Source: a virus (taxonomy: Duplodnaviria; Caudoviricetes). From it: a DNA stretch of 57,165 bases. A program made the position numbers and the translations under genes. Below are positions 1 through 57,165 of the stretch, in pieces (position 1 is the stretch's first letter; each line of letters opens with the position of its first letter). The stretch is from the IMG/VR virus record IMGVR_UViG_3300025115_000012, positions 1-57,165 of that record; one strand, given 5' to 3'. The notes under the pieces were generated by a model. It worked only from the letters and a program-made list of their open reading frames with translations. It had not been told where the DNA came from and did no database searches.

Positions 1-348
1 GTCGCAAAAGAACACTCAATGGCGGCAATCAATCGCATGGTCGCATCATGGGAACGAGATATTGGTATTCACCGGTTCGGGAGTAGTCACTTCTTTATTT
101 CCTGCAAGAAACACAAATAGAGCATTAACTTTGGAAGATACTCATTTTGTTGCATGGGGATTTAGAAATCCAATATTAGATAATTTGGTTCCGGAAGGTA
201 TTCCCAATTTTGGTTCTTATAATGATCCGGCAAAGGGACTTTTGATTCAAAATTATTATTCATATATTGATCTTCCTGATCAATATGCAATGTTATTGAT
301 AAAGATGACGCAGAAGAACATTTTAGAGCAATTAAGAGAGCAGGTACC
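1..348 (+). repeat. Terminal direct repeat (assembly circularisation overlap), left copy
   Basis: Matches 56818..57165 except at positions 34, 55, 172, 266 and 286. Confidence 0.97.
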
Positions 349-484
349 TCAAGCGTTAGAAGCAGAAATCAATCAAGGTTTAGCACAGATAACACAAAAC
401 ATTGTAACTGATTTGCAGTTTGAGGCAAGCGAAAGAGAGAAGAAGCGTTATGGGGCACAGCAAAGACCTCCAGGAGCGATGTAA
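1..484 (+). CDS. 3' part of a 300-aa putative ring/adaptor protein that starts at 56399 and crosses the junction
   Basis: The frame of ORF 62..484 is open back through the repeat to ATG 56399; function inferred from position after the capsid genes. Confidence 0.75.
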   Translation, partial: SQKNTQWRQSIAWSHHGNEILVFTGSGVVTSLFPARNTNRALTLEDTHFVAWGFRNPILDNLVPEGIPNFGSYNDPAKGLLIQNYYSYIDLPDQYAMLLIKMTQKNILEQLREQVPQALEAEINQGLAQITQNIVTDLQFEASEREKKRYGAQQRPPGAM

Positions 485-726
485 TGGGTCATTGCAAGTT
501 CTATACTGATAATAAGGTATGCGTCAATTTGGACGCAATGAAAAAGTTCAATCCTGATTGGGTACCACCTTCGGTAAAAAGAGATGGATTGAGAGTATTA
601 GGAATGTGCAAGAATTGTGAATTTCAAGAGAAAGCAACAAATGGAAAAAGTCAAAATAGAAATCCAGAGATTAGCGAACTTATATCTTGGTCAGAAGGAG
701 AAGAAAGGCAATTCCGGCTTTTTTGA
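484..726 (+). CDS. Small Cys-containing hypothetical protein
   Basis: TAATG coupling to the upstream gene; C-x8-C and CKNC; its 3' end overlaps the endolysin. Confidence 0.55.
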   Translation: MGHCKFYTDNKVCVNLDAMKKFNPDWVPPSVKRDGLRVLGMCKNCEFQEKATNGKSQNRNPEISELISWSEGEERQFRLF

Positions 727-1168
727 TCCAATATTTGAAGAAGAAATGAAAGCTATTGGTTGGCTAAAAGGTTATCCATGGTGTATGAGTTTTGTACGAT
801 TGGTATATTTAAAAGCTATTCGCAAGGTTTGTCCTGAAAACGTCGGACTAGAAGGTTTTGTTCGGTTAGCATTGAAACATTCAGTTTTAGGCACGTATAA
901 TGAATTAAAAAAAGTTAATCCTTATTTTGCAATAACACACGAAACAATCCCTGGAGGGATAGTATTATGGAAAACTTCAGTAACGAATGGCCACGCAGGA
1001 TTAGCATTGCCGAATGCATCCCTAAAAACAATTAAGTCAATAGATGGAAACACTAATAAAGCAGGCTCCAGGGAAGGCGAGATAGTAGCCGAAAAGACAA
1101 GATCAATAACAGGTAACGGCAAATGGCAATACTTAGGATGTGCTAGCTTGCGAGGCGATAATGCCTAA
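641..1168 (+). CDS. CHAP-domain endolysin/peptidase
   Basis: PWCMSFV (catalytic Cys), GHAGL (catalytic His) and IDGNTN..GSREG motifs; ATG 641 preferred over GTG 617. Confidence 0.85.
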   Translation: MEKVKIEIQRLANLYLGQKEKKGNSGFFDPIFEEEMKAIGWLKGYPWCMSFVRLVYLKAIRKVCPENVGLEGFVRLALKHSVLGTYNELKKVNPYFAITHETIPGGIVLWKTSVTNGHAGLALPNASLKTIKSIDGNTNKAGSREGEIVAEKTRSITGNGKWQYLGCASLRGDNA

Positions 1169-2267
1169 GACTAGTTATGAAATATTATCTACTGTCCAGA
1201 ACTCTATAAACGACGTAGCAGGCGAGAGGATACAGCAAGGTGAATATATTGATTATTTCAATGAGATAGTTAATGACGTATCTAAGGAGACGGAAATATA
1301 CTTAGCAAGGTATATTACAACTCCAAATATTGGCGTACCTATTTGGATAAATAATCGTTCATTTGAAAGGAACACGTTTGTCGAGCATGAAGGTAATTAT
1401 TACATGTCAGAGGACAGTACAGTGATAAACAAGGATCCGAGCGATCTGGCGAACCATCTTTATTGGACACAGATATTTGAATGGGATAATACTACTAGCT
1501 ATTTTACTGCAAGCAGGGTATATATAAACAACCCTCCACAGTTTTTTCAATCAAAGCAAAATAACAATATAAACCAGCCACCTGGAACTTTTGACAATCC
1601 TGCATGGCAACCTTTGGTCATTGGACAACCTTATCAGGTAACAATACCTTATATTGATCCTTCTAATAATCAGGTATTAAGTCCATATCGAATATTAAGA
1701 GTAGCAAGAACAGACACTCCACGCATTCAGACAATAGGTCAAGATACGGAAGTCAAGTGGCGAGAAACACGAGAATACTCGGTACAGGCGGTCAGTGCAA
1801 CCGGAGTGGGAAACACAGCTTTTAACGTCAATACAGTAGATATCAGCAGGCATGGATTTGCTCCAACGTTTATTGACAAGGACACCGGAACGGTAACAGA
1901 TGCAAGAACATTAACCTTTGCAAGACCATTCGAAATTGGCGAACAGGTAGTAATAGATTTTATCCAAACTCAACCTTTCAGTATGGAGAAATGGTACAAT
2001 TACACACCATCAGGTAATTTACTATGGGTAGATAATTATCCGCCGGTAGAGATACCCGACTTCTTGTTAAGACCTTATCGTTGGGGATTACAATGGCTAG
2101 TATGTGAGAATTTATATACTAAGGGTGACGATGGATTCGCAGAGAAAGCAAATAGAGCAAAAATGTATTATGATATGTTTTTAAGGGAAGCAATGGGCTA
2201 TGCTCACATGCTGTTAGATAAGAATTCAAGTTTACAATCACAACCAATTATTTGGCTACCAGAATAA
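1161..2267 (+). CDS. Tail ring/adaptor (tubular protein A-like) with carbohydrate-binding-like insert
   Basis: Helical N- and C-termini typical of adaptor proteins (YIDYFNE...A..AK.YY..L); internal W..Y...W repeats; GAGG SD before ATG 1161. Confidence 0.6.
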   Translation: MPKTSYEILSTVQNSINDVAGERIQQGEYIDYFNEIVNDVSKETEIYLARYITTPNIGVPIWINNRSFERNTFVEHEGNYYMSEDSTVINKDPSDLANHLYWTQIFEWDNTTSYFTASRVYINNPPQFFQSKQNNNINQPPGTFDNPAWQPLVIGQPYQVTIPYIDPSNNQVLSPYRILRVARTDTPRIQTIGQDTEVKWRETREYSVQAVSATGVGNTAFNVNTVDISRHGFAPTFIDKDTGTVTDARTLTFARPFEIGEQVVIDFIQTQPFSMEKWYNYTPSGNLLWVDNYPPVEIPDFLLRPYRWGLQWLVCENLYTKGDDGFAEKANRAKMYYDMFLREAMGYAHMLLDKNSSLQSQPIIWLPE

Positions 2268-2278
2268 AGGAGAAAACA

Positions 2279-2887
2279 ATGAGTGACAAAAAGACAAAAA
2301 ATGCAATGGAAAGGGATAGCCTTCGTGCAGAATACCGGAAGGGCAATCTGAAGCAGGACGATAATTACAAATACGAAACACCTAAAGAAAAGGCTGAACG
2401 GAAGCAGTGGGTTACACGACAAGAAGCTCGTAGGGATAGTCTTAAAGCGAAAGGGAAAAAATGGACACCAGACAAGAACGATAGCCCGAAACATGAAACA
2501 TGGGCACGGAGGGAACAACTTGAAAGGTTTGAGAAGGAAGTCCAAGATGAGAAAAAAACAAGGGTTAAGAACGCTGCGGCAGATGCGAAATCATCGGGCA
2601 AGAAAAGCCCACCCAAAGGTGGTGCCAGCAAATCAGGAAAGCGAAAGTTATTGCCTTATGATGTACATGCTGCACAAAAAAAGAAAAGAGGAAGTAACCC
2701 TAATAATTTTAGTCCAGGTGAAAGGTACATTACAAAAAATCCTCACGTGAAATATGCTGTTGAAACTGTCAAAGACCTTGTTACCGGTGCTTTTAAAAGT
2801 CAAGCCGGCCGAGAGGCAGATGATTACAGAAGAGAAGAAAGATACAAAAAAAGGAAAAAAGATTACGATGAATATTGGGGCAAATAA
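2279..2887 (+). CDS. Highly basic Lys/Arg-rich protein
   Basis: AAGGAG SD before ATG 2279; strongly charged low-complexity sequence. Confidence 0.7.
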   Translation: MSDKKTKNAMERDSLRAEYRKGNLKQDDNYKYETPKEKAERKQWVTRQEARRDSLKAKGKKWTPDKNDSPKHETWARREQLERFEKEVQDEKKTRVKNAAADAKSSGKKSPPKGGASKSGKRKLLPYDVHAAQKKKRGSNPNNFSPGERYITKNPHVKYAVETVKDLVTGAFKSQAGREADDYRREERYKKRKKDYDEYWGK

Positions 2888-2889
2888 CA

Positions 2890-3045
2890 ATGGCAAAATT
2901 ATTACCATACCAAGTCAAAGGAAAAGCCAAGTCGGTACAAAAACCCGAAGTGGGACAGCACATGGATAAAGCAAAAAAGAAAAAACCTCTTTTTGTAAAG
3001 AAAGAGAAACGGAAGAATTATGAAGGCGGTATCGTCGAAAGATAG
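2890..3045 (+). CDS. 51-aa basic protein (MAKLLPYQVK...IVER), not in ORF track
   Basis: Fills the gap exactly: ATG 2 nt after the upstream stop; TAG overlaps the GTG of the next gene. Confidence 0.65.
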   Translation: MAKLLPYQVKGKAKSVQKPEVGQHMDKAKKKKPLFVKKEKRKNYEGGIVER

Positions 3046-6000
3046 TGCAAAAGGGCGAAACCTTACATATTGCTTTTAACCGTGGGATTAATGAAAATAT
3101 TAAGCAAGATTTTAATGTTGAGACAGGCAGTCCTCCGAACAGTTTTTTATGGCTGGAGAATTACAATCCAAACATTGAACATGAAAGCTTGATAAAACGG
3201 TTTGGAATAACTCCGATAAATGATGAATTGGTTTCCTTATTGGATTATACCAGACGTGTTCCTTTTACTCTTCCTTCTGAAAATATACCATTTTCGGAAA
3301 GGTATGCAAGCGATATTGTCATGCACAGTAATGTTATTTTGATTGCTAATCCTAAGCCTGTTACAGCTCATTATATGTTTCTTCACAGGACAAATGGTGC
3401 CGTCGATCCATTGCCTTTCAATCATCCGTTAAAAGGAACATTTCCTATAATTGACAGTACAGGCATAACAGCAAGGGTATTAGAATACAAAGATGATGGC
3501 AGTTACGATATTGCATGGCACGAAACCTTTGCAGATGCTATTACAGAAGGTTTGAAAGAAGTAGATTTAGGCTGGTACACATTAGGCACATTCCAGGACG
3601 CAGCGAAGTTTGGTGAAAGCTTAGTATTTGTAACAAAACTAAACGGATTTCCGAATATACCCGAAAACATGGGAGCTGATGAGTTCAACATCAAGGGCAG
3701 ATATCGCAATCTTGACGGTGAACCTTATTTATTCACACAGCTGTTATACCCTGTTTACATGTGGAAACGCTGGGACAGGAGCAAGTACAGGGACAAATCG
3801 GGCAAGTTTTATTGGAATGGTGTAAGTTTCGATGGCAAGCAAGGATCGGCTCCTGATTTTAAGTTATCGGGTGATTTGCATCTGAAATACCATACCAGGC
3901 ATAAAGTTCTAAAACCCTCAATGAGTTATATCAGGGAGAAAGAACTTGCAATTTGTCAAGTATGGCATGGTATGACAGGGAATGTAATAAGAGATTTGAA
4001 TTCATATTCTGACGAGGAATGCAAAAAAGCTTGTCAAGTTATTATATTCGAAAAAGAGATATTCGATAATAAATATTATTATGACAAATCATTACCACCA
4101 TTAGAGAGGGTAGGATTCCCGGTATGGGAAGCAAATGCGACCGGATACGAAGATCCTGCAAATCCAGGGACTTATTTGCCGTGGGGTGATTTTCCTTACA
4201 TGGCAGATTACAAAGCAGTAGGTTGCAATGACAACATTTTTACTATTGAGGAACTTAACAACTCGGTACTAACCGGTTGGTTCTTGAATGGCGGACTAAC
4301 ACCTCCTAGGCAGTCACCTGCACATGAATATTATTGGGATAGGTATTATAACAATTATGGTTATGCTCCTCCATATTACCCATGGCGTTATTACAAATAT
4401 TGGGGTGATATGCAAACTTGGCCTTTCAATTATGACAACAGGGTAAGACATGATACGCTCACGTTTCCCAAAACTATGAAACTCCCGAAACCGTATCCGG
4501 CTCCACCACCAGATCATGAGCAGTATGAGCAAAGATTTATTCGTTATGGATTTCGCAATCTAGCAGGAGAAACCACCAAGCATATCATCATTGGGGAAGA
4601 TACTGATTTTGTTGATTTAGATGGGAGTAATAAATCTCACCAGAGAGATGTGTTTTTTATTGCAATGACCTTTGGTTTGCCCAATTATCACAATTTGGGA
4701 ATACCAAGACCATGGATGTCCGGTGATATAATCCCAATGGTAGTCACTGCAAAGATACATGGAGTTGAAGTAGTAGTGGCAGAAGCGAATTATGTCGTAA
4801 ACAACAAGACCGATTGGCAAGGCAGTGAAAAAACAGCTTTAACCTACCCGGAACTCATGCCTGGAATGCAACAGTCAAGGGTTGATAGCAGTTTGACTAA
4901 GAAAGAACAATTAGATTATGGTTCCTATCAAATGATACAATTAGGAAGAACGATTGATTCCAAAAACTTAACAGGCAGGTTCAAAAAAGAGACAATGGCA
5001 ACTGATAATCCAAATGTTTGTAATTACATAACGGCGTTGTTCCCTAGTGATCCGCCATTACCATTTGAGTATTCGACAATAAGCCATTATTACAATGTTT
5101 ATATAACCTTGAGAGTATCGAAAGAATATATTCTAGATACCGATATTGAGGCAATAAATGTATATGTCCAAAGACCAGACACGTCTTCTAAATCGGGAAG
5201 TTATTTTAATCATATCGGATTGACAAACCCAACGATAACGCCGCCTGAAACGATATATAGAAAGCCACCTATCAAGAAAGGCACAAAAACTGATTATTCT
5301 ACTTATGGCTTAGTTAAGAGTTTCATTATCAAAGGCGAAGGACAGACGATTGAAAACTTTGACCACAAGCAGTACAATTTCTTCGAGCAAGGTCCTGTAG
5401 CTACAAATGCATGGCAAGAAACGGAAATCACAGGGCCTGTAAAGAAAGTCTTTGGCGAAAGAAAGATATGGGATTGGATTTATGCAGTACCTGTCACTCC
5501 AGGCGGGAATCCTAACCCGATTATGCAAAGTCCTTACACGCAAGGCAATGACCGTCCGGATCAGATAAATTGGGAAGACAAAAGCAAGACTTGGACACCT
5601 GACTTCATATTATGGGATTATCCTTTGAATACTCCATCTTTGCAGTTGCAGTCAGATGGCGAATATTGGCATGGGCTAGGTGCTAAATTGGTGAAGGTAT
5701 TTAAAGGTAGGACTATCATAGCAGGATGTATTGACAAGAACGGTGACGAAGAAGTAGGAATAGTTAGGCCATCAGCAGTACAGGGAGCTAATATCAGTCC
5801 TGACGTATTTAACGAAATGGATAAGCTCAAGATGGGTTCATTGCCTATAACGGCTATGGAAGAGTTCCGGGAACAGCTGGTAGTGTTCAATCGTCAAGCT
5901 AATTATCGTATGTTACTGCCTAAAATTGGTCAAATGAGTACATGGGAGTTATTAGACAGTCAGCAAGGTCAAGGTACTTTTTCGCAAAAGACTTTAGTTG

Positions 6001-7271
6001 TGACACCTTATGGTATTGTATATGGGAACGAATCAGGTATATGGTTAGGTGATGGCAGGATGCCTGTTAATTTGGCTAATAATGAACAATTAGGAGTATC
6101 CATTTTAAGTTTATGGCAAAAACTGATTACGGATAAACCTTATATATTCGCACAGCAAACCAATCCTGGTGAAGTATATATTGAAAACGGTTGGAATCCT
6201 TACTTAGAGTTTACTTATAACGAAACTACTGATGAATTAATTATCGTTACTCCTGTTGCAAGAAAAACGTCAGAAACTGATCCATGGATAGATGTTGGCA
6301 GCACTGAAATCAAATTAAATTTAGATACGGAATTAAGACTAATATACGGTTTCACTGCAAAGAATTGGCGAATAGAGAGTTACAATTTATATCAAGGTAA
6401 AGAAACAAGCAACAATGTCAGCAATCCCGATCCTGCAACTGATCCATGCCTGGTTAAGACTTATTCGAAAATACACAAATTGCATTACAGCAGAGGTGAT
6501 TATTATTCACCCAGGGTATATTACACCTTAAGCGACGTGGATCCTAATATTATCAAAGATGTCCGATACGAGATAGCAAAGAACAACAATGAATCTTTAT
6601 TTGATTTTTATCGAACTATTATACCTTTTACAAACGATCCTGACAATCGGAGGAAAATAGCAGGACAGTTCATAACCCATGAATATGGCAATGGCAGGGA
6701 TGATTACTTGCTGGACAGGGTAATGTTGGAATTCAGTGGTCGTGATGCTTTAATACTTCATGGTGGTATAGTGGCAGGAACACATGGCTGGTCAACTTAT
6801 GAATACCAATTATTCCAAGATCAATTAAGCCTTTATGAGAATATTGCAAACAATTGCGATCCAATGTTCCTCGTGGAACTAAGAGGTAAGCAATGGATAC
6901 AGCAATGGACGAAGAACAAAGACACTATCGGGTTAAACACAGGACATGAAAATCTATATAATTTCAAATTAGACTTAGTCAGAGAGAATTATTTAAGCCG
7001 GATAGGTGAGTTAAACGCTTCACCTGACTTGGCAGGGAAGGCAAGGAATATCTTTTTTACGTCATTGCAGACACCTGGGGGGATTTTGACCGATGAGGAA
7101 TATGAAGTTATGGCTAATGATATAAACACGCCTGGAAGGGAATCTGTGATACTATTATCACCGCTCAATACAAAGTTCAGAACGTCAAGATTTATGTTCC
7201 TCTCTGAAATTATAGTAAAGATAAAAAGCATAGCAATAACAATGTCACAAATGCGAAGGAGAAGTTACTAA
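3045..7271 (+). CDS. Large tail nozzle/stabilisation protein (tubular protein B-like)
   Basis: 1408 aa, beta-rich; N-terminal FNRGINE motif; propeller-like C-terminal half (LVVF..., GIVYGNESGIW); position after adaptor genes. Confidence 0.65.
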   Translation: MQKGETLHIAFNRGINENIKQDFNVETGSPPNSFLWLENYNPNIEHESLIKRFGITPINDELVSLLDYTRRVPFTLPSENIPFSERYASDIVMHSNVILIANPKPVTAHYMFLHRTNGAVDPLPFNHPLKGTFPIIDSTGITARVLEYKDDGSYDIAWHETFADAITEGLKEVDLGWYTLGTFQDAAKFGESLVFVTKLNGFPNIPENMGADEFNIKGRYRNLDGEPYLFTQLLYPVYMWKRWDRSKYRDKSGKFYWNGVSFDGKQGSAPDFKLSGDLHLKYHTRHKVLKPSMSYIREKELAICQVWHGMTGNVIRDLNSYSDEECKKACQVIIFEKEIFDNKYYYDKSLPPLERVGFPVWEANATGYEDPANPGTYLPWGDFPYMADYKAVGCNDNIFTIEELNNSVLTGWFLNGGLTPPRQSPAHEYYWDRYYNNYGYAPPYYPWRYYKYWGDMQTWPFNYDNRVRHDTLTFPKTMKLPKPYPAPPPDHEQYEQRFIRYGFRNLAGETTKHIIIGEDTDFVDLDGSNKSHQRDVFFIAMTFGLPNYHNLGIPRPWMSGDIIPMVVTAKIHGVEVVVAEANYVVNNKTDWQGSEKTALTYPELMPGMQQSRVDSSLTKKEQLDYGSYQMIQLGRTIDSKNLTGRFKKETMATDNPNVCNYITALFPSDPPLPFEYSTISHYYNVYITLRVSKEYILDTDIEAINVYVQRPDTSSKSGSYFNHIGLTNPTITPPETIYRKPPIKKGTKTDYSTYGLVKSFIIKGEGQTIENFDHKQYNFFEQGPVATNAWQETEITGPVKKVFGERKIWDWIYAVPVTPGGNPNPIMQSPYTQGNDRPDQINWEDKSKTWTPDFILWDYPLNTPSLQLQSDGEYWHGLGAKLVKVFKGRTIIAGCIDKNGDEEVGIVRPSAVQGANISPDVFNEMDKLKMGSLPITAMEEFREQLVVFNRQANYRMLLPKIGQMSTWELLDSQQGQGTFSQKTLVVTPYGIVYGNESGIWLGDGRMPVNLANNEQLGVSILSLWQKLITDKPYIFAQQTNPGEVYIENGWNPYLEFTYNETTDELIIVTPVARKTSETDPWIDVGSTEIKLNLDTELRLIYGFTAKNWRIESYNLYQGKETSNNVSNPDPATDPCLVKTYSKIHKLHYSRGDYYSPRVYYTLSDVDPNIIKDVRYEIAKNNNESLFDFYRTIIPFTNDPDNRRKIAGQFITHEYGNGRDDYLLDRVMLEFSGRDALILHGGIVAGTHGWSTYEYQLFQDQLSLYENIANNCDPMFLVELRGKQWIQQWTKNKDTIGLNTGHENLYNFKLDLVRENYLSRIGELNASPDLAGKARNIFFTSLQTPGGILTDEEYEVMANDINTPGRESVILLSPLNTKFRTSRFMFLSEIIVKIKSIAITMSQMRRRSY

Positions 7272-8188
7272 TGCCAACCGGATTTGGACAAACTGCTTTT
7301 TACCACGACGATCATGCTACCCAGCGTGAATTTGAAAGAGTATTCATGTTCTTAGGTACAACTGAACAAGTACTGAATGCTTTAGTCCCTGGCGGAGGCG
7401 GGATCAGCAGTTTAATACCTGGAATGGGTGAAAATTCTGAAATTGATATTACTTCTGATGAAATCAAAATGGGTATATGGGCATTAACAACAGAACATAA
7501 TGGTCAGATAATTACTGCCAGAGTAGTCCAAGATTTAGATTTTAGAGATACCGGCAAGAAACATCCTAAATACGAAATGGGATTAATATGGAAGCTGACT
7601 GAAGCAAGTTTAAGATCTGATTTGGCTACTATTTCGACAGCCAAGAAAACAGCAATTGAAGCATTGGTATATACAAGTCCCAAACAGTTTTTCGAATGGT
7701 TTGATTATTGTCTGCAACCTTTAATGTCAATACGAGGCGTGCCTAATGGAAACGAGGGCTATTGGAACTATGGAATAAAGTTAGTAAATGACGAAAATAT
7801 CCCAGGGGCTAATAAGTATTATGGCACAAATAATTCAGGAACTAAAGGGTACCACTCCATCCCCCCACGGCAAAGAGTTATTAAGGTACCCTTTGGTTAT
7901 AATAATAAGACACCCTCGTCTAGCACTTATATCCCAGCAGGCAATATAGTAAATAGAGTAGAAGTAGACATAGCTACTGCTTTTGACGCTGCAGCTACTT
8001 TTACAATATCTGCAAATAGTATAACAATTATGAATGAAAATTTCATTAACTTTGCAAGGGAAGGGTTGTATCTGAATCAGTGGCATTATGACATAGCAGC
8101 CCAATCGCAAGTAAGTTTGTCATTAACAACAACAGCTACGGCTGGACAAGGAACAGCATATATTTGGTTTATTGAGGCAGAATCATGA
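7271..8188 (+). CDS. Putative tail/fibre-associated structural protein
   Basis: TAATG coupling; C-terminal beta-sandwich-like segment; position in the structural module. Confidence 0.55.
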   Translation: MPTGFGQTAFYHDDHATQREFERVFMFLGTTEQVLNALVPGGGGISSLIPGMGENSEIDITSDEIKMGIWALTTEHNGQIITARVVQDLDFRDTGKKHPKYEMGLIWKLTEASLRSDLATISTAKKTAIEALVYTSPKQFFEWFDYCLQPLMSIRGVPNGNEGYWNYGIKLVNDENIPGANKYYGTNNSGTKGYHSIPPRQRVIKVPFGYNNKTPSSSTYIPAGNIVNRVEVDIATAFDAAATFTISANSITIMNENFINFAREGLYLNQWHYDIAAQSQVSLSLTTTATAGQGTAYIWFIEAES

Positions 8189-8916
8189 GTAATGAAGTAA
8201 ATGAATTGAACAGACATAATTTCGTAAGGACAATGAGTTCAGCTGACCAATATATAGTAGAAATTGGTATGGGGAATCAAAGTCCTGACCAAACGAAAAG
8301 TGATGGCTTTTCTGAAGTAACTCCAAGTATTGAAAAAGGCATAGCAATAGGACATGATAATTTAGTAGATGAAAATTATGGGATAGTCCTTGGCAATCAT
8401 CAAAAATTATTAACACCTCATGGCATAGGCGAAGGAAGTTATCTCAATCTTATCGAAAGATATGGCGAGAAACGCCGTACATTTGGAGATAATACTCCTT
8501 CAAGATCATGGTTCGAATGGTATAAATCAGTAGAGGCAGTAACCGAACCTCCAGGACCGTTATGGGTATCTCTCACCTTACATAACACAGGCAATAAATT
8601 AGTTTTAAAAGATTGGAGTGCTTTAACTTTTAATATAAAGGTTGTAGGCGGTTATCCTTATGGCACAGGGTTAGCATTAGACGTTAATGGTTATCACATA
8701 TCAGGTACAATTAAAAGACTTAACAGTGCCGGTACAACTGCAATTGTTGGGAGTATTATAGTAGATTCGTTTGAAGATATATCAACTCTTGATGCAAGAG
8801 TAGTAGCTGACACAGGAAATGGTGCGTTAGATTTACAAGTACTGACACATCCGACTTATGAAATACATTGGGCAGCAGCAGGCTGGGTAGTAGAACACAG
8901 ATTCCCTGCTCCATAA
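8185..8916 (+). CDS. Putative tail fibre protein
   Basis: ATGA coupling; C-terminus ADTGNGALDLQV...IHWAA resembles phage fibre tip domains. Confidence 0.55.
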   Translation: MSNEVNELNRHNFVRTMSSADQYIVEIGMGNQSPDQTKSDGFSEVTPSIEKGIAIGHDNLVDENYGIVLGNHQKLLTPHGIGEGSYLNLIERYGEKRRTFGDNTPSRSWFEWYKSVEAVTEPPGPLWVSLTLHNTGNKLVLKDWSALTFNIKVVGGYPYGTGLALDVNGYHISGTIKRLNSAGTTAIVGSIIVDSFEDISTLDARVVADTGNGALDLQVLTHPTYEIHWAAAGWVVEHRFPAP

Positions 8917-8941
8917 ATATAAATTTTAGAAAGGGTTAATA

Positions 8942-9661
8942 ATGATAGCAAACAATTTAGCATTTACTAAATACGAACTCCCAGGAGGATTGTGTGCAGA
9001 ACCATTGCAAGTTGCTTCTAACTTGAACAATATAGTTGCTATTTTCTATATAGGTTATGACAAACATTCCAAATATGATAATTCCAAACATATATGGAGA
9101 GTATCAATGGCAGCGATGGCTGCTAATGAATTTGCTCCAGGAATGAAAGCTGTGATTGCAGGTTCGAATGACGCTTTTACCGGGCAATGGACTATAAAAG
9201 AAGTGAGGATGGCTGTTATGGCTCTGCCTGCTTATGTGGATATTTATACTCCATTCGGAAGAGAACACCATGTATTAAATAATGGAGGTGTTGGTACCGT
9301 AACGGCAGGTGGCACGGTGGAACAGTCAATAGTTGTTCCGGGATTCAATTTCATTAATAATAATGGGACAGCTATAGTCCGAACATATGCAACAAGTGAA
9401 AGTTTTGTCTACATGCCTCAACCTGAAGTAATGAACAGTTTTGTCCAAGTCACTAACGGAGGAACAGCCCAGGTAGCAATTGCAATTACATGGAGTTTGG
9501 ATAGGGTTAATTGGATAGCTTTCCCAACGCCAATTGCCGGTAATGTAGCAGCTGGGACTACTGCCGGATTTGTCGTAGCACAGGGAAACATGAACGGAAT
9601 TTATATCCGAATACAAGCGACAGTGACAGCAGGAGCCAATTATTACATATTAGCGAGGTAA
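8942..9661 (+). CDS. Putative spike/structural protein with C-terminal jelly-roll-like domain
   Basis: WSLDRVNW...YIRIQAT pattern; fibre cluster context. Confidence 0.5.
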   Translation: MIANNLAFTKYELPGGLCAEPLQVASNLNNIVAIFYIGYDKHSKYDNSKHIWRVSMAAMAANEFAPGMKAVIAGSNDAFTGQWTIKEVRMAVMALPAYVDIYTPFGREHHVLNNGGVGTVTAGGTVEQSIVVPGFNFINNNGTAIVRTYATSESFVYMPQPEVMNSFVQVTNGGTAQVAIAITWSLDRVNWIAFPTPIAGNVAAGTTAGFVVAQGNMNGIYIRIQATVTAGANYYILAR

Positions 9662-9663
9662 TT

Positions 9664-10017
9664 ATGATACAAGGTTATCCTGAAATATTATATATCGGAG
9701 ATGATTTCTTCATGCCTGTCAAATTCCAGCGAAGGATAAATGATGATGTTTATGTAACAGATATAACAGGATACACTGTTCATTTTTTGCTTCAAACAGG
9801 ATTGGAACAAAGCGTAACTCCATCTATTGAAAACATTGTAATTGCCCATAGTGATCCGTTGCAAGGTGAAACAACAGGTCAGTTTACCAATGCCGAAACG
9901 TCATTATTGACAGAAGGCAAATATTATCTTGTAATTAAATGGATAGACACTTTAACATTAGTCCAAACTAAAGCTATATTTGAAATAAACGTAATGAATT
10001 CAGGCAAGCTTATATGA
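9664..10017 (+). CDS. Ig-like (BppU N-terminal-like) structural protein
   Basis: GDDF...DITGYTV.F...G......T..L..G.YY pattern; GAGG SD. Confidence 0.55.
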   Translation: MIQGYPEILYIGDDFFMPVKFQRRINDDVYVTDITGYTVHFLLQTGLEQSVTPSIENIVIAHSDPLQGETTGQFTNAETSLLTEGKYYLVIKWIDTLTLVQTKAIFEINVMNSGKLI

Positions 10018-10481
10018 TATCAATCGTAGAAAATAAAGCCGCAGTAACGCTAACTACTTATAATGGAATAGTTTTGCCAGGTGTTTACCAGCAAAAGCGT
10101 ATGGAGATAACTGTATCACCGGCTAATAATATAGTTCAAAGTTCCGGATTGAATCTGTTAAATGTTAATGCTGTTTCAACAGCAGCGAAGTGGGGGAATA
10201 TAATAGGAGTATTAACATCGCAGGCGGACTTGGTTGCAGCGTTATTAGGGAAAGCGAATGCATTACATGCCCATACTGAATCAGATATTGCGGATTTGGA
10301 TAAGTACACGAAAGCCGAAGTTGACGAGAAACTGAGATTCTCTTTCGGCACGAAACAGACAGGCGTGGATGGCGGCACGGTAGGCGATGTTAGTGTGGAT
10401 GATGATTATTTGTATGTATGTGTAGTAACAGGCGGCGCAGGTGTTGCTGTGTGGAAGAAATCAGTTTTATTTAAAACATAG
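10014..10481 (+). CDS. Putative fibre protein
   Basis: WG.I.G.L..Q.DL, H.H...I repeat, C-terminal G.V..D.DYLYVCV...W module. Confidence 0.6.
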   Translation: MISIVENKAAVTLTTYNGIVLPGVYQQKRMEITVSPANNIVQSSGLNLLNVNAVSTAAKWGNIIGVLTSQADLVAALLGKANALHAHTESDIADLDKYTKAEVDEKLRFSFGTKQTGVDGGTVGDVSVDDDYLYVCVVTGGAGVAVWKKSVLFKT

Positions 10482-10489
10482 AGGTTTTT

Positions 10490-10765
10490 ATGGCAAGAAA
10501 ATCTAAAAAATTATTAGAAGAAGAAAAAAAAGCAGCGCAAAGGTTGGCTGAAATTCAAGAGCTTCAGAAAAAAGCAGAAGAAGAAGAAAAGGCTCTTTTG
10601 AAAAAAGTAGAAGAAGAAATAGATAAAATCTGTAATGACAACAACTTGTCTTGCGGATTAATATTAGATAAAGATAGCGTGATGCAGCTTATCCATGCTT
10701 TTATCTATGAAGGGAAAGATAAAATAGTAGTTAAATTTAATTTATATTTTAGGGAGAATGAGTAA
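10490..10765 (+). CDS. Small coiled-coil protein (possible fibre chaperone)
   Basis: GAGG SD; charged helical N-terminus; function inferred from context only. Confidence 0.55.
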   Translation: MARKSKKLLEEEKKAAQRLAEIQELQKKAEEEEKALLKKVEEEIDKICNDNNLSCGLILDKDSVMQLIHAFIYEGKDKIVVKFNLYFRENE

Positions 10766-11775
10766 TGGCTTCACAATATGATATCATCATTCCGCAATTT
10801 GACGGTTCGTCTGATTGGAATGAAAGGTTAGTATCCGTTGCGAGAGGCGGTATATTAACAGCAACCGCCGATGCGAACAGAAATTTAAGGTGGCTTTCAG
10901 GCGGTACTGTAGGACAAATACTGCAAATAGATGCAAGTGGTGATTTGGTTTGGGCAACACTTGGAGCAGGGCATGACCAGAACACAGATGTTGGTACAAC
11001 AAGTGCTTCATTTTATCTCAACACATCAGGTATAAAGATAAAGGACAACTCGGGAGTTTTAGAAGCAAGGAATAATGCAGATAATGCTTATGCTAATTTC
11101 AAAGCTCTTGGTATTACTCTTGGAACAGGCGGTACAGTTAACACTATTGAAACGGCAATAACAGACGATGATACCCATATCCCAACTTCGGGTGCTGTTG
11201 TTGATTACATAGGAACAGCTTTGGCAGCTGCTGATGCTATGATATTCAAAGGCACAGTAGGTTCAGGCGGGACACATGAAATTGTAGCATTTAATTCACT
11301 TGCGACTTATAATGCAGGCTGGACTTACAAGATTATTACTGCAGGAACGGTCAAAGGCAATTCTTGTGAAGTAGGTGATATGATTATTGCGACGGTTGAC
11401 CGAGCAGGTTTAGGAAATCTTAACACTGATTGGGTAGTAGTTCAAGCCAATCTTGACGGTGCTGTTATTGGTCCGTCTTCAGCAACTGACCGTGCAGTAG
11501 CCATATTCAATTCGACAACAGGGAAATTGATTCAAAATTCATCTGTGACAATAGATGGTTCAGGTTCTGTCAATATCCAATTGGGACAGAAGTACAAAAT
11601 CAATAACGTAGATTTATCTGCAGCTGATGTCGGTGCAGCAAGTGCTTATGTAACAGCTCCTGCTAATTGGAACTCTGTAGGAACAACAGGACAAGTTGCT
11701 TGGGATGGCGATTATTTGTATCGTTGTGTAGCTACTAACTCTTGGAGAAGAGTAGCAATGTCGAAATGGTCATAA
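10765..11775 (+). CDS. Tail fibre protein
   Basis: Gly/Thr-rich; FKG...GWTY...AGT..G...EVGD.II...W.VVQ.N.DG motif; terminal DGDYLYRCVATNSWRR module. Confidence 0.7.
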   Translation: MASQYDIIIPQFDGSSDWNERLVSVARGGILTATADANRNLRWLSGGTVGQILQIDASGDLVWATLGAGHDQNTDVGTTSASFYLNTSGIKIKDNSGVLEARNNADNAYANFKALGITLGTGGTVNTIETAITDDDTHIPTSGAVVDYIGTALAAADAMIFKGTVGSGGTHEIVAFNSLATYNAGWTYKIITAGTVKGNSCEVGDMIIATVDRAGLGNLNTDWVVVQANLDGAVIGPSSATDRAVAIFNSTTGKLIQNSSVTIDGSGSVNIQLGQKYKINNVDLSAADVGAASAYVTAPANWNSVGTTGQVAWDGDYLYRCVATNSWRRVAMSKWS

Positions 11776-11776
11776 T

Positions 11777-12259
11777 ATGCCAACTGCAAACTATTACATA
11801 TTGCATAAAGGCGACGGTTCGGATTGGAACGAGGAGAAAGTCCTTGCTGAAGAAGGCAAGGTTCTTGGTTTCGATTCCAACAAAAAACCTGTGATGGTGG
11901 CCCCTAATGCTGGCGGAATGACCAAATCCCTATCGGTAGAAAGCCCGACCAATTCGGAGGATATTAGCATTTTTTATACAGATGTTGCAATAACAATAAC
12001 AAAAATGGTAGCAGTTTTGAAAGGTTCTGCTTCTCCATCAGTAACTTGGTCTATAATACATGCAGCGGATAGAAGTTCATTAGTATTTAACGAAGTGGTT
12101 ACAAGTGGGACGACAACAACAAATACAACAACAGGACACAGTGTAACGAGTTTTAATGACGCTACAATTCCGGCAAATAGCTTTATTTGGCTTAAAACAT
12201 CTGCTAGAAGCGGAACAGTTACAGAAATTTCAATAACAATAGAATATACGGAGGATTAA
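11777..12259 (+). CDS. Fibre/spike-associated protein
   Basis: Thr/Ser-rich beta protein; N-terminus similar to that of 10765..11775. Confidence 0.55.
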   Translation: MPTANYYILHKGDGSDWNEEKVLAEEGKVLGFDSNKKPVMVAPNAGGMTKSLSVESPTNSEDISIFYTDVAITITKMVAVLKGSASPSVTWSIIHAADRSSLVFNEVVTSGTTTTNTTTGHSVTSFNDATIPANSFIWLKTSARSGTVTEISITIEYTED

Positions 12260-12261
12260 TA

Positions 12262-12546
12262 ATGTATAAAGCAATTATAACCAATGTAGAAAAAAAAGAA
12301 GACGCTATTCACTATACAGTGGAATATACTAATGGTGAAGAAAGTTATGAAAGGAATTATACTTTTTCCTTGGCACAGGATATAACGAATGTCTTTAAAG
12401 CGACTATGGCTTATGAACTTAAACGTTTGGAGGAATTGGACACTATCTACCAGACTGAAAAAGAGCGTATAGGCGAAGAACTCACAAGAGAAGGTGAAAG
12501 TTTGAAAATATCGGAAATAGCAAATAATGGCGATAAAGTATTGTGA
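12262..12546 (+). CDS. Hypothetical protein (possible fibre assembly factor)
   Basis: GGAGG SD; 94-aa ORF in the fibre operon. Confidence 0.6.
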   Translation: MYKAIITNVEKKEDAIHYTVEYTNGEESYERNYTFSLAQDITNVFKATMAYELKRLEELDTIYQTEKERIGEELTREGESLKISEIANNGDKVL

Positions 12547-14308
12547 TTGGGATAACGGGCAGGACTTTTCTGTAAAGAGGAATAGGACTACTGCTATTGT
12601 CGCATATAATGCAGGCACAACTTATGCGTTAGATGACCTTGTGCACAACAACGGAACACTGCCCAATCGGCTCTGTTACAAATCTGTCCAGAGTGGCAAC
12701 ACAGGCAATCCTTTGCCAGACCCTGCATGGTGGGTACTTGTAGCAGATGGCAGTTACACCTTACCATTTCAGTCAATAACAGACGCAAGCAATGGACTAA
12801 CAGGCGGCGATGAAGTCAGGGTAGCAAAAAGCCCGGAACCAACAGCACTGACGGGTACATTAACTTTCACCGAAAACTCTACAACTGTTACAGGAAGTAG
12901 TACATTATTTACAACAGAATTAGCTAATGGAGATTTTATTGAAGGGCCAGATGGTTATTGGTATGAAGTAACAGCAAGAGCAAGTAATACTTCATGTACA
13001 CTATATAGGGCTTACCCAAGTTCAACAGCATCAGGAGTTACGAGCAGGAAGTTAGGAGTTACAAGCACAGGTGCGGCAGCAGCAGCAGGGACACAGGTTC
13101 AAGTCATTAACGCTTCCGGTTCTTCAGGTAATTTACTTCAAATATCTGGCGGGTGGGATTTAAGTACTCAAACACAGACAGGACAAACTTGGTTTAGGCA
13201 AATGCACGGGACGTTTGCTACCAGGAATGGGTACGGCTTATATTTTTCAAGCAAGAATTACACGAGCTGTGATAAACTAAACTTTTTGCGATATAATTCC
13301 GGTATATTTTATAATTCCAGCAACAATAACACAATAACAACAGCTACGTGTAATTCAAATAGTAGTTACGGTATTCTATATTCTTCTACCAGCAACAATA
13401 ACACAATAACAACGCTTGTGTGTAATTCAAATAACAGTTCCGGTATTCTATATACTTCCAGCAACAATAACACAATAACAACAGCTACGTGTAATTCAAA
13501 TAGTAGTTACGGTATATATTATAATTCCAGCAACAATAACACAATAACAACAGCCACGTGTAAAAGGAATTTTGCCGGTATATTTTATACTACCAGCAAC
13601 AATAACACAATAACAACAGCCACGTGTAATTCAAATGGTTACGGTATACATTATAATTCCAGCAACAATAACACAATAACAACAGTTACGTGTAATTCAA
13701 ATGGTTACGGTATCTATTATGCTACCAGCAACGGCAACACAATAACAACAGCCACGTGTAATTCAAACACAACTAATGCTTTTTATTTGGGCGTGCTTAA
13801 CAAGGGTAACGTCATTTACACCTTTACAGGGACAGGTAACACAGGGATGTCAAGGACTTCTCAATTAAGGTTTTCTCTGCCTGCACTTTCAATTCAAGAT
13901 AACAACGGCAACGGCTCTATAAATTATTTCGCTTTTGGACAAACGACTTCAGATACTGCAAGTGCACGGTCTGGTACCTGTCTTAAATGGACACCGTCTT
14001 CAGCAACCGAGTGGATAGAGCATGTCTTTAAATTAAAAGTAGCAACAGGTACGGCTTACACAGTTACTTTTTATTTAAGGAAAGATTCAAGTTTCAACGG
14101 TGATATTGAAGCAGCAATTTACAATATGGGACAAGAAGTAATAGCTTATGCCGACAAGAAACCAACTTCAAATGACACTTACGAGACAAAGACTATTTCG
14201 ATAGCAAATGTTGATATTATAGCAGCGGGCATAGCAGAATTAAGGATTAGAGTTAGAGGAACAGCAGGTAATTGTTTTCTTGATGATATAAGCATAGCAA
14301 CGACATGA
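12527..14308 (+). CDS. Receptor-binding protein with right-handed beta-helix repeats and C-terminal carbohydrate-binding-like domain
   Basis: Seven GIxYxSSNNNTITTATCNSN repeats (NosD/PbH1-like); GS...PF.SI..A......GDEVRV beta-helix cap. Confidence 0.75.
   Translation: MAIKYCDWDNGQDFSVKRNRTTAIVAYNAGTTYALDDLVHNNGTLPNRLCYKSVQSGNTGNPLPDPAWWVLVADGSYTLPFQSITDASNGLTGGDEVRVAKSPEPTALTGTLTFTENSTTVTGSSTLFTTELANGDFIEGPDGYWYEVTARASNTSCTLYRAYPSSTASGVTSRKLGVTSTGAAAAAGTQVQVINASGSSGNLLQISGGWDLSTQTQTGQTWFRQMHGTFATRNGYGLYFSSKNYTSCDKLNFLRYNSGIFYNSSNNNTITTATCNSNSSYGILYSSTSNNNTITTLVCNSNNSSGILYTSSNNNTITTATCNSNSSYGIYYNSSNNNTITTATCKRNFAGIFYTTSNNNTITTATCNSNGYGIHYNSSNNNTITTVTCNSNGYGIYYATSNGNTITTATCNSNTTNAFYLGVLNKGNVIYTFTGTGNTGMSRTSQLRFSLPALSIQDNNGNGSINYFAFGQTTSDTASARSGTCLKWTPSSATEWIEHVFKLKVATGTAYTVTFYLRKDSSFNGDIEAAIYNMGQEVIAYADKKPTSNDTYETKTISIANVDIIAAGIAELRIRVRGTAGNCFLDDISIATT
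13301..13768 (+). repeat. Seven tandem repeats (six of 66-72 nt plus a truncated seventh) encoding beta-helix rungs
   Basis: Core CCAGCAACAATAACACAATAACAAC; units start at 13301, 13370, 13442, 13511, 13577, 13643 and 13709. Confidence 0.95.
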
Positions 14309-14457
14309 TAGATTTTGAAACATGGGAAGCGGGGGAACCTGCAATGATAGACAGTGAGACAGGGGATTTAAGTACCTGGGATGGTGGAGTTCCTTATGTT
14401 TATGTTCAAGTAGAAAGTTCTCCCGAACCCGAAGAGAGAAGGATATTTATAGTATAA
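14305..14457 (+). CDS. 50-aa acidic protein (MIDFETWEAGEP...RRIFIV), not in ORF track
   Basis: ATGA overlap with the upstream stop; internal duplication TWEAGEP/TWDGGVP. Confidence 0.6.
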   Translation: MIDFETWEAGEPAMIDSETGDLSTWDGGVPYVYVQVESSPEPEERRIFIV

Positions 14458-14530
14458 TGGATTTACGAGAATTTAACATAAAACAGAAAAAGATAAAATT
14501 TAGTATTAAATTAGTAAAGGTTAAAGAGAT

Positions 14531-14809
14531 ATGGTTAAAATTGAAAAAGAAGATAACAAAAGCAAGGTCATAATGAGCTACGCTACGTTTATGGGAACAA
14601 TGTTAGGGATATTGGTATCAGTTATAACCATATTTGGCTTTTTGTTCTCAATAAAGACTGACATAAGTGTTATCAAAGACCAGCATGAGATAAGAATTAG
14701 AATACTTGAGACTGATGTTAAGATATTGAACACGAATGACAGACATCAAGATAGCAAGATACAACTTATTGAAACAGAACAGAACCATTATCATAAGAAA
14801 GGGAAATAA
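14531..14809 (+). CDS. Single-TM coiled-coil protein (holin/hemolysin-like candidate)
   Basis: Hydrophobic ATFMGTMLGILVSVITIFGFLFSI followed by a heptad-like region. Confidence 0.55.
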   Translation: MVKIEKEDNKSKVIMSYATFMGTMLGILVSVITIFGFLFSIKTDISVIKDQHEIRIRILETDVKILNTNDRHQDSKIQLIETEQNHYHKKGK

Positions 14810-15706
14810 ATGGATAGATTCGATCCTAATAATTTGTTAAGTCCGTATCAAAAGAATAACCAAAAAAAACCATTTTCTTTGGAAAGACCGAACAATTCAG
14901 ATCCTTTGTCTTTTAATATTATTAACAAAGGTGGGAAGACAACTCCTGAAACGATTCCAGGGACAGTACCGCAAACACCTCCAGGAACAACAACGCAAGG
15001 AACTCAAGGTACGCAACAAGCTAATCCTTTACAGGCTGCGTTAGAAGCAGAAGGCGGATCAAGTGGTACAAGTGGTCAAGGACTAAGTGACGAATTTAAC
15101 AAAGCAAGTGCCGAAGGCGGAATTGATATGAATTATGTTGATCAGCTTGCTGCTAAACAAATGGCTGCTCAATTAGCATATGGTCAGCAAATTGAAGAAG
15201 AGAGAATGACTGACCGTACTCGGAAGGGTATAGGTATTGCAGACAAAGGCATGGAAGAAGCAAGTTATTTATCACCTTTGGGCAGTTTCTTAATGCAACA
15301 GCAACAAGTGAATGATGCACAAGGTCAAGCAATAAATGCAGCAGCTGCAGGCGGAGCAGGCGGTGCTTTTGGCAGTGGAGGTGATGTAGTCAATTCTCAA
15401 GCAGGAATGGCTCAAGTAGCAAATGCAGTTACTCCTATATCAGCTCAATTCGCATCCCAAAGGGCACAGAATGTTCAGGACTTGTTTGCCAACAAAGCAA
15501 TGAGAAATGAATTAATTGAGAAGAGAAATCAAGATGCGATCAGTCATAGCAATACTAGAGAAATGGTCAGCAAGGATCATCCTCTAAGAGCGTTAATGTT
15601 TGAAATGAACAACAAGCAAGCAGCAATGAATTATGCAATGCAAGAGGAAGCTGCTAAAAAATGGAACTATGAAAGACAATTACAACAAGACAAGGAGAAG
15701 AAATAA
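14810..15706 (+). CDS. Putative ejection (internal virion) protein
   Basis: Gln/Ala/Gly/Met-rich helical composition; lies ahead of the giant gene. Confidence 0.6.
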   Translation: MDRFDPNNLLSPYQKNNQKKPFSLERPNNSDPLSFNIINKGGKTTPETIPGTVPQTPPGTTTQGTQGTQQANPLQAALEAEGGSSGTSGQGLSDEFNKASAEGGIDMNYVDQLAAKQMAAQLAYGQQIEEERMTDRTRKGIGIADKGMEEASYLSPLGSFLMQQQQVNDAQGQAINAAAAGGAGGAFGSGGDVVNSQAGMAQVANAVTPISAQFASQRAQNVQDLFANKAMRNELIEKRNQDAISHSNTREMVSKDHPLRALMFEMNNKQAAMNYAMQEEAAKKWNYERQLQQDKEKK

Positions 15707-16107
15707 TGGATTGGGGAGCACTAGCCGGAATGGCAGGAAGCATAGGCGGTAATTTACTACTACCAGGAGCAGGTACCTTAGCCGGTCCTGTAATGCAAGG
15801 CCTTGTAAATGGAATGTTGCCGCAAGATCAGACAAAAGCTGCACAGCAGTCTGTTCAAGAAATGGCGGCAAAAGAAACACAGAAACATAGTCAGCCACAA
15901 CAACAACCGCAACAGCAACAACCGCAGCAACCACAACAGTTTGATATAAATCAATTATCTCCAATGCTAATGCAAGCTTTAGGCATGGGTGGCAATATGG
16001 GTGGCATGACACAAACTATGCAAGGGATGACACAAGGTGCGGGTAATCAGAATCCATTAGGAAGCTTAGCACCATTAATAAGCGGTATGATGAGAGGAGG
16101 ACAATAA
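15706..16107 (+). CDS. Putative small ejection/pilot protein
   Basis: Gly-rich hydrophobic N-terminus (GALAGMAGSIGG...PGAGTLAG) and a poly-Q/P tract. Confidence 0.6.
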   Translation: MDWGALAGMAGSIGGNLLLPGAGTLAGPVMQGLVNGMLPQDQTKAAQQSVQEMAAKETQKHSQPQQQPQQQQPQQPQQFDINQLSPMLMQALGMGGNMGGMTQTMQGMTQGAGNQNPLGSLAPLISGMMRGGQ

Positions 16108-17777
16108 TGCAAAGGACAGGCGATGTAAACAAAGGCGGTCAATTAGACCAAACTATTTTAACTCAAACTAATCAATTAAGTGAAGGGTTAAATCAGAACT
16201 TAGAAGCTGCCCGGAGAAGAAGGATGGCAGCAGTACAAGCGGTTAATGACCAAATGGCTGCATACGCTTTAGATCCGAATGCATGGAAGAATAAGAACGA
16301 AGCCGCTAATATCAAGTTTGACGAATACGGCGGTGCTCAAACCAATGCTGCATGGGATCAGGCAATTATTGCTGACAAGAATAACCTAAGTCATTACGGT
16401 ACAGGTATTAATAGTGAAGTAGTGGGCGAAGAAGAGTATAACGCTATGAATACGGAACAGCAAAGAGAGTACCTTAACCAAATACTAGGTAATTCTAAAC
16501 ATATAACAGATGCACAAAAGGCTTTTCTTCAGGGTAAAAGTCCATTGCCTACTGATGCTGTTAGTAAGACGTTAAAAACGATTGGTGCTGAACAGAACGA
16601 GCAATTAGCTAAGCAAGTTGAACTAGTTAGGATGTTAGAAGAAATTGGCAAGCCACCTGAAGAGCCGGACAAGACTGATGCTTTTTATTTGGACGCTGCT
16701 GAAAAGTATAAAATACAAATGGGTGTACCTGAAAATGCTAGTGATGCAGAAAAAGTAACTGCTGCTAAAGCTTATTTGGATTCTAAAAGCAAAGAAGCGG
16801 TTACTGTAACGGATCCAAATGGCGAGTTCGCTAAATTAGGGCTAATTGGCCCTGATGGCAAGTTAAGACAAGGATTGGTAACTACTACTAAGGATGATGG
16901 GAAAATGTCTTTGAGCATGTCTGAAAGCAGTGGCAGTGGTATAGGTGGCAAAATGGGTGTTGGTGAGAATTTTAGTATGGATACAGGTGATACCCATATG
17001 AAGTATGAAACCGTTATGGGAATTTTAAGGAAGAGCAATGACGGTACGGTACATGATCCATTACAGACGAAGGCAAAGAGTTTACATAGGTTAGGATTAG
17101 TTCAGAACATGTTTAACAGGTTTGCTCCTCCGGGGCAGGAAACGAAAAATCCATATATGGAAGCGTATGAACAGCGACTAGAAACCATTAAAGATGTTAA
17201 TACGGTAATGTCCGAAAGAGGAACTACCGAAGAACTGCTAAAAGGTTCAGTAGAGATGAAAGGCGGAGCAGCTAAAATGTCGGCAGGAATTGAAGCGGAC
17301 AAGAGTGTACATATTGTTACTAACAATCGCCTAACTTCAAAGATTGATACAGCTCCGAGGGGTCCTGATGAAAAAGACCCACCAACAGTAATGATTAAAG
17401 GTGGGACACCGCAATCCGGATTTACTTTGAAAAATCTCGGTGATGGATGGTATGGACCTGATGCGACAAGAACTGCAGGATTCACAGATCAAGGCATAAG
17501 GGATATAAGAAGTTCTTTATATCAACGAATTGATAAAGCCAAGTACAAAAAGGGTGATTTCAGCGATATGCCAGGATACAAGAAAGCTAGCAATGGATCA
17601 GAATGGTTTTATTTTTCAGATCCTGAATTGGGCATTGAAAATTTAAAAATGATGAAATCAGAAAAAGGAGATTGGCAACCTAGAGTTGAAGTTGGTACGA
17701 CAAAAATGAAGTATAATGCTGCAGAAGGTATTTTTGCAGGCAGTGACAATGGTAAGAGTTTAACATTAGAATATTAA
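16107..17777 (+). CDS. Putative ejection protein
   Basis: GGAGG SD, TAATG coupling; 556 aa, largely helical; context. Confidence 0.55.
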   Translation: MQRTGDVNKGGQLDQTILTQTNQLSEGLNQNLEAARRRRMAAVQAVNDQMAAYALDPNAWKNKNEAANIKFDEYGGAQTNAAWDQAIIADKNNLSHYGTGINSEVVGEEEYNAMNTEQQREYLNQILGNSKHITDAQKAFLQGKSPLPTDAVSKTLKTIGAEQNEQLAKQVELVRMLEEIGKPPEEPDKTDAFYLDAAEKYKIQMGVPENASDAEKVTAAKAYLDSKSKEAVTVTDPNGEFAKLGLIGPDGKLRQGLVTTTKDDGKMSLSMSESSGSGIGGKMGVGENFSMDTGDTHMKYETVMGILRKSNDGTVHDPLQTKAKSLHRLGLVQNMFNRFAPPGQETKNPYMEAYEQRLETIKDVNTVMSERGTTEELLKGSVEMKGGAAKMSAGIEADKSVHIVTNNRLTSKIDTAPRGPDEKDPPTVMIKGGTPQSGFTLKNLGDGWYGPDATRTAGFTDQGIRDIRSSLYQRIDKAKYKKGDFSDMPGYKKASNGSEWFYFSDPELGIENLKMMKSEKGDWQPRVEVGTTKMKYNAAEGIFAGSDNGKSLTLEY

Positions 17778-17789
17778 CAGGAGCAGGCA

Positions 17790-18407
17790 ATGGGTTTTAA
17801 AGCGAAATTCTCGACAGGCAAGGGCAAAGATAGATTTGAAGGTAACCATGAAGAGTATGAAAAATGGAAGAAAGACAGGGCAAACCAAGGTGAAGGCAAG
17901 GAATCCAAATCATCAACAGACCTTCACGAGTTGAGGAAACGACGTGATGCTCTTATAAACGAAACGGAATTCATGAAAGATCCGCCAAGTGGACATGATC
18001 CTGCAGCTATCCGTAAAGAAGTGGACGAGCACAGGAGAGGTACTTTCAAGGGTAAGTTAAGCGATACAGCTTCTCAAATTCGTAAACTTGATCAAGAAAT
18101 TAATAAGCTAAAAAAAGCTGAAGGCGACACTTCTTATGAACCTGACCGTTGGGCTAAAGTAGATAAGTCATGGGAAAAGAAGAAAAAATCTTCTGCTCCC
18201 AAGAAAGAAACTTCAAAGCCAAGCAATGAAACAGATTGGTTAAAAAAAGGAATGCTGCGTGGCAGTAAGTCATCTTCATCTAAGAACGAAATGACTGATT
18301 TGCAGAAGACTATAATAGAAAGTCAATCACAAGGTTTGTCTGCTCAACCCGAATTAAAAAAAAAACAGTCTCCGACACTAATGTCGAAAATCCTAAACCT
18401 GTCGTAG
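17790..18407 (+). CDS. Charged 205-aa protein; probable N-terminus of the giant protein via -1 shift at A10
   Basis: AGGAG SD before ATG 17790; A10 run at 18356..18365, where the -1 frame is continuous with the giant ORF. Confidence 0.7.
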   Translation: MGFKAKFSTGKGKDRFEGNHEEYEKWKKDRANQGEGKESKSSTDLHELRKRRDALINETEFMKDPPSGHDPAAIRKEVDEHRRGTFKGKLSDTASQIRKLDQEINKLKKAEGDTSYEPDRWAKVDKSWEKKKKSSAPKKETSKPSNETDWLKKGMLRGSKSSSSKNEMTDLQKTIIESQSQGLSAQPELKKKQSPTLMSKILNLS

Positions 18408-18508
18408 CTAATTGGTGGGAAGTCAGAGATGCACCCCAGACCTCACTGCTTCCCGCTCTGAACGAGAAAGTAGCTGAACCGACCCAAAGTATAGCTCCAC
18501 AGTTAAAC

Positions 18509-21500
18509 GTGCCTGAGAACGAGTTATTAACCATAAAACCTAATACTGATTTTGGTTTTAAACCGAGATTAAATCCAGGATTAAATCCTGGACAGCAAAT
18601 ACCTACCAAAGCTGATAAGACTGCTACGAATATACCTGACAAGGTCGCATTAGAGAATACTGCTGAAAGATACGATCCATTAAAGCGGATAGAGGCGGAC
18701 AGGACAGGTGCTTCATATACTCCATATAAGCCTAAATATGATTTGATACAAGGCAAAAGCAGGGAAGCTGAACAAATAAATAAAGTTAAAGCTTTGACAG
18801 ATGAGCTCGATTGGCAATATGACCCTGACAGGCTGGACAGGGAAGAAAATAAAAAGAGACTATATGGCGGTCTTGACTTAGGAGTTAGTTTTCACAAGAA
18901 GTGGGATTACGATAAAAATAGTTATACCCATACTATTGGTATTGATTTAAACAAAATAGACTTAGCCGAGCAAGAGCTGAATAAACGATTCAAAGAATTC
19001 GAGACTGAAATGCGATCAAAATTTGGTAACGATCCTTTAATGATGAGACGGTTAAATGAGGGTATAAACAGCGAAAGAGGGTTTCAAGGATTGTTGGATA
19101 CTGATTTCTCATGGGATGTTATAAAAGATTGGATGCATATAGCAGGTGGCGGAGCAGGTGAAGGAATGACCTTTAATCGAGATATGCGGAAAATGGTAGA
19201 TTTTATCCATACTTATTTAAAGGCTAAAGATGACTTGCGAAAAGTAAGAAATCTTCGTCCTTTGTCTGACCGGTTAAAAGAAAAGAATGGTGAAGAATAT
19301 CAAAATTATCATGAACGACCAATTAATTATGATTTCAATGATGTTGGCACTTATTATATGGGGAAAGCTATAGATGGAGCTTTCGGCAAATTGGCTAATG
19401 GCCTGTCTAAAAGATTCTTTGGAGAAACCATTTACAACAAATCAGATGTGCTAAGCTTGCAAGAGAATATCCAAAATTTTATAGAAAGCGGATATTATTC
19501 TGATAAACCTGAAATTGAACAAAATTCGGCTGAAATAGCACGTTATCTTGCAGAAAGAGACGAAAGCACAACAGGATTGTTCGATACGGCAGTCATGGTA
19601 GGTGGAGACATTGCTGAAATTGTAGCTAGTATGAGAGCCGGACCATTTGCACTAGGCGGCAGATTATACTCAAGTGGACGAAACGTCTGGAATGCTTACA
19701 AAGGTGTAGAAAGAGCAAATAAAATCAATCAGACTACTAAATTGATAAATCTTAATAAGATATATGCAGAAAGTCCGGAATATGCAAAACGGTATAATAT
19801 GTTCAAGGCATTATCAGGCAAACACAATACGAGAGGTGTAGCAAGTGGAGGCATGCTTCCGAAGGTTCAAGATCTATTAGGAAACAGAGCAGACTATATT
19901 GGGAACATGGTTGTCGGAAGTTTTGTAGATCAAATGTTATCTATGGACGAGAACCTAACTGCTCCGGAACTTGCAGAGGGTATGAGGAACATGGCAATCC
20001 TTGCTATGTTTAATTATCAATATTCTAAAGCGTTCATGTATGCAGGTCAAATGGCAGGCTTAACCAAGAATGTAATGCAAGGCACTAGATATGGTAATGC
20101 AGTAGGCAGCAAGTTTGACGCTTTAAGCAAGGCAATGATAGCAGCTGGTCAGTTTGCAGCACAACCTGGGCAAAGTTTGACTATTAACAATGTTTTGGAA
20201 GGGGAGGATTACACAGCCAAACAAATGGTAGCAGACGTGATGTTTGGATTTATGATGGGATATAATGATTTCTTACTAACTTCCAGATCTTACAAAGTGT
20301 TTAAAAGAGCAAATCTAAGAGATGATATTATAAAAAGCAATTATGCAGAAGTTGATTATATTCCGTATGAGCATATTTACTATACTGATACTCATACTAA
20401 CGAGTTAAGAACAAGAACCAAACCAATGACAGAAGGCAAAGAAGGCGACTTGTTACAAATAGATATGTCTAAACCAGAACAAGCTGCTTTTGACCAAGTT
20501 GTTCAAGATCGTATCAAACAAGCCGAAGGAACACTCAAGAAAGGTGAGATGATAACTGTCAAATCTAGCAACAAAGCGAATATGCAAGGTGTTTCAATCC
20601 TCAAAACACAAAGCTTTGGACGCAAGATTGATAGTGAAGTAAGACGGAAATTAAGCATTGACGAGAACATCCCCATTAAAGCAACTCATTTAATTGAAGC
20701 ATTTAGTGACGGTATGAACCAAGTGAGAATACCTAAGTATATCCAGGAATTATTTAAAGACATATCTGATAATATTGATGTAATCTTAACTGACCAATTG
20801 GGTGAAAGCACACCAGCTGCTTATAAAGATGGGAAATTTTACTTAAATGACAATTTAGGATTAGTTACCAAAACAGGCAAGATTGACAAAGAGGCATCAA
20901 TTGCGATATCTCACGAAATGACACACGCTTTGATAGACCATGCTATAAAGGTAAACCCTGACTTCGCCATTGCGATAGAAGAAATATACCAGCAATATTT
21001 TAATAAAGTAACAGATTTTGTAAAGAAAAATCCGGAAGCATACTCGATTATAAATGAAAAAGCAGGTGGTATTCTTAATAAGACGTTTTTGAATATAGAC
21101 AATGATGGCAATCCTGACCATTATAGGAATATGCAAGAAATGATAGCTTTAATGTATGAAGCTTCTTCAAAAGCTAAGTATTTCAGAACGTTAATGCACA
21201 ACGTAGATCCTAGTTTAAAAGGTAAATTTTTGGGTAAGATAGCCAATGCCTTTGGACTTTCACCTGAAGCATACAAAAGAATAGATCATGAATTAACCAA
21301 TTATAAGAAATATATTAATCCGGAAGCGGAGCAAACCGCCATAGATTACGATACAGGCACGGAAAATGCAATACCAGGTGAAATGCCCTATGCAGATGAA
21401 AACGTGGTTTACGATGAAGATGTGGACTATTTGGACAGTCCTGAAACGTTTCGACCTTTGGATATGTCTACGGAATCATTAAAAACAGATAGTTTTAAAG

Positions 21501-24500
21501 AATGGTTTGGCGATTGGGAAACGGATCCAGAGAATGCAAGTAAAACGACAGGCAGTTCCTGGAAAAAAATGATTACAGATGAATATCAAAAAGCTAAAAG
21601 TTCAGGCATGAAATACAGTGAACGACAAAAAATATTTGATCCACAGACTGGTGTTCTTAAACTGGATTTGAACGATCCTTATCATAACAGATTAAAATAT
21701 GAACTAGAAAATGACTTGCCTATTACTTTCTATCATGCAACAGGTGTAAGTGAAGATTTTACCCAATTCCAACCGTTCCGTAAACGCAAAACAGGGAATT
21801 GGTATGGAATATATGGCTCTATCAGTCCTAAATTAAATGAGTCTTATGCGGGGACAAAAAGGAATGAAAACAATTTGATAGATTTCGCAGACAAGGTAAA
21901 AGATGCTTTCACAGGCAATTGGAATAAAAAGCCTAATCTTGCTTCTCCAAGTCCACGGCAAATACCATTGTATTTTAATTTGAAAAACCCATTGATATTA
22001 AATGAGCATCTAGGTGGGAAGAAATTGGGTACAACTTATGTACAGTTTGATTATGAATTTCACAACCCTGTAGAACAAGCAAGAGAAACGTTCATAATGG
22101 TTAGGGATGTCCTAGCTAATGCATTAGGATCGAAAAGTCTAAAAAAAATAACCTATTCACAAGCAAAAGTAGCGGTAGGGACAATCGCAGCCTCATTGCC
22201 TTTGTTATTAGGTGAACCTGACGTATATAAATCTGTAGAAAATTTAGCCAGATTAGGTATGGTATCAGCGGGATTCGCATCATCCGGAGAAGTTGCTAGT
22301 TTGTTAGCTTCTTCTCTTTATCAAGTCAAAAGACAAATAGATAAAGTTACTAACCCTGTGGGTAAATTAGAAAAGAAAGTAGCCAAAAACCCAGAGAAAT
22401 ATACTGATATATCGTTTATTTCAGAAGGAATGTATAATATTCTTAAAAACATGGGATATGACGGAATTATATTTAATGATGGATTTGAAATATTAGCTTT
22501 TGATCCTACCCAGGTTAAGTCGGCTACGAGCAATAAGGGTACATACGATTCTAATAACCCTGACTTTTTGGAAATGGCAACTTCTTCATTGAGAGATGAC
22601 CTTGACGAGATCCTTGGTGGTGAATTTGATCTTAAAAAAGTTGAATTCATGGAAGAGGCAACAAGAATATTAACTCCTCAAGAACCGGGAACTAAAAGAG
22701 AAGTTAATAATGAAGAAAAAGTTAATTATGTTAGTCTAAAAAATAAGTTAAATTTAACAAATGAAGAATTTGTAAAATTACTTGGTCAGGACAAAACAAC
22801 TGTTGTCGAAAGGTTAAAACAAAATCCCGAACTGCAAGATCCTTTGGAAATAAATAACAATGCTCGCAAGATATTGCATACTGAACCTAAAAAGTCGTTT
22901 ATAATCAAAACTCGTGAAAGAGATTATGAAGATGATTCAATTGTGTTTTCAGGCATGGCAGAAGCCAATATTGACCCAACAGGGAAAAACATATTACCAT
23001 ATCGAGGACAGCCTGCTTATCTCAAAAAAGGATTTTCACGAATAGCAGCTGATACAAAAATTCCATTGTTACAAAAAATATTCAATTCTGAAATAATGGA
23101 TATAAACGGAGAAATAAATACTGTACTTACCTTCCAATTTCCTGCTAACAAGGTAAATCCACGCTCATTCTCGCCTACGTTTTTGCATTCAGCTATTGAC
23201 CAGGGTGTCTTCATCTTGCCTAAAACGACAGGTCAGAAAATGATGATTATTCCGGAACTAAAAGATATGAGCCGTGAATCTAAAAATGATTTTGTAAGAA
23301 AGGCAAATGCTGAAATTTTTGAAAAGGTTTTGGATTCGGACTATATATGGAATGACGATTATCAGAAACGTGAGCAAGTCATGAACACTGTTAAGTTGCT
23401 AGATATGGACAAGGTTATTCCTGCAGTTTTACTTGACAAACCTATAAAAATGCGTGAAGTTTTAAAACCTGAATATCAAGGCATGGATGATAAACAGTTG
23501 GAACCTTACATTGCCGTTAACAGCCTTATCAAACAGAAAATATTAGAATTCTATACCGATAATAGAAAAAACCGTCAAGTACCTGATTATTATCAAGACG
23601 ATGCTAAACCCAGCGATGTTTACGACGTATTGGCAAAGCATATATACATGCTTACAGATACCGGCGGGAAAACGTATTTTAATAAGTTTGACAAAGATGG
23701 TAAACCTAGTCTTATTAAAGGAACAGATAAATATGCTAATATCTTATTCTCGGAACATCATAATAAGCTTATAGATTATGATGACTTTAAGCTTACAGCT
23801 CAAGATGAGGTATTAGAACAAATGGAAGTTCCTGAACAAAAAGAACGTTTAAAGAATGTTTATGGTTCAGAAATAGATTCTAATGGTGATGTAAGAGTAA
23901 GAACTTTCAATTTTAATCAAGATATGGTAACTGACTTGTTAGATGCTTATCCCGAATTAAAAGACAGCTATAACAGATTTATACAATCTTTTGATGATAA
24001 TGTAACAGACGGAGCATTATTCTGTTTAAATCAACCTTTATATGATGTGCTTGCAAAGTCTTTGGGAATAACTGATACAAAAGGATTAGCCGGATTGAAA
24101 CCTAAAGGATTCGAATATGAAGACAATGGTAATATCCGTATAACAAAAGGTATGTTATGGGGACCGGAAAACTTTAAAAATTTTGGTAACAATGAGTTCC
24201 TTAGTAAGGTAATTGAAACAATGCAAGATAACAATATTGCGATATTGTCATTCCCTACTGCTTCGAAAGGTGCTCATACCAGGAGGGTTAAGTTTGCATC
24301 TTCACCTGATGGCAAAAACAGGTATGTTCTTAATAATGACAATAACTTAATTAGAGTAGAAGACCAAACTGAAAACGGTTGGGTATCTAATCCAGAAGCT
24401 ACTAATTTCGAGAAATCAAACATATTGAATAACTTGTTAAACAATAATGCACCCATCCCCGACCATTTTGTTTCTAAGTTAAAAATTACAGGTGATGACG

Positions 24501-27500
24501 CTCTTACGTTTGAACAGTATGTCCATAAATCTCAAGTAACAAATACTTCAAATGGGTTTGAAACCTTACCGGCCTTTAATGCGAGCAGTGCACTGTTCAA
24601 TACGCCGGAAGGCAATGCAGTGACAAGGATCATGAGAAACGTGATAAGGCAAAATATCAACAAGTACCGGAAAATTGATAATGCGTTATTAACCATTGGC
24701 AATCTAGGAAGACGAGTATTGGCTACACCTTCTAAATTAAGAGAAGATATCGAGTTTTCACGTAAAGAACTAAATAGCATCGGAATATATTTAAAAACAG
24801 CTAAACATCATTTCCAAAGAATGATTGATAATGACAGTGGTGAAGAAGCACAATACCTTTATAACATGAGAGCAGAAGATATGGTCAAAAAGATTGACGA
24901 GATGCTGGACGATAAAGGTAAATTCAAACCTAACTCATTAATGCTATTGTTTTCTTTGGACAATGTGGTTGGCGGGCCGTTCCTGTCACGTGGTCAGACT
25001 GTTTTGGCTAAAATATTGCTTTTCCAGAATCTTGAATCGAAAATTAAAGGTCGTATCCCGACTATTAATGCAAAGATTGCACCTGATATAAATATGGACA
25101 ATGTCCTTGCGACGACAAGAGAATTACTTGGCGAAGCGATTGATGCTGAAATGAATTATGATCCTGAAACAAACAGCTCTGATTATATAGATGAGTATGG
25201 CAAACTAAAAGAAGGAGGAGCTGTTATAGGGAAAGATATATGGGAACTTGAAAATCGCATGCGAGAACAAAATAACATGGAACCGTTAAGAATAGGTGAC
25301 AAGATGCTTTTTAACAAGACCCCTACTGATGATATGACTAACGTTCTAATCCCTACTAAATTCGCAGGTATATCACCAATGGACGGAGTTGCTATCATGA
25401 ATGGTAAATATGTTACTAAATACACAGGTGGTGATTATGATGGTGACGGTATAAATTATGTCCGGTCTGACAAGAACTTTAACAAAGCCGATTATGACAG
25501 GGTATATGACTACTTAGATAGTATTACAGAATTGAGAAAATCAGTCAAAGATGTTGCTAATGAATTTAAAGAACTAGTAGAAAAAGATACTAAGGGATAT
25601 CTTGTTATAAACAAGCTATTAGGACTTGAGCCAAAAGACAATAATATGTCATTAGCTTCAGAAGAGTTTGGTTCGAATATGGCGAAACACCAACTAGGAC
25701 AAGATAAGGGTATTGTGTTAATAAATAATATTGGACACGTATTGAACCAAGTCGCCCTAGATGCTAACAATAGTATCGCCAGCAATAAAGTTAAATTATC
25801 AGTAAAACTAAATTCTAGGGAAAGCCAGGAAATTAAAGTTAGGGTTAATCCAGCTTTGGATATTGATAAGCTAGGTATGTTATCCTTTCTTAAACAAACA
25901 TTTGTGGATAGTTACGAAACTATGCCATTTGATAGAGAAGAGGCTGTTTACCGGACAGTATTTAATGATGCTACAGTTTTCTTGCCTGATAAAACAACAA
26001 TGAGCCTAAAGGATTATATTAAATCTACCGGTAAACCGGCAATGCCAATATTAAGAGATATTTTTAAAAAGCTTGCAGAACCTAGCTTATTAGAAGCACG
26101 AGGATTGTGGAATGAACAGAATATTGCTGATATTGTAGATAAGGTATTAGGATTAGATTACCATGATGTCCCAAATCGCAAAGATGCTACTAGTTATCGT
26201 TATACTTTGAAAGATTATCGCAGAATATTAGCTAGCGATATGAAGGAATCACAGCTTATGCCTGATGTGGAACCTGTTATAGAACCGCCTTCTAAGGAAT
26301 TCCTTCCGGAAGTGTTAGAACAAAATGCTATACCTGGCGAAGAACCTGGACAGATTCCTAAATCGGTTAAAGAAGTTGCACAAAGTGAGACAAAACAAGA
26401 TGCGACACCTTCGTCTTTAAGTACAAAATACGAGTGGGCTAGATATGCAGAAAGCGGATATGAAGTGTCTTCGGCGGGGGATAAGAGGTTTAGTGCTTTA
26501 AATGCAAGGTTAAAAGACGGAAGGACAATTGAAGAGGCTTACCAATTGGATATCAAGGGTTATCGCAGCCAAGGTGACAATTGGAGATTAGGCAAAGGCA
26601 AAAAACCATTAAATAATATTACACCTGAAGACAGTTGGAGTAAATATAAAAGTCTTTGGGAACAATTCTTAAATGAAAATCCTGATCTTAAACAAGATTT
26701 AGCTCAAAAAGCACTTGGGAAGCCTCTCACAGACAAGTTTGCCGAGACCGATGTATCACAAGCAAGGGCATTAGCTGAAATTTTGAATGAGCAACCAATA
26801 ACGAGTTCTGACCAACCTATCCAGGCAGGACCGCCTAAAGTAGGTGAAATGCTGAAAGAAATGGTATCGGGAACTAAGTTAGGTGCTGCTTATGGTATTT
26901 TGAAAGGATTAGAGGGGATTCATGCTCCTGCTACTAAGTTATTGGTCGGGGACAACCCATTTGAATTATATGCCCGATTAAAAGAAAAATCTGATATTGT
27001 AAACACAGATGAATATACAGAGCAGGACGTTGTTGGGATTGTACCAACAGATAGATTTGAGCAATACGAAGAATTGCAAAATGCAATTAACAGCAATGTA
27101 CTAGGATTCACATTTGCAGTAAAAGCTCCAAGTGCAAATAAGGGTAAAAACGAAATATACGAAATAATCCAGGGTATGTTAAAGGAAGGCGGGTATCAAC
27201 GTTATAAAGACACTCATAAATGGTTCAAGCCGAAGAGCAAAACAACTACTGACAAAGCTGCACCTGAACAGCGTGTGAAATATGTGGATATGGGCAAATT
27301 TGACCGAGATCCTAATAACAGGGCTATGGGTACAAGTGCTGACAGAGCTATGAGGGAAGTAGCTGATGGGTTTATTGGGGAAGTGTTTAATGAAGACACA
27401 AAGAGTTCTACATCTACATCAAGTCTTCACTTCTCGAATGAAAACAATATTAGTAGAAGCACAGAACATCTTGGAACTGAAAAGGGAATGGTTTATTTTG

Positions 27501-30500
27501 ATTTACCTGATGAAGCTATTCCTGGAACCCATACCATTATGTTAGCACGTAATAGCGAACTTGCAAAAATAGGCTTAGACAATAGCACTAAAAAACAGAT
27601 AAAGGTAATGCATGATCAAGGCCATGATTTTGTAGTTGGGAATAGTTGGATAGATCAACCTTTCCATGATTATTTAGAGGAGATTGGAGCCAAATATACC
27701 GTTTATGGTCATGAAGGGAAGAACCGGATCAAACCTAAAGAAGTGAAAAGTATAACCGAACCATTGACGGCAAAGCCTAGTTCGGAACCAGCTCTAAAAA
27801 TAGAAGAAGTGCATCGTTATAATCCGGAATTGTTAAGAGAAAACCCTGATAAGTTATATGTATTTGGTGATAATCTTACAAGAAAGGGACGTGGCGGACA
27901 AGCTGTTATTAGAAAAGAACCTAATGCAGTAGGTATTGTTACTAAATTGGCACCATCTAAAGATGCTGCTGCTTATATGTCAGACAATGACTTGTCAAAT
28001 AACCAAAAAATCATTGATGCTGATATTCAAAATATAAAATCAAAACTTTCCCAATACCCAGGCGGGCTTGTCTTTCCTAAAGATGGGTTAGGAACAGGAT
28101 TGGCAGAATTGCATTGGCGTGCATCGGAAACATTCGCATATCTAAACAGAAGACTTGCAGAAGAATTCGGATACAAGAAATTCAACCGATTCCCAAACGA
28201 AACGACAACTACTAAAGAGCAAGCAGGTTCATTTACCGATGCTATAGCTAAACGGCTTGCTGATGAGAAGGCTAAAACTGCATCTCCTGTCCTGAATAAG
28301 CCTGAACATGTAATTTCGTTAGGTGACGGTATTCCTGTCATGGCTTATTTAGGTAGAGAGAATATGTACGAGAACGATCCTGCTTTTATTGATGCCGTTA
28401 GAAAAGCATTTCCTGGGATAGAATATGCTAATGAGAAATCGGCAGGAAGGTCTAATAGTGATTATATATATTTGAATGAATTTGCACCAGATAAATATGT
28501 TATGAATAATCGGGATAAGCACTTTGTTGTTTCAAATCAACGTTCTTGGCCTGTATTAACAGAGAATGGCATAAAATATTCTGTAATAGGGTATGAAGGT
28601 ATTAATTGGCCATTAAGAAAGGAACATTCACGCAATGAGTATAGCAATGAATTAACTCGCATGATTGCTATTCAGAAAATGCATAATTCAATTGATGAAG
28701 TATTACTTGGTCTTTCGAAAACTATTAAAGCTGATGCTCAACGTTTTCCGAAACTTAAAGAAATGTTTTCTCATTTCGAAAACGCAAAGAAATTTAATGA
28801 TAAGGTATGGATAAGTTCAGAACAAACACATATTGCTTTTCTTGTTGCCAATCTAGCTTATAATGGTCACAGATCGCATACATCAGAAGGAAACAGTTCG
28901 CCGTATGAAGTTTTCAATACCAAAACAAATCAATACGAACAAATGGAAATGCTGTATGGGCTGACTTCATTTAAAGATCATTTAGGATTGCCTTTATTCA
29001 AAAGTGACAAATTCCCGAATGTAAAAATCGCAGCCGGTACTATATTGAAATATTTGATTGATAACAATCCTGTTAAAAAAGGTGAATTTGTCGTATGGAA
29101 TAAGGATGATGCCCAGATTATAGCAAAAGATGGAGTATTAAATGCTTATCGTGGCGGAGAAGTAAAGAAACAGATTAACCTAAATGAGATATTTGACAAA
29201 GACGGCCGGTTAGTGCCTGATTGGTTGCCTTCTGATTTGTTGCAAAGTAAAAAGTTCAGAGAATTGATTGATATTCAAAATCCTATTAACAAGAAAGAAT
29301 TTGGTAAAGTAAGAGCTAAGATAGTAAAGAACATTGCCCATAATATGGCACAAGAAGCTGCACAGAGCGGATTAAATCTTGATAAGGATATATTAGCTAC
29401 CTATATCGCTTTTCACCCTGTAAAGTTAAGCAAATACTTAGCAGAACAGATTATAGGCGGGATATTTAACCCGATTTTCCCAAAACATGCGGATCCGAAA
29501 TATACTCTGCATAAAAAGACTGAGAACTATATCGGCAAAGGACGAGCACAGGATTATTTGGCAAGTAACAAAATGGACAATCCTTGGGATGCTATTAGTT
29601 ATTTAAAAGATGAAGGTATTAATTTGAAAATAAATCCTCAAGTAACTTTGGATGATCATTTGACTAAGAGCATTACAAGTGAAAGTATTGGGATCAAAGG
29701 ATTGGAAATGTCAATTGAATCTTTGCAAGATACTGAAACAAGTTTGAAACATAGCGGTTATCATGAGTTTTATAAATCTTTAGCTAAGATTATTGAACAA
29801 AGTCCGGATCCTGAATTAGTTAAATTACAAGGCAAGTCTATATTAGACTACAATTACGACGATATGAAAGTTTTGAACCGGAAAGTATTTCTTCCTCATT
29901 TGGAGAAGATATTGCCTAATCTTGCAATTAAAGCCAAAATGCCGCCAGAAAAAGTATCAAAATGGGCAAAAGACAATCTTGATAAAATCATGGACATGTA
30001 TGGACCGGCGGATCTTGTACGTGAACTTGAGGGTGATGGCGGTTATTATGACAAGTTAATAAGCCCGACTAATGATGTAAGGCAAATAGCGAAAAAACTT
30101 GCTCATATGAGTTATATAATGGCAGTTGCAGACATGCTAAAGAAATTTGAAACAATGAATACCGGAAAGGATATTCATAATTATCAAATCCTGAAGTCAA
30201 GAATTCCTACTCAAATGATAAATGAGTTCTCAGGGAATAAAACAGTTTATTCCTGGAATGAACAAATATTAGGTATTCCTTCGTTTAACGGTATGGGTAA
30301 TTCTGTCATGCATTATGAAATAATGGAACACAATCCTGCAATCAATACGGAAGTGTCATTGCCTTTTGGTACTTATGCTAAACAGTATCCATTAGTAAGG
30401 GCTATACAAAAGTTAACCGAATTGAAAGCTCATGTTGATATCCAAAACCAATATGTAGATAACCAATTAACAGCGTCAGAAAAACTGAACAAGAACAATT

Positions 30501-33500
30501 TAGCATTAGAATCTATTGAGAATTTAGAATCAGTCGGGTTTAATGTTATCGAACCATCCAGCATTGAAGGTGCAGGGAACCGGATTAAGAGTGGTCAGAA
30601 AATAACGGATATGATTGATATCCAAACTGCAAGTAATCGTGGGGTTAAAGAAGAAAGTGTTATTTCTTTGAAGTTGGATAAAATTATAAACTTCGCTTTA
30701 ACATCTGAAAACGTAAACACAGCAGTGGATATGCTTGTTGATGCTTGGGAAAGAAACATGATTGAATCTCAAGGATCCATGATGAACACAGATGGGACTT
30801 CGACATATGATCCTGCATATTATTTGTTAAAGACTAATAAACAGGCATTTGATTCAGACTTACCTTTAGCAGAACAGTTATCAGCCATGAAGGCAAATTT
30901 GACTGAACAGTTGAAAGATTACATTAACTACAAAGAAGCTGTTTTGACGTATAAAAATAGTTTGATGACTTATAAAGAAGCGTTAATAGATTTTGAACAA
31001 AGATATTTACGTAATAACGAAATAGTAGAAGCTAATCCTAATGTTAATATATTAAATGACTTAATGAAAATTCAGTCCTATATAGACCGGATTGGGAATG
31101 TTGAGGCAAAAGATCTTAATCGGCTTACCAAGACATTAAAGGAAGGAGTAAGTTTAAGCGAAGTCTCTACTATATTTGATCAAAAGTATATTAAACCGGC
31201 AGAAGAAACATTGAACAGTTATCAAAACAATGTAAAACTTATAAACGAACAAATAAACAATTCACTTAAAGGCAATGCTAAAAAAGGATTCCAAATCGGC
31301 AGGAATAAGATTCGTAAACTTATTGATTTATTAACTCCGGAAGAGAGGGTAGAGCTTGACCGAAATGGTTGGAGTTTCATGATAAAACGATTCCTTCCAG
31401 AAATTGATGCGATTGCTGAAGAATCTTCTTCTAAAGCGGAAAAGCTTGATGAGGGATTTAGGATTGTACCGGATCTTAAGGCAAAAGCTAAATTTATGAC
31501 GTTAATAGAACATGTTTATAATAACTATTATACTTTGAACAAACATCCTTATCATGACATGATGGTTAAATTAGGATGGTCAGAATATCTAGAAAAACCT
31601 TGGCATAGAATACATACCGCAAATGAATGGAAGTTAGCAAGTAAAGGCAGGGAGATGGTCTTACGTGCACACGAGAGTGCTGTTACAAGAGCTGCAAAGC
31701 AAGAAAGCATAACCGTCTTTCATAAAAAGGATGAGACTAAGTCATTTGAAAGTACTCAAGCTGAATTTAAGCAAATAATGGCTGGGAGCAAATCCAAACC
31801 TTATTGGGGATATACCGATTTATTAAATGCAAATTTTGACCAAACAGAAAAAGCAACTTACTTGTCAAATAGCATCAAAACATTTGGTGAAGATATTGGT
31901 GAAAGAATACAAGGTTCGTTATACAATGTATCTACAGAAAGCATGCGGGTATACTTGGATAACATGAAAGATCCTAACCCATTTGCTCACATGAATACGA
32001 TATCAGAACTTTCAAAAGCTTCTAATGGTCATTATAATTACAGACAAGTTATTGATCCGGCAGAATACAGATTAGAGTTCCATAATGCCGAATTAGGCAA
32101 TAACTTGTTTGTTCCTAAGGGATTAAGCACAGGTGATATCGTTTTGATTGGACTTGAAGGCGGGAGGACTATCCCGGTTAGAATGTTAGGCGGTATCAAA
32201 ATTAAGAATGCAAATGGTGTTTATGATGCATATTACGCTTTTGGGAATGATCCTACAAAGTCAAAAGATTTGAGTTACATTTCTGCTGATAGGATTAAGA
32301 GCATGCATAAAGCAAATGGTGAAACATACTTATCGAAAGCTATCCTGGAAGGTCAAAGAAAGAAATTAAACCAAATAATAAACAATGACCAGGAACTAGT
32401 AAATGCTATAAAAAACGTAGTTGAGATTAAGACAGGCGAACAAAACGTATCTTATGAAAGTTGGGAGAATACAGTGAATCCCAAAGTAGTAAAAGCAATT
32501 GACGAATCGTTGCAGACAAGTGGCGGTAGGAAGATAGTAGAATACATGGCCAATGCCAGCGACAAAGCTGCAGTAGCTTTGTATTACTTAAGGTTAAGGC
32601 ATTTAATAGACGGAGTATTTAAAGCAGGGCTTCATGTAGCTGCAAGCAATCCGGCAGGGGCGTTGTATAGTGGCTTATCTGCTACAACAAAATGGTTGCA
32701 AGGTGTGTTCTTCCAGATAAAGTTTCAAAACAGTATGGGTCATTATGACAGGATATATCAAAACAGTGTTCCGCAACGGAAATATATCAAAAACGGTGTA
32801 GGTGCAATAGGTAGAGGCGTTAGGGCATTGTTAGATCCTTGGTTCCAAAGTGGTGATACGAAGAATGAGATTAATGAAAGGAACATAGCTAATATCGCTT
32901 CACATCTGGTAGCAATGGAACATGGTTTAACAAAACAAACTTTAGGTCAAGAACAAATAAATAGTATTATAGACCGTGCTTTTGAGACTGAAGAAAAAGC
33001 TAATGCGGCAATATACGAAATGATAACAGGCAAAAAAGCTCCTTGGTGGAAACCAGGAGCAACTACGAGCTTGTTGAATAAAATGGCTAAAGGCATGCAA
33101 GAATTAGATCCTGCTTATGGTATTGACAATGAATTAGGTGAACAATTGCGTGCCGGTACAGAATATAACAGCCGGGCAGTTAAAAGAGTAGTTGATAGGC
33201 TTGAATGGGTTAAGGTACCAATAACAAAAAATGTGTATAATTCCCAGACTAAAAGACACGATATTGAAACACAATATTTCCATATTCCAAGGATTAAGGG
33301 CTTATCAGACAGGGATAATATTTTTGTTATGACACTCATGGATCAGTTGCTTGATATTGCATCATTAAAGGGCAGGATAGCGGCTAATGAAATAGGGAGT
33401 GCGAAAAAAGCAGTTACCTCATCTATAAACAATATGAACAGGTATCAATCGCAATATCTGTCCGGATTAGGTTCAATGACACCTGAATTTATGGCAAATA

Positions 33501-34297
33501 AGGCTAAGATTGACCAATATAAAATGATAGGCTATTACGGGAAGAATCTGAAACAGCAAGGATTAATGGCACGGCAGTTATTAAGATTTTCTAATTTTGG
33601 ATTTGAAAAAGGACAAGACCGCAGTACATATTGGAATATCAGGCGTGACATGTACAATGCATATAGAACAGCTATTGGTCCAAAATTCGATACATTCTTA
33701 AACGATATGGCAAAAATCGGTATTCCTATTGGCGAATGGTATTTAGCTGATCCTAAAGCAGATATGACAAGAACAGCAACTGCAATGTTCACATCTAAAG
33801 CACTAGGTGTATTGGTTAAATATAGTGTAAATGCACTAGGAGCAACTACGGCTAATGCTATTATGAGTGCTTTTGAAGATCCGGAAAAAGATTTAAGTGA
33901 GATATTTTCAATGTCCGGATTTGCTTTTGGTCCTTTAGAGATATTGGCAAATACATTAGCAGGAATAATAAATTTATATTTAATGTTTACAGCAGAAGGT
34001 AAAACAGGCAAACATGAAGCAGCTCTTCAGTCCAAACATGCTCGTGATTTTATGATGAACCCAGGCAAAGGATTTAGCGGCGTATTAGGGAAAGGTGCAA
34101 CTGACGCTATAAATGCTGTAACAGTTGCGTTATTTAATGCTTGGGCACATTTGGGCGGTTTTGACAATATGTATGATAGAGATCCATGGCAAAAATTAAA
34201 CAAGTATAATATGAAAGTTGAAGAAAATATGTTAAATTACATCTACGGCGGATTAGGAAATGCAAAAACCGCTGCAGAATTATATTACACCAAATAG
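18509..34297 (+). CDS. Giant polyvalent virion protein with two-barrel RNA polymerase, zincin, ART-like and NADAR/SLOG/macro-like domains
   Basis: HEMTH 20912..20926; FKEWFGDW...YHAT...GYDGII...AFDPTQVKSAT 21494..22567; TDG 24005, KGML 24146, GGDYDGD 25427..25447; YEVSSAGDKRFSAL 26459; YVFGDN...GGQA...GLGTGLA ~27815..28170. The start codon is uncertain. Confidence 0.85.
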   Translation: MPENELLTIKPNTDFGFKPRLNPGLNPGQQIPTKADKTATNIPDKVALENTAERYDPLKRIEADRTGASYTPYKPKYDLIQGKSREAEQINKVKALTDELDWQYDPDRLDREENKKRLYGGLDLGVSFHKKWDYDKNSYTHTIGIDLNKIDLAEQELNKRFKEFETEMRSKFGNDPLMMRRLNEGINSERGFQGLLDTDFSWDVIKDWMHIAGGGAGEGMTFNRDMRKMVDFIHTYLKAKDDLRKVRNLRPLSDRLKEKNGEEYQNYHERPINYDFNDVGTYYMGKAIDGAFGKLANGLSKRFFGETIYNKSDVLSLQENIQNFIESGYYSDKPEIEQNSAEIARYLAERDESTTGLFDTAVMVGGDIAEIVASMRAGPFALGGRLYSSGRNVWNAYKGVERANKINQTTKLINLNKIYAESPEYAKRYNMFKALSGKHNTRGVASGGMLPKVQDLLGNRADYIGNMVVGSFVDQMLSMDENLTAPELAEGMRNMAILAMFNYQYSKAFMYAGQMAGLTKNVMQGTRYGNAVGSKFDALSKAMIAAGQFAAQPGQSLTINNVLEGEDYTAKQMVADVMFGFMMGYNDFLLTSRSYKVFKRANLRDDIIKSNYAEVDYIPYEHIYYTDTHTNELRTRTKPMTEGKEGDLLQIDMSKPEQAAFDQVVQDRIKQAEGTLKKGEMITVKSSNKANMQGVSILKTQSFGRKIDSEVRRKLSIDENIPIKATHLIEAFSDGMNQVRIPKYIQELFKDISDNIDVILTDQLGESTPAAYKDGKFYLNDNLGLVTKTGKIDKEASIAISHEMTHALIDHAIKVNPDFAIAIEEIYQQYFNKVTDFVKKNPEAYSIINEKAGGILNKTFLNIDNDGNPDHYRNMQEMIALMYEASSKAKYFRTLMHNVDPSLKGKFLGKIANAFGLSPEAYKRIDHELTNYKKYINPEAEQTAIDYDTGTENAIPGEMPYADENVVYDEDVDYLDSPETFRPLDMSTESLKTDSFKEWFGDWETDPENASKTTGSSWKKMITDEYQKAKSSGMKYSERQKIFDPQTGVLKLDLNDPYHNRLKYELENDLPITFYHATGVSEDFTQFQPFRKRKTGNWYGIYGSISPKLNESYAGTKRNENNLIDFADKVKDAFTGNWNKKPNLASPSPRQIPLYFNLKNPLILNEHLGGKKLGTTYVQFDYEFHNPVEQARETFIMVRDVLANALGSKSLKKITYSQAKVAVGTIAASLPLLLGEPDVYKSVENLARLGMVSAGFASSGEVASLLASSLYQVKRQIDKVTNPVGKLEKKVAKNPEKYTDISFISEGMYNILKNMGYDGIIFNDGFEILAFDPTQVKSATSNKGTYDSNNPDFLEMATSSLRDDLDEILGGEFDLKKVEFMEEATRILTPQEPGTKREVNNEEKVNYVSLKNKLNLTNEEFVKLLGQDKTTVVERLKQNPELQDPLEINNNARKILHTEPKKSFIIKTRERDYEDDSIVFSGMAEANIDPTGKNILPYRGQPAYLKKGFSRIAADTKIPLLQKIFNSEIMDINGEINTVLTFQFPANKVNPRSFSPTFLHSAIDQGVFILPKTTGQKMMIIPELKDMSRESKNDFVRKANAEIFEKVLDSDYIWNDDYQKREQVMNTVKLLDMDKVIPAVLLDKPIKMREVLKPEYQGMDDKQLEPYIAVNSLIKQKILEFYTDNRKNRQVPDYYQDDAKPSDVYDVLAKHIYMLTDTGGKTYFNKFDKDGKPSLIKGTDKYANILFSEHHNKLIDYDDFKLTAQDEVLEQMEVPEQKERLKNVYGSEIDSNGDVRVRTFNFNQDMVTDLLDAYPELKDSYNRFIQSFDDNVTDGALFCLNQPLYDVLAKSLGITDTKGLAGLKPKGFEYEDNGNIRITKGMLWGPENFKNFGNNEFLSKVIETMQDNNIAILSFPTASKGAHTRRVKFASSPDGKNRYVLNNDNNLIRVEDQTENGWVSNPEATNFEKSNILNNLLNNNAPIPDHFVSKLKITGDDALTFEQYVHKSQVTNTSNGFETLPAFNASSALFNTPEGNAVTRIMRNVIRQNINKYRKIDNALLTIGNLGRRVLATPSKLREDIEFSRKELNSIGIYLKTAKHHFQRMIDNDSGEEAQYLYNMRAEDMVKKIDEMLDDKGKFKPNSLMLLFSLDNVVGGPFLSRGQTVLAKILLFQNLESKIKGRIPTINAKIAPDINMDNVLATTRELLGEAIDAEMNYDPETNSSDYIDEYGKLKEGGAVIGKDIWELENRMREQNNMEPLRIGDKMLFNKTPTDDMTNVLIPTKFAGISPMDGVAIMNGKYVTKYTGGDYDGDGINYVRSDKNFNKADYDRVYDYLDSITELRKSVKDVANEFKELVEKDTKGYLVINKLLGLEPKDNNMSLASEEFGSNMAKHQLGQDKGIVLINNIGHVLNQVALDANNSIASNKVKLSVKLNSRESQEIKVRVNPALDIDKLGMLSFLKQTFVDSYETMPFDREEAVYRTVFNDATVFLPDKTTMSLKDYIKSTGKPAMPILRDIFKKLAEPSLLEARGLWNEQNIADIVDKVLGLDYHDVPNRKDATSYRYTLKDYRRILASDMKESQLMPDVEPVIEPPSKEFLPEVLEQNAIPGEEPGQIPKSVKEVAQSETKQDATPSSLSTKYEWARYAESGYEVSSAGDKRFSALNARLKDGRTIEEAYQLDIKGYRSQGDNWRLGKGKKPLNNITPEDSWSKYKSLWEQFLNENPDLKQDLAQKALGKPLTDKFAETDVSQARALAEILNEQPITSSDQPIQAGPPKVGEMLKEMVSGTKLGAAYGILKGLEGIHAPATKLLVGDNPFELYARLKEKSDIVNTDEYTEQDVVGIVPTDRFEQYEELQNAINSNVLGFTFAVKAPSANKGKNEIYEIIQGMLKEGGYQRYKDTHKWFKPKSKTTTDKAAPEQRVKYVDMGKFDRDPNNRAMGTSADRAMREVADGFIGEVFNEDTKSSTSTSSLHFSNENNISRSTEHLGTEKGMVYFDLPDEAIPGTHTIMLARNSELAKIGLDNSTKKQIKVMHDQGHDFVVGNSWIDQPFHDYLEEIGAKYTVYGHEGKNRIKPKEVKSITEPLTAKPSSEPALKIEEVHRYNPELLRENPDKLYVFGDNLTRKGRGGQAVIRKEPNAVGIVTKLAPSKDAAAYMSDNDLSNNQKIIDADIQNIKSKLSQYPGGLVFPKDGLGTGLAELHWRASETFAYLNRRLAEEFGYKKFNRFPNETTTTKEQAGSFTDAIAKRLADEKAKTASPVLNKPEHVISLGDGIPVMAYLGRENMYENDPAFIDAVRKAFPGIEYANEKSAGRSNSDYIYLNEFAPDKYVMNNRDKHFVVSNQRSWPVLTENGIKYSVIGYEGINWPLRKEHSRNEYSNELTRMIAIQKMHNSIDEVLLGLSKTIKADAQRFPKLKEMFSHFENAKKFNDKVWISSEQTHIAFLVANLAYNGHRSHTSEGNSSPYEVFNTKTNQYEQMEMLYGLTSFKDHLGLPLFKSDKFPNVKIAAGTILKYLIDNNPVKKGEFVVWNKDDAQIIAKDGVLNAYRGGEVKKQINLNEIFDKDGRLVPDWLPSDLLQSKKFRELIDIQNPINKKEFGKVRAKIVKNIAHNMAQEAAQSGLNLDKDILATYIAFHPVKLSKYLAEQIIGGIFNPIFPKHADPKYTLHKKTENYIGKGRAQDYLASNKMDNPWDAISYLKDEGINLKINPQVTLDDHLTKSITSESIGIKGLEMSIESLQDTETSLKHSGYHEFYKSLAKIIEQSPDPELVKLQGKSILDYNYDDMKVLNRKVFLPHLEKILPNLAIKAKMPPEKVSKWAKDNLDKIMDMYGPADLVRELEGDGGYYDKLISPTNDVRQIAKKLAHMSYIMAVADMLKKFETMNTGKDIHNYQILKSRIPTQMINEFSGNKTVYSWNEQILGIPSFNGMGNSVMHYEIMEHNPAINTEVSLPFGTYAKQYPLVRAIQKLTELKAHVDIQNQYVDNQLTASEKLNKNNLALESIENLESVGFNVIEPSSIEGAGNRIKSGQKITDMIDIQTASNRGVKEESVISLKLDKIINFALTSENVNTAVDMLVDAWERNMIESQGSMMNTDGTSTYDPAYYLLKTNKQAFDSDLPLAEQLSAMKANLTEQLKDYINYKEAVLTYKNSLMTYKEALIDFEQRYLRNNEIVEANPNVNILNDLMKIQSYIDRIGNVEAKDLNRLTKTLKEGVSLSEVSTIFDQKYIKPAEETLNSYQNNVKLINEQINNSLKGNAKKGFQIGRNKIRKLIDLLTPEERVELDRNGWSFMIKRFLPEIDAIAEESSSKAEKLDEGFRIVPDLKAKAKFMTLIEHVYNNYYTLNKHPYHDMMVKLGWSEYLEKPWHRIHTANEWKLASKGREMVLRAHESAVTRAAKQESITVFHKKDETKSFESTQAEFKQIMAGSKSKPYWGYTDLLNANFDQTEKATYLSNSIKTFGEDIGERIQGSLYNVSTESMRVYLDNMKDPNPFAHMNTISELSKASNGHYNYRQVIDPAEYRLEFHNAELGNNLFVPKGLSTGDIVLIGLEGGRTIPVRMLGGIKIKNANGVYDAYYAFGNDPTKSKDLSYISADRIKSMHKANGETYLSKAILEGQRKKLNQIINNDQELVNAIKNVVEIKTGEQNVSYESWENTVNPKVVKAIDESLQTSGGRKIVEYMANASDKAAVALYYLRLRHLIDGVFKAGLHVAASNPAGALYSGLSATTKWLQGVFFQIKFQNSMGHYDRIYQNSVPQRKYIKNGVGAIGRGVRALLDPWFQSGDTKNEINERNIANIASHLVAMEHGLTKQTLGQEQINSIIDRAFETEEKANAAIYEMITGKKAPWWKPGATTSLLNKMAKGMQELDPAYGIDNELGEQLRAGTEYNSRAVKRVVDRLEWVKVPITKNVYNSQTKRHDIETQYFHIPRIKGLSDRDNIFVMTLMDQLLDIASLKGRIAANEIGSAKKAVTSSINNMNRYQSQYLSGLGSMTPEFMANKAKIDQYKMIGYYGKNLKQQGLMARQLLRFSNFGFEKGQDRSTYWNIRRDMYNAYRTAIGPKFDTFLNDMAKIGIPIGEWYLADPKADMTRTATAMFTSKALGVLVKYSVNALGATTANAIMSAFEDPEKDLSEIFSMSGFAFGPLEILANTLAGIINLYLMFTAEGKTGKHEAALQSKHARDFMMNPGKGFSGVLGKGATDAINAVTVALFNAWAHLGGFDNMYDRDPWQKLNKYNMKVEENMLNYIYGGLGNAKTAAELYYTK

Positions 34298-34305
34298 GAG
34301 GTTTT

Positions 34306-34689
34306 ATGAACTTGCTGCATTACCCGATAAGGGTGAAGTTATTGGAAAAATACAAAACTATTCACAACCCGAACATATTGCCGGGTAAAGAATATTGGTT
34401 GGTTGCTCTCCAAGTTGAGGGCGGAGCATTACAGGCTCTTGTTGTTGGTGATGACAATGCGTTTCATTACCAAATGGCTCACTATTTTGAGGTAGTGGAC
34501 ACTGATCAATTTTATAATCGAACATGTTCGAATTACAAGAATGATTGTGCCAAAGATGTCAAACCCGAACCGGACGGACAAGATAGGCCTGTTCCTAATC
34601 AGAAACCCGAAGCCAAGGAGGAGCCATTTAAGGATGAAGTTAAAAGTCCTTTTCCCAATTCGATAGGTATCAAACGTGTCCGAAAGTAG
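34306..34689 (+). CDS. Hypothetical protein
   Basis: AGGAGG SD; 127-aa ORF. Confidence 0.7.
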   Translation: MNLLHYPIRVKLLEKYKTIHNPNILPGKEYWLVALQVEGGALQALVVGDDNAFHYQMAHYFEVVDTDQFYNRTCSNYKNDCAKDVKPEPDGQDRPVPNQKPEAKEEPFKDEVKSPFPNSIGIKRVRK

Positions 34690-35203
34690 TCTTCCATATG
34701 ACGAATTAGGCAGGTTGTTAGAGCCTGCTCATTCTAAGCCAAGTGTTCCTAAGTTCCATGAAATGACTGAAGAACAGCTGAAAGAGAAAGCTATTAGATT
34801 AGCTATTGACAACGCCCATTTAAAGCGGACAATGAGAAAGTATGAGCCAATCGAAATAGAATTCGGAGTAGATGACAATTTCAATTTGTTCATGAGCAAG
34901 ATTAAATCAGTTGCTATTATAATCAAGCATGCAGCCGGTTTGATTGACTATATTGCGAAAATAATTATATTAATAAACAAATACAAGGGAGCAAAGATGG
35001 ATGCCGATAAAAAAACAACCAAAGTAGGCTTGATTAAAGTCGGGTTTGGATTATTGACTTTAGTTTTGAGTTTTTTCAAAATAACAGTTCCGGAAGCAAT
35101 GTTAGATCCATTAATTGACAATGTGTTATGGTTCTCGTCTGGTGGAGGATATTTGTTATTCTCATACATCCAAGCGTTCTTCACTAATAAAGAGAAGAAG
35201 TAA
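34676..35203 (+). CDS. Holin-like membrane protein with internal in-frame start at 34997
   Basis: The C-terminal 68 aa have two hydrophobic segments and a basic tail; AAGGGAG precedes ATG 34997. Confidence 0.6.
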   Translation: MSESSLPYDELGRLLEPAHSKPSVPKFHEMTEEQLKEKAIRLAIDNAHLKRTMRKYEPIEIEFGVDDNFNLFMSKIKSVAIIIKHAAGLIDYIAKIIILINKYKGAKMDADKKTTKVGLIKVGFGLLTLVLSFFKITVPEAMLDPLIDNVLWFSSGGGYLLFSYIQAFFTNKEKK

Positions 35204-35204
35204 G

Positions 35205-37019
35205 ATGACAAATGCTGAACTTATTGCCAAATTTTTAGATAATACTGCAAGCAAGGATAATTACGAAGAACTAGGCATACTCCAATTTGGTAAGATCTTA
35301 TTTCCGGAATTATTTGACAGTAAGTTCAGCGAACTTCATTATGAAATGGCGATATTGTTGCTTGATTTATTAAATCCTCTTCACAAGAGGAGATTAGAAC
35401 GACAACGATATTTCAACGTCCACCGAGAAGCTTCAAAATCCACACTAGGTTCATTCCTATTCCCGACATACCTGTTATACTTAAAAGGATATAGCCCTTA
35501 CGTAGCCATTAATGGGAGAACGTACAAACTGCCACCTATTAAAGAGGACTTCATAGTTATAACATCGGAAACGTCTGCAAGGGCTGAACAGTTCGTTACG
35601 GACATTAAGGCTACTATTGATACCCGTCCTGATTTGATTGACCTGTTCGGTGAGAAAAATCCTAAATATATGCAAATAGAAGCAGAGCATAATAAGCGTA
35701 AAAGGAATGAGCTTTGGCGGCAAAATGCGTTTATGACGGCTGATGGTACAGTTGTATGGGGATTAGGAGCAGGACAGCGTATTCGTGGTATTAAGGTAGC
35801 AGGCAAAAGACCATCATTAATAATAGTTGATGATATGTATTCGAGAGCAAATACTAAAACGCAACAAACAAGAGAACATTTAAATTATTGGTTTTTCAGT
35901 GAGTTAGCAAATTCTACCGATTCGGTCAAGGGAAAGATATTATGGCTAGGTACATTAGTGCACCAAGATACTGTATTGACTAAGTTTGAAAAGAGTGAGA
36001 ATTGGAAAGGTATCAAAAGACCAATTATATCCTTACCAGAGCTTAATAAACTAATTGGACAATGGAAAGATAGCGGAATTGACGAAGTCCCGGATAGAAT
36101 TGTTATGAATGAATGGCAAAAGGAGTATAATACGCTATCATGGCCAGACAGGCATGACCTGTGGTATATACTAAAACTTTATAAGGACGCAGCTGACCAT
36201 CATGACTATGATTATTTCTATCAAGAATACATGAATGTTACTAAAGCTCCTGAAACTATGGAGATTGATGAAAAAAGCTTTGTCCAAACCCCTGTTAGTA
36301 TATATAAATCTAATGATTATAATACTAGTATCCAATATGCAGAGTTTACTCTTAATAATGTGAAGTTCAAAGGTGAAGTTGTATTAGCTATTGGAGTGGA
36401 TCCTGCGACTTCGACAAACTTGTTAGCAGACGATACTGTGATTTCTGTGTTTGGCTACTGCAGGGCGTACTTTTATCAGGTAGGCTATGATGAGTATGCC
36501 TTAGAAAAAAAACAGCGTGACGGGCTTGTATTGCCTGTTATTCCGCATATTGAAGGTGGTAAGTATTCTATTCATGATTATGAAGGTCGTCCAGGTATCT
36601 GCGAAAGACTAATCCAACTTGTTAAACAATATGAAATATCTCACATAATCGTTGAAGCTCAAGGTCAGCAAAAGGCTATTGTTGATGAAATTAGAAGAAC
36701 GTTCTATGAGAAAGGGGTTATGGTTCCTGTTATTGAAGAATATACTAATTTAAAGAAAGAAGAAAGAATACATTCTGTCCTTACTACTATTGTTCAAAGG
36801 TATAAACATATTATATGCAATCCTAATCCTCTTATACATAAGATGTTCGTTCAATTAATCTCGTTAGGTATGGGTGATCATGATGATTATCCTGATAGTG
36901 TCGCTATGGCTGCTAAGTTGATTCAACCTCCTGAAACTCGTCTGTCCGGAATTGTTCTTGCTCAAGCTCGGAAAGAGGATGAACAGATATCCCACCCGGA
37001 TTATTGGCAGTTCCAATAA
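35205..37019 (+). CDS. terL: Terminase large subunit
   Basis: HREASKST (Walker A variant), GQRIRG, LIIVDD (Walker B), WLGT, nuclease motifs IGVDPA, IVEA, HDDYPDS; ATG 35205. Confidence 0.93.
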   Translation: MTNAELIAKFLDNTASKDNYEELGILQFGKILFPELFDSKFSELHYEMAILLLDLLNPLHKRRLERQRYFNVHREASKSTLGSFLFPTYLLYLKGYSPYVAINGRTYKLPPIKEDFIVITSETSARAEQFVTDIKATIDTRPDLIDLFGEKNPKYMQIEAEHNKRKRNELWRQNAFMTADGTVVWGLGAGQRIRGIKVAGKRPSLIIVDDMYSRANTKTQQTREHLNYWFFSELANSTDSVKGKILWLGTLVHQDTVLTKFEKSENWKGIKRPIISLPELNKLIGQWKDSGIDEVPDRIVMNEWQKEYNTLSWPDRHDLWYILKLYKDAADHHDYDYFYQEYMNVTKAPETMEIDEKSFVQTPVSIYKSNDYNTSIQYAEFTLNNVKFKGEVVLAIGVDPATSTNLLADDTVISVFGYCRAYFYQVGYDEYALEKKQRDGLVLPVIPHIEGGKYSIHDYEGRPGICERLIQLVKQYEISHIIVEAQGQQKAIVDEIRRTFYEKGVMVPVIEEYTNLKKEERIHSVLTTIVQRYKHIICNPNPLIHKMFVQLISLGMGDHDDYPDSVAMAAKLIQPPETRLSGIVLAQARKEDEQISHPDYWQFQ

Positions 37020-37728
37020 GCTTGTCTATCTGGTTCTGCTGTATATTTAATTGATTTATCTTGACCTCAGTCGTCTTTTCCTCTAAGTACTTTATGGCTA
37101 AGTCCATTGCCCATTTGAGTGTTGGTGCAGGTGTGTCAGGATCCTCTATTAAATCTTTTAATTTCTTGGCTATGGAGGTTATTGTTACACCTTCTGCTTC
37201 TAATTCGTTCTTTAATGTTTTCATATAACCGTGCTCTTTCAATACTTCGTAAAATATGTCACTAGATATTAACTTGTCCAAAATGTGTAATTGTATTGTC
37301 CTTCTCTCGCCTGTTAAATATGCTTTGCGGTATGCTGTGTATATGTCTACGTTATTCGCTACTAACTTGGCAAAGAATTTTAATCTGACCGTCTTGAATG
37401 TGTGCCTTGCCCTCTGTCCGTCAGGATCAAAGTGAAATGAATATTTAATTATCTTCCCTGTTAAATCATTCCTGTTTATTAGTATGTAATGCTTGGGCAC
37501 TCTTATCTTTATCAGTGTGTACTGCGTCTTGCCTCGCTTGTGCTCTATCTTGCTTATTATTGGTAAATACCAACCATTGTTGCTCTTTATGTATTCACCT
37601 GGCTTGGCATCTAATAAGTTCGGGTTGTGTAATGCATAATGCTCACTCTGACTAAATTCAGTGTGGCTGTCGTAACACTCCCATTCGTGCTTGTCTATAT
37701 GCTTGCTGTAACTTTCTATTAACCTCAT
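36913..37728 (-). CDS. Putative terminase small subunit with N-terminal extension
   Basis: FFAKLV...TAYRKAY HTH-like segment and GVT...IAKKLKDLIE...A.DL..K helical oligomerisation pattern; adjacent to TerL; ATG at 37728. Confidence 0.55.
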   Translation of the reverse strand: MRLIESYSKHIDKHEWECYDSHTEFSQSEHYALHNPNLLDAKPGEYIKSNNGWYLPIISKIEHKRGKTQYTLIKIRVPKHYILINRNDLTGKIIKYSFHFDPDGQRARHTFKTVRLKFFAKLVANNVDIYTAYRKAYLTGERRTIQLHILDKLISSDIFYEVLKEHGYMKTLKNELEAEGVTITSIAKKLKDLIEDPDTPAPTLKWAMDLAIKYLEEKTTEVKINQLNIQQNQIDKLIGTANNPGGISVHPLSELEQEQFRTDEFQEVEST

Positions 37729-37731
37729 ATG

Positions 37732-37762
37732 CAAAATTACTATTATATCTGTTAATACCAAA
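37732..37762 (-). promoter_or_regulatory. Bacteroidota-type housekeeping promoter TTTG-N19-TAATTTTG
   Basis: Minus strand reads TTTG gtattaacagatataatag TAATTTTG cat ATG; matches TTTG-N19-21-TAnnTTTG. Confidence 0.7.
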
Positions 37763-37764
37763 AT

Positions 37765-37799
37765 AAAAAAAAATAGCCTAGGTGTTAACCTAGACTATT
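37765..37799 (-). terminator. Intrinsic terminator of 37795..38082
   Basis: Minus strand AATAGTCTAGG-ttaaca-CCTAGGCTATT followed by a T run. Confidence 0.75.
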
Positions 37800-38082
37800 C
37801 TGCTAATAACAACTCAAGCCGTGTTAATTTGCGTTCTAAATCTTTCACTCTCTCGTCTAATATCGCTCTGGCATAACGATATAGACTGTCCCCTTCAGGT
37901 TCGAATAATGCTATTTCTTCCTCGAACTCTTCGATGAGAAAACAGTCGTTTGCTAAACTCCACCTGGTTAAGTCATTAGCTGATGGATTCAAAAACGTTG
38001 CTGTCTCTTCTCCGTTGTGGTCGAATATGGTGTATGTAACACCATTTTCGTGGAACATAATTTTACATGTTGCTGGCTTCAT
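37795..38082 (-). CDS. Hypothetical protein
   Basis: AAGGAG SD on the minus strand; terminator at its stop codon. Confidence 0.75.
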   Translation of the reverse strand: MKPATCKIMFHENGVTYTIFDHNGEETATFLNPSANDLTRWSLANDCFLIEEFEEEIALFEPEGDSLYRYARAILDERVKDLERKLTRLELLLAE

Positions 38083-38266
38083 GTTGATCTCCTTTGTTTG
38101 TTTGTGGTTAATATATATATACTATAATATACCTATTCTAACTTTTATCTTGTACCAAACCTTAGGGATAGGTTAAACAAGGTTAAACAAGATTTTAACC
38201 TAACCTATATTTACTTAGTATTAGTATATACTAATATAGGAAGGCTAGGTTAAATCAGTAAGGTTT

Positions 38267-38303
38267 AAAAAACAAGCCAAAGTGTGCGAAGCACACCTTG
38301 GCT
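38267..38303 (-). terminator. Intrinsic terminator of 38313..38609
   Basis: Minus strand AGCCAAGGTGTGC-TTC-GCACACTTTGGCT followed by TGTTTTTT. Confidence 0.75.
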
Positions 38304-38312
38304 AATCTAGGG

Positions 38313-38609
38313 CTAATTCGATTTCATCACACGGATGAAAAACGAATCAGGCTGGTTGAAAACAGTGCTTATTTGCACTATCATGTTTTCAAACCTAACG
38401 GCAGAAGATCTGACACCTGTCTTGTCGTCAGTTCTTCCATTCTCTTCCAAATAGTTGACAATGTCAGCTTTTGGAATAGGCGAACAATCAACGACTTCTC
38501 CATCGTCGAGTGTTATAATAGATCTCTCATGATCAAGAGTCTTATAAAGCAATACATTCCCAGGAAGAACCTGGAAATGATTCAAATTGTTTTGAATTGC
38601 CTTTAACAT
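38313..38609 (-). CDS. Hypothetical protein
   Basis: ATG preceded by AAGGG on the minus strand and followed by a terminator; preferred over the antisense + ORF. Confidence 0.65.
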   Translation of the reverse strand: MLKAIQNNLNHFQVLPGNVLLYKTLDHERSIITLDDGEVVDCSPIPKADIVNYLEENGRTDDKTGVRSSAVRFENMIVQISTVFNQPDSFFIRVMKSN

Positions 38610-38674
38610 GGTTGAACCCTTTCAGTTGGTGAATAATAAAAAAGTGCTTTTTGCACTTGGGTACCCTATGATAA

Positions 38675-38720
38675 GTGAACGAGGTAGCGAGTGAGCTTGC
38701 GAACGAGCTACCGAGTGAAC
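38675..38720 (+). other. 46-nt hairpin with four tandem GA/GA mismatches (ssDNA signal candidate)
   Basis: GT-GA-AC-GA-GGTAGC-GA-GT-GA-GC-tt-GC-GA-AC-GA-GCTACC-GA-GT-GA-AC. Confidence 0.75.
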
Positions 38721-38809
38721 AACAAACAACATACCCCCGGGTACACCCATAGGGGTGGCACATTAATACTCCTTCGGAGGGAAGGGTGGGTAAGTACCAC
38801 GTATGGTTT

Positions 38810-39140
38810 TATTGATATAAATAATTTTAGTACCGTGAGTGATTTTATTTATTTTTTTTTTTTATTTTTTTTAAATAGGGAATAAGGGTATTTATGTACT
38901 ATACAGGTTAATTTAGCATCTTTTTAATAAGAACCTTAGAAAGAAGGAAAATAGGGTATTGTATATTATGTATATATATATTCTTATATAGGATATACGA
39001 AGTATAGACTATATAAGAATGATAATAGATAATAATAAACTTCTTTTAATATAAGATATACGTAGTATAGATTATATTAAAAGAATATATAATATATAAT
39101 ATATAGTATATAATATATAAATAAAGAATATAAGATATTG
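38810..39140. other. Extremely AT-rich non-coding tract (candidate origin/genome-end region)
   Basis: Long TA and T runs with no credible ORF; lies between divergent transcription units. Confidence 0.45.
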
Positions 39141-39216
39141 TGTGGTTGAGCTGCACAAAGCTACGGAAAAAAGAGACACGAAGCAAATTAATTTTTTTTA
39201 ATTTAAAAAAAAGAGT

Positions 39217-39224
39217 TAAATTTG
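39217..39224 (+). promoter_or_regulatory. TAnnTTTG -7 box upstream of the early operon
   Basis: TAAATTTG; the -33 position is a T run without the canonical G. Confidence 0.5.
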
Positions 39225-39225
39225 T

Positions 39226-39477
39226 GATGGTGTCTATCACCTAGTACCTAATACCTTACCCTTCTACCTTTCCTTCTTCCTCTCATGGTGTAAGGCAACA
39301 GTTGGTGAGAGCTAGGCGCTAAGGAGGGAAAGAGAGATACAGGAGGGGAGACATAAGCCCGCACCCAGAACTAAACTTCAAATGATTCAGTACCGGTAGG
39401 TTTACAGGGAGGCAATGCGGGCTTTGTCTTCATTATAAAAAGAAATAAATTAATTCAAACAAATTTAAGGAGCAGAA
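39226..39477 (+). ncRNA. Putative structured 5' leader or small RNA
   Basis: Stems 39268-78/39321-32, 39280-85/39306-11 and 39349-63/39416-29; GC-richer than its flanks. Confidence 0.4.
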
Positions 39478-39813
39478 ATGATAAAAGACAAAATCGAAGA
39501 ATACTTCAAAATGCTAGAGAACCGAAGCTCATCTAAAGGATATATGATTAACAGGGAATATGTTAAATTTAATTTTGATGTGAATGGTTGGGGTAGTATA
39601 ACGATAATCGCTCTTGATGAAAAAAAATTGTATAACAACAATTATCCATTTGATGACTTTATAAAAGCCGCAATTTTGGAGAGAGAGCAAGAACTAATAA
39701 ACCGTGCTTTTGAGTTGGAAGAGATTCACTTCCAAGAAATTAAGTTAGCCGCCAGAGATGAAGCCATTGATATTTTAGCAGGAATTTATTTATCTACGAA
39801 GGAGCAGAAATGA
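39478..39813 (+). CDS. Hypothetical early protein
   Basis: AAGGAG SD; first ORF of the + strand early block. Confidence 0.75.
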   Translation: MIKDKIEEYFKMLENRSSSKGYMINREYVKFNFDVNGWGSITIIALDEKKLYNNNYPFDDFIKAAILEREQELINRAFELEEIHFQEIKLAARDEAIDILAGIYLSTKEQK

Positions 39814-40445
39814 AAAAAATTGATGAACAATGGATAGACACGAATGGGAACAGCTGGAATTCATTGATTTATTCTGAAAAGGAAGCGACGGCAATGTCTG
39901 ATACTTTAATTAACTGTCATGATTGCAGTAATTGCAGTAATTGTTATAAATGCCGTAATTGCTATAATTGCAATGATTGCAATAATTGCCGTGGTTGCAA
40001 TAAATGCCTTAATTGCAATAATTGCAATAATTGTCGTAATTGCAATAATTGCCATTATTGCGATGATTCCAATAATTGCCGTAATTGCCCTGATTGCAAT
40101 AAATGCCTTAATTGTTATAAATGCCGTAATTGCCGTGATTGCCATTATTGCAGTTATTGTAGTGATTGCCGTGATTGCAGTAATTGTTATGATTGCACTT
40201 ATTGCAGTGGTTATCAATCCAACCCCAATCGTATAGTTTCAAAAAAGATAGGTTCAAGAAACGACCAAACAGTTGCATATATTCTGGATGGTCATATTCA
40301 GGTTGTCTGTGGATGTTACAGAGCGGATCTGCAGGCGTTTGAGAGAAGGGTGCAAGAAAGCCATAAAAATAACCCACAATACCTTAAAGAGTATTTGGGA
40401 TTTATAGAGGCAGTTAAATCTTATATTAAACATTTGCAACAATAA
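39810..40445 (+). CDS. Cys-repeat (Cxx)33 solenoid protein
   Basis: 33 Cxx units; C-terminal IGSR...VVCGCY...F...V...H...EY domain of the type found after pentapeptide/hexapeptide repeats in phage proteins. Confidence 0.8.
   Translation: MKKIDEQWIDTNGNSWNSLIYSEKEATAMSDTLINCHDCSNCSNCYKCRNCYNCNDCNNCRGCNKCLNCNNCNNCRNCNNCHYCDDSNNCRNCPDCNKCLNCYKCRNCRDCHYCSYCSDCRDCSNCYDCTYCSGYQSNPNRIVSKKIGSRNDQTVAYILDGHIQVVCGCYRADLQAFERRVQESHKNNPQYLKEYLGFIEAVKSYIKHLQQ
39915..40211 (+). repeat. 33 tandem 9-nt units, consensus TGCAATAAT
   Basis: Read directly from the sequence. Confidence 0.95.
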
Positions 40446-40455
40446 GGAATACCAA

Positions 40456-40731
40456 ATGAAACGAAAAGTAATTGTTAGAAGCCCATTAATAGTCACAGAT
40501 GTCAAGAACCCAACGAAAGAAGAAATCCATGAAATTCGGACTTCGAAAAACGGTAGATACTGCCGGAAGAAGTGTCCTTTTTTGAATGCTTTTAGTACCC
40601 ATGAATCGAAAGTGCCGCATTTGCCTGGTTTTTGCCGGTTATATAAGAGATGGCTGACACGCACTAAACGGTTAGTCCGCCCCAAAATCTGCAAAGAAAG
40701 CGAAATACAGGCAGGGTGCAAGAATGACTGA
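40456..40731 (+). CDS. Small basic Cys-rich (Zn-binding?) protein
   Basis: AAGGA SD; CRKKCPF...FC...C pattern. Confidence 0.65.
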   Translation: MKRKVIVRSPLIVTDVKNPTKEEIHEIRTSKNGRYCRKKCPFLNAFSTHESKVPHLPGFCRLYKRWLTRTKRLVRPKICKESEIQAGCKND

Positions 40732-40975
40732 AAAAGACTATGAGACTAAGTTAATTGCTTTAAATAAGCATATCGAGCATACTTTTGCTATTAAGGATCA
40801 TATAGAAAAAATATGCTTTGTTGAACAATTTGACAAGTATTGGAGAAAGATGTATTCTCTAGAAGAGCTTGTCACGATCGTCACACGAAGGTTCCATTTC
40901 CCGCCAGGGTATGTAGCAAACGTGCTGGAAAAGGATGAAATACTAAAAAATATTGAAGATGTTATGTTTAATTAA
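40724..40975 (+). CDS. Hypothetical protein
   Basis: 83-aa ORF overlapping the upstream stop. Confidence 0.6.
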   Translation: MTEKDYETKLIALNKHIEHTFAIKDHIEKICFVEQFDKYWRKMYSLEELVTIVTRRFHFPPGYVANVLEKDEILKNIEDVMFN

Positions 40976-40988
40976 AGAAGGATTTACT

Positions 40989-41366
40989 ATGACAAAGAAA
41001 AGAATAAAAGAGTATTTAAAAGAAAAGCGACAGACAGGGAATAATTTGGAAAAGGCAGTTGCTCGGTATCTTCTTAAAGAGGACGATATAGAAGGCCACA
41101 TAAAAGATATCCTTAATTATGGATGTCAGTCCGGAACTGTTAAGATACTGATTTATACTGCAAATACTCACAAGTTCTTCTTGAAGTATTATGAGGAAAT
41201 ATTCGAAATCCTTGATGATATTAGGGATAATTCAGGTGAGGAATTTTCTAATTACAAAACCGACAGAGCTAATACTTTAGCTTGGCTTGGATTTGAAGAA
41301 ACTGTTGACCGGTTCTATAATGAATTGAAAATATTGAAGATCAGGAACACAGAATGTCTCACATAG
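40989..41366 (+). CDS. Phage early protein (DUF7222-like)
   Basis: D...YGCQSG....LIY...T..F...Y.EEI...N.LAW.GFE motif recalled from this family; AAGGA SD. Confidence 0.55.
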   Translation: MTKKRIKEYLKEKRQTGNNLEKAVARYLLKEDDIEGHIKDILNYGCQSGTVKILIYTANTHKFFLKYYEEIFEILDDIRDNSGEEFSNYKTDRANTLAWLGFEETVDRFYNELKILKIRNTECLT

Positions 41367-41397
41367 CAACTGTATAACAAGGATATGTATTAACGGT

Positions 41398-41422
41398 CCT
41401 GCATCAATTTATTTGGTGCAGG
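41398..41422 (+). other. Intergenic hairpin without U-tract (processing/stability element?)
   Basis: CCTGCATCAA-tttat-TTGGTGCAGG. Confidence 0.4.
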
Positions 41423-41450
41423 TAAGCTAATTAACAGAAAGGGAATTTTT

Positions 41451-41678
41451 ATGGAAAGAATGAAGGATCTTTTAATAGACCTATTAAACGCCGAGCTAGA
41501 AAAACAACCTGTTGATCATTGTGCATTGGAGGAAATGATTGACAATCAACCTGAATCATATTATTGTCCAGCCTGCGGGAATAAGTCTTTAAGGCAATAT
41601 TCCGAAAAAGATTATAGTTGTTTGCACTGCGGTGTAGATGTTATTATGGAAATGTTTCAAATGGGAGAAAGAAAATGA
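41451..41678 (+). CDS. Zinc-ribbon protein
   Basis: CPACG...CLHCG. Confidence 0.7.
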   Translation: MERMKDLLIDLLNAELEKQPVDHCALEEMIDNQPESYYCPACGNKSLRQYSEKDYSCLHCGVDVIMEMFQMGERK

Positions 41679-41917
41679 TAACAGAAATTGGAATACTCTT
41701 CTTGGTTGGGCTGATAATATTTTTGTATTACAGGTTACACAAGAAGTTAGAGTTCATTGAAGACCGTATAGCAGACAGAGTAAATGCTTTATGGTTAGAT
41801 ATGCAAAAAAGAAAAGGGAACTATCCACGCAAAAGGATAACACCCAGATACGATAAAAGTCAATTCAATATAGTACAACAATCTGAAAGGAACAATCATG
41901 ATAGTAATAAACGGTAA
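41675..41917 (+). CDS. Small protein with N-terminal TM anchor
   Basis: ATGA coupling, GGAG SD; IGILFLVGLIIFLYY followed by basic residues. Confidence 0.65.
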   Translation: MITEIGILFLVGLIIFLYYRLHKKLEFIEDRIADRVNALWLDMQKRKGNYPRKRITPRYDKSQFNIVQQSERNNHDSNKR

Positions 41918-42725
41918 TTACAAGTTTTATCCAATGTTGCCTAAAGTGCTTGATTTCGCTACAAGACCGGCAATGATGGGATTATATATTGACGCTGGGA
42001 ACAAGGTGGCAGTTGCAACAGCTGGGTATTACGTTGTAACGGTACCTATTTGGGTAGAAGAAGGCAGCAATATTGCTAATAAAATAATACCAGCCCACAT
42101 TGTCAAAGAAATGGACAAGCAAAAAGGAGAACGGAAGGAAATTGTTTATGTTGACAAAAATTGGTTTTGCAATAATGTCCATATCGGTTATGGAGATTTT
42201 GTTGATGAGGTATTCCCTCCATACAAAGAAACCATAGAGAGATATAAAGGCGAAAGTCTTGTGAGTATAGGAATGAATACCCCGCAATTAGGAATTCTTC
42301 AGAAGTGTCTCGGTTGGGATTATTCTTTAGTAACGATATGTACTGATTTGGATAAAGCAATGCTTGTTACAGGGAATGGCAAGGGTGAAGAAATTTATGT
42401 AACAAGGCACAGGGTAGATGAGGAAGGTACATTCGTGAGACCGAGTCTTGAGCATGTAGTTAAGGGAATGGTATTTTCCTTTATCGAGCAGGAATATGAT
42501 TCTGAACATCGAAGTTTCCTCGGCAGCGATGATTTGGCATCGTTCCTGCTTGATAGTATTGTTCGTGTTAAAGATCGGTACAAAGATTGGGCAGTCGGAG
42601 AACTCCAAGATTATTATCGTTTTATTAATGAACAAATTGGAGTCAAAGAAGAATTAAAAAAGTATCTTGAAATAATGGATGAATTTGAAAAACAATCAAT
42701 AGAGAAAGGATCTCAAAATGAGTGA
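41898..42725 (+). CDS. Protein with partial DNA sliding-clamp (beta-clamp)-like region
   Basis: RPAMMGLYI...AVATAGY...IIP...VDEVFPPYKETI resembles clamp motifs R..L.G...VATDG...IVP...I.G.FPDY..VI. Confidence 0.5.
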   Translation: MIVINGNYKFYPMLPKVLDFATRPAMMGLYIDAGNKVAVATAGYYVVTVPIWVEEGSNIANKIIPAHIVKEMDKQKGERKEIVYVDKNWFCNNVHIGYGDFVDEVFPPYKETIERYKGESLVSIGMNTPQLGILQKCLGWDYSLVTICTDLDKAMLVTGNGKGEEIYVTRHRVDEEGTFVRPSLEHVVKGMVFSFIEQEYDSEHRSFLGSDDLASFLLDSIVRVKDRYKDWAVGELQDYYRFINEQIGVKEELKKYLEIMDEFEKQSIEKGSQNE

Positions 42726-43038
42726 AACAAACGAGTTTGAAAAACAACAAGAATTTATAAAATCATCATCGGTGATGGATTCTGATAAATTCACTACTGC
42801 TTTTGTAATTATGATTACAGGTGACGGCGACGAAATAAAGACGCGATTAAGTGTTGACGAAGGAATGTTGAATGCGGTGAATTGCTTCGCAGCCATGAGT
42901 CTATTAGTTGAGACTCTTTCGAAAAGATTAGGGAAGAGTATCCCAGACATAATGAGATATCTCATGATGATCGAAGGAAAAGAAATAGATTTAAAAATAC
43001 TTACAGAAACTGAAGAAAGGGAATCTCAAAATGAGTGA
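42718..43038 (+). CDS. Hypothetical protein, paralog A
   Basis: AAAGGA SD; aligns with the next ORF. Confidence 0.7.
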   Translation: MSETNEFEKQQEFIKSSSVMDSDKFTTAFVIMITGDGDEIKTRLSVDEGMLNAVNCFAAMSLLVETLSKRLGKSIPDIMRYLMMIEGKEIDLKILTETEERESQNE

Positions 43039-43360
43039 AACAGATAATAACTTTACAATTAGATTTGTTATAGAAGTCCTCATGGAAGATAATGACGCAA
43101 TGGTCCATTTGAGCATTAACAGATCAATGCCCAGCGTAATATCTTGCTTGGCAGCAGCTAAAGGACTTTTTAAAGCCGCTGCTGAAACGTCTGGAAAAGA
43201 TGTTTTATTTCTAATAAAAGCTTTTCTGGAAGCTGAAGAAGAGGAAATGCTTGATAAAGAAATAGAAGCAATGAAATCTGCAGATGCAGAGTATCGTTGT
43301 GACCAAGAAAGATTAGACAATTATGACAACAAAGAAAGGATTCAAAATGAAAACAGTTAG
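43031..43360 (+). CDS. Hypothetical protein, paralog B
   Basis: Same start context as paralog A; shared FT..FVI...LS...M...C.AA...GK pattern. Confidence 0.7.
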   Translation: MSETDNNFTIRFVIEVLMEDNDAMVHLSINRSMPSVISCLAAAKGLFKAAAETSGKDVLFLIKAFLEAEEEEMLDKEIEAMKSADAEYRCDQERLDNYDNKERIQNENS

Positions 43361-43919
43361 CCAACTGCTTAGCAGTATTAAGAAAAATCAAGACGAAGTT
43401 TTAAGCAAGATATGCAAATTTGAAAAGCCCTTGCCTAAACAGTTCAATTTGTATGAAAAATATATTGTACGTCCATTTCTGTGGAAAGGCAATATAAGAT
43501 CTTATTATACTATGCGAATAAATTGGCATGAATATCTTGCTGATCAATTAATCATTAGCATGATAGCACGTAAGGTGCTTTCTGTTGATAGCGATGGCGT
43601 TTATGAAATAATATCGGGAATTGGGAAAGGACTAAAATTTAACAAGGGGAGTTGGAATCAATCCCTGATAGAATTGCCTATGTTTGACAGCAAGGCATGG
43701 GCAGAATCTAAATTCGCTAAAGGAACATTTGGCAAACAAATCAAGCGTCTTGACAAGGACTTCCAGAAATACGTAGAAGAACACCAGGCTCTTTATGACG
43801 AGATAGCTGAGGAAATAGAGGCAATCCGGAACACGGCAGAGATCTGTCTTGAAGGGAATATCCAAAGATGGTTAAATCTCTTAGAAAGAGCTGAAATAAT
43901 CTGCAAGGAAAAGAAATGA
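43347..43919 (+). CDS. Hypothetical protein
   Basis: AAAGGA SD before ATG 43347. Confidence 0.7.
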   Translation: MKTVSQLLSSIKKNQDEVLSKICKFEKPLPKQFNLYEKYIVRPFLWKGNIRSYYTMRINWHEYLADQLIISMIARKVLSVDSDGVYEIISGIGKGLKFNKGSWNQSLIELPMFDSKAWAESKFAKGTFGKQIKRLDKDFQKYVEEHQALYDEIAEEIEAIRNTAEICLEGNIQRWLNLLERAEIICKEKK

Positions 43920-44230
43920 TGAAAATACCTTTAATGACAAAAGTCAAAGATGTTTTTGATACCTTATGGCTTTTTATACTTGTATCAGTAATCGTTTCTG
44001 GTGTTGTCTATTTGGGATTTAAAGCACTCGAATACCAAATCGCAAAGGACATAATTGCAGTTCAGTACGAATTGAAATGGGCAAAGGATAGTGCCAGGAT
44101 TGCAAGACAAACCGATACCATAGCCGCTATGCGACAAAGGTTGAAAGTATGCGAAGGCAGTGTAGATAAGTATAAGAAAATAATAAACAAGAAATATGAA
44201 AGGAGAACAGGGAGAGATGGCAAAGAATAG
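43916..44230 (+). CDS. Membrane-anchored coiled-coil protein
   Basis: TM segment LWLFILVSVIVSGVVYLGF followed by a helical region. Confidence 0.65.
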   Translation: MMKIPLMTKVKDVFDTLWLFILVSVIVSGVVYLGFKALEYQIAKDIIAVQYELKWAKDSARIARQTDTIAAMRQRLKVCEGSVDKYKKIINKKYERRTGRDGKE

Positions 44231-44687
44231 AGGTGCAAAACAAGGGAAGGACAATGAGAAAAGAACTCATAAGTACCTGGAGGAGCATGGATGGTTGGTG
44301 CACACAGTCAAAGCTCCTCCAGCTGTTATGAGAATTGTTGATGGCAAGACGATTTGGTCGGCAACGTCTGCCCAAGATATATTCGGACTGTTTGACCATG
44401 TTGCAGTTCGAAGAGCAGGTGGATATATCGAATGTGAACCATGTGGTATTCCTAAGGGTGAATTTGACAAGCTTATTTGGGATGACACTTTCGGACCAGA
44501 CGGTATGATAAAAATGAACAATATGCCTTCAGTTGTTTTTATCCAAACGAAAAGTAAGAAACAGTATGGTAAAGAAATGGATATTTATGCAAATTTTCCA
44601 TACAAATATAAATACATATTCGTATGGACAAAAAATAAATCCAACCGGTATGAATTAACTATACAAAAAATAACAAAAAATTCTTAA
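44217..44687 (+). CDS. Holliday-junction resolvase (Hjc-like PD-(D/E)xK)
   Basis: G...E....YLE..GW.V, DIFG.FD.VAV and FIQTKS motifs. Confidence 0.75.
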   Translation: MAKNRGAKQGKDNEKRTHKYLEEHGWLVHTVKAPPAVMRIVDGKTIWSATSAQDIFGLFDHVAVRRAGGYIECEPCGIPKGEFDKLIWDDTFGPDGMIKMNNMPSVVFIQTKSKKQYGKEMDIYANFPYKYKYIFVWTKNKSNRYELTIQKITKNS

Positions 44688-44704
44688 ATTAGTATGAGGT
44701 TAAA

Positions 44705-45442
44705 ATGACAATTAGCGAAATAATTGATTCCAAAATTTATGTAAGTCCGAATGGGTTGTTTAAGTTTCCGGCTCCAGGTGAACTTATAGAACCGTTCTAT
44801 GAACATACTGAATCACTAGATGGGGATTATCATGTTTCCGTTCAGAATGAAGTTCGTAACGAGAATGATGACAATACTCAAAACGTAGCATATCCCAGAG
44901 TATTAATCGAGAAAAGGTTAAGAGACGGGTATGACGAAAAGAGTAACTATACTATCGGGTTCTTATATGCAATGGATTTGCAAACACCTATCGTAAAGGC
45001 ATATTTTGGCGATATGGCTTCTGCCTGTTTGAATCTTAGCATATTCAGGGCTTCGGATATTATAAGCAAACCATTGAATAGCGATACAGAACCTGTGTAT
45101 TCTTTTATCAAACAAGCGTCTGTCTTGTTAGATGAGTACGTTGAGAAGTACAATGAGATACAGTCTTATTTAGCACAAACCATGTATTCTTCCACTCGTG
45201 TGAATGTGATGCTGGGGGACATGTTACGAAAAGCATCTTTCAAAAACAGTGTGATACCGACAAGCACAATAGTCGGAGCTGCGAAACTGCTTGAAGATAA
45301 AAAGAGCCGATACCGAATTGAAAATGATCAGATATCTGCATATGATTTGTATCAATGTTTGACACATACCTTTAACCAATCAAATGAGATTATATCAAAG
45401 CCTGAGAAGGCATATCAAATTTATAAACTAATGAGGAACTAA
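44705..45442 (+). CDS. DUF932-like protein
   Basis: Y.RV.I...IGFLYAMD...P..K.Y.G....ACLNL.IF motif, recalled from crAss-like replication regions. Confidence 0.55.
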   Translation: MTISEIIDSKIYVSPNGLFKFPAPGELIEPFYEHTESLDGDYHVSVQNEVRNENDDNTQNVAYPRVLIEKRLRDGYDEKSNYTIGFLYAMDLQTPIVKAYFGDMASACLNLSIFRASDIISKPLNSDTEPVYSFIKQASVLLDEYVEKYNEIQSYLAQTMYSSTRVNVMLGDMLRKASFKNSVIPTSTIVGAAKLLEDKKSRYRIENDQISAYDLYQCLTHTFNQSNEIISKPEKAYQIYKLMRN

Positions 45443-45443
45443 T

Positions 45444-46451
45444 ATGAAGACTTACCAAGATGGGAAAAAAAACCGGAGTAACAGATCAGAAAATGATCTG
45501 AAAACAGGTGAGATAGTTGATGCTATAATTATTGGCATGGATTATCCAAGGGCACATCTTAAGCAAATAGATGATATGAACAAGACTAACAAGGAAGATG
45601 CGGAAGTAACCGGTGCGGAATACATCCCACTAGAGCCAACATATAAAGACAGTGGGATTGAATTTACAATCGCTATTTTAGCAAGGAATGACGGTGAAGA
45701 TAAAATATGGAAACCAACAAAAGAAAATGACGCTTTGATAAAACCTGGATATCCGGCTGTGGCTACTTTTACGGTTTACAGTCCAAGAGCTTTGTATCAG
45801 TTAAGGGGCAAAAAAGGAAACAAGATAGGCGATATGCACAAAATGGGCGGTGGTGATGAAATAAACAGGATATCCGGCAAACCAGAAGTTGTAGCTTTAT
45901 ATCCTCATTGCGTTCTGAAAGAGAAACTGCCAAAAGGTGCTGATTTCACGTCGGCACGGACTTATGCAGAAATACCTGAAGATGAATTGCGGATAATGCC
46001 TGATCTTGTTAAGGAAGAAACGAAAAGACGAGCAGATTGGAAAGAATTGCTGTTGCAATGGACAGATTATGATGAGGAGCAATGTTACAAGGAATTGCTG
46101 GAATACTCCGCAAGAAGATTATTCCTGTTCGATCCTGAAATGATGAAAATTGGGAAAGTAGAATATCTTCCTCCTAAAATAGGAATGATATTCAAAACTT
46201 CTATTGACAGATATGTGGAAAATAACGGTTACTTCAACATAAAAGGTTATCCAGGCAGTTCCGGTTGGAAAAGGTCAGTTGTCGGGCAATGGGAACCAAT
46301 TGTATATAGCACTGGTGCGGTTTATAACGAATTTGGTGCGATATTGGCAAATAAGATTAATCAGGCAAGATTGAATAAGATAATAGAAGAGGAAATACTC
46401 CCGAACGATGAAGACATTTCTGATGATGTTTCAGATGACGAACCATTTTAG
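45444..46451 (+). CDS. Putative ssDNA-binding protein
   Basis: Acidic tail ending DDVSDDEPF (SSB-Ct-like); sits immediately upstream of the helicase. Confidence 0.5.
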   Translation: MKTYQDGKKNRSNRSENDLKTGEIVDAIIIGMDYPRAHLKQIDDMNKTNKEDAEVTGAEYIPLEPTYKDSGIEFTIAILARNDGEDKIWKPTKENDALIKPGYPAVATFTVYSPRALYQLRGKKGNKIGDMHKMGGGDEINRISGKPEVVALYPHCVLKEKLPKGADFTSARTYAEIPEDELRIMPDLVKEETKRRADWKELLLQWTDYDEEQCYKELLEYSARRLFLFDPEMMKIGKVEYLPPKIGMIFKTSIDRYVENNGYFNIKGYPGSSGWKRSVVGQWEPIVYSTGAVYNEFGAILANKINQARLNKIIEEEILPNDEDISDDVSDDEPF

Positions 46452-46458
46452 GTGAGCA

Positions 46459-47847
46459 GTGGATTATGAAGAAATTGAATTAACCGTAACCGCTGCTTGT
46501 CTACTTGATACAAGTTTTAGCAGGAAAATCCCGGATGACTTACCTCTTCGGGATTCGTTTTCTCAAATGGTAGACATTGCAAAAAAGGTGCAGGATATCA
46601 AGGCAATAACAAGAATGACCTTGTTATCTAAGATTATGGACGATAAGTTACCTATTCAGAAATATGAGGTAGATGCTGTATATGGGAAAACGCAAGAACT
46701 AGTTCTTTTAGATCCGAAGTCTTTTAACAATGAGGTTCAAAATGCTGTTCATCTATTAAAAGAAAAACAGGCCAAAATGGATTTGTCGCTGGAATTCAAT
46801 TATGCTTTAGGTTTAGTTGACAAAGGCAGATTGAACGATGCTGTAACACATGCCAAACAATTACATTATAAGACCAGACCACCTTTGTTGCCAATCGAAG
46901 ACCTGATGTTAGATGCGGTTCAAATTACGAATGCATTTAAAACTAATATTAAGCAAATTGATGAGATACAAGGCGGATTGCTTAAATCGAACATAATGGC
47001 TTTAATTGGTGACAGTGGTATCCAAAAGACACGGTTTTCACTATGGTTTTGTTTGCAGATATTAATGGCGAACCCGAATTTCACTTGTCTTTATTTTGAG
47101 AAAGAAATGTCTGCCAAAGATGTAGCAAGCTATTTGACACAGAACTTAGTCAAAATATCAATGGACGATATAATTAAGATTTCACTTGATAAGGATGCAG
47201 AAGCAAGACGGAAGTTGTCCAGAGAGATAAGGGAAGCCATGGCGGAGGATAACCCAAGGGTAGATGCTATTAAGCGTATAAAGATTGTACCTAATAATAT
47301 GTTTCATTCAGCAAAGGATATTTATGAATATCTTGACGTTGAGAAACCTGATATTTGGTGTTTGGATTACTTGACCTTAATAGATGACCGTAAGGGAAAA
47401 ACCGAAAATAAAAATGACGGGATAACCAGAACGATGGAGATTATAAAAGAAGCGACACTAGCTACTGAAAGCTTCGGGATTGTAATTTCGCAGTTGAACA
47501 AGGATACAATAGAAAAACGTTGGAACAAGATACCGATTACGGAGGATATGCCTTATGGTAATATTTTAAAGCAATTTAGTGCTTATATTTATGCACTATT
47601 TTCACCAGATAAATATCCGGAAAGCCAATATCTTAAATACGAGGGCGTGGAAATGAGACCATCGGATTATTATTGTATTCTTCGTAAAGGTCGGCATAGC
47701 AAATTTGCTAACGATTTATATTTTAGGAGTTCTTCTCTTAATTTAGAATTTAAAGAAATACTTGAAACAGAAAAGGCAACGGAGGAAGAATGGAGCCGAA
47801 TGAACAAATGGATCCGAGGATACCAACTGCCGAGGAGAATGACTTAG
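46459..47847 (+). CDS. DnaB-like (SF4) replicative helicase
   Basis: GDSGIQKT (Walker A variant), YFEKEMS, LDYLTLI, ISQLNK and KGR arginine finger. Confidence 0.88.
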   Translation: MDYEEIELTVTAACLLDTSFSRKIPDDLPLRDSFSQMVDIAKKVQDIKAITRMTLLSKIMDDKLPIQKYEVDAVYGKTQELVLLDPKSFNNEVQNAVHLLKEKQAKMDLSLEFNYALGLVDKGRLNDAVTHAKQLHYKTRPPLLPIEDLMLDAVQITNAFKTNIKQIDEIQGGLLKSNIMALIGDSGIQKTRFSLWFCLQILMANPNFTCLYFEKEMSAKDVASYLTQNLVKISMDDIIKISLDKDAEARRKLSREIREAMAEDNPRVDAIKRIKIVPNNMFHSAKDIYEYLDVEKPDIWCLDYLTLIDDRKGKTENKNDGITRTMEIIKEATLATESFGIVISQLNKDTIEKRWNKIPITEDMPYGNILKQFSAYIYALFSPDKYPESQYLKYEGVEMRPSDYYCILRKGRHSKFANDLYFRSSSLNLEFKEILETEKATEEEWSRMNKWIRGYQLPRRMT

Positions 47848-48014
47848 ATTATGCATGCAAGTTATCGAAAGATTGTGGTATGCAGTGTGCAAGGATAGGA
47901 CGTGAAAACAGTCCGACGTGGTTTTCCGGTTGGGTTGAAGGCGATTTATTTGATTGTCCTTCATACCAGCCGGTTGACACGGAGTTAAATATTTTCAAAT
48001 ATACTAAGGAATAA
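47790..48014 (+). CDS. Small Cys-containing hypothetical protein (start uncertain)
   Basis: Fills the helicase-nuclease gap; C..C...C...CP pattern. Confidence 0.45.
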   Translation: MEPNEQMDPRIPTAEENDLDYACKLSKDCGMQCARIGRENSPTWFSGWVEGDLFDCPSYQPVDTELNIFKYTKE

Positions 48015-48016
48015 AA

Positions 48017-48895
48017 ATGAATATTACTAATCATTATGGATTACCCAGAGCAATAGTTGATGCTGTTAAGAATTATTTTGACAACAGTTACGATTATGTC
48101 CCAATTGAAAATAGTATAAGCGTGACAACCCTGTTAAAACCGCCAATGATCCGCCACCTTTCGGACTTGTATAAAGACCGTTTGGGAATAGATGCTATAG
48201 CGGCTATGGATTTAATGCGGGGGAGTTCATTGCATAATATTATGGAATTAGCAGGAAGTTCCTATATTAAAGAATTAAGAGTGGAAAGGCTGGTAACCCT
48301 TGATACTGGAGCTACCTTCTTTGTTAGTGGAAAACACGATTTGTACGATCCGGTAACAAAAGAACTTATTGATTACAAAGATACGTCAGTTTATAAATTC
48401 ATTTTCGAACCTAATGGAGATCCACAATATGTTTGGCAATTAAACATATTGAAATGGCTTCTTAGCAGTTATGGATTAGAAGTAAAGAGTGCGAAGCTTG
48501 TTTATTTCTTGAAGGATTGGCAAAAGAATCAGTATCTTCGGAAACCGAGTGACTACCCTTCACAAAAAGTGCAAGTGATTAATGCTCCATTATTAGATAA
48601 TGATGTAATTGAACTATATGTCCAAAACCGGTTAGAAAAACACTTTGAAAGCGAGTTGCAAGTATGCACACCAGCGGAAAGGTGGAGAGAAGAAGATAAG
48701 TGGGCAGTAATGGGGAAAACAGGCACACGTGCAGTGAATGGAGGAATATGTAAATCGAAGGAAGAAGCAGAAGATTTGGCGAGTAAAGTAGCAAACAGTG
48801 GGATAGAATTCCGTCCCGGATCTGACAAAAGATGTTTAAATTACTGCCTTGTAAGGCAATATTGCGAATATGGCAAAACTCTGGAGGTTGAATGA
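48017..48895 (+). CDS. RecB/Cas4-like PD-(D/E)xK exonuclease
   Basis: SVTTL, G...H, GKHD...IDYK, WQLN and C-terminal RCLNYCLVRQYC. Confidence 0.85.
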   Translation: MNITNHYGLPRAIVDAVKNYFDNSYDYVPIENSISVTTLLKPPMIRHLSDLYKDRLGIDAIAAMDLMRGSSLHNIMELAGSSYIKELRVERLVTLDTGATFFVSGKHDLYDPVTKELIDYKDTSVYKFIFEPNGDPQYVWQLNILKWLLSSYGLEVKSAKLVYFLKDWQKNQYLRKPSDYPSQKVQVINAPLLDNDVIELYVQNRLEKHFESELQVCTPAERWREEDKWAVMGKTGTRAVNGGICKSKEEAEDLASKVANSGIEFRPGSDKRCLNYCLVRQYCEYGKTLEVE

Positions 48896-49170
48896 CAGGG
48901 ATTGAATTTATCCGTCATTTAAAGAAAAGAATTAAGATAGAAACGAATATGAACGATTATGAGCTTTTATCGTTAATGTTTGGAAAAGGAACAGGACATT
49001 ATGTTGCAATGAATGAAATTGACGAAGACCTAGTAACATTTATGAATGGGTTGGACGAGATAATAAACGAATTAGAACGAAAAATGTTATATGCTGAATT
49101 TGTCCATAAGTTATTAGCAAATGGTTACGAGTATGTACTATTGATTATGAAAGGTCATCGTGTAAATTAA
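48892..49170 (+). CDS. Hypothetical protein
   Basis: GGAGG SD, ATGA coupling. Confidence 0.7.
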   Translation: MTGIEFIRHLKKRIKIETNMNDYELLSLMFGKGTGHYVAMNEIDEDLVTFMNGLDEIINELERKMLYAEFVHKLLANGYEYVLLIMKGHRVN

Positions 49171-49238
49171 TTTAGAAGTTTGAGATTTTTGTTGTAAATT
49201 GCATTTGCAAATGTCCTTTTACAACATTTTCAGAATTG

Positions 49239-49285
49239 GAGGCATCATTTAATTTTTCTGTCATGGGTGCCTCTTTTTTTTTTTT
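49239..49285 (+). terminator. Intrinsic terminator ending the early/replication operon
   Basis: GAGGCATC...GGTGCCTC stem followed by T12. Confidence 0.7.
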
Positions 49286-49337
49286 ATCACAAGGACTGTT
49301 TTTTTTTAAAATATATTTTTTTTATTGAATAATTAGT

Positions 49338-49345
49338 TATATTTG
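49338..49345 (+). promoter_or_regulatory. TAnnTTTG -7 box upstream of portal
   Basis: TATATTTG ending 30 nt before the portal ATG and downstream of a terminator. Confidence 0.5.
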
Positions 49346-49374
49346 TATTGTGATATAGCGGAGACAATGCAAAT

Positions 49375-51597
49375 ATGATTCCAGAGAAGATAAAGCGGTT
49401 TAATAAATGGTACCAAAAAGCACATGCGGCTAGGACATCCGTATTTGACGAAAGGAAGAATCATGAAGAGTTCTACTACAATGACGTAGAAGCCACTAAG
49501 TCCCAATTCACAAAAAATCAAAAGGCCACGATAGACGCTACTTACAACATCCCAATAAGCACTAAACTTACTTATGCTATAATTGAACAACTTATTTCTT
49601 TCATTACAGGCACTAAACCTTATCCTCATATTATTGCTCCTACTGATGCACAAAGTGACTTTGCTGTTTTATTCGCACAGGCTTATCAAGGTTGTTGGTA
49701 TGAGAGCAAGGGTGATCGGGAATTGAAATTAGCTATAAAGGATGCATTTGTAGCAGGGAGTGGTTTTATTCGGGTAAGACGGAGTAACTTCTTTAATGAA
49801 AGCACTTTTAACTGTGTAATTGAGCATGTACCTTGGTCATGGTTAGTTATTGATCCTGATTCGAAAAAAGAAGATTTTAGTGATGCCGAGTATATTTTCA
49901 TATCCCGCAGTATGTTAGTTTCTCAAGCGGAAAAGACCTATGATATTGATATTAAACAAGATCTATACGAAGGCAATACAGGAAATGTTATAACAGATGA
50001 CGAGAACTACGCTGATTTTTATGAAACTGATGGCAGGTCAAGAGATCAAAAGTATGTAACTATTAGAGAATTATACTACAAAGATGAAGTTAATCTTTAT
50101 ATTTCCGACGAAGGTGATATCTCATTAAAGAAACCAAAAATCGTTCAAATTCCTAACCGAATGAAAGAGGAACTAAGAGCCAAAATAGAAGAAGCTCTTT
50201 CCGAACTTCAAAGCATGGAACAAGAAGGTATGGATATGGGTCAAGGAATGATTGAAACAGACGGCATGGAAGACCAATTAGTTGACGCAGAGACCTTTGG
50301 ACAGAAAACTCAAGCAGGGAAGGTAGTCGGGCAAGGAGTGAATGAATTAGCAAGTACTTCAGCAGACCTAGCAAATGAAATAGAAAAAATGAGAATAGAA
50401 TATTATCAAATGCCTGATATGGTCAGAGGGTTCCAGATGGAGATTGAAGACAGGACATTAGATAAGGATTTGCCTGCAAGAGAACGCAAGGAAATTAAGG
50501 AAGTAGAGAATGTGACCAAGGTAGTAAAGAAGAGAATAAGGTATTCTTTATTAGTTGGTAATAATGAAATAGAAAGCGATGTACTCGAAACTGATAAGTA
50601 TCCTATCCATCATATTTGCTTCCAGCACAATTTGTCACCTAACAAGACTTATGGGACAGTCCACTATGTAAAAGACTTCGTTAAGGCTCAAAATAAATTT
50701 TGGTCAATGCTTATATACGACATGCAGGTCAATAATAACAGAAGAGTATTATACGCAAGAGGGACAATAGCGGATAAGGCTCAAGTAGAAAAACATTGGA
50801 GATTGCCAAATGCATGGATAGAGTATATTCCTAATCCAGGATTACCAAATGCGGGACAACCGGTTGTACAAGAACCGTCGCCGTTAAGTCAGGCTACTGT
50901 TTATGTAATTGATGCTATGAAAAACCTGGTCGAGTACGTAACCGGTATATTTGGAGTGATGCAGGGCGATAATAGCCAAGCTCCCTCTACTGCTACGGGA
51001 ACAACAAGTTTGCAAAATTTTGGTTCGCAACGTCCTAAATTGTATGCACGTTCTCTTGAGTACTCATTACAAGATTTAGCATATTCAACAGTTAAGTTTT
51101 TGCAAATGTATGCTCCCAGGGATAAGACTTTGATGTACTTCGATATGGACGGCGATGAACAGGAATTAGAAATACTTAGTGATGTAGAAGATACCCAATT
51201 TAAAGTAAGAGTAGAAATAAGCAATTCCTTGCCTACTCATAGAGCCATGTATGCTCAATTACTTGGAGTGGTTGCAGGACAAACTAAAAATCCATACGTT
51301 GCTGACCATTTAACAAAAACGTTTTTGAAAATGCTCGATATGCCTGAATCCAGACAGTTAGCAGAAGATATTGATATGATTAAGCAGATGGAGCAACAGT
51401 TACAGCAAGCTCAACAAGCTTTAGATGCAGAACAGAAAAAGAATAAGTCATTAGAAAACAATCTGTATCAAAAGGGACTTAGTAACAAGGTTGATGTGGA
51501 TGCAGCTAATGCGAAAAAAGATGTTGCAGTAGAAAAGCAAAAAGCAATTGATGCTATTGCACCTGAAGAAGATAATAGTTCAAGTATGATGTTTTAA
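49375..51597 (+). CDS. Portal protein (P22-like)
   Basis: EFYY...Q, DAFVAGSGF, VIDP.S...DFSDAEY, YG.V...KD...AQN, VTGI...MQG motifs and a coiled-coil C-terminus. Confidence 0.9.
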   Translation: MIPEKIKRFNKWYQKAHAARTSVFDERKNHEEFYYNDVEATKSQFTKNQKATIDATYNIPISTKLTYAIIEQLISFITGTKPYPHIIAPTDAQSDFAVLFAQAYQGCWYESKGDRELKLAIKDAFVAGSGFIRVRRSNFFNESTFNCVIEHVPWSWLVIDPDSKKEDFSDAEYIFISRSMLVSQAEKTYDIDIKQDLYEGNTGNVITDDENYADFYETDGRSRDQKYVTIRELYYKDEVNLYISDEGDISLKKPKIVQIPNRMKEELRAKIEEALSELQSMEQEGMDMGQGMIETDGMEDQLVDAETFGQKTQAGKVVGQGVNELASTSADLANEIEKMRIEYYQMPDMVRGFQMEIEDRTLDKDLPARERKEIKEVENVTKVVKKRIRYSLLVGNNEIESDVLETDKYPIHHICFQHNLSPNKTYGTVHYVKDFVKAQNKFWSMLIYDMQVNNNRRVLYARGTIADKAQVEKHWRLPNAWIEYIPNPGLPNAGQPVVQEPSPLSQATVYVIDAMKNLVEYVTGIFGVMQGDNSQAPSTATGTTSLQNFGSQRPKLYARSLEYSLQDLAYSTVKFLQMYAPRDKTLMYFDMDGDEQELEILSDVEDTQFKVRVEISNSLPTHRAMYAQLLGVVAGQTKNPYVADHLTKTFLKMLDMPESRQLAEDIDMIKQMEQQLQQAQQALDAEQKKNKSLENNLYQKGLSNKVDVDAANAKKDVAVEKQKAIDAIAPEEDNSSSMMF

Positions 51598-51612
51598 TAA
51601 AAAGGAAAACTA

Positions 51613-52791
51613 ATGCCAGCCGAATACGAAGATACCGGTTATACAGATCAATATGATTATGTTGATGATATTTATGATGATGAAGATAGTCATTATAACG
51701 ACATAGAACTAGAACAGGAAGAGATTATTAACAATGATGAGGATGATAAAGATTATGGGGAGGTTCCATATACCGACGGATATGACGATGAAGATGGATA
51801 CGATGACCTGGAAGGACAGGAAAGAGAAAAGGGAGAGGACGAAGAAGGAGAAACGGATGATGAAGCTTATGAAGAAACACCATCAGGAGAAGATGGATTA
51901 GATGGAGATGATTCAGGAGAGAATTCTTTTGAAGACATACCTGCTTATTTCCCTGAAGACTTGTTACCGGATACCTATGAATTTAAAGACGAGAAGGAGG
52001 AGTTGGATTTTTACCGGACTACCTTTCCGGAAGTGCTTAAATTCTACAAAGAGGGAGGATTTAGTCAAGCTTTTATTGACAACTACGAGAATGAGTTAAT
52101 CAGCAAAGAAAAGGACGTTGATGAATTACTCGCAATCCGCAAGGCGGTAAAAGGCGAAGATGGCGAATTGATGATGAAAACACTTTTTCCTGAAATTGCA
52201 TTACAATATGGTATTGCTCCACGATTAAGTGAAGAAGAGATGACGAGATATGTTGAGAAACACATGACAGACACATTTGGAGAGAATTACCGCCGTTATT
52301 TTGATAAAGATGATATATTGGATCCCAAATCTATGAGTTCACGGATGCTGCTTGAACAGCAAAGGTTTATAGAGCAAGTGAACAGGCACAACCAGATTAA
52401 TTGGGAAGAGCGATTAGCAATGAGAACACAACCTACAACCCCGCAGGTCGAGCCTGAAAGATTAGAGAAGGAAGTTGGAAGGCAATTTAACGAATATTTT
52501 GCCAAAGCCGATTATACGGAAAATGAGTACAAGGAATTTTTAGATGAGCTTAGCAATTTTAGGTACGACTTACAAGATATGCATAGGGCTCTTTACTTTG
52601 ATGAATACGTTTCAGATGCCTACCAAAAGGGGCTAGATGCAGGTCGTAAGGCTTACGCCAAAGAACTTGCCAGAACGAATGGTATTCCACTCACGCACCA
52701 ACAGAGACAAAGCAGGACAGAAAACGATGAAGAAGAAAACCCTTATTTTTCTTCGGATGCTATTATAGCACGAGGCGGAATAAGTTATTAA
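51613..52791 (+). CDS. Putative scaffolding protein
   Basis: Very acidic N-terminus and helical remainder; located between portal and capsid. Confidence 0.65.
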   Translation: MPAEYEDTGYTDQYDYVDDIYDDEDSHYNDIELEQEEIINNDEDDKDYGEVPYTDGYDDEDGYDDLEGQEREKGEDEEGETDDEAYEETPSGEDGLDGDDSGENSFEDIPAYFPEDLLPDTYEFKDEKEELDFYRTTFPEVLKFYKEGGFSQAFIDNYENELISKEKDVDELLAIRKAVKGEDGELMMKTLFPEIALQYGIAPRLSEEEMTRYVEKHMTDTFGENYRRYFDKDDILDPKSMSSRMLLEQQRFIEQVNRHNQINWEERLAMRTQPTTPQVEPERLEKEVGRQFNEYFAKADYTENEYKEFLDELSNFRYDLQDMHRALYFDEYVSDAYQKGLDAGRKAYAKELARTNGIPLTHQQRQSRTENDEEENPYFSSDAIIARGGISY

Positions 52792-52815
52792 GCAACATAT
52801 TTATAGGAGGAAACC

Positions 52816-54303
52816 ATGGCAGTAACCCCGAATGTCGCAAGGGAAGGCGGAAATATAGCTGGACTATTTACTAGTCACCAAATCCCTGAAAGACTATTAA
52901 AAAGAGGTATTACCAATTTAGGCAAGATGGCGTTCATTACTAGAGCAATGAACAGTTATAGCTCGGTTTTGCACACAAGATTCCCGGCAGGGAAGAATGT
53001 TAACACAAGAGAGCACAAAGTATATGAATTAACAGAGCTGGATCGCACTTTTACATGCGTTGTAGCATCTGCAGATCCAGGAGCACCGGCTAATGCACAC
53101 GATACATTTGGTTTGACAAATGCTCAAGCGGCACAGTTAGTTCCTAATGATATCCTATATCGAATTAATGGGTTTGCTTTTGTCCAAGGACAACCCATGC
53201 GTGGCGGTCAGTTACTCGACACGATTCCACCGGCTTTACCGGCAAACTCACCTAATCCTATGGATTATACAATGGGCAATGACCCAACTATTGTCAATTT
53301 CGGAAATACCTTTGGAATTGACGCACAAGGTATACCTTATGTGGATTACGAACAAATGCTAATTACAACCATTGGTGCTCCCAATTCAGCAGGATTTGGT
53401 AATACAAATGTTACTGTAATGCGATGCTTTAAAGGTCCTGGAGCGACTGACTTTGGTGGAAGGATGGTACCTATCAATTTGATCAATGCAGGTATTCGTG
53501 CTAATCCGGCAGTAGCAGGGATTCAGGTAGGTGATATATTGTTACGTGGTGGTTCCGCATGGCGTGAAGGTACCAATGCACCAACAGGTTTGACCAAGAA
53601 CCCTGTCATTGATAACAACTTCACTCAAGAATTCAAATGGGCAGTAGAAATGACCACTGAAAGCGAAATCGAAGAACTTTGGAGTGACAAGAAACCGTTG
53701 GATATTAGCAGAATGTTGCTGAGAAAAAGAATGGTTATGGATGTAGAAAGAAAATATTTGTTCGGTCAGAAAGGTAAAAGCGTTGATAGTCAGGGTAGGG
53801 TACTTTACACAATGGGCGGAGTGGTCGAGTTTATTCCAAAAGATCCTGCTCATATATTGACTAACCCTGGTAATTTAAGTTATCAGTCATTACTCAATTT
53901 GGGACCGGCGATATTTGGATTAGGCGGTAGTTCTGAAAGAGACGTATGGGTAGGTTATACTCTTCATGCACGGCTCAAGCAAGCATTTTACAATTCCGGA
54001 TTCATGAGAACTAACCCGGAGATGTCAAGGCACTTCCGATTACATGTCGACACGATTGAAACTACAGGTGGTATCTTGAATATAATTCCTTCATTCGCAA
54101 TGGAAGAAGCTGGTTGGTCAACGAGGGCGATTTGTCTTGATCCAGGTTATCCTTCTTTTGTACCGGTAACTCATTCAGGTTGGGATATGAAAGTAGAAAA
54201 GAACATTCAAGAACCAGGAGCCCAGATCTATAAAGAGCAAGTTGTTGGCATCAAAGGCTTGGAAAGACGTTATTCTCAATATCACTGTTTACTTCAATTT
54301 TAA
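52816..54303 (+). CDS. Major capsid protein (HK97 fold, DUF5309-like)
   Basis: AGGAGG SD; EG...P......N.TQ.F, D.E...LFG......G.....GG, ..T..G.L.II motifs. Confidence 0.85.
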   Translation: MAVTPNVAREGGNIAGLFTSHQIPERLLKRGITNLGKMAFITRAMNSYSSVLHTRFPAGKNVNTREHKVYELTELDRTFTCVVASADPGAPANAHDTFGLTNAQAAQLVPNDILYRINGFAFVQGQPMRGGQLLDTIPPALPANSPNPMDYTMGNDPTIVNFGNTFGIDAQGIPYVDYEQMLITTIGAPNSAGFGNTNVTVMRCFKGPGATDFGGRMVPINLINAGIRANPAVAGIQVGDILLRGGSAWREGTNAPTGLTKNPVIDNNFTQEFKWAVEMTTESEIEELWSDKKPLDISRMLLRKRMVMDVERKYLFGQKGKSVDSQGRVLYTMGGVVEFIPKDPAHILTNPGNLSYQSLLNLGPAIFGLGGSSERDVWVGYTLHARLKQAFYNSGFMRTNPEMSRHFRLHVDTIETTGGILNIIPSFAMEEAGWSTRAICLDPGYPSFVPVTHSGWDMKVEKNIQEPGAQIYKEQVVGIKGLERRYSQYHCLLQF

Positions 54304-54315
54304 TTAGGAGAAAAA

Positions 54316-54846
54316 ATGAGAAAAATAATTTTAATTTTGGCTTTAATATCCTTTGTTTATACAGGTTTCGCCCAGATACCTGCATACAGGGGAGATTTGA
54401 ACAAACTGATTGATGTAAGTAATCAAGTGGTAGGCGATGGGAATAAGACGTTAAACACAAGTAGGGATACCGTTTACTATGTAAGCGAGATATTCCATAC
54501 CCAATTTTGCGATTCATTGTTTTTTAATTGGGAATACGCTTCGCAGAAAACACTGATAGGGTTCCATAGCGATTCGCTTCAAGTTTATCTACGAATACAA
54601 TGGTACAGCCCGAACAATACGTCAAACACGCCATATTTACCTAAAAATGAAGCAAGTTTTGCAACACAAGATTCGGTACATTTTAAACCATTTACTACAT
54701 TAGGAAACATTGTTTATACTCGACAACCTTGGCAATACAACGCTAATAAGACGAAAGCACGCATATGGGTGAGAGTAGTAAACAATACGACTACGATACA
54801 AAGACTTAATTTGAAAGTTTGGTCAATCAAAAGATGGAATGATTAA
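54316..54846 (+). CDS. Signal-peptide-bearing beta-sandwich protein, paralog 1
   Basis: MRKIILILALISFVYTGFA|Q Sec-type signal; AGGAG SD. Confidence 0.75.
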   Translation: MRKIILILALISFVYTGFAQIPAYRGDLNKLIDVSNQVVGDGNKTLNTSRDTVYYVSEIFHTQFCDSLFFNWEYASQKTLIGFHSDSLQVYLRIQWYSPNNTSNTPYLPKNEASFATQDSVHFKPFTTLGNIVYTRQPWQYNANKTKARIWVRVVNNTTTIQRLNLKVWSIKRWND

Positions 54847-55262
54847 TGAAAGTATTATTAATATTTTTTATTAGCGTTGCCATCCTGATTGCCGCAACAC
54901 CGACAAGACAGACCTTGACTAGTTATTCGAAAACACTAGGAGCAGGAAGTTCCGACACTTCTAGTGTATCGAATATCTTAATGGACGGAGACAGTCTTGG
55001 TATAATCCTGGAAGTTAGTCAGGATAGCATTTCAGGACAGATCAGGTATGAATACACTTCACCTCAAGGTTATACCAATGGAACTGCTTTTGGTTCTCTT
55101 CCGGTATTAGCCACATTCAGCAGCAATGAAAAGGGTGTTTTTACTACTTCGATACCTATGATAGCAGGAGCGGAAAGGGTAAGGTTGTACATATTAACAA
55201 CTAATAACAAAACCGCTTTACAAGTAATTAATTTTTATGTTTATGCAATTAAATGGAGATAA
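54846..55262 (+). CDS. Signal-peptide-bearing beta-sandwich protein, paralog 2
   Basis: MKVLLIFFISVAILIAA; aligns with the preceding protein; TAATG coupling. Confidence 0.75.
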   Translation: MKVLLIFFISVAILIAATPTRQTLTSYSKTLGAGSSDTSSVSNILMDGDSLGIILEVSQDSISGQIRYEYTSPQGYTNGTAFGSLPVLATFSSNEKGVFTTSIPMIAGAERVRLYILTTNNKTALQVINFYVYAIKWR

Positions 55263-55633
55263 CAATGTTTGGACAAGTATTTAGAATAGTAAACTATGAA
55301 AGCCGTTGGGGCGAGGGTCCGAATGACAAATTGATGCTATTACGCACAGTCACTTTGGACGCTAATGGCCAGGCAGTAATTGACATGAGAGGTATTATTA
55401 AGCCAGATGCTATAGTTGATTTTTGGATCATGAGCAATACGGCAATAAATAATACTAATGCTCAAACCTTTGGTACCGCTGCTATCAATATTGACAGAGG
55501 CGGGATGGGTATTTCAATAACAGCAGTAGCCGCAGCAGCTCCGGTACCAGCGGTAGTGATACCAGCAGCTAATGCAAGAGTTACAGTTGCTATAATGTTT
55601 GATGCCCAATGGCTTGCAGAATCAGGTGATTAA
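55253..55633 (+). CDS. Putative capsid decoration/auxiliary protein
   Basis: 126 aa, beta-rich; in the head operon. Confidence 0.5.
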   Translation: MEITMFGQVFRIVNYESRWGEGPNDKLMLLRTVTLDANGQAVIDMRGIIKPDAIVDFWIMSNTAINNTNAQTFGTAAINIDRGGMGISITAVAAAAPVPAVVIPAANARVTVAIMFDAQWLAESGD

Positions 55634-56418
55634 TGCAAGTCTGGGAAGCACATAGAGCGTTAAGTTTGCAATTAGGCGATAGTGTTGGGTTAGAAAGATT
55701 AACTTCTGCACCCAACATTATCCCTGATGGTGTAAGAACGAGCACTGCTTTAAGGAATGCTTATTTGTACAGAGCAATGCTTCACCTTATGAATACCATG
55801 TTAAGAGATGTGGTATTAATGCCAAGACAGACAGCTACAGATATTATATATAAGCTTTATCCGAACATGATTGCAAGAGCTCATCTCACTGTACCATCGA
55901 TAAGGACACACACTTTTAGAGACGTAACTGCGGAATTTAGCCTTGATGACTTTGCAATCATGTACTTATTATCAGTCCAAGTGAATAAAAATGGTGGACA
56001 GGCTATATATCCTATCCCTATTAAGCATGCTTTGCAAAAGAATGGGTTAATGAATCCACGCAATGCCCAAAAATGTGATGCGTTTTGTACCTTGCACCAT
56101 GACGTAGTAGGTACAGGTTCAGATCCTACTAAGTATCGTTTGTACATGTACGATCCGAATAATACATTATGGGATACCCAACCTGTACCTACTACGTCAC
56201 ACATTTATATTATTTATTTACCCTATCCGACTGATCCGCAAACGCAAAATCCTGATGCGAATATTACTTTTGAAGAAAGTTATATGAGTTTGGTATTGCA
56301 ATATGCGACCTTGTTCGGCATGGGCGACAATCAAGATTTAAGTTCACCAGAACGGTTTTATCCAATTACTTTAAACAGCAATATAAGCGGAGGTCATAAT
56401 GCCGGTCCATCTAATTAA
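55633..56418 (+). CDS. Putative head-tail ring/adaptor protein
   Basis: L...LGD...R..YL.RA helical N-terminus and I.Y...P...E.....L.YA C-terminus typical of adaptor proteins. Confidence 0.6.
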   Translation: MQVWEAHRALSLQLGDSVGLERLTSAPNIIPDGVRTSTALRNAYLYRAMLHLMNTMLRDVVLMPRQTATDIIYKLYPNMIARAHLTVPSIRTHTFRDVTAEFSLDDFAIMYLLSVQVNKNGGQAIYPIPIKHALQKNGLMNPRNAQKCDAFCTLHHDVVGTGSDPTKYRLYMYDPNNTLWDTQPVPTTSHIYIIYLPYPTDPQTQNPDANITFEESYMSLVLQYATLFGMGDNQDLSSPERFYPITLNSNISGGHNAGPSN

Positions 56419-57165
56419 CAATTCATTTAATGGTTTGTCACCTTTAAGTTCGTTTTGGACGCATCAAACGATTGCATCTGAAGCAATGGTCTTGACAAAC
56501 ACCATAGATAATGAGAATATCCAATTGGATAACATCCGTCATCATATTAATAGTAATATCAGTTATTTAACTAGTTTATTAAATTTGGCAACATCACCTT
56601 GGTATGGTATATTTTTCCAATGCACATTAGAAAGCACTCTCCATCCAAGTGGATTAGAATTCATAGCTTTGGCATCTGGGAATTTATTATCGTTAGATAT
56701 TGCTTCAAGACTACATTCGATAAAAAGACTAAATGTAGTTCCTGAACGGAATGCTCCAAATGATGCTTTTGTCGGTAATTGTATCAAGCAAGATATTTCG
56801 CAATTAACAGAGTTAATGTCGCAAAAGAACACTCAATGGCGGCAATCAATTGCATGGTCGCATCATGGGAATGAGATATTGGTATTCACCGGTTCGGGAG
56901 TAGTCACTTCTTTATTTCCTGCAAGAAACACAAATAGAGCATTAACTTTGGAAGATACTCATTTTGTTGCATGGGGATTTAGAAATCCGATATTAGATAA
57001 TTTGGTTCCGGAAGGTATTCCCAATTTTGGTTCTTATAATGATCCGGCAAAGGGACTTTTGATTCAAAATTATTATTCATATGTTGATCTTCCTGATCAA
57101 TACGCAATGTTATTGATAAAGATGACGCAGAAGAACATTTTAGAGCAATTAAGAGAGCAGGTACC
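56399..57165 (+). CDS. 5' part of a putative ring/adaptor protein continuing into 1..484
   Basis: GGAGG SD then ATG 56399 (MPVHLINNSF...); open to the window end. Confidence 0.75.
   Translation, partial: MPVHLINNSFNGLSPLSSFWTHQTIASEAMVLTNTIDNENIQLDNIRHHINSNISYLTSLLNLATSPWYGIFFQCTLESTLHPSGLEFIALASGNLLSLDIASRLHSIKRLNVVPERNAPNDAFVGNCIKQDISQLTELMSQKNTQWRQSIAWSHHGNEILVFTGSGVVTSLFPARNTNRALTLEDTHFVAWGFRNPILDNLVPEGIPNFGSYNDPAKGLLIQNYYSYVDLPDQYAMLLIKMTQKNILEQLREQV
56818..57165 (+). repeat. Terminal direct repeat, right copy
   Basis: 343/348 identity to 1..348. Confidence 0.97.

Follow-up and report, generated by a model that had tools for sequence, protein, structure and literature searches.

A phage that injects an RNA polymerase can begin its programme without relying on that of the host. 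The gp66 protein of phi14:2, a crAss-like phage, is packaged, injected and transcribes the early genes, its DFDID loop is self-inhibited, and some crAss-like phages fuse gp66 with its neighbours into a polyprotein (10.1101/2020.03.07.982082). The 2026 N4 paper counts just two virion RNA polymerases (RNAPs) as structurally characterised, N4 gp50 and phi14:2 gp66 (PMC13434306); gp96 of Thermus phage P23-45 is a third solved virion RNAP (10.1101/2022.12.01.518664). The RNAi RNA-dependent RNA polymerases of the QDE-1 type (PF05183) are single-chain two-barrel enzymes, whose first barrel contributes one aspartate and whose second contributes three, and they use both RNA and DNA templates (PMC9508822). 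Polyvalent proteins, as surveyed by Iyer et al. 2017, combine unrelated enzymatic domains in one polypeptide around a zincin hub and are predicted to be injected to jump-start transcription (PMC5512222). The survey describes N4-like virion RNAPs as always fused to zincins and links zincins to N4-type RNAPs; a search of the paper for the terms “double-psi” and “crAss” found neither.

We propose, with a probability of roughly 0.7, that the locus analysed here encodes a giant multi-domain polyvalent phage protein, P0001, the core of which is a two-barrel RNAP of the phage/RNAi clade (crAss-like gp66, P23-45 gp64 and gp96, QDE-1) and which is packaged and injected. Packaging and injection we infer from where the gene lies and by analogy with phi14:2 gp66, N4 gp50 and the polyvalent proteins. 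What is new here is the phage lineage; giant RNAP polyproteins as a kind are already known from crAss-like phages.

The gene is a single open reading frame (ORF) of 15,789 nt, which is 27.6% of the window, i.e. the whole stretch of 57,165 nt that was analysed. It has a GTG start and its translation contains no internal stop, so the sequence-only reading, which had described a single protein of more than 5200 residues taking up about 28% of the genome, was right on both counts. The start codon itself is uncertain; no obvious Shine-Dalgarno sequence accompanies the GTG at 18509, and the frame is open from 18299. All motif coordinates given in that reading were reproduced upon recomputation: nt 24005 for TDG (aa 1833), nt 24146 for KGML (aa 1880), nt 25295 for GDKMLFNKTP (aa 2263) and nt 25427-25447 for GGDYDGD (aa 2307). 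The HEMTH that it had placed ahead of these is at aa 802. An N-terminal module that includes a zincin-like HExxH is followed by an insert with an ART-PolyVal domain; next come the polymerase, three accessory domains of small size and a C-terminal module of about 2000 residues (Table 1). The idea that a membrane anchor could be read from the sequence was dropped, since no 19-residue window in the whole protein reaches a Kyte-Doolittle value of 1.5 and there is thus no strong hydrophobic helix; moderately hydrophobic stretches are found only near aa 357-591, 1221-1267 and 5089-5209.

Table 1. Features of the giant ORF, with nucleotide positions in the window.
Feature	Position	Strand	Basis
Whole giant ORF P0001, 5262 aa	18509..34297	+	ORF listing, translation, colinear full-length relatives
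Conserved N-terminal module, aa ~106-1028	18824..21592	+	blastp blocks common to the L001 protein, P0003 and P0005
Zincin-like metallopeptidase region, aa ~738-890	20720..21178	+	HEMTH 20912-20926, then conserved N..QE.IA.MYE
P0001-specific insert with ART-PolyVal ADP-ribosyltransferase domain, aa 1030-1353	21596..22567	+	PF18760
Predicted two-barrel RNA polymerase module, aa 1354-2620	22568..26368	+	hhalign with controls, Foldseek and VIA matches, P23-45 gp64/gp96 matches
First barrel (beta-like, DPBB-B) motif block, aa 1828-1925	23990..24283	+	TDG Asp1834, KPK, TKG Lys1880, TASKG Lys1920
Second barrel (beta-prime-like, DPBB-A), aa 2175-2351, including NKTPTDD	25031..25561	+	
Catalytic loop GGDYDGD, Asp2309, 2311, 2313	25427..25447	+	aligned to gp66 DFDID and P23-45 gp64 DYDGD
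Bridge-helix-like segment GQDKGIVLINNIGHVL, aa 2395-2412	25691..25744	+	conserved in family; hhalign alignment
Accessory domain phrog_9995, aa 2641-2762	26429..26794	+	PHROG match E 4.4e-45; function not assigned
Accessory domain common to P0007, aa 2918-3079	27260..27745	+	blastp 34% identity, E 3.6e-14
Accessory domain DUF7831 / phrog_2072, aa 3104-3214	27818..28150	+	PF25176 E 2e-35 to 2e-36; phrog_2072 E 3.3e-10
Conserved C-terminal module, aa 3258-5252	28280..34264	+	blastp to P0003, P0004, L001 protein, P0005

In order, the polymerase module comprises a first barrel in which one Asp and three Lys are conserved, a connector, the second barrel with NKTPTDD...GGDYDGD, and the bridge-helix-like segment. 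At the composition of P0001, D.DGD and HE..H are each expected about 0.10 times by chance, so that a lone occurrence of either is little proof and the weight rests on conservation. The D.D.D aspartates are kept in all six relatives that cover the loop and the glycine at its fourth position in five of them; five of the six count as independent, since P0004 hardly differs from the L001 protein in this stretch, and the family is shallow. The Asp and Lys positions of the first barrel are kept in every relative that covers them, and the NKTPTDD-like motifs are conserved as well. This is the pattern expected under selection for catalysis, an activity that we predict for the module.

The sequence-only reading had likened the order of the motifs to that in QDE-1-type polymerases and in the virion RNAP of phi14:2, and a profile comparison points to the crAss-like RNAPs. 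We aligned the profile of the P0001 family (8 rows, 7 of them used) with that of the crAss-like RNAP core (9 rows; phi14:2, six Crassvirales records and Fpv1, with L009, a 96-aa piece, as a further row). The hhalign match extended over 728 columns with a probability of 88.7%, an E-value of 2.6e-6 and a score of 64.3, and the reversed controls gave E-values of 0.45 and 0.49. The KPK/K, TASKG and catalytic-loop motifs were in register with the crAss profile in the full run, and TDG only in a run restricted to the first-barrel block (E 3e-4; reversed, 0.59), which was aligned to the NQTDAQ / PLK / K / aVKVG positions. TDG and KGML, both singled out in the sequence-only reading, fall on conserved Asp and Lys positions of the crAss-like first barrel. 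When the barrel halves were compared with their crAss counterparts separately, first matched first at E 6e-4 and second matched second at 9.1e-6, whereas the crossed pairs gave 0.13 and 0.55 and the reversed controls 0.84 and 0.63. Against single sequences, the second-barrel half matched P23-45 gp64 (E 2.7e-5), P23-45 gp96 (6.1e-5) and gp66 (5.9e-3), the reversed and unrelated-module controls lying at 0.1-0.55; the first-barrel half did not match the two P23-45 sequences (E 0.27 and 0.76). A conserved GQDxGI..NNI segment was placed, by alignment only, on GGKSGVGITAN of gp66, within the bridge helix reported for residues 1529-1559 (10.1101/2020.03.07.982082).

Two AF2 models, of aa 1420-2615 and aa 1800-2530, were poor overall (mean pLDDT 44.8 and 49.5), with residues 430-550 of the latter at pLDDT 72-85. 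The longer model gave weak Foldseek matches mixed with unrelated entries (best E 0.24). For the shorter one, all 49 PDB matches listed were RNAP entries, the best having an E-value of 1.3e-3; neither model had a PDB match at E <= 0.001. A top structural match was P32 gp64 (rmsd 2.9 Å over 89 columns), and neither 6VR4 (gp66) nor 2J7N (QDE-1) was among the PDB matches listed. In BFVD there were 13 matches at E <= 1e-3 (best 2.5e-6), and the matches were mostly pieces of crAss-like giant proteins, with phi14:2 gp66 at rank 23. The modelled fold around the DxDGD loop superposes on the active-site barrels of RNAPs. The sequence-only reading would have been refuted by the lack of a paired DPBB fold around this motif or by aspartates not conserved in homologs; a barrel around the motif and conserved aspartates were both found. 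For the first barrel the models gave no confident fold, and its presence in this chain is predicted from the profile alignment. The conserved loop, the profile matches and the barrel superposition support the prediction that aa ~1354-2620 constitute a single-chain two-barrel RNAP.

Direct searches show how far such polymerases drift beyond ordinary annotation. The polymerase part had no match in Pfam, PHROGs or NCBIfam, nor by tblastn in 50,697 phage records; phmmer against PDB sequences returned an unrelated best match at E 1.3, and the family profile found only a seryl-tRNA synthetase there (E 3.7). In the ESM Atlas features, 16 of 30 matches belonged to the PF05183 RdRP set, a pointer that is weak because recognition was low.

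The zincin motif noticed in the sequence-only reading proved to be conserved: all four full-length relatives keep HExxH together with a downstream Glu, and the region matches phi14:2 gp65 at E 0.0024 (hhalign) with both motifs in register. No Pfam peptidase family matched this region, and the N-terminal module (aa ~106-1028) matched no Pfam or PHROG family. The presence of polyvalent-protein domains was likewise confirmed, since DUF7831 and phrog_9995 are present and ART-PolyVal (PF18760) scores above its Pfam cut-off on aa 1290-1345, nt 22376-22543 (41.6 bits vs 31.2, E 2.7e-10). In blastp comparisons the insert at aa 1030-1353 is absent from the L001 protein and P0003, and aa 2622-2775 find no match in the L001 protein, P0003 or P0005. 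The phrog_9995 domain recurs, 54% identical, in P0002, an otherwise unrelated protein of 3876 aa; the domain at aa 2918-3079 matched no Pfam or NCBIfam family. The ART insert and the accessory domains are largely specific to P0001. The relatives differ in their inserted accessory domains (ART, DUF7831, phrog_9995), and this variation provides a ready-made series in which the role of polyvalent domains after injection could be studied.

The C-terminal module is the best-conserved block of P0001, with blastp E-values reported as 0.0 against P0003, P0004 and the L001 protein and 1e-115 against P0005. It matched no Pfam, PHROG or NCBIfam family, and the ESM Atlas gave no lead (best score 0.76). 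In hhalign comparisons it reached E-values of 0.13-0.4 against gp65, gp66 and gp67, 0.32-0.59 against the N- and C-terminal domains of N4 gp50, and 0.1-0.29 against P23-45 gp64 and gp96.

Relatives of the polymerase are rare. Six were found among 1.84 billion representative proteins; the full-length ones are colinear and 4406-4562 aa long, and one of 5684 aa matches the RNAP part only. The N-terminal module, the polymerase and the C-terminal module are colinear in three full-length relatives and also in one fragment, over the part that it covers. A scan of viral contigs with the single protein gave no relatives, and with the family alignment one locus; the syntenic relative L001 is 55.7 kb long. 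In metagenome and genome contigs, none of 187 and 112 pattern matches, respectively, could be confirmed, and a word-indexed protein search returned only P0001 itself and P0002, the latter through its phrog_9995 domain alone.

The genome, about 56.8 kb and rated complete, is about half the size of crAss-like genomes; the sequence-only reading had called the phage much smaller than is typical of these. The window also contains an AT-rich hairpin region at 38770-39477. The giant gene is the last of the tail/structural operon and immediately precedes the terminase. Its description as directly following ejection-protein-like genes could not be confirmed. The upstream ORFs 14810-15706, 16107-17777 and 17790-18407 had no PHROG or Pfam match, and all four ORFs within 14810-18407, 15706-16107 included, showed no similarity to N4 gp51 or gp52 (hhalign E 0.21-0.74). 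The terminase is nearest to those of N4-like phages (22-24% identity), the portal is P22-like, and no tape measure was recognised among the ORFs scanned. The capsid protein matches PF17236 SU10_MCP (E 2.5e-19) and has no Crass_capsid match at E <= 0.01; for comparison, the major capsid protein of phi14:2 matches PF23898 at 8e-200. In a blastp comparison of 27 window proteins with 20 virion and packaging proteins of phi14:2, the one match below 1e-3 was a 31-residue tail-fibre piece. From the capsid family and this blastp result we rejected the possibility that the phage is a small crAss-like one.

The literature searched yielded no account of a phage of ~57 kb that has a protein of this kind, which is not proof that none exists. 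We tentatively entertain, as an idea more doubtful than probable, that the phage represents an undescribed lineage of about family level (~56-kb genome, SU10-like capsid, P22-like portal, N4-like terminase), in which a polymerase of the QDE-1/crAss clade retains the ancestral DxDGD loop with its Gly and is joined to all of the presumed injection apparatus in one gene that takes up more than a quarter of the genome. If this were true, virion two-barrel polymerases would not be a crAss speciality but a mobile module of old date that short-tailed phages exchange, and the P0001 family could link the crAss-type, P23-45-type and eukaryotic RNAi polymerases.

In the mechanism that we favour, P0001 would be made late and packed into the capsid, may be cut by its own zincin, and would leave the particle together with the DNA to enter the host. 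The polymerase, with Asp2309, Asp2311 and Asp2313 holding Mg2+, would then transcribe the earliest phage genes without need of the host RNAP, and the ART and accessory domains would act on host targets or defences. The polymerase could also be real but non-virion, synthesised during infection as are P23-45 gp64 and the non-virion RNAPs of jumbo phages, and transcribing middle or late genes, with fusion partners that are unrelated cargo or cytoplasmic. Its DPBB-A half does score best against the non-virion gp64; however, gp96, the virion form from the same phage, scores about equally. No other RNAP or sigma-like gene was recognised among the ORFs scanned, so phage-encoded transcription beyond the early genes is conceivable. 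Nevertheless, the gene sits within the structural operon, adjoining tail genes and the terminase, zincin and ART-PolyVal domains are typical of injected polyvalent proteins, and the known giant RNAP fusions (crAss-like, N4, P23-45 gp96) are all virion proteins (10.1101/2020.03.07.982082, 10.1101/2022.12.01.518664, PMC13434306). We consider a non-virion enzyme unlikely.

About three quarters of P0001 is not polymerase, and its best-conserved block has no assigned function. P0001 might be chiefly an ejection or structural protein, its two-barrel module being inactive or having another job, such as priming DNA replication or RNA-templated RNA synthesis. The window has no recognised gene for a DNA polymerase or a primase, and QDE-1-type enzymes take both kinds of template (PMC9508822). 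However, all the aspartates that bind metal are conserved across the family, as are the Asp and Lys positions of the first barrel, and we find such a role quite improbable. That the motifs arose by chance, in a protein with no polymerase fold, could be argued from the expectation for a single D.DGD given above, from the low confidence of the models and from direct searches that returned no known RNAP. The tests reported here contradict this explanation, and we regard it as very improbable indeed.

A packaged and injected two-barrel RNAP remains our preferred reading. The crAss-like RNAP block (phi14:2 gp66, PDB 6VR4; zincin protein gp65) has the two barrels, the connector and the bridge helix in one chain; P0001 is predicted to have the same layout, and the two profiles are colinear over the 728 columns. 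The two have the Asp/Lys motifs of the first barrel in common, and both phi14:2 and P0001 have an associated zincin with HExxH and a downstream Glu. Fused giant forms of 4300-4950 aa occur in Suoliviridae (cr55_1, cr50_1, cr118_1, cr10_1, cr113_1) and in Flavobacterium phage Fpv1, some crAss fused forms being annotated with polyvalent domains, namely an ART-PolyVal-like piece (cr116_1) and a DprA-like one (cr113_1). However, there is no direct sequence match between P0001 and the crAss-like RNAPs, and the C-terminal 2000 aa have no likeness to gp65, gp66 or gp67. The zincin is upstream of the polymerase in P0001, whereas gp65 is encoded downstream of gp66; the capsid is of the SU10 type rather than Crass_capsid, and the genome is ~57 kb compared to 89-103 kb in crAss-like records. 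The P0001 loop reads DYDGD, with Gly where gp66 has DFDID and where all eight crAss sequences (phi14:2 and seven loci) have I or V at position 4. As P0001 retains the canonical DxDGD loop, unlike the self-inhibited one of gp66, its family may be easier to study in the active state.

P23-45 gp96, a 5002-aa virion RNAP fused to the tape measure, resembles P0001 in size, and its record carries a metallopeptidase note. The DPBB-A halves of gp96 and of the non-virion RNAP gp64 align with that of P0001 with DYDGD in register, whereas their first-barrel halves do not match. Furthermore, gp96 is the tape measure of a long-tailed phage, and in the P0001 window the portal is P22-like and a tape measure was not recognised. 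The nearest known family of the P0001 polymerase may be either the crAss type or the P23-45 type.

One link with N4 (Schitoviridae) is the terminase. N4 gp50 is a T7-like single-subunit polymerase, not a two-barrel one (PMC5512222, PMC13434306), and P0001 has no Pfam, PHROG or NCBIfam match to a T7-type polymerase domain. The N- and C-terminal modules, which were the parts compared with gp50 aa 1-1000 and its C-terminal domain, gave E-values of 0.06-0.59, and P0001 modules showed no profile similarity to the N- or C-terminal domain of gp50, to gp51 or to gp52. P0001 is predicted to resemble QDE-1 in its single-chain two-barrel arrangement, and the Atlas features point to the PF05183 set. The QDE-1 loop also reads DYDGD. 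With the polyvalent proteins P0001 has in common several unrelated domains, a zincin and an ART domain. In summary, the P0001 family widens the two-barrel virion type, its virion status being inferred, beyond Crassvirales and into a genome half the size.

The giant gene P0001 runs from 18509 to 34297 on the plus strand, begins with GTG and comprises 5262 codons with no internal stop in the ORF listing and translation. It takes up 27.6% of the window, so the sequence-only reading of a single protein of more than 5200 residues filling about 28% of the genome was accurate, and on recomputation every motif named in that reading fell at the position it had been given (see the table below). The open frame extends back to 18299, sharing 109 nt with the end of the preceding gene (17790-18407). 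GTG 18509 is its first in-frame start and has no obvious Shine-Dalgarno sequence upstream; AAGGAG precedes other genes, at 39478 and 39810. The real start of the giant ORF, or its mode of initiation, is uncertain.

Motifs of P0001 and other recognised features of the window
Feature	Position (nt)	Position (aa)	Strand	Remark
HEMTH	20912	802	+	
TDG	24005	1833	+	
KGML	24146	1880	+	
GDKMLFNKTP	25295	2263	+	
GGDYDGD	25427-25447	2307	+	
Beta-helix tail fibre	12527-14308			
Large terminase	35115-37019			closest to N4-like phages, 22-24% identity
DUF7222	40953-41366			
RusA-like protein	41898-42725			
DnaB-like helicase	46459-47847			
Exonuclease	48017-48895			
P22-like portal	49375-51597			
SU10-type capsid protein	52816-54303			

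The D.DGD motif alone is weak proof of a polymerase because chance would yield about 0.10 occurrences, given the composition of this protein. The case is decided by conservation and fold, not by the motif alone. The putative polymerase part (aa ~1350-2620) has no match in Pfam, PHROGs or NCBIfam and none (tblastn) in 50,697 phage records, and phmmer and the family profile found nothing relevant to it among all PDB sequences. Run against the full set of 1.84 billion representative proteins (E <= 1e-3), phmmer returned six relatives of P0001: P0003 (4562 aa), P0004 (a 3070-aa fragment), P0005 (4406 aa), P0006 (5684 aa) and two short pieces, P0007 and P0008. A 55,683-bp IMG/VR contig, L001, encodes another relative of 4520 aa in a matching gene order, and its terminase is 64% identical to that of the window. 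According to blastp, colinear blocks at aa ~106-1028, 1354-2620 and 3258-5252 are common to P0003, P0005 and the L001 protein, and the P0004 fragment spans the last two from aa 1863 onward; these four proteins lack a match to residues 1030-1353, 2622-2775 and the greater part of 2922-3257.

A lack of conserved loop aspartates in homologs had been named beforehand as a ground for refutation; all three are present in the six family sequences that cover the loop (five independent ones, as the L001 protein hardly differs from P0004 in this part and the two were counted as one). The loop reads DYDGD in P0001, DFDGD in the L001 protein, P0003, P0004 and P0006, and DYDFD in P0005. Conservation extends to the aspartate in TDG, the first lysine in KPK and the lysines in TKG and TASKG, to the pattern G-x(4-5)-K-x-P-x-D seen in GDKMLFNKTPTDD, to the GQDxGI..NNI segment and to KQTFVD. 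In the 552-aa metagenomic P0007, a first-barrel-like stretch matching aa 1824-2035, in which DG, KPK, K and TASKG are conserved, is followed immediately by the accessory domain that P0001 has at aa 2918-3079, the second barrel being absent. Possible explanations are a contig fragment, a polymerase in split form and a copy that has decayed.

The previously suggested comparison with gp66, the virion RNAP of Cellulophaga phage phi14:2, was made with hhalign. The crAss-like profile combined gp66 residues 850-1760 with the corresponding regions of eight loci that a tblastn search with gp66 had detected, one of which, L009, gives only a 96-residue piece from a short open stretch; the P0001 family alignment had eight rows, seven of them used after filtering. 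The two profiles matched over 728 columns with a probability of 88.7%, an E-value of 2.6e-6 and a score of 64.3, in line with the resemblance to the phi14:2 virion RNAP noted earlier. Reversing the template or the query gave E-values of 0.45 and 0.49 and scores of 19-20. In register (P0001 family / crAss-like) were KPK / PLK, TKG / K, TASKG / aVKVG, NKTPTDD / YRIPTQG, TGGDYDGD / TGSDFDID and KQTFVDS / NAFVDNAKD, and GQDKGIVLINN was aligned with GGKSGVGITAN, a part of the gp66 bridge helix 1529-1559 (10.1101/2020.03.07.982082).

When the polymerase was split at residue 2200, the first-barrel half matched its crAss-like counterpart at E 6e-4 and the second-barrel half at 9.1e-6, as against 0.13 and 0.55 for crossed pairs and 0.84 and 0.63 for reversed pairs. 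The first-barrel block alone gave 3e-4 (reversed, 0.59), with TDG aligned to NQTDAQ, whose Asp, together with the Lys of the K and aVKVG motifs, is present in 8/8 crAss-like rows covering the block. In QDE-1 the first barrel is described as giving one Asp and several Lys/Arg residues to the active site and the second barrel three Asp (PMC9508822), so the motif order from TDG through KGML to DxDGD had been read correctly. Against single sequences, the second-barrel half matched the Thermus phage P23-45 non-virion RNAP gp64 (E 2.7e-5, DYDGD in register) and the P23-45 virion RNAP gp96 (6.1e-5) more closely than gp66 by itself (5.9e-3); the first-barrel half had no match in gp64 or gp96 (0.27 and 0.76). 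Controls for the P23-45 comparison, reversed or using the unrelated N- and C-terminal modules, gave 0.1-0.55. On sequence grounds, the matches to crAss-like RNAPs and to P23-45 gp64 and gp96 place the P0001 polymerase in the phage/RNAi clade of two-barrel polymerases, with either the crAss-like or the P23-45 type as its probable nearest family.

The AlphaFold2 models, made from shallow alignments of 7 and 8 rows, were poor: mean pLDDT was 44.8 over aa 1420-2615 and 49.5 over aa 1800-2530. Residues 430-550 of the shorter model reach 72-85, and the first barrel has no confident model. Foldseek of the longer model against the PDB gave weak rows with unrelated entries among them, the best being the P32 gp64 RNAP at E 0.24. 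The shorter model had no PDB match at E <= 0.001, but all 49 matches listed were RNA polymerase entries (best E 1.3e-3), 6VR4 (gp66) and 2J7N (QDE-1) being absent among them; P32 gp64 superimposed on it at 2.9 Å over 89 columns. Among predicted viral structures there were 13 matches at E <= 1e-3 (best 2.5e-6), mostly pieces of crAss-like giant proteins, one of them named a putative RNA polymerase, with gp66 at rank 23; their TM-scores of at most 0.23 are expected of a poor model. As recognition by the language-model features of the Atlas was low, its link to the PF05183 RdRP set (16 of 30 matches) is only a lead.

HEMTH had been taken for a zincin motif, and HExxH is indeed present in 4/4 full-length relatives; N..QE.IA.MYE, some 70 residues downstream of it, is conserved as well. 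Both motifs are in register with gp65 (hhalign E 0.0024), the zincin protein encoded next to gp66 in phi14:2; the N-terminal module gave 0.54 with gp66 and 0.30 with gp67. The anticipated polyvalent-protein content is represented by PF18760 ART-PolyVal (41.6 bits, cut-off 31.2); in the best stretch the match is confined to the C-terminal portion of that profile. P0001 also matches PF25176 DUF7831 (E about 1e-36) and phrog_9995 (E 4e-45), between which lies a domain common to P0001 and P0007 (blastp). The 2000-residue C-terminal module is its most strongly conserved block and yielded no lead in hhalign against gp65, gp66, gp67, N4 gp50 and P23-45 proteins, in NCBIfam or in the Atlas. A 3876-aa metagenomic protein, P0002, has only the phrog_9995 domain in common with P0001 (54% identity over 158 residues) and carries PF08902 and PF12694, a sign that such domains are shuffled among giant phage proteins.

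The record, all of which lies in the window, is rated 100% complete and carries a 348-bp direct repeat at 1-348 and 56818-57165 (343/348 identical). This repeat is either a terminal redundancy or the product of a circularly permuted genome having been wrapped around in assembly; its five mismatches suggest mixed strains. The genome is therefore about 56.8 kb, half crAss size and, as originally noted, much smaller than typical crAss-like genomes. Nearly all genes are on the plus strand. The ORFs scanned, including those of 38000-49000, contained no recognisable DNA polymerase, primase or further RNA polymerase. Neither PHROGs nor Pfam gave a match for a 1408-aa ORF in the tail-gene region (3045-7271), so the only pointers to the tail type are the P22-like portal and the absence of any recognised tape measure. 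A crAss-like phage, judged by capsid, is ruled out because the window capsid protein has no match to Pfam Crass_capsid, which the phi14:2 capsid protein matches at 8e-200, and because 27 proteins of the window, compared by blastp with 20 virion and packaging proteins of phi14:2, gave one match below 1e-3, a 31-residue tail-fibre piece. ORF 39810-40445, which matches phrog_15341, contains a 9-nt-period tandem repeat (39874-40242, 26 overlapping copies) encoding a 3-residue peptide repeat.

An AT-rich non-coding region, 38770-39477, flanked by ATATATA runs, separates the window's sole leftward ORFs (36913-38609) from the rightward block of small genes. It holds two similar near-perfect hairpins (38980-39020 and 39041-39085; arms of 19 and 21 nt, 3-nt loops) with the common core GATATAC-NNN-GTATAGA. 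The core pattern is confined to this gap (two matches; at least two in 7/100 shuffles). Our guess is a candidate control region, either for early transcription (promoter) or a replication origin.

The domain content of P0001 and its conservation are observed; for its role in infection we infer the following. P0001 would be synthesised at the same stage as the structural proteins and packaged into the head, may be cleaved by its own zincin, and would be expelled together with the DNA, whereupon its polymerase would transcribe the first genes and its ART and small domains would act on the host. This proposal draws on the position of the gene between the tail genes and the terminase, on the behaviour described from experiment for gp66 (10.1101/2020.03.07.982082), N4 gp50 (PMC13434306) and P23-45 gp96 (10.1101/2022.12.01.518664), and on the accounts that every N4-type virion polymerase has a zincin fused to it and that polyvalent proteins are injected, the latter itself a proposal (PMC5512222).

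Giant two-barrel polymerase fusions are a kind already known. Suoliviridae crAss-like CDSs of 4300-4950 aa and a 4401-aa CDS of Flavobacterium phage Fpv1 join such a polymerase to other domains, gp65, gp66 and gp67 are described as fused in some phages (10.1101/2020.03.07.982082), and the virion RNAP fusion gp96 has 5002 aa (10.1101/2022.12.01.518664). One crAss-like piece among the predicted viral structure matches is labelled ART-PolyVal-like. What appears new is a separate, very sparse family missed by ordinary annotation, with a large conserved C-terminal module that has no known relative in the tests run. New, too, are the small genome, half the size of those of crAss-like phages, the different capsid type, the canonical Gly-containing DxDGD loop, which in gp66 is DFDID, and, unlike in phi14:2, a zincin placed upstream of the polymerase.

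Follow-up and report, generated by a model that had tools for sequence, protein, structure and literature searches.

What does a phage gain from a single protein that carries an enzyme domain for attaching ADP-ribose together with domains shaped like those that remove it? The window (the whole stretch of DNA analysed, a 57,165-bp virus record of an uncultured freshwater phage) holds one giant open reading frame (ORF) that makes up 27.6% of its length, and the original prediction placed putative ADP-ribose writer and reader/eraser domains on both sides of a polymerase in that chain. All the segments it named were found where it had placed them, in frame, within the one ORF. The names given to the flanking domains were upheld in part, and a DYDGD motif is the sole support for a polymerase between them. 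The features are as follows:

18509..34297, + strand: single giant ORF, GTG start, uninterrupted, 5,262 aa
21491..22543, + strand: ART-PolyVal ADP-ribosyltransferase domain, aa ~995-1345, Pfam PF18760
25433..25447, + strand: DYDGD motif, aa 2309-2313, sole support for an "RNAP core"
26429..26794, + strand: domain A, predicted compact NADAR/YbiA fold, aa 2641-2762, phrog_9995, AlphaFold model
26834..27223, + strand: segment X, orphan of ~130 aa (aa ~2776-2905) between domains A and B, without relatives
27296..27733, + strand: domain B, mobile domain family with conserved homologs, possibly YAcAr/SLOG-like
27818..28150, + strand: domain C, DUF7831, aa 3104-3214, intact, PF25176 / phrog_2072

A giant protein encoded among virion genes

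Tail-fibre-like genes lie upstream of the giant ORF, and the genes for the terminase large subunit, the portal and the major head protein lie downstream. According to excerpts of Iyer et al. 2017 (PMC5512222), polyvalent proteins sit among phage structural genes, and we count the position of the gene between tail-like genes and terminase, which is the location described there, in favor of a virion-type protein. Further traits of polyvalent proteins fit as well: the protein is very large, it is encoded beside virion genes and its 5,262 aa combine unrelated effector domains from four or more independent families. The product is most likely a polyvalent protein of the virion-delivered type, which would be packaged. 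Searches over this gene detected no kinship to crAss-like or any GenBank phage, nor did they turn up a cultured relative. One 13-kb contig from a public run, possibly the source sample, covers 25821-29500 with one difference; the fusion therefore does not come from a join peculiar to this record.

The ART-PolyVal-like domain predicted before the core was confirmed as a member of PF18760, matched in two stretches with 41.9 bits, the Pfam gathering score being 31.2 (E 2.1e-10; 36.1 bits when a longer piece was searched). A SFKEWFGDWE motif starts at nucleotide 21491 on its N-terminal side. H1076 within FYHAT and Y1102 within GIYGS form the H/Y half, which an insert of ~180 aa parts from the C-terminal YDGIIFNDGFEILAFDPTQVKSA block (D1318, E1327); the C-terminal stretch of the PF18760 match spans aa 1291-1345. 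The ART-PolyVal active site is described in excerpts of Iyer et al. 2017 (PMC5512222) as a His in strand 1, a Tyr in strand 2 and an Asp in strand 5. Here, D1318 and E1327 are candidates for the strand-5 acid, and in an alignment of three ART copies (that of the window and both copies of its colinear homolog) the His, the Tyr, D1318 and E1327 are all kept. A zincin-like HExxH region lies in the same chain.

For the "RNAP core", the DYDGD motif is present and pairs in the alignment with DFDKD of the single colinear homolog, but no polymerase match was obtained in Pfam, PHROG, PDB-sequence or GenBank-phage searches, and the core was not N4/T7-like in any search run.

The protein has in common with the polyvalent proteins, as excerpted from PMC5512222, its giant multidomain form within a structural gene block, an ART-PolyVal that is probably of the H-Y-D type, an HExxH region and a putative polymerase-like core, and in both cases domains are exchangeable between relatives; the same excerpts report an ART-PolyVal fused to the N4-like virion RNAP of Roseovarius Plymouth podovirus 1. 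However, the text of that paper nowhere mentions NADAR, macrodomain or SLOG, whereas the window has eraser-like folds on the same chain.

These folds belong to a cassette that comes straight after the DxDxD core, a position that would suit a role in the RNA metabolism of the polymerase-like core, for example in the processing of RNA ends that bear a NAD cap or ADP-ribose, or of repair intermediates. Comparative genomics has tied NADAR and macro domains to RNA repair, and such enzymes are reported to reverse RNA ADP-ribosylation (excerpts of PMC9503650 and PMC11833690, respectively). Nevertheless, the core is just a putative polymerase, with no profile or sequence match, Pfam searches of the ORF turned up neither an RNA ligase nor a kinase or 2H partner, and domains A and C move between giant proteins that are otherwise unrelated. 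We consider a role in RNA metabolism very unlikely.

The domains of the cassette

The cassette domains are strung like beads on a string via linkers rich in Pro, Glu, Lys, Ser and Thr. A 606-aa cassette query retrieved 2,557 representative proteins at E≤0.001, and the matches of its segments go far beyond chance.

Domain A, which carries a YEVSS segment, belongs to phrog_9995 (PHROG, E 5.4e-45). Its AF2 model (pLDDT 93.3) shows five helices and small flanking strands, in agreement with the description of NADARs (helices, small strands) in excerpts of PMC11125620. When the model was compared with 48,161 chains by VIA-align, just three reached Z≥8 (8bat_A, 9.2; 2b3w, 8.3; 8bau_A, 8.0), and the next-best chain had a Z of 3.7; these three are the only NADAR-superfamily representatives searched. 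The 8bat_A alignment covers 121 residues (of 219) at 20% identity, and 8bat is also the top Foldseek match (prob 0.94). By its model, domain A has a NADAR/YbiA fold. The name "NADAR-like" is upheld at this level but not by sequence profiles: neither the domain of the window nor any of the 78 members of the domain A family matched a NADAR HMM at E≤10, a six-frame search of the record with this HMM gave no match while the control genomes did match, and hhalign of domain A against 35 cyanobacterial NADARs and T4 gp30.3 returned a probability below 1%.

NADARs are described in excerpts of PMC11125620 as having a catalytic Glu and Lys in the core helix and a charged Glu, Asp or His in the last strand. 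In domain A, E2675, K2683 and D2742 are invariant in 78/78 family sequences and are candidate catalytic residues, D2742 coming after the last strand of the model. In two independent hhalign local alignments, neither of them significant, the invariant L-T-D of domain A lands on the NADAR last-strand acid, where T4 gp30.3 reads K-H-S and the cyanobacterial NADARs read L-V-E. Compared with the phage NADARs/AdfN (T4 gp30.3; Bas32, Bas60) and 8BAT, domain A has the same YbiA-type fold (Z 9.2 to 8BAT), and it probably shares with these phage proteins and the DarT1-associated NADAR antitoxins a conserved Glu and Lys in a helix as well as a last-strand residue that is charged, the residues being matched by motif only. 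In domain A the charged residue is an Asp, the acid also present in the DarT1-linked BC4488 class. In contrast, domain A is shorter (~125 aa versus 150-220, and roughly 65-90 residues fewer than the DarT1-linked NADAR, as seen in the 121/219 alignment), has a Glu-Lys spacing of 8 versus 7 in published NADARs, lies inside a 5,262-aa chain, and is missed both by Pfam NADAR and by profile-profile comparison.

Domain C holds YVFGDN...GLGTGLA and matches DUF7831 in Pfam almost from end to end (E 6.9e-37; 126.3 bits, the gathering score being 27; profile positions 7-117 of 118). The VIA-align neighbors of its AF2 model (pLDDT 91.8) are 2l8r (Z 6.5), 5m3i_A (DarG, Z 6.2), 4j5r (Z 6.2) and 6lfu (Z 6.0), with 103-114 residues aligned at 12-18% identity to the best ones; a Z below 8 is below the trusted level and possibly reflects a common arrangement. 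In a first look, 10 of the 12 top rows were macrodomains or ADP-ribose enzymes, with DarG first (Z 6.2), and in a second look TARG1 (Z 6.5, 6.2) and Poa1p (Z 6.0) led, Poa1p having a Z of 5.7 to 6.0 in the two looks. The predicted fold thus comes weakly closest to TARG1/DarG/Poa1p-type macrodomains. In our view, two loops of DUF7831 resemble motifs of the same macrodomains: a Gly-rich one that follows the first strand, and a P-x-x-G-x-G-T-G loop late in the domain. The label "macrodomain-like" is consistent with these nearest folds, but their Z is just 6.0-6.5, the sheet of DUF7831 is smaller, and no Macro-family HMM matched the DUF7831 piece at E≤10. Foldseek gave no significant row and no macrodomains (best PDB rows, PTP-type phosphatases, E≥0.069), BFVD gave nothing significant outside DUF7831 itself, and the domain C profile retrieved triosephosphate isomerase alone among PDB sequences (E≥0.057).

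Domain B, with ADRAMREV...FVVGN, has homologs in four proteins among those compared and at 37 IMG/VR loci, and represents a new mobile family, previously unnamed. The family consensus is GDGKDKAMR...IMLARNG...FVVGDMPGVD..F.DYL.EIGA, where the window reads GTSADRAMR and FVVGN-SWID. It keeps 31/43 conserved columns and has lost the other 12, including Gly/Asp-rich loops; judged from these columns, the copy in the window is eroded. The predicted "SLOG-like" domain is a real conserved domain, but its SLOG identity is carried by weak leads. SLOG Pfam families matched none of 34 family members at E≤10. With hhalign, domain B paired with five YAcAr sequences at P 0.0029 (probability 10.8%, 40 columns), against P 0.29-0.87 for four control pairings, and all its named language-model neighbors are DprA, YAcAr or YpsA, of the SLOG clan (0.84-0.88, below the lead level of 0.9). 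Domain B is possibly YAcAr/SLOG-like.

Segment X is a fourth segment of the cassette, missed in the original prediction. Neither Pfam nor NCBIfam gave it a match at E≤10, no relative turned up in IMG/VR, and none of the 150 best representatives of the cassette query covers it.

The cassette domains could also be binders without catalytic activity, or passengers in decay, that today have no part in ADP-ribose chemistry, as the 12 family-conserved positions absent from domain B and the lack of relatives of segment X might suggest. Domains A and C point the other way: A keeps 54/55 conserved columns, at or above the median family member, C keeps 22/23, within one mismatch of the median, and the invariant residues of both are polar and charged. 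Of all the explanations, we regard that of binders or passengers as the least probable.

Fusion partners and exchange of the cassette

Domain A is fused to DUF7831 in three proteins (P0002, P0023, P0003), to DUF4326 in three others (P0166, P0187, P0204), and to a cpYpsA SLOG domain in two cyanobacterial proteins. Excerpts of PMC9503650 and PMC7824862 give the same partner sets for phage NADAR, Macro and SLOG domains, and we count them in favor of an ADP-ribose-related role. The searches themselves establish what the domains are by family or by fold, how intact and how mobile they are, and that A-DUF7831 and A-SLOG/DUF4326 fusions recur.

The NADAR-Macro-SLOG-DUF4326 fusions of the same excerpts combine a matching set of partners in one polypeptide, and those of phages and giant viruses are predicted there to be deployed early or packaged. 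They differ in being typically stand-alone proteins or small fusions, whereas the set in the window lies within a giant virion-type protein that also has an ART. In addition, two of the three cassette domains of the window belong to families that lie outside the NADAR, Macro and SLOG superfamilies in Pfam.

The only colinear homolog found encodes two ART copies and the SLOG-like domain B but neither domain A nor domain C. Hence, the cassette is exchangeable, and the eraser-like domains are not obligate partners of the ART. An HMM built from the three ART copies detected no ART in ~290 other proteins or pieces bearing A, B or C, a weak test with a three-sequence model. From the homolog and this search, we conclude that the ART is not systematically coupled to the eraser-like domains.

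This bears on whether the protein contains, in its eraser-like domains, an antidote or toggle for its own ART-PolyVal, similar to an ART-NADAR or ART-macro toxin-antitoxin pair in one chain. Such an antidote would protect the DNA or the polymerase of the phage, or the cell that produces it, from ADP-ribosylation by the protein itself. Indeed, one chain bears both writer and eraser folds, ART-NADAR toxin-antitoxin pairs with H-Y-[E/D/Q] ARTs are known (YarT-YbiA, excerpts of PMC11125620), and toggles have been suggested for such fusions (Iyer et al. 2021, excerpts of PMC7824862). However, the homolog has two ART copies without A or C, and in most of their occurrences A and C come with no ART of this kind that the same three-sequence HMM could detect, 616 stand-alone proteins being counted for A and 27 for C. 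An antidote function appears decidedly improbable.

A possible role against ADP-ribosylating defenses

The reading we prefer, to which we give about an even chance, is that of a polyvalent, virion-type protein carrying an ADP-ribosyltransferase together with removers of ADP-ribose from nucleic acid. Here we infer catalysis, substrates, packaging and injection. Early in infection, the ART would draw on NAD+ to modify targets in the host, and domain A, with its predicted NADAR fold, would strip ADP-ribose off bases in nucleic acid; the DarT1-associated BC4488 class, which probably shares with it an Asp as last-strand acid, acts on guanine. DUF7831 would do likewise for another linkage or base, because its nearest folds, DarG and TARG1, are thymine-ADP-ribose hydrolases. 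Together, the eraser-like domains would ensure that phage DNA entering the cell can still be read where it is marked by DarT-type defenses. The injected toolkit and the protection from ADP-ribosylating defenses proposed originally are plausible and have precedents in excerpts on AdfN (PMC11825919), where stand-alone phage NADARs counteract DarTG1, and of Iyer et al. 2017/2022, but an obligate pairing of erasers and ART is not part of what was found. The protein would be a variant of a known phage strategy, with an ADP-ribose-attaching enzyme domain and two intact remover-shaped domains on one protein, and the domains of the window lead to testable candidates in cultured phages.

The substrates might instead be small. 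In that case, the cassette would degrade diffusible ADP-ribose-derived signals or toxins (such as cyclic ADPR isomers or ADPr-1''-phosphate) from TIR, SLOG or RES-type defenses, not macromolecules, with the NADAR, SLOG and macro-like domains splitting the labor over different bonds. Poa1p, among the nearest folds of domain C, is presumably an ADP-ribose-1''-phosphate phosphatase, which we count for small substrates. Excerpts of Iyer et al. 2022 (PMC9503650) make this proposal explicitly for phage Macro/NADAR/SLOG/DUF4326 combinations, and domain A has exactly the fusion partners concerned. Moreover, a basic extension for which ssDNA binding has been proposed (excerpts of PMC11543638) may be among the residues absent from domain A. 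We nonetheless find small substrates unlikely, if conceivable: all the phage NADARs tested to date, as excerpted from PMC11825919 and PMC11125620, act on guanine-ADP-ribosylated DNA, and the top structural neighbors of the cassette domains (DarG, TARG1 and the DarT1-linked NADAR) are DNA-acting.

A giant phage protein carrying mobile domains

The window, 57,165 bp long, is a whole virus record from IMG/VR, 100% complete by CheckV, that appears to derive from a freshwater metagenome. It contains one giant ORF, set among virion genes as follows:

18509..34297, + strand: giant ORF, 5,262 aa, 27.6% of the genome
Upstream of the giant ORF: tail-fibre-like genes
Downstream of the giant ORF: terminase large subunit, portal and major head protein
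26834-27223, + strand: segment X of the giant protein (aa ~2776-2905), located after domain A and before domain B, an orphan of apparently alpha/beta type

The terminase shares 22-24% identity with those of cultured phages. Outside aa 2630-3235, here called the cassette, the giant gene had no counterpart in GenBank phages at either the DNA or the protein level, and a DNA-level search of these phages with nt 21001-29000 gave no match.

The original prediction placed an ART-PolyVal domain before an RNA polymerase core and NADAR-, SLOG- and macrodomain-like segments after it, and read the whole as an injected toolkit that modifies host targets and shields phage DNA or RNAP against ADP-ribosylation defences. 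The quoted motifs were all at their places, and the observation was largely confirmed, while its interpretation was partly supported. The ART-PolyVal domain (aa ~995-1345) belongs to the Pfam family (PF18760, E 2.1e-10, scoring 41.9 bits where the cut-off is 31.2), its match being split into two stretches by an insert of ~180 aa.

Each of the three downstream segments, domains A, B and C, proved to be a genuine, conserved and mobile domain; the linkers of this region are enriched in Pro, Glu, Lys, Ser and Thr. Searching a library of 1.84 billion proteins with the 606-aa cassette (E<=0.001) retrieved 2,557 representative proteins. Among the best 150 of these, 106 carried A, 49 carried C, five carried A and C, and four carried A and B; 57 of the 106 A carriers exceeded 1,000 aa and 32 exceeded 3,000 aa. 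None of the large carriers among these 150 resembled the window's ORF outside the cassette, which indicates that A, B and C move between otherwise unrelated giant proteins. The whole cassette had no phmmer match among PDB sequences and nothing meaningful in NCBIfam, and the profiles of A, B and C retrieved only chance rows from PDB sequences (designed repeat proteins, a methyltransferase at E 0.04 and triosephosphate isomerase). Segment X matched neither Pfam nor NCBIfam, and IMG/VR yielded no relative.

A 13,043-nt contig from a separate assembly of a public run spans positions 25821-29500 with one difference from the window, but it is not independent support because this run may be the window's source sample. 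Two freshwater-sediment runs of other studies contained scattered identical pieces of 151-182 nt at a depth of 2-3, none of which crosses a domain boundary. None of the runs listed as containing this DNA was an RNA run.

Domain A and the NADAR fold

Domain A (aa 2641-2762) matched phrog_9995 (E 5.4e-45) but no Pfam or NCBIfam family. We found 616 stand-alone proteins of 77-247 aa, mostly 55-69% identical to it. Within GenBank, phiKZ-like phages carry it (e.g., PHIKZ082.1, 55% identity, E 5e-27), and the family extends to Caulobacter and Rhizobium phages and to dozens of giant proteins. A search of one genome per species across 185,579 species returned only 12 loci, mostly cyanobacterial. The alignment of 78 members has 24 invariant columns, mostly polar, and the window's copy keeps 54 of the 55 columns conserved at >=85%.

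The confident AlphaFold2 model of domain A (pLDDT 93.3, pTM 0.85) comprises five helices and small strands. Compared with 48,161 representative PDB chains, it reached Z>=8 for three only, which are the three structures that belong to the NADAR superfamily: the DarT1-linked NADAR of G. lovleyi (8bat_A, Z 9.2, rmsd 3.7, 121 aligned residues, 20% identity), YbiA of E. coli (2b3w, Z 8.3) and the NADAR from P. nicotianae (8bau_A, Z 8.0). After these, the best score was Z 3.7. In Foldseek, 8bat was likewise the top row (E 0.064, prob 0.94), followed by 8bau.

The first long helix of domain A contains an invariant Glu (E2675) and Lys (K2683), candidate counterparts of the Glu and Lys of published NADARs; the two are 8 residues apart in A and 7 in the published proteins. 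In the NADAR literature, a residue of the last strand sorts the subfamilies: YbiA has Glu there, the DarT1-linked BC4488 class Asp and gp30.3-type phage proteins His (excerpts of PMC11125620 and PMC11543638). An invariant Asp of domain A (D2742) falls on this position in two hhalign alignments, neither of them significant.

Profile methods did not recover this relationship. None of the 78 members matched Pfam NADAR at E<=10, and the hhalign probability was below 1% both for T4 gp30.3 by itself and for a set of 35 cyanobacterial NADARs with gp30.3 added. We conclude that domain A, as modelled, has the NADAR fold together with plausible catalytic residues, but falls outside the family by the HMM criterion. 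A NADAR label for phrog_9995-type proteins was not found in the portions of the literature searched; such proteins may already be listed in the supplements of PMC11825919, PMC11125620 and PMC9503650.

Domains C and B

Domain C (aa 3104-3214) is a full-length Pfam DUF7831 domain (PF25176, E 6.9e-37) that keeps 22 of the 23 conserved columns. All 27 stand-alone homologs, of ~110-200 aa, also carry DUF7831, a term absent from the literature searched; Caulobacter phage Seuss, for example, has a stand-alone DUF7831 protein. With its model (pLDDT 91.8), VIA-align placed M. tuberculosis DarG first (Z 6.2, 104 aligned residues, rmsd 3.4), with the macrodomains Poa1p (5.7), Chikungunya macro (5.5) and TARG1/C6orf130 (5.4) next; ten of the first 12 rows were macrodomains or ADP-ribose enzymes. 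A second structural comparison was led by TARG1 with ADP-ribose (Z 6.5), TARG1 4j5r (Z 6.2) and Poa1p (Z 6.0). Macrodomains thus head the ranking, but no Z reached 8 and Foldseek gave nothing significant in the PDB, so that macro-like is the best description of this fold, yet a weak one. The best Foldseek rows, PTP-type phosphatases, scored Z<=4.2 in the second comparison.

In BFVD, Foldseek matched domain C only to other DUF7831 proteins, which came from phages of Rhizobium and Caulobacter, from crAss-like phages and from giant viruses. The giant viruses of eukaryotes included Yasminevirus, Tupanvirus and Hyperionvirus (E 1e-12 to 5e-14). Hence, the DUF7831 family covers both phages and NCLDVs.

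Domain B (aa ~2930-3075) belongs to an unnamed family with the consensus GDGKDKAMR...IMLARNG...FVVGDMPGVD...EIGA. We identified 37 IMG/VR loci encoding it, each with the match at about 3001-3400, and in all 37 it lay only within very large ORFs; the ORF pieces measured 480-2,152 aa, 34 of them extending beyond the 5′ limit of the flank retrieved. Four of these pieces also carry C and one carries A. No stand-alone relatives of 88-282 aa were found. An overlay of B on C by MAFFT is an artefact, since hhalign showed no relation between the two domains.

For the predicted SLOG likeness of B, there were weak YAcAr/SLOG leads. Pfam had no family for any of 34 aligned members. Against five cyanobacterial YAcAr proteins, hhalign gave P 0.0029 (probability 10.8%), compared with P 0.29-0.87 for four control pairings, and aligned FVVGDMPGVD..F.DYL.EIGA..T.Y with the GGA.G.D helix-strand unit of YAcAr. 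In a language-model atlas, the window's B fell only among unnamed clusters; the named neighbors of an intact B homolog were all DprA, YAcAr or YpsA of the SLOG clan (0.84-0.88, a level that counts as no more than a lead). The window's B deviates at 12 of 43 conserved columns, including both Gly/Asp-rich motifs, whereas other members have a median of one deviation and a maximum of nine. Judging from its sequence, the window's copy is probably inactive or altered in role.

Fusion partners, a colinear homolog and candidate function

Domain A is fused with DUF7831, in either order, in the small two-domain proteins P0002 and P0023, and also in P0003, while A is joined to DUF4326 in P0166, P0187 and P0204. 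Two cyanobacterial proteins combine A with a cpYpsA SLOG domain (PF12694; L053 3935-5443, E 4.5e-29; L054 77-4678, E 9.4e-27), and in other large cyanobacterial proteins A is accompanied by both an RNase H-like domain (RVT_3) and an SF1 helicase (L047) or by RNase H (L049). A partner set of NADAR, Macro and SLOG in phages and giant viruses is given by Iyer et al. (excerpts of PMC9503650 and PMC7824862). The agreement between the two sets is independent support for A as a NADAR equivalent. The NADAR partner of DUF7831 can be the phrog_9995 family, invisible to HMMs.

Major defences of bacteria include ADP-ribosylation of phage DNA, as by DarTG, and signals derived from ADP-ribose, and few phage counter-enzymes to them have, to our knowledge, been tested. 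The antitoxin hydrolase is a NADAR acting on guanine-ADP-ribose in DarTG1 and the DarG macrodomain, with human relative TARG1, in DarTG2. Stand-alone phage NADARs defeat DarTG1 (PMC11825919). As A and C come nearest to the two antitoxin hydrolases and phage NADARs defeat DarTG1, removal of ADP-ribose from nucleic acid is favored as the most likely function of the cassette, by analogy and on modelled folds. The cassette may otherwise degrade small ADP-ribose-derived signals.

The one colinear homolog found for the giant protein, a giant ORF of at least 4,914 aa in IMG/VR (G001, from nt 2463), shares with the window the order of N-terminal region, ART, core, B and two later regions. It carries two tandem ART-PolyVal copies (aa ~974-1247 and ~1275-1489), each following FKEFFGDWE. 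Domain B is intact there, but A and C are absent, so that the eraser-like domains are additions in the window's lineage rather than fixed partners of the ART. In the window's giant protein, ART-PolyVal stands on the same chain as the NADAR-fold and DUF7831 domains, together with another mobile domain, B; in the remaining proteins with A, B or C no ART was found, by an HMM from three copies that makes a weak test. The cassette may be an internal antidote to the protein's own ART, and a writer and erasers delivered on one chain raise the question of how the phage would avoid its own ADP-ribosylation.

In its architecture the protein agrees with the concept of polyvalent proteins (PMC5512222), joined here with the theme of NADAR, Macro and SLOG domains from Iyer et al. 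(2021, 2022). Judging from gene position and precedent, the giant protein would be packaged and injected. The N-terminal third contains an HExxH motif, HEMTH (aa 802-806, nt 20912-20926), without a Pfam match; the homolog has HEPMH at aa 786, against 802 in the window. This region may be a zincin-like peptidase region typical of polyvalent proteins. The ~2,000 C-terminal residues (aa 3236-5262, nt 28214-34294) had no Pfam or PHROG match, and aa 3549-3920 and 4976-5112 are both kept in the homolog.

A more far-reaching reading is one that we consider rather improbable. In it, phrog_9995, including PHIKZ082.1 and hundreds of stand-alone phage proteins, would be an unrecognized minimal NADAR branch and DUF7831 a minimal DarG/TARG1-type macrodomain. 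Their repeated fusion, here on a virion-type giant protein, would form a two-base (guanine and thymine) DNA de-ADP-ribosylation kit that enters with the genome and beats DarTG1 and DarTG2 before the first transcript. The main value lies in the testable prediction on phrog_9995 and DUF7831. If A is an active NADAR-type hydrolase, NADAR counter-defence would be far wider than HMM-based surveys suggest, and the small genes of cultured phages are directly testable candidates. The recurrent fusion with A also provides a concrete hypothesis for DUF7831, a domain of unknown function present in giant viruses as well.

The region predicted to be an RNA polymerase core had no Pfam, PHROG, PDB-sequence or GenBank-phage match; only the DYDGD motif (aa 2309-2313) speaks for this identity. 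The cassette that follows it may alternatively serve RNA-end processing. No relatives of the core were found in IMG/VR beyond the colinear homolog, and a pattern search built from the aligned core added none; the genome search with the 1,261-aa core at E<=0.001 missed this homolog, which phmmer did align. In the likely source run, positions 25708-25850 are represented by two 143-nt unitig variants (depth 26.9 versus 9.6) with nine differing positions, indicating strain polymorphism just past the DYDGD motif.

Follow-up and report, generated by a model that had tools for sequence, protein, structure and literature searches.

Two capsid-adjacent paralogues with predicted signal peptides and conserved O-glycosylation sequons in the head operon of an uncultured tailed phage

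Directly after the major capsid protein gene of an uncultured tailed phage lie two paralogous genes, ORFs A and B, whose small, predicted jelly-roll products are very probably exported from the cytoplasm. The most conserved columns of their family are D-[ST]-[AILVMT] sequons, a feature that was not part of the initial annotation of this DNA. The window, i.e. the whole stretch of DNA analysed here, is the 57,165-nt IMG/VR record IMGVR_UViG_3300025115_000012 (Duplodnaviria; Caudoviricetes).

Two genes of the late head operon

Both ORFs were re-found at the positions originally assigned to them, immediately downstream of the capsid gene, and the N-terminal sequences reported for them proved correct. 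The genes concerned are listed below (the arrow marks the predicted cleavage site).

52816–54303, + strand: major capsid protein gene (SU10_MCP match, E 2.5e-19)
54306–54310, + strand: AGGAG, Shine-Dalgarno-like motif, 5 nt before the ATG of ORF A
54316–54846, + strand: ORF A, 176-aa precursor (stop included), with a predicted signal peptide at residues 1–19 (54316–54372; GFA↓QIP) and a predicted mature jelly-roll domain (54373–54843)
54846–55262, + strand: ORF B, 138-aa precursor (stop included), with a predicted signal peptide at residues 1–17 (54846–54896; IAA↓TPTR) and a predicted mature jelly-roll domain (54897–55259)
55253–55633, + strand: ORF C, 126 aa, without signal peptide
55633–56418, + strand: adaptor-like protein gene (weak SU10_adaptor match, E 0.074, under the family cut-off; position conserved in relatives)

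The stop codon of the capsid gene and the ATG of ORF A are separated by a gap of only 12 nt, and the ATG of ORF B overlaps the stop codon of ORF A (TAATG). Between positions 48000 and 57165 no terminator-like site was found on the + strand; the six sites detected all lie on the − strand, compared with 5.1 expected after shuffling, and promoter-like sites are as frequent as chance predicts. GC3 is 0.29–0.34 across A, B and the neighbouring genes. Identity to the related locus L001 is 39% for the scaffold, 78% for the capsid protein, 46% for A, 67% for B, 56% for C, 53% for the adaptor and 65% for the gene labelled X. Because there is no + strand terminator and no excess of promoters, neighbouring genes overlap or lie very close together, and both GC3 and divergence resemble those of the neighbours, A and B can be placed in one late head operon; this context shows them as genes predicted to be co-transcribed and co-translated with those for the portal, scaffold and capsid protein. 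The earlier view of A and B as late proteins co-expressed with the head genes is thus supported by spacing, lack of a terminator and GC3. Among sequencing runs, one DNA data set, possibly the source sample, and no RNA data set was listed for this sequence.

Signal peptides and export

Signal peptides were called with our own heuristic, based on hydrophobicity and the (−3,−1) residues, and not with SignalP. By this heuristic, both ORFs carry Sec-type signals without a lipobox Cys, as initially proposed, and the signals are of the signal peptidase I (SPase-I) type. In A, B and 53 of the 54 distinct family members an n-region with Lys/Arg precedes a hydrophobic h-region of ~10–16 residues, and small residues occupy positions −3 and −1 in both A (GFA↓Q) and B (IAA↓T). 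The single Cys of A is residue 65, B has none, neither protein has a lipobox, and a strict regular-expression scan of the window ORFs found no lipobox-like ORF. A hydrophobic stretch that begins near residue 4 is a feature of A and B and of no other + strand ORF of the window. Compared with the nearest relative, the signal sequences have drifted (4/19 residues identical in A, 9/17 in B), the corresponding values for the mature parts being 76/155 and 84/121. Since the hydrophobic N-terminus is kept by nearly the whole family despite this drift, it is, judged from the alignments, more than a chance feature, and homologues lacking the segment, which would speak against a signal, are confined to one of the distinct members. 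Furthermore, no conserved translation start was found downstream of the hydrophobic segment: ORF A has no other Met, and the nearest relative has retained the residues that would follow cleavage, QIPxYR in A and TPTR in B. The L001 orthologues display the site ALS↓QIP (A) and the junction IAG↓TPTR (B). Given these features, we consider A and B very probably exported.

An AXA↓Q-type site is present in 20 of the 54 members when called by a script in which Q plays no part. In a survey anchored on the capsid protein (see below), 13 of 15 distinct first-slot proteins have such a site, which is the pattern of the Bacteroidota Q-rule; Gln at +1 is present in A and absent in B and the other second-slot proteins (0/3). 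According to the paper describing the Q-rule, the mean Q-value is 71% in Bacteroidetes and the rule covers about 60–77% of substrates, high Q-values being found also in some Ignavibacteria, Chlorobi and cyanobacteria. The Q-rule pattern lends support to a pyroglutamate at the predicted N-terminus of mature A, which is probably so modified. B-type members lack this Gln, and their junction could be an uncleaved anchor instead of a cleavage site. Export as type IX secretion system (T9SS) cargo with a C-terminal sorting domain (CTD) was also considered, and the Pfam search of 39 members gave it no support (no Por_Secre_tail-type match at E ≤ 1); no CTD structure is present among the fold matches listed for the jelly-roll models, a result that does not exclude a CTD.

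An undescribed family with a fixed slot

A profile search of 1.84 billion proteins recovered 37 representatives at E ≤ 1e-3, all of them 83–183 aa long and none in a fused form, and the single-copy subfamily is homologous by hhalign (96.6%, E 5e-10). In agreement with the first reading of the sequence, no characterised family was matched by A/B in Pfam, PHROG, PDB-sequence or cultured-phage searches. Pfam and PHROGs produced only single-member chance matches for A, B, C and all 39 aligned members, the PDB sequence profile search with the family gave nothing below E 0.2, none of 50,697 phage records was matched in tblastn searches with B and the protein P0014, and nothing was found in viral-contig scans with the B-type representatives P0012 and P0010. 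By these searches the A/B family is undescribed. The capsid protein itself has one match among cultured phages, a Vibrio phage (23.9% identity over 49%), and a capsid-protein alignment scan of genome contigs found no relative, hence no host from prophages. On sequence grounds, the A/B family belongs to a clade of uncultured podophages with a P22-like portal and an SU10-like capsid protein.

For the survey of the slot, loci were chosen by the capsid protein alone, without regard to A/B, which gave 20 distinct relatives. At least one A/B-type gene follows the capsid gene in 17 of them; three relatives carry two such genes and three carry none. The slot keeps its place within the head module even in relatives whose capsid proteins are only 41–48% identical. 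Because three of the 20 relatives do without it, the A/B-type gene is predicted to be dispensable. A link between loss of the signal gene and a 30-residue deletion in the capsid protein (residues 128–157) was rejected, as locus L012 has the deletion yet keeps the gene. A counterpart of ORF C (92–126 aa) is found in 18 of the 20 relatives, including the three devoid of A/B; there was no clean chain in L005, whose contig ends soon after, and L019.

Paralogy and predicted fold

A and B are indeed paralogues, but the alignment along their whole length that was initially described did not hold: by BLASTP, the similarity is confined to ~90 residues at the C-terminus (25/90 identical; E 1e-4, calculated for the single comparison), and in the MAFFT alignment (24–26% identity) residues 20–46 of A have no counterpart in B. 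The beta-strand pattern noticed in both sequences recurs in the AlphaFold2 models, which are 8-stranded jelly rolls for both ORF A (pLDDT 79.7, pTM 0.77) and ORF B (pLDDT 96.4, pTM 0.87), all-beta and without membrane anchor or coiled coil. As jelly rolls go the fold is generic, and no match stands out: the highest VIA Z is 9.8, 41 chains reach Z ≥ 8, and the phage cement protein 7dou is only at rank 10 among equals. XepA (6i56, Z 9.2), YPM superantigen, GOLD domains, Eph LBD, the IBDV VP2 domain, CBMs and the KHP40 cement protein are tied in this crowd, and none was adopted. A DUF6385 lead from Atlas concerned 15% of one cluster. Co-folding of a capsid protein monomer with mature B (score 0.00, mark 0.32) weighs neither for nor against binding.

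O-glycosylation sequons and the probable host

ORF A contains four D-[ST]-[AILVMT] sequons, and ORF B two plus one D-T-S; their family columns refer to alignment A3.

54466–54474, + strand: D51-T-V of ORF A, column 81
54511–54519, + strand: D66-S-L of ORF A, column 96 (D invariant; full sequon in 37/39 members)
54571–54579, + strand: D86-S-L of ORF A, column 126
54670–54678, + strand: D119-S-V of ORF A, column 159 (present in 11/39 members)
54954–54962, + strand: D37-T-S of ORF B, the column-81 site, with Ser in third place
54990–54998, + strand: D49-S-L of ORF B, column 96
55023–55031, + strand: D60-S-I of ORF B, column 126

Variants of the motif with Ser in the third place are rarer (PMC12871550). 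The full motif is present in columns 81, 96 and 126 in 30, 37 and 31 of the 39 members, respectively. Members of the family have on average 3.24 sequons, vs 0.66 in shuffles (45 sequences); D[ST]φ, where φ is hydrophobic, was observed 146 times against 29.6 expected (~5-fold), whereas ten control motifs had ratios of 0.25–1.25. Across 12 loci, the signal-bearing proteins have 2.11 sequons per 100 aa, again ~5-fold more than the neighbouring head proteins (0.38 in the capsid protein, 0.45 in C and 0.42 in the adaptor), and the other 37 proteins of the window have 0.16.

In Bacteroidota, this motif is described as glycosylated only in non-cytoplasmic proteins, with sites that are usually near fully occupied, and engineered motifs become glycosylated (PMC12871550). 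The known substrates are host proteins, and the sequon enrichment in A/B is like that of host exported proteins. Given a Bacteroidota host, we lean towards the view that mature A and B are O-glycosylated at the sequons. In the B model (DSSP string), the conserved D-[ST]-hydrophobic triplets coincide with transitions from loop to strand, and they could be structural instead of being glycosites. A literature search found no report of O-glycosylation in Bacteroidetes phages or prophages.

We infer the Bacteroidota host from the Q-rule and sequon pattern alone. An SD-like motif stands upstream of 22 of 40 window genes vs a 12% background, and SD-like motifs before so many genes are unlike Bacteroidota genes. 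The Bacteroidota promoter motif TAnnTTTG (72 matches vs 71 expected) and the two-part Bacteroidota promoter motif (4 matches vs 3.6 expected) were uninformative.

Comparison with known systems

In the textbook picture, tailed-phage heads are assembled wholly in the cytoplasm, and we know of no tailed-phage head protein that is exported. The initial annotation held that no described system matches A and B. This stands insofar as no account of an exported post-capsid slot was found in the literature (searched for signal peptides with decoration proteins, exported late phage genes and secreted proteins of Bacteroidota phages), but partial precedents exist in Porphyromonas phages and in phi10:1. 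In the cultured Cellulophaga baltica phage phi10:1, gp091–gp094 (KC821618.1) are annotated in the record as ‘structural protein, experimental MS/MS’, which stands for detection in virions. Similarly to A, they have Sec-type leaders cut before Gln (SA↓Q, FG↓Q, SA↓Q and NA↓Q, respectively), and they are late structural-module proteins of a Bacteroidota phage, as A/B would be; leaders of phi46:3 gp082 and gp083 are similar. Unlike A/B, gp091–gp094 are 317–777 aa long, are encoded in a siphophage tail region and have 0–0.75 sequons per 100 aa, and tblastn of B and P0014 against the phage collection revealed no sequence relation. They are a partial precedent for signal-bearing virion proteins, the evidence being a record annotation that might also cover co-purifying contaminants. 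Some Porphyromonas gingivalis prophage proteins of unknown function are predicted SPase-I substrates exposing Gln, a property interpreted as the phages having adapted to how Bacteroidota secrete proteins (Matrishin et al. 2023, PMC10367356). These belong to temperate siphophages, and the available part of that paper mentions neither sequons, nor a conserved head-module slot, nor where the genes lie relative to the capsid gene.

The small beta protein SU10 gp10, a putative minor capsid protein encoded between MCP gp9 and adaptor gp11 (PMC9509320), shares with A/B the slot, the related capsid-protein family, the small size and the beta structure. It differs in its predicted Ig-like fold, in that no signal peptide is mentioned in the accessible text of the source, and in being unseen on the SU10 capsid. 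In the present clade, ORF C, which has no signal, is a likelier positional counterpart of gp10 than A/B. Phage-encoded, Sec-exported, envelope-acting proteins are known, namely T4 Spackle, T5 Llp, lambda Lom/Bor and the spanins, some of them within late operons. However, their folds and anchors (alpha-helical, lipoprotein, outer-membrane barrel, coiled coil) are unlike those of A/B, to which they have no known homology. Glycans are carried by mycobacteriophage virions, where they are added in the cytoplasm by phage-encoded glycosyltransferases, whereas here a host periplasmic system would modify an exported protein. Putative capsid glycosylation by phage glycosyltransferases is also mentioned in a mycobacteriophage genome announcement (PMC11256854).

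A/B resemble decoration or cement proteins in being neighbours of the capsid gene in the head module, in being small and beta-rich, and in being dispensable among relatives, but not in cytoplasmic making and assembly. Because their signal peptide is conserved family-wide, they were not filed as ordinary decoration proteins. Nor do they fit moron-type genes (Lom/Bor/HK97 gp15-like), as they lack signals of their own above chance, have the GC3 of their neighbours and keep the slot in 17/20 relatives.

Proposed pathway and its alternatives

We propose that A and B would be made together with the portal, scaffold and capsid protein from the late head operon, and that a cleavable Sec/signal-peptidase-I leader would take them out of the cytoplasm, Gln +1 of A then becoming pyroglutamate. 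The Bacteroidota host would O-glycosylate the mature proteins at the D-[ST]-[AILVMT] sequons; export would thereby gain a purpose, because the O-glycosylation system acts only on non-cytoplasmic proteins. A and B would be accessory outer-head (decoration-type) proteins maturing in the periplasm and, when holin and endolysin merge the compartments at the end of infection, would meet finished capsids, so that virions would carry host-type glycans. This full chain, from export to a glycosylated head accessory meeting capsids at lysis, is tentative, with somewhat less than even chances in our estimate. Its most specific form, in which the phage would route a head-accessory protein via host Sec for a pyroglutamate cap and a host O-glycan and the protein would dock on finished capsids seconds after holin opens the inner membrane, we regard as unlikely. 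Of the roles initially suggested (decoration after membrane breakdown, receptor masking or superinfection exclusion, and a membrane-associated assembly step), the last is the least supported, because by the predicted topology the folded domain would lie on the periplasmic side, whereas procapsids are in the cytoplasm.

Should A/B join the virion, an exported, probably host-glycosylated head-operon product would break the picture of cytoplasmic assembly. If docking is true, virions would be cloaked in host-type sugars without a phage-encoded glycosyltransferase and, together with the signal-bearing fibres of other Bacteroidota phages, this would make tailed-phage morphogenesis in the phylum partly extracytoplasmic. 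Should A/B stay off the virion, they would define a new class of phage factor, abundant, late and periplasmic, in Bacteroidota, a phylum in which little is known of phage biology, including lysis, exclusion and the use of receptors.

The latter outcome is common to several alternatives. As the main one, A and B may be soluble periplasmic (glyco)proteins that are made late, never enter the virion and bind a receptor, a wall hydrolase associated with the tail or some other component of the envelope, blocking superinfection or lysis from without, in the manner of T4 Spackle or T5 Llp, or masking receptors in debris. Phage proteins that leave the cytoplasm normally have their site of action in the envelope, and such a role would accord with the well-supported export, with the resemblance of the jelly roll to ligand- and carbohydrate-binding modules (Eph LBD, GOLD, CBMs), with the dispensability of the gene and its copy number of 0 to 2, and with a CHAP-domain hydrolase gene ~2 kb downstream in the same operon of two relatives (L001, E 1.4e-5; L004, E 0.0021). 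Exclusion factors, however, are usually sporadic and expressed early or in lysogeny, and many have transcription signals of their own and an unusual composition, whereas A/B have no transcription signals, share GC3 and divergence rate with their neighbours and keep a fixed head-module position. Moreover, A/B have neither a lipid anchor nor a membrane segment for holding them at a receptor, nor homology to known exclusion proteins, and we consider this role rather unlikely. It is improbable that A/B are soluble glycoproteins that are freed at lysis, do not bind the capsid and act extracellularly, be it on cells nearby, on polysaccharide matrices, on grazers or on other phages: the operon position implies high late expression, the fold is lectin-like, and pyroglutamate and glycan marks have been linked to the stability of extracytoplasmic proteins (PMC10653852), but the retention of the gene inside the head module would be left unexplained.

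A lysis accessory, which would build up in the periplasm and, after the wall is cut, disrupt or detach the outer membrane or affect lysis timing as a non-spanin route for Bacteroidota envelopes, appears quite improbable. Timing and abundance would fit, lysis genes sit within late structural operons in several phages (T7 18.5/18.7, P2 lysis genes), and the lipobox scan of the window yielded neither an o-spanin- nor a u-spanin-like ORF, although lysis genes may have escaped it, given the strict regular expression and a contig that ends inside a gene. Against this, A/B are modelled as soluble all-beta jelly rolls without anchor, coiled coil or lipobox, an architecture on which a spanin identity was rejected, and three of 20 relatives with an otherwise identical module lack the gene. 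That A/B are not exported at all, the N-terminus being an assembly arm or a cytoplasmic-side membrane tether, or translation starting downstream, would make them ordinary cytoplasmic decoration proteins, as is typical of the slot (SU10 gp10). This is very improbable in view of the n-h-c architecture with small −3/−1 residues that persists in 53/54 members despite drift, Gln after the site in 13/15 first-slot proteins, the lack of an internal Met in ORF A and the conservation of the residues right after the site. Furthermore, no prohead protease that could remove an arm was detected between the portal and capsid genes, and sequon enrichment goes with a non-cytoplasmic location.

The A/B family is small and confidently folded, and its predicted marks are pyroglutamate at Q20 of A and glycans at the D-S/T sites. 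The sequon pattern could also serve as a sequence-only marker of the host phylum for uncultured phages.

Genes behind the major capsid gene

The window (57,165 bp, 37% GC; complete-looking and classed as linear, its completeness put at 100 by CheckV) carries its genes nearly throughout on the + strand. The two signal-peptide genes, ORFs A and B, lie directly behind the major capsid gene.

Genes of the head operon in the window
49375-51597, + strand, portal (P22_portal, E 9.8e-44)
51613-52791, + strand, acidic scaffold-like protein
52816-54303, + strand, major capsid protein (SU10_MCP, E 2.5e-19)
54316-54846, + strand, ORF A (176 aa)
54846-55262, + strand, ORF B (138 aa)
55253-55633, + strand, ORF C (126 aa)
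55633-56418, + strand, adaptor-like protein (SU10_adaptor, E 0.074, under the family cut-off)
56399-57163, gene after the adaptor-like gene, cut by the contig end

An AGGAG precedes the start of A, which lies 12 nt behind the stop of the capsid gene; the ATG of B overlaps the stop of A, and C overlaps the end of B. Between 48000 and 57165, no terminator-like sites were found on the + strand, and promoter-like sites occur at chance level only. Given this tight or overlapping spacing and the lack of + strand transcription signals above chance, A and B are, to judge from the sequence, late head-operon genes. Apart from A itself, a word-based search with A returned a single protein, 45% identical and encoded on a related contig (L001) in the same A-B-C-adaptor order. 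Between the window and L001, identity is 46% for A, 67% for B, 39% for the scaffold, 56% for C, 53% for the adaptor, 65% for a further neighbour (X) and 78% for the capsid protein, and GC3 of A, B and their neighbours is uniform (0.29-0.34). Such neighbour-like divergence and uniform composition indicate vertical inheritance of A and B within the head module, and rule them out as recent morons.

Leaders, paralogy and family

The N-termini quoted for both proteins in the initial annotation are correct, as is the absence of a lipobox: the sole Cys of A is residue 65, and B is Cys-free. A hydrophobic stretch starting near residue 4 is confined to A and B among + strand ORFs of 60 aa or more, the remaining hydrophobic matches being internal TM segments or wrong-frame ORFs. 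The proposed paralogy of A and B is real but modest (24-26% identity with MAFFT), and the alignment claimed along their length is recovered by BLASTP in the C-terminal part only (25/90 identical, E 1e-4); B and C are unrelated. Relative to L001, 4/19 leader residues of A and 9/17 of B are identical, the leaders still being hydrophobic there, and 76/155 and 84/121 residues, respectively, are identical in the mature parts, with QIPxYR (A) and TPTR (B) kept directly past the predicted cuts.

A profile built from four mature sequences was run exhaustively with HMMER against 1.84 billion representatives; 37 proteins scored E<=1e-3, 15 of them <=1e-10. All 37 are 83-183 aa long, so fused forms are absent among them, and in each the match starts only around residue 20-50, leaving the N-termini additional to the profile. 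A charged n-region followed by a strong hydrophobic stretch is present in 53 of 54 distinct sequences (36 HMMER-found proteins plus the slot proteins of related loci); the sole exception, P0005, looks N-terminally truncated. Homologues thus keep the leader. Neither A, B and C singly nor 39 aligned members matched Pfam or PHROGs, and the family gave no match in PDB sequences or in 50,697 phage records, which, at the level of sequence, places it outside every described family.

Conservation of the post-capsid slot

Loci were also chosen by capsid-protein alignment only, in viral and metagenome contigs. Counting the window, this gave 28 loci whose capsid proteins fall into 20 distinct sequences, with 41-78% identity to that of the window. 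In 17 of the 20, the capsid gene is followed directly by one or more genes for signal-peptide proteins of 137-221 aa; two such genes occur in three (the window, L018 on the contig of L001, and L028 on the contig of L004), and three have none (L013, L014 and L015/L031), the C-like protein and adaptor coming straight after the capsid gene. Wherever the gene chain is clean, C-like and adaptor-like genes come next, the former being present in 18/20. Several single-copy slot proteins score weaker than E 1e-3 against the family HMM. Their alignment matches the family profile in hhalign with 96.6% probability and E 5e-10, a score inflated by the leaders in both alignments; the match runs through the mature domain, with DT, D[ST] and SPxG motifs in common.

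The three relatives lacking such a gene all fall in a sub-branch in which L012, L013 and L015 share a 30-residue capsid-protein deletion (window residues 128-157). A tie between deletion and gene loss is contradicted by L012, which has the deletion yet keeps the gene. ORF C counterparts (L005-L031) also occur in relatives without A/B; they have no signal peptide, and a 'YRL.N...RPG..P.D'-like N-terminus is conserved. The Atlas neighbours of C are viral hypothetical proteins, and the true equivalent of the SU10 gp10 slot is probably C.

Export and a clue to the host

With a cleavage heuristic blind to the +1 residue, 20 of the 54 sequences have an AXA/Q-type site (the slash marks the cut), including 13 of 15 distinct proteins encoded directly after the capsid gene (exceptions: L012 and L028-A) and 0/3 encoded in the next, B-type position. 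The junction common to B-type members is small-small/[TS]-P, which is compatible with SPase I, although this leader may also be an uncleaved anchor. Export of A and B is well supported and, from their sequences, very likely. The accessible text of PMC5837995 describes Gln at +1 as the Q-rule of Bacteroidetes, with a mean Q-value of 71% in the phylum and low values in most other groups (exceptions include Ignavibacterium, some Chlorobi and some cyanobacteria), and the exposed Gln is cyclised to pyroglutamate.

SD-like motifs (AGGA/GGAG/GAGG, 5-20 nt upstream) are found at 22/40 window gene starts against a 12% background. Since Bacteroidota genes generally make little use of Shine-Dalgarno pairing and such motifs are atypical of them, this frequency is a caveat on assigning a Bacteroidota host. 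The search for a tRNA, a prophage relative or a promoter-motif signal that might place the host found none. About 30 nt before the start codon of the portal gene, the sequence TATATTTG at 49338-49345 (+) matches the presumed -7 promoter element of Bacteroidota; across the window this motif shows no enrichment (72 matches versus 71 expected).

Fold and candidate glycosylation sites

The beta-strand pattern initially described is borne out by AlphaFold2 models (input alignment of 39 rows), each an 8-stranded beta-sandwich (pLDDT 79.7 and pTM 0.77 for A; 96.4 and 0.87 for B). Fold searches (Foldseek against PDB and BFVD; VIA-align against 48,161 chains) returned a crowd of jelly-roll domains, among them viral capsid jelly rolls, Eph ligand-binding domains, GOLD domains, CBMs, the YPM superantigen, the XepA N-domain and a Helicobacter phage cement protein. 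None stands out (best VIA Z 9.8, 41 chains with Z>=8, Foldseek TM-scores ~0.4-0.6), and the modeled fold would suit a lectin-like binder or a capsid-surface protein alike.

The invariant or near-invariant family residues (D47, S48, T33 and N137 in mature-A numbering) lie mostly within three D-[ST]-hydrophobic triplets, which fit the tripeptide motif used by the general O-glycosylation system of Bacteroidota, D-[ST]-[AILVMT] (hereafter sequon). As far as the accessible text of PMC12871550 goes, this system modifies non-cytoplasmic proteins only, usually occupies its motif sites almost fully, accepts engineered motifs and works across species. The full motif is present at alignment columns 81, 96 and 126 in 30, 37 and 31 of 39 members, and a fourth column (159) has it in 11/39. 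A has four sequons and B two, against ~0.4 expected from shuffles; across 45 family sequences the mean is 3.24 per protein versus 0.66, and 32 of them beat 95% of their own shuffles. The family total is 146 D[ST]phi motifs versus 29.6 expected, which, the sequences being related, represents three or four conserved sites and not 146 independent events; ten control motifs of like complexity, including E/N/Q/K/G in first place, the reversed motif and D[AG]phi, gave seen/expected ratios of 0.25-1.25. By contrast, the other 37 window proteins are depleted (26 sequons in 16,340 aa, 0.16 per 100 aa, versus 43.5 expected), most strongly the 5262-aa ORF at 18509-34297 (3 versus 13.4 in shuffles). The signal proteins of 12 related loci contain 50 sequons over 2,375 aa (2.11 per 100 aa), compared with 0.38, 0.45 and 0.42 per 100 aa for the capsid protein, C and the adaptor. 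The triplets may have a structural role, since they sit at loop-to-strand junctions in the B model. Overall, sequon conservation makes O-glycosylation of A and B plausible and somewhat probable.

Proposed role

Our leading, if tentative, reading is that A and B are accessory head proteins, a function that we infer from context only. They would mature in the periplasm and meet capsids once holin and endolysin action merges the compartments. Holin lesions make such a merger at lysis physically plausible. A virion-linked role is favoured by a position in the head module that stays constant across deep divergence, by neighbour-like evolution, by 0-2 copy variability, which is typical of accessory head proteins, and by SU10, in which this slot holds the putative minor capsid protein gp10 (accessible text of PMC9509320). 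Export would gain a rationale, since the host O-glycan reaches exported proteins only. The leader speaks against classing either as an ordinary cytoplasmic decoration protein, and a protein that is not exported at all is very improbable.

A less likely but serious alternative is a factor that acts in the envelope, whether in exclusion, against lysis from without or in receptor masking; the behaviour of A and B does not fit a moron-type exclusion gene. A released soluble factor is unlikely and a lysis accessory still less likely; the defining features of spanins are absent from A and B.

As probable phage-encoded Sec-exported accessory proteins, A and B are of a known kind. The nearest known examples are the Q-rule proteins encoded by Porphyromonas phages, whose function is not known according to the accessible text of PMC10367356, and signal-bearing 'structural proteins' of Cellulophaga phages. 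The GenBank record of phi10:1 (KC821618.1) labels gp091-gp094 'structural protein; experimental MS/MS proteomics'; these proteins, like the A/B family, bear signals, the leader ending before Gln in 4/4; phi46:3 gp082 and gp083 have similar leaders. This record offers a real, if indirect, precedent for exported proteins co-purifying with virions in Bacteroidota. Our searches of the accessible literature found no paper on phage head-module proteins that are exported or O-glycosylated. If A and B do join the capsid while carrying host glycans, this would be categorically new.

Other features of the window

In two related loci, the operon also has a CHAP-domain hydrolase gene, ~2 kb downstream from the adaptor gene (L001, 10674-11219, E 1.4e-5; L004, 4800-5546, E 0.0021). 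The window contig ends inside the gene preceding this slot (56399-57163) and its first ORF (2-484) is not CHAP, so the hydrolase gene may be missing at the contig ends, despite the complete rating by CheckV.

The giant ORF at 18509-34297 (+) has ART-PolyVal (E 8.7e-9) and DUF7831 (E 4.3e-35) domains and is thus polyvalent and probably internal to the virion. In the replication region, a 104-aa protein (43916-44230, +) resembles an i-spanin, with an N-terminal TM segment (~residues 17-35) followed by a C-terminal part that is helical and charged; its sequons number three (DTL15, DSA58 and DTI67), and no adjoining lipoprotein partner was found. Finally, ORFs 39919-40236 (+) and 39906-40217 (-) are alternative frames giving long A/I/V/T repeat runs, which points to repetitive DNA inside the gene at 39810-40445.
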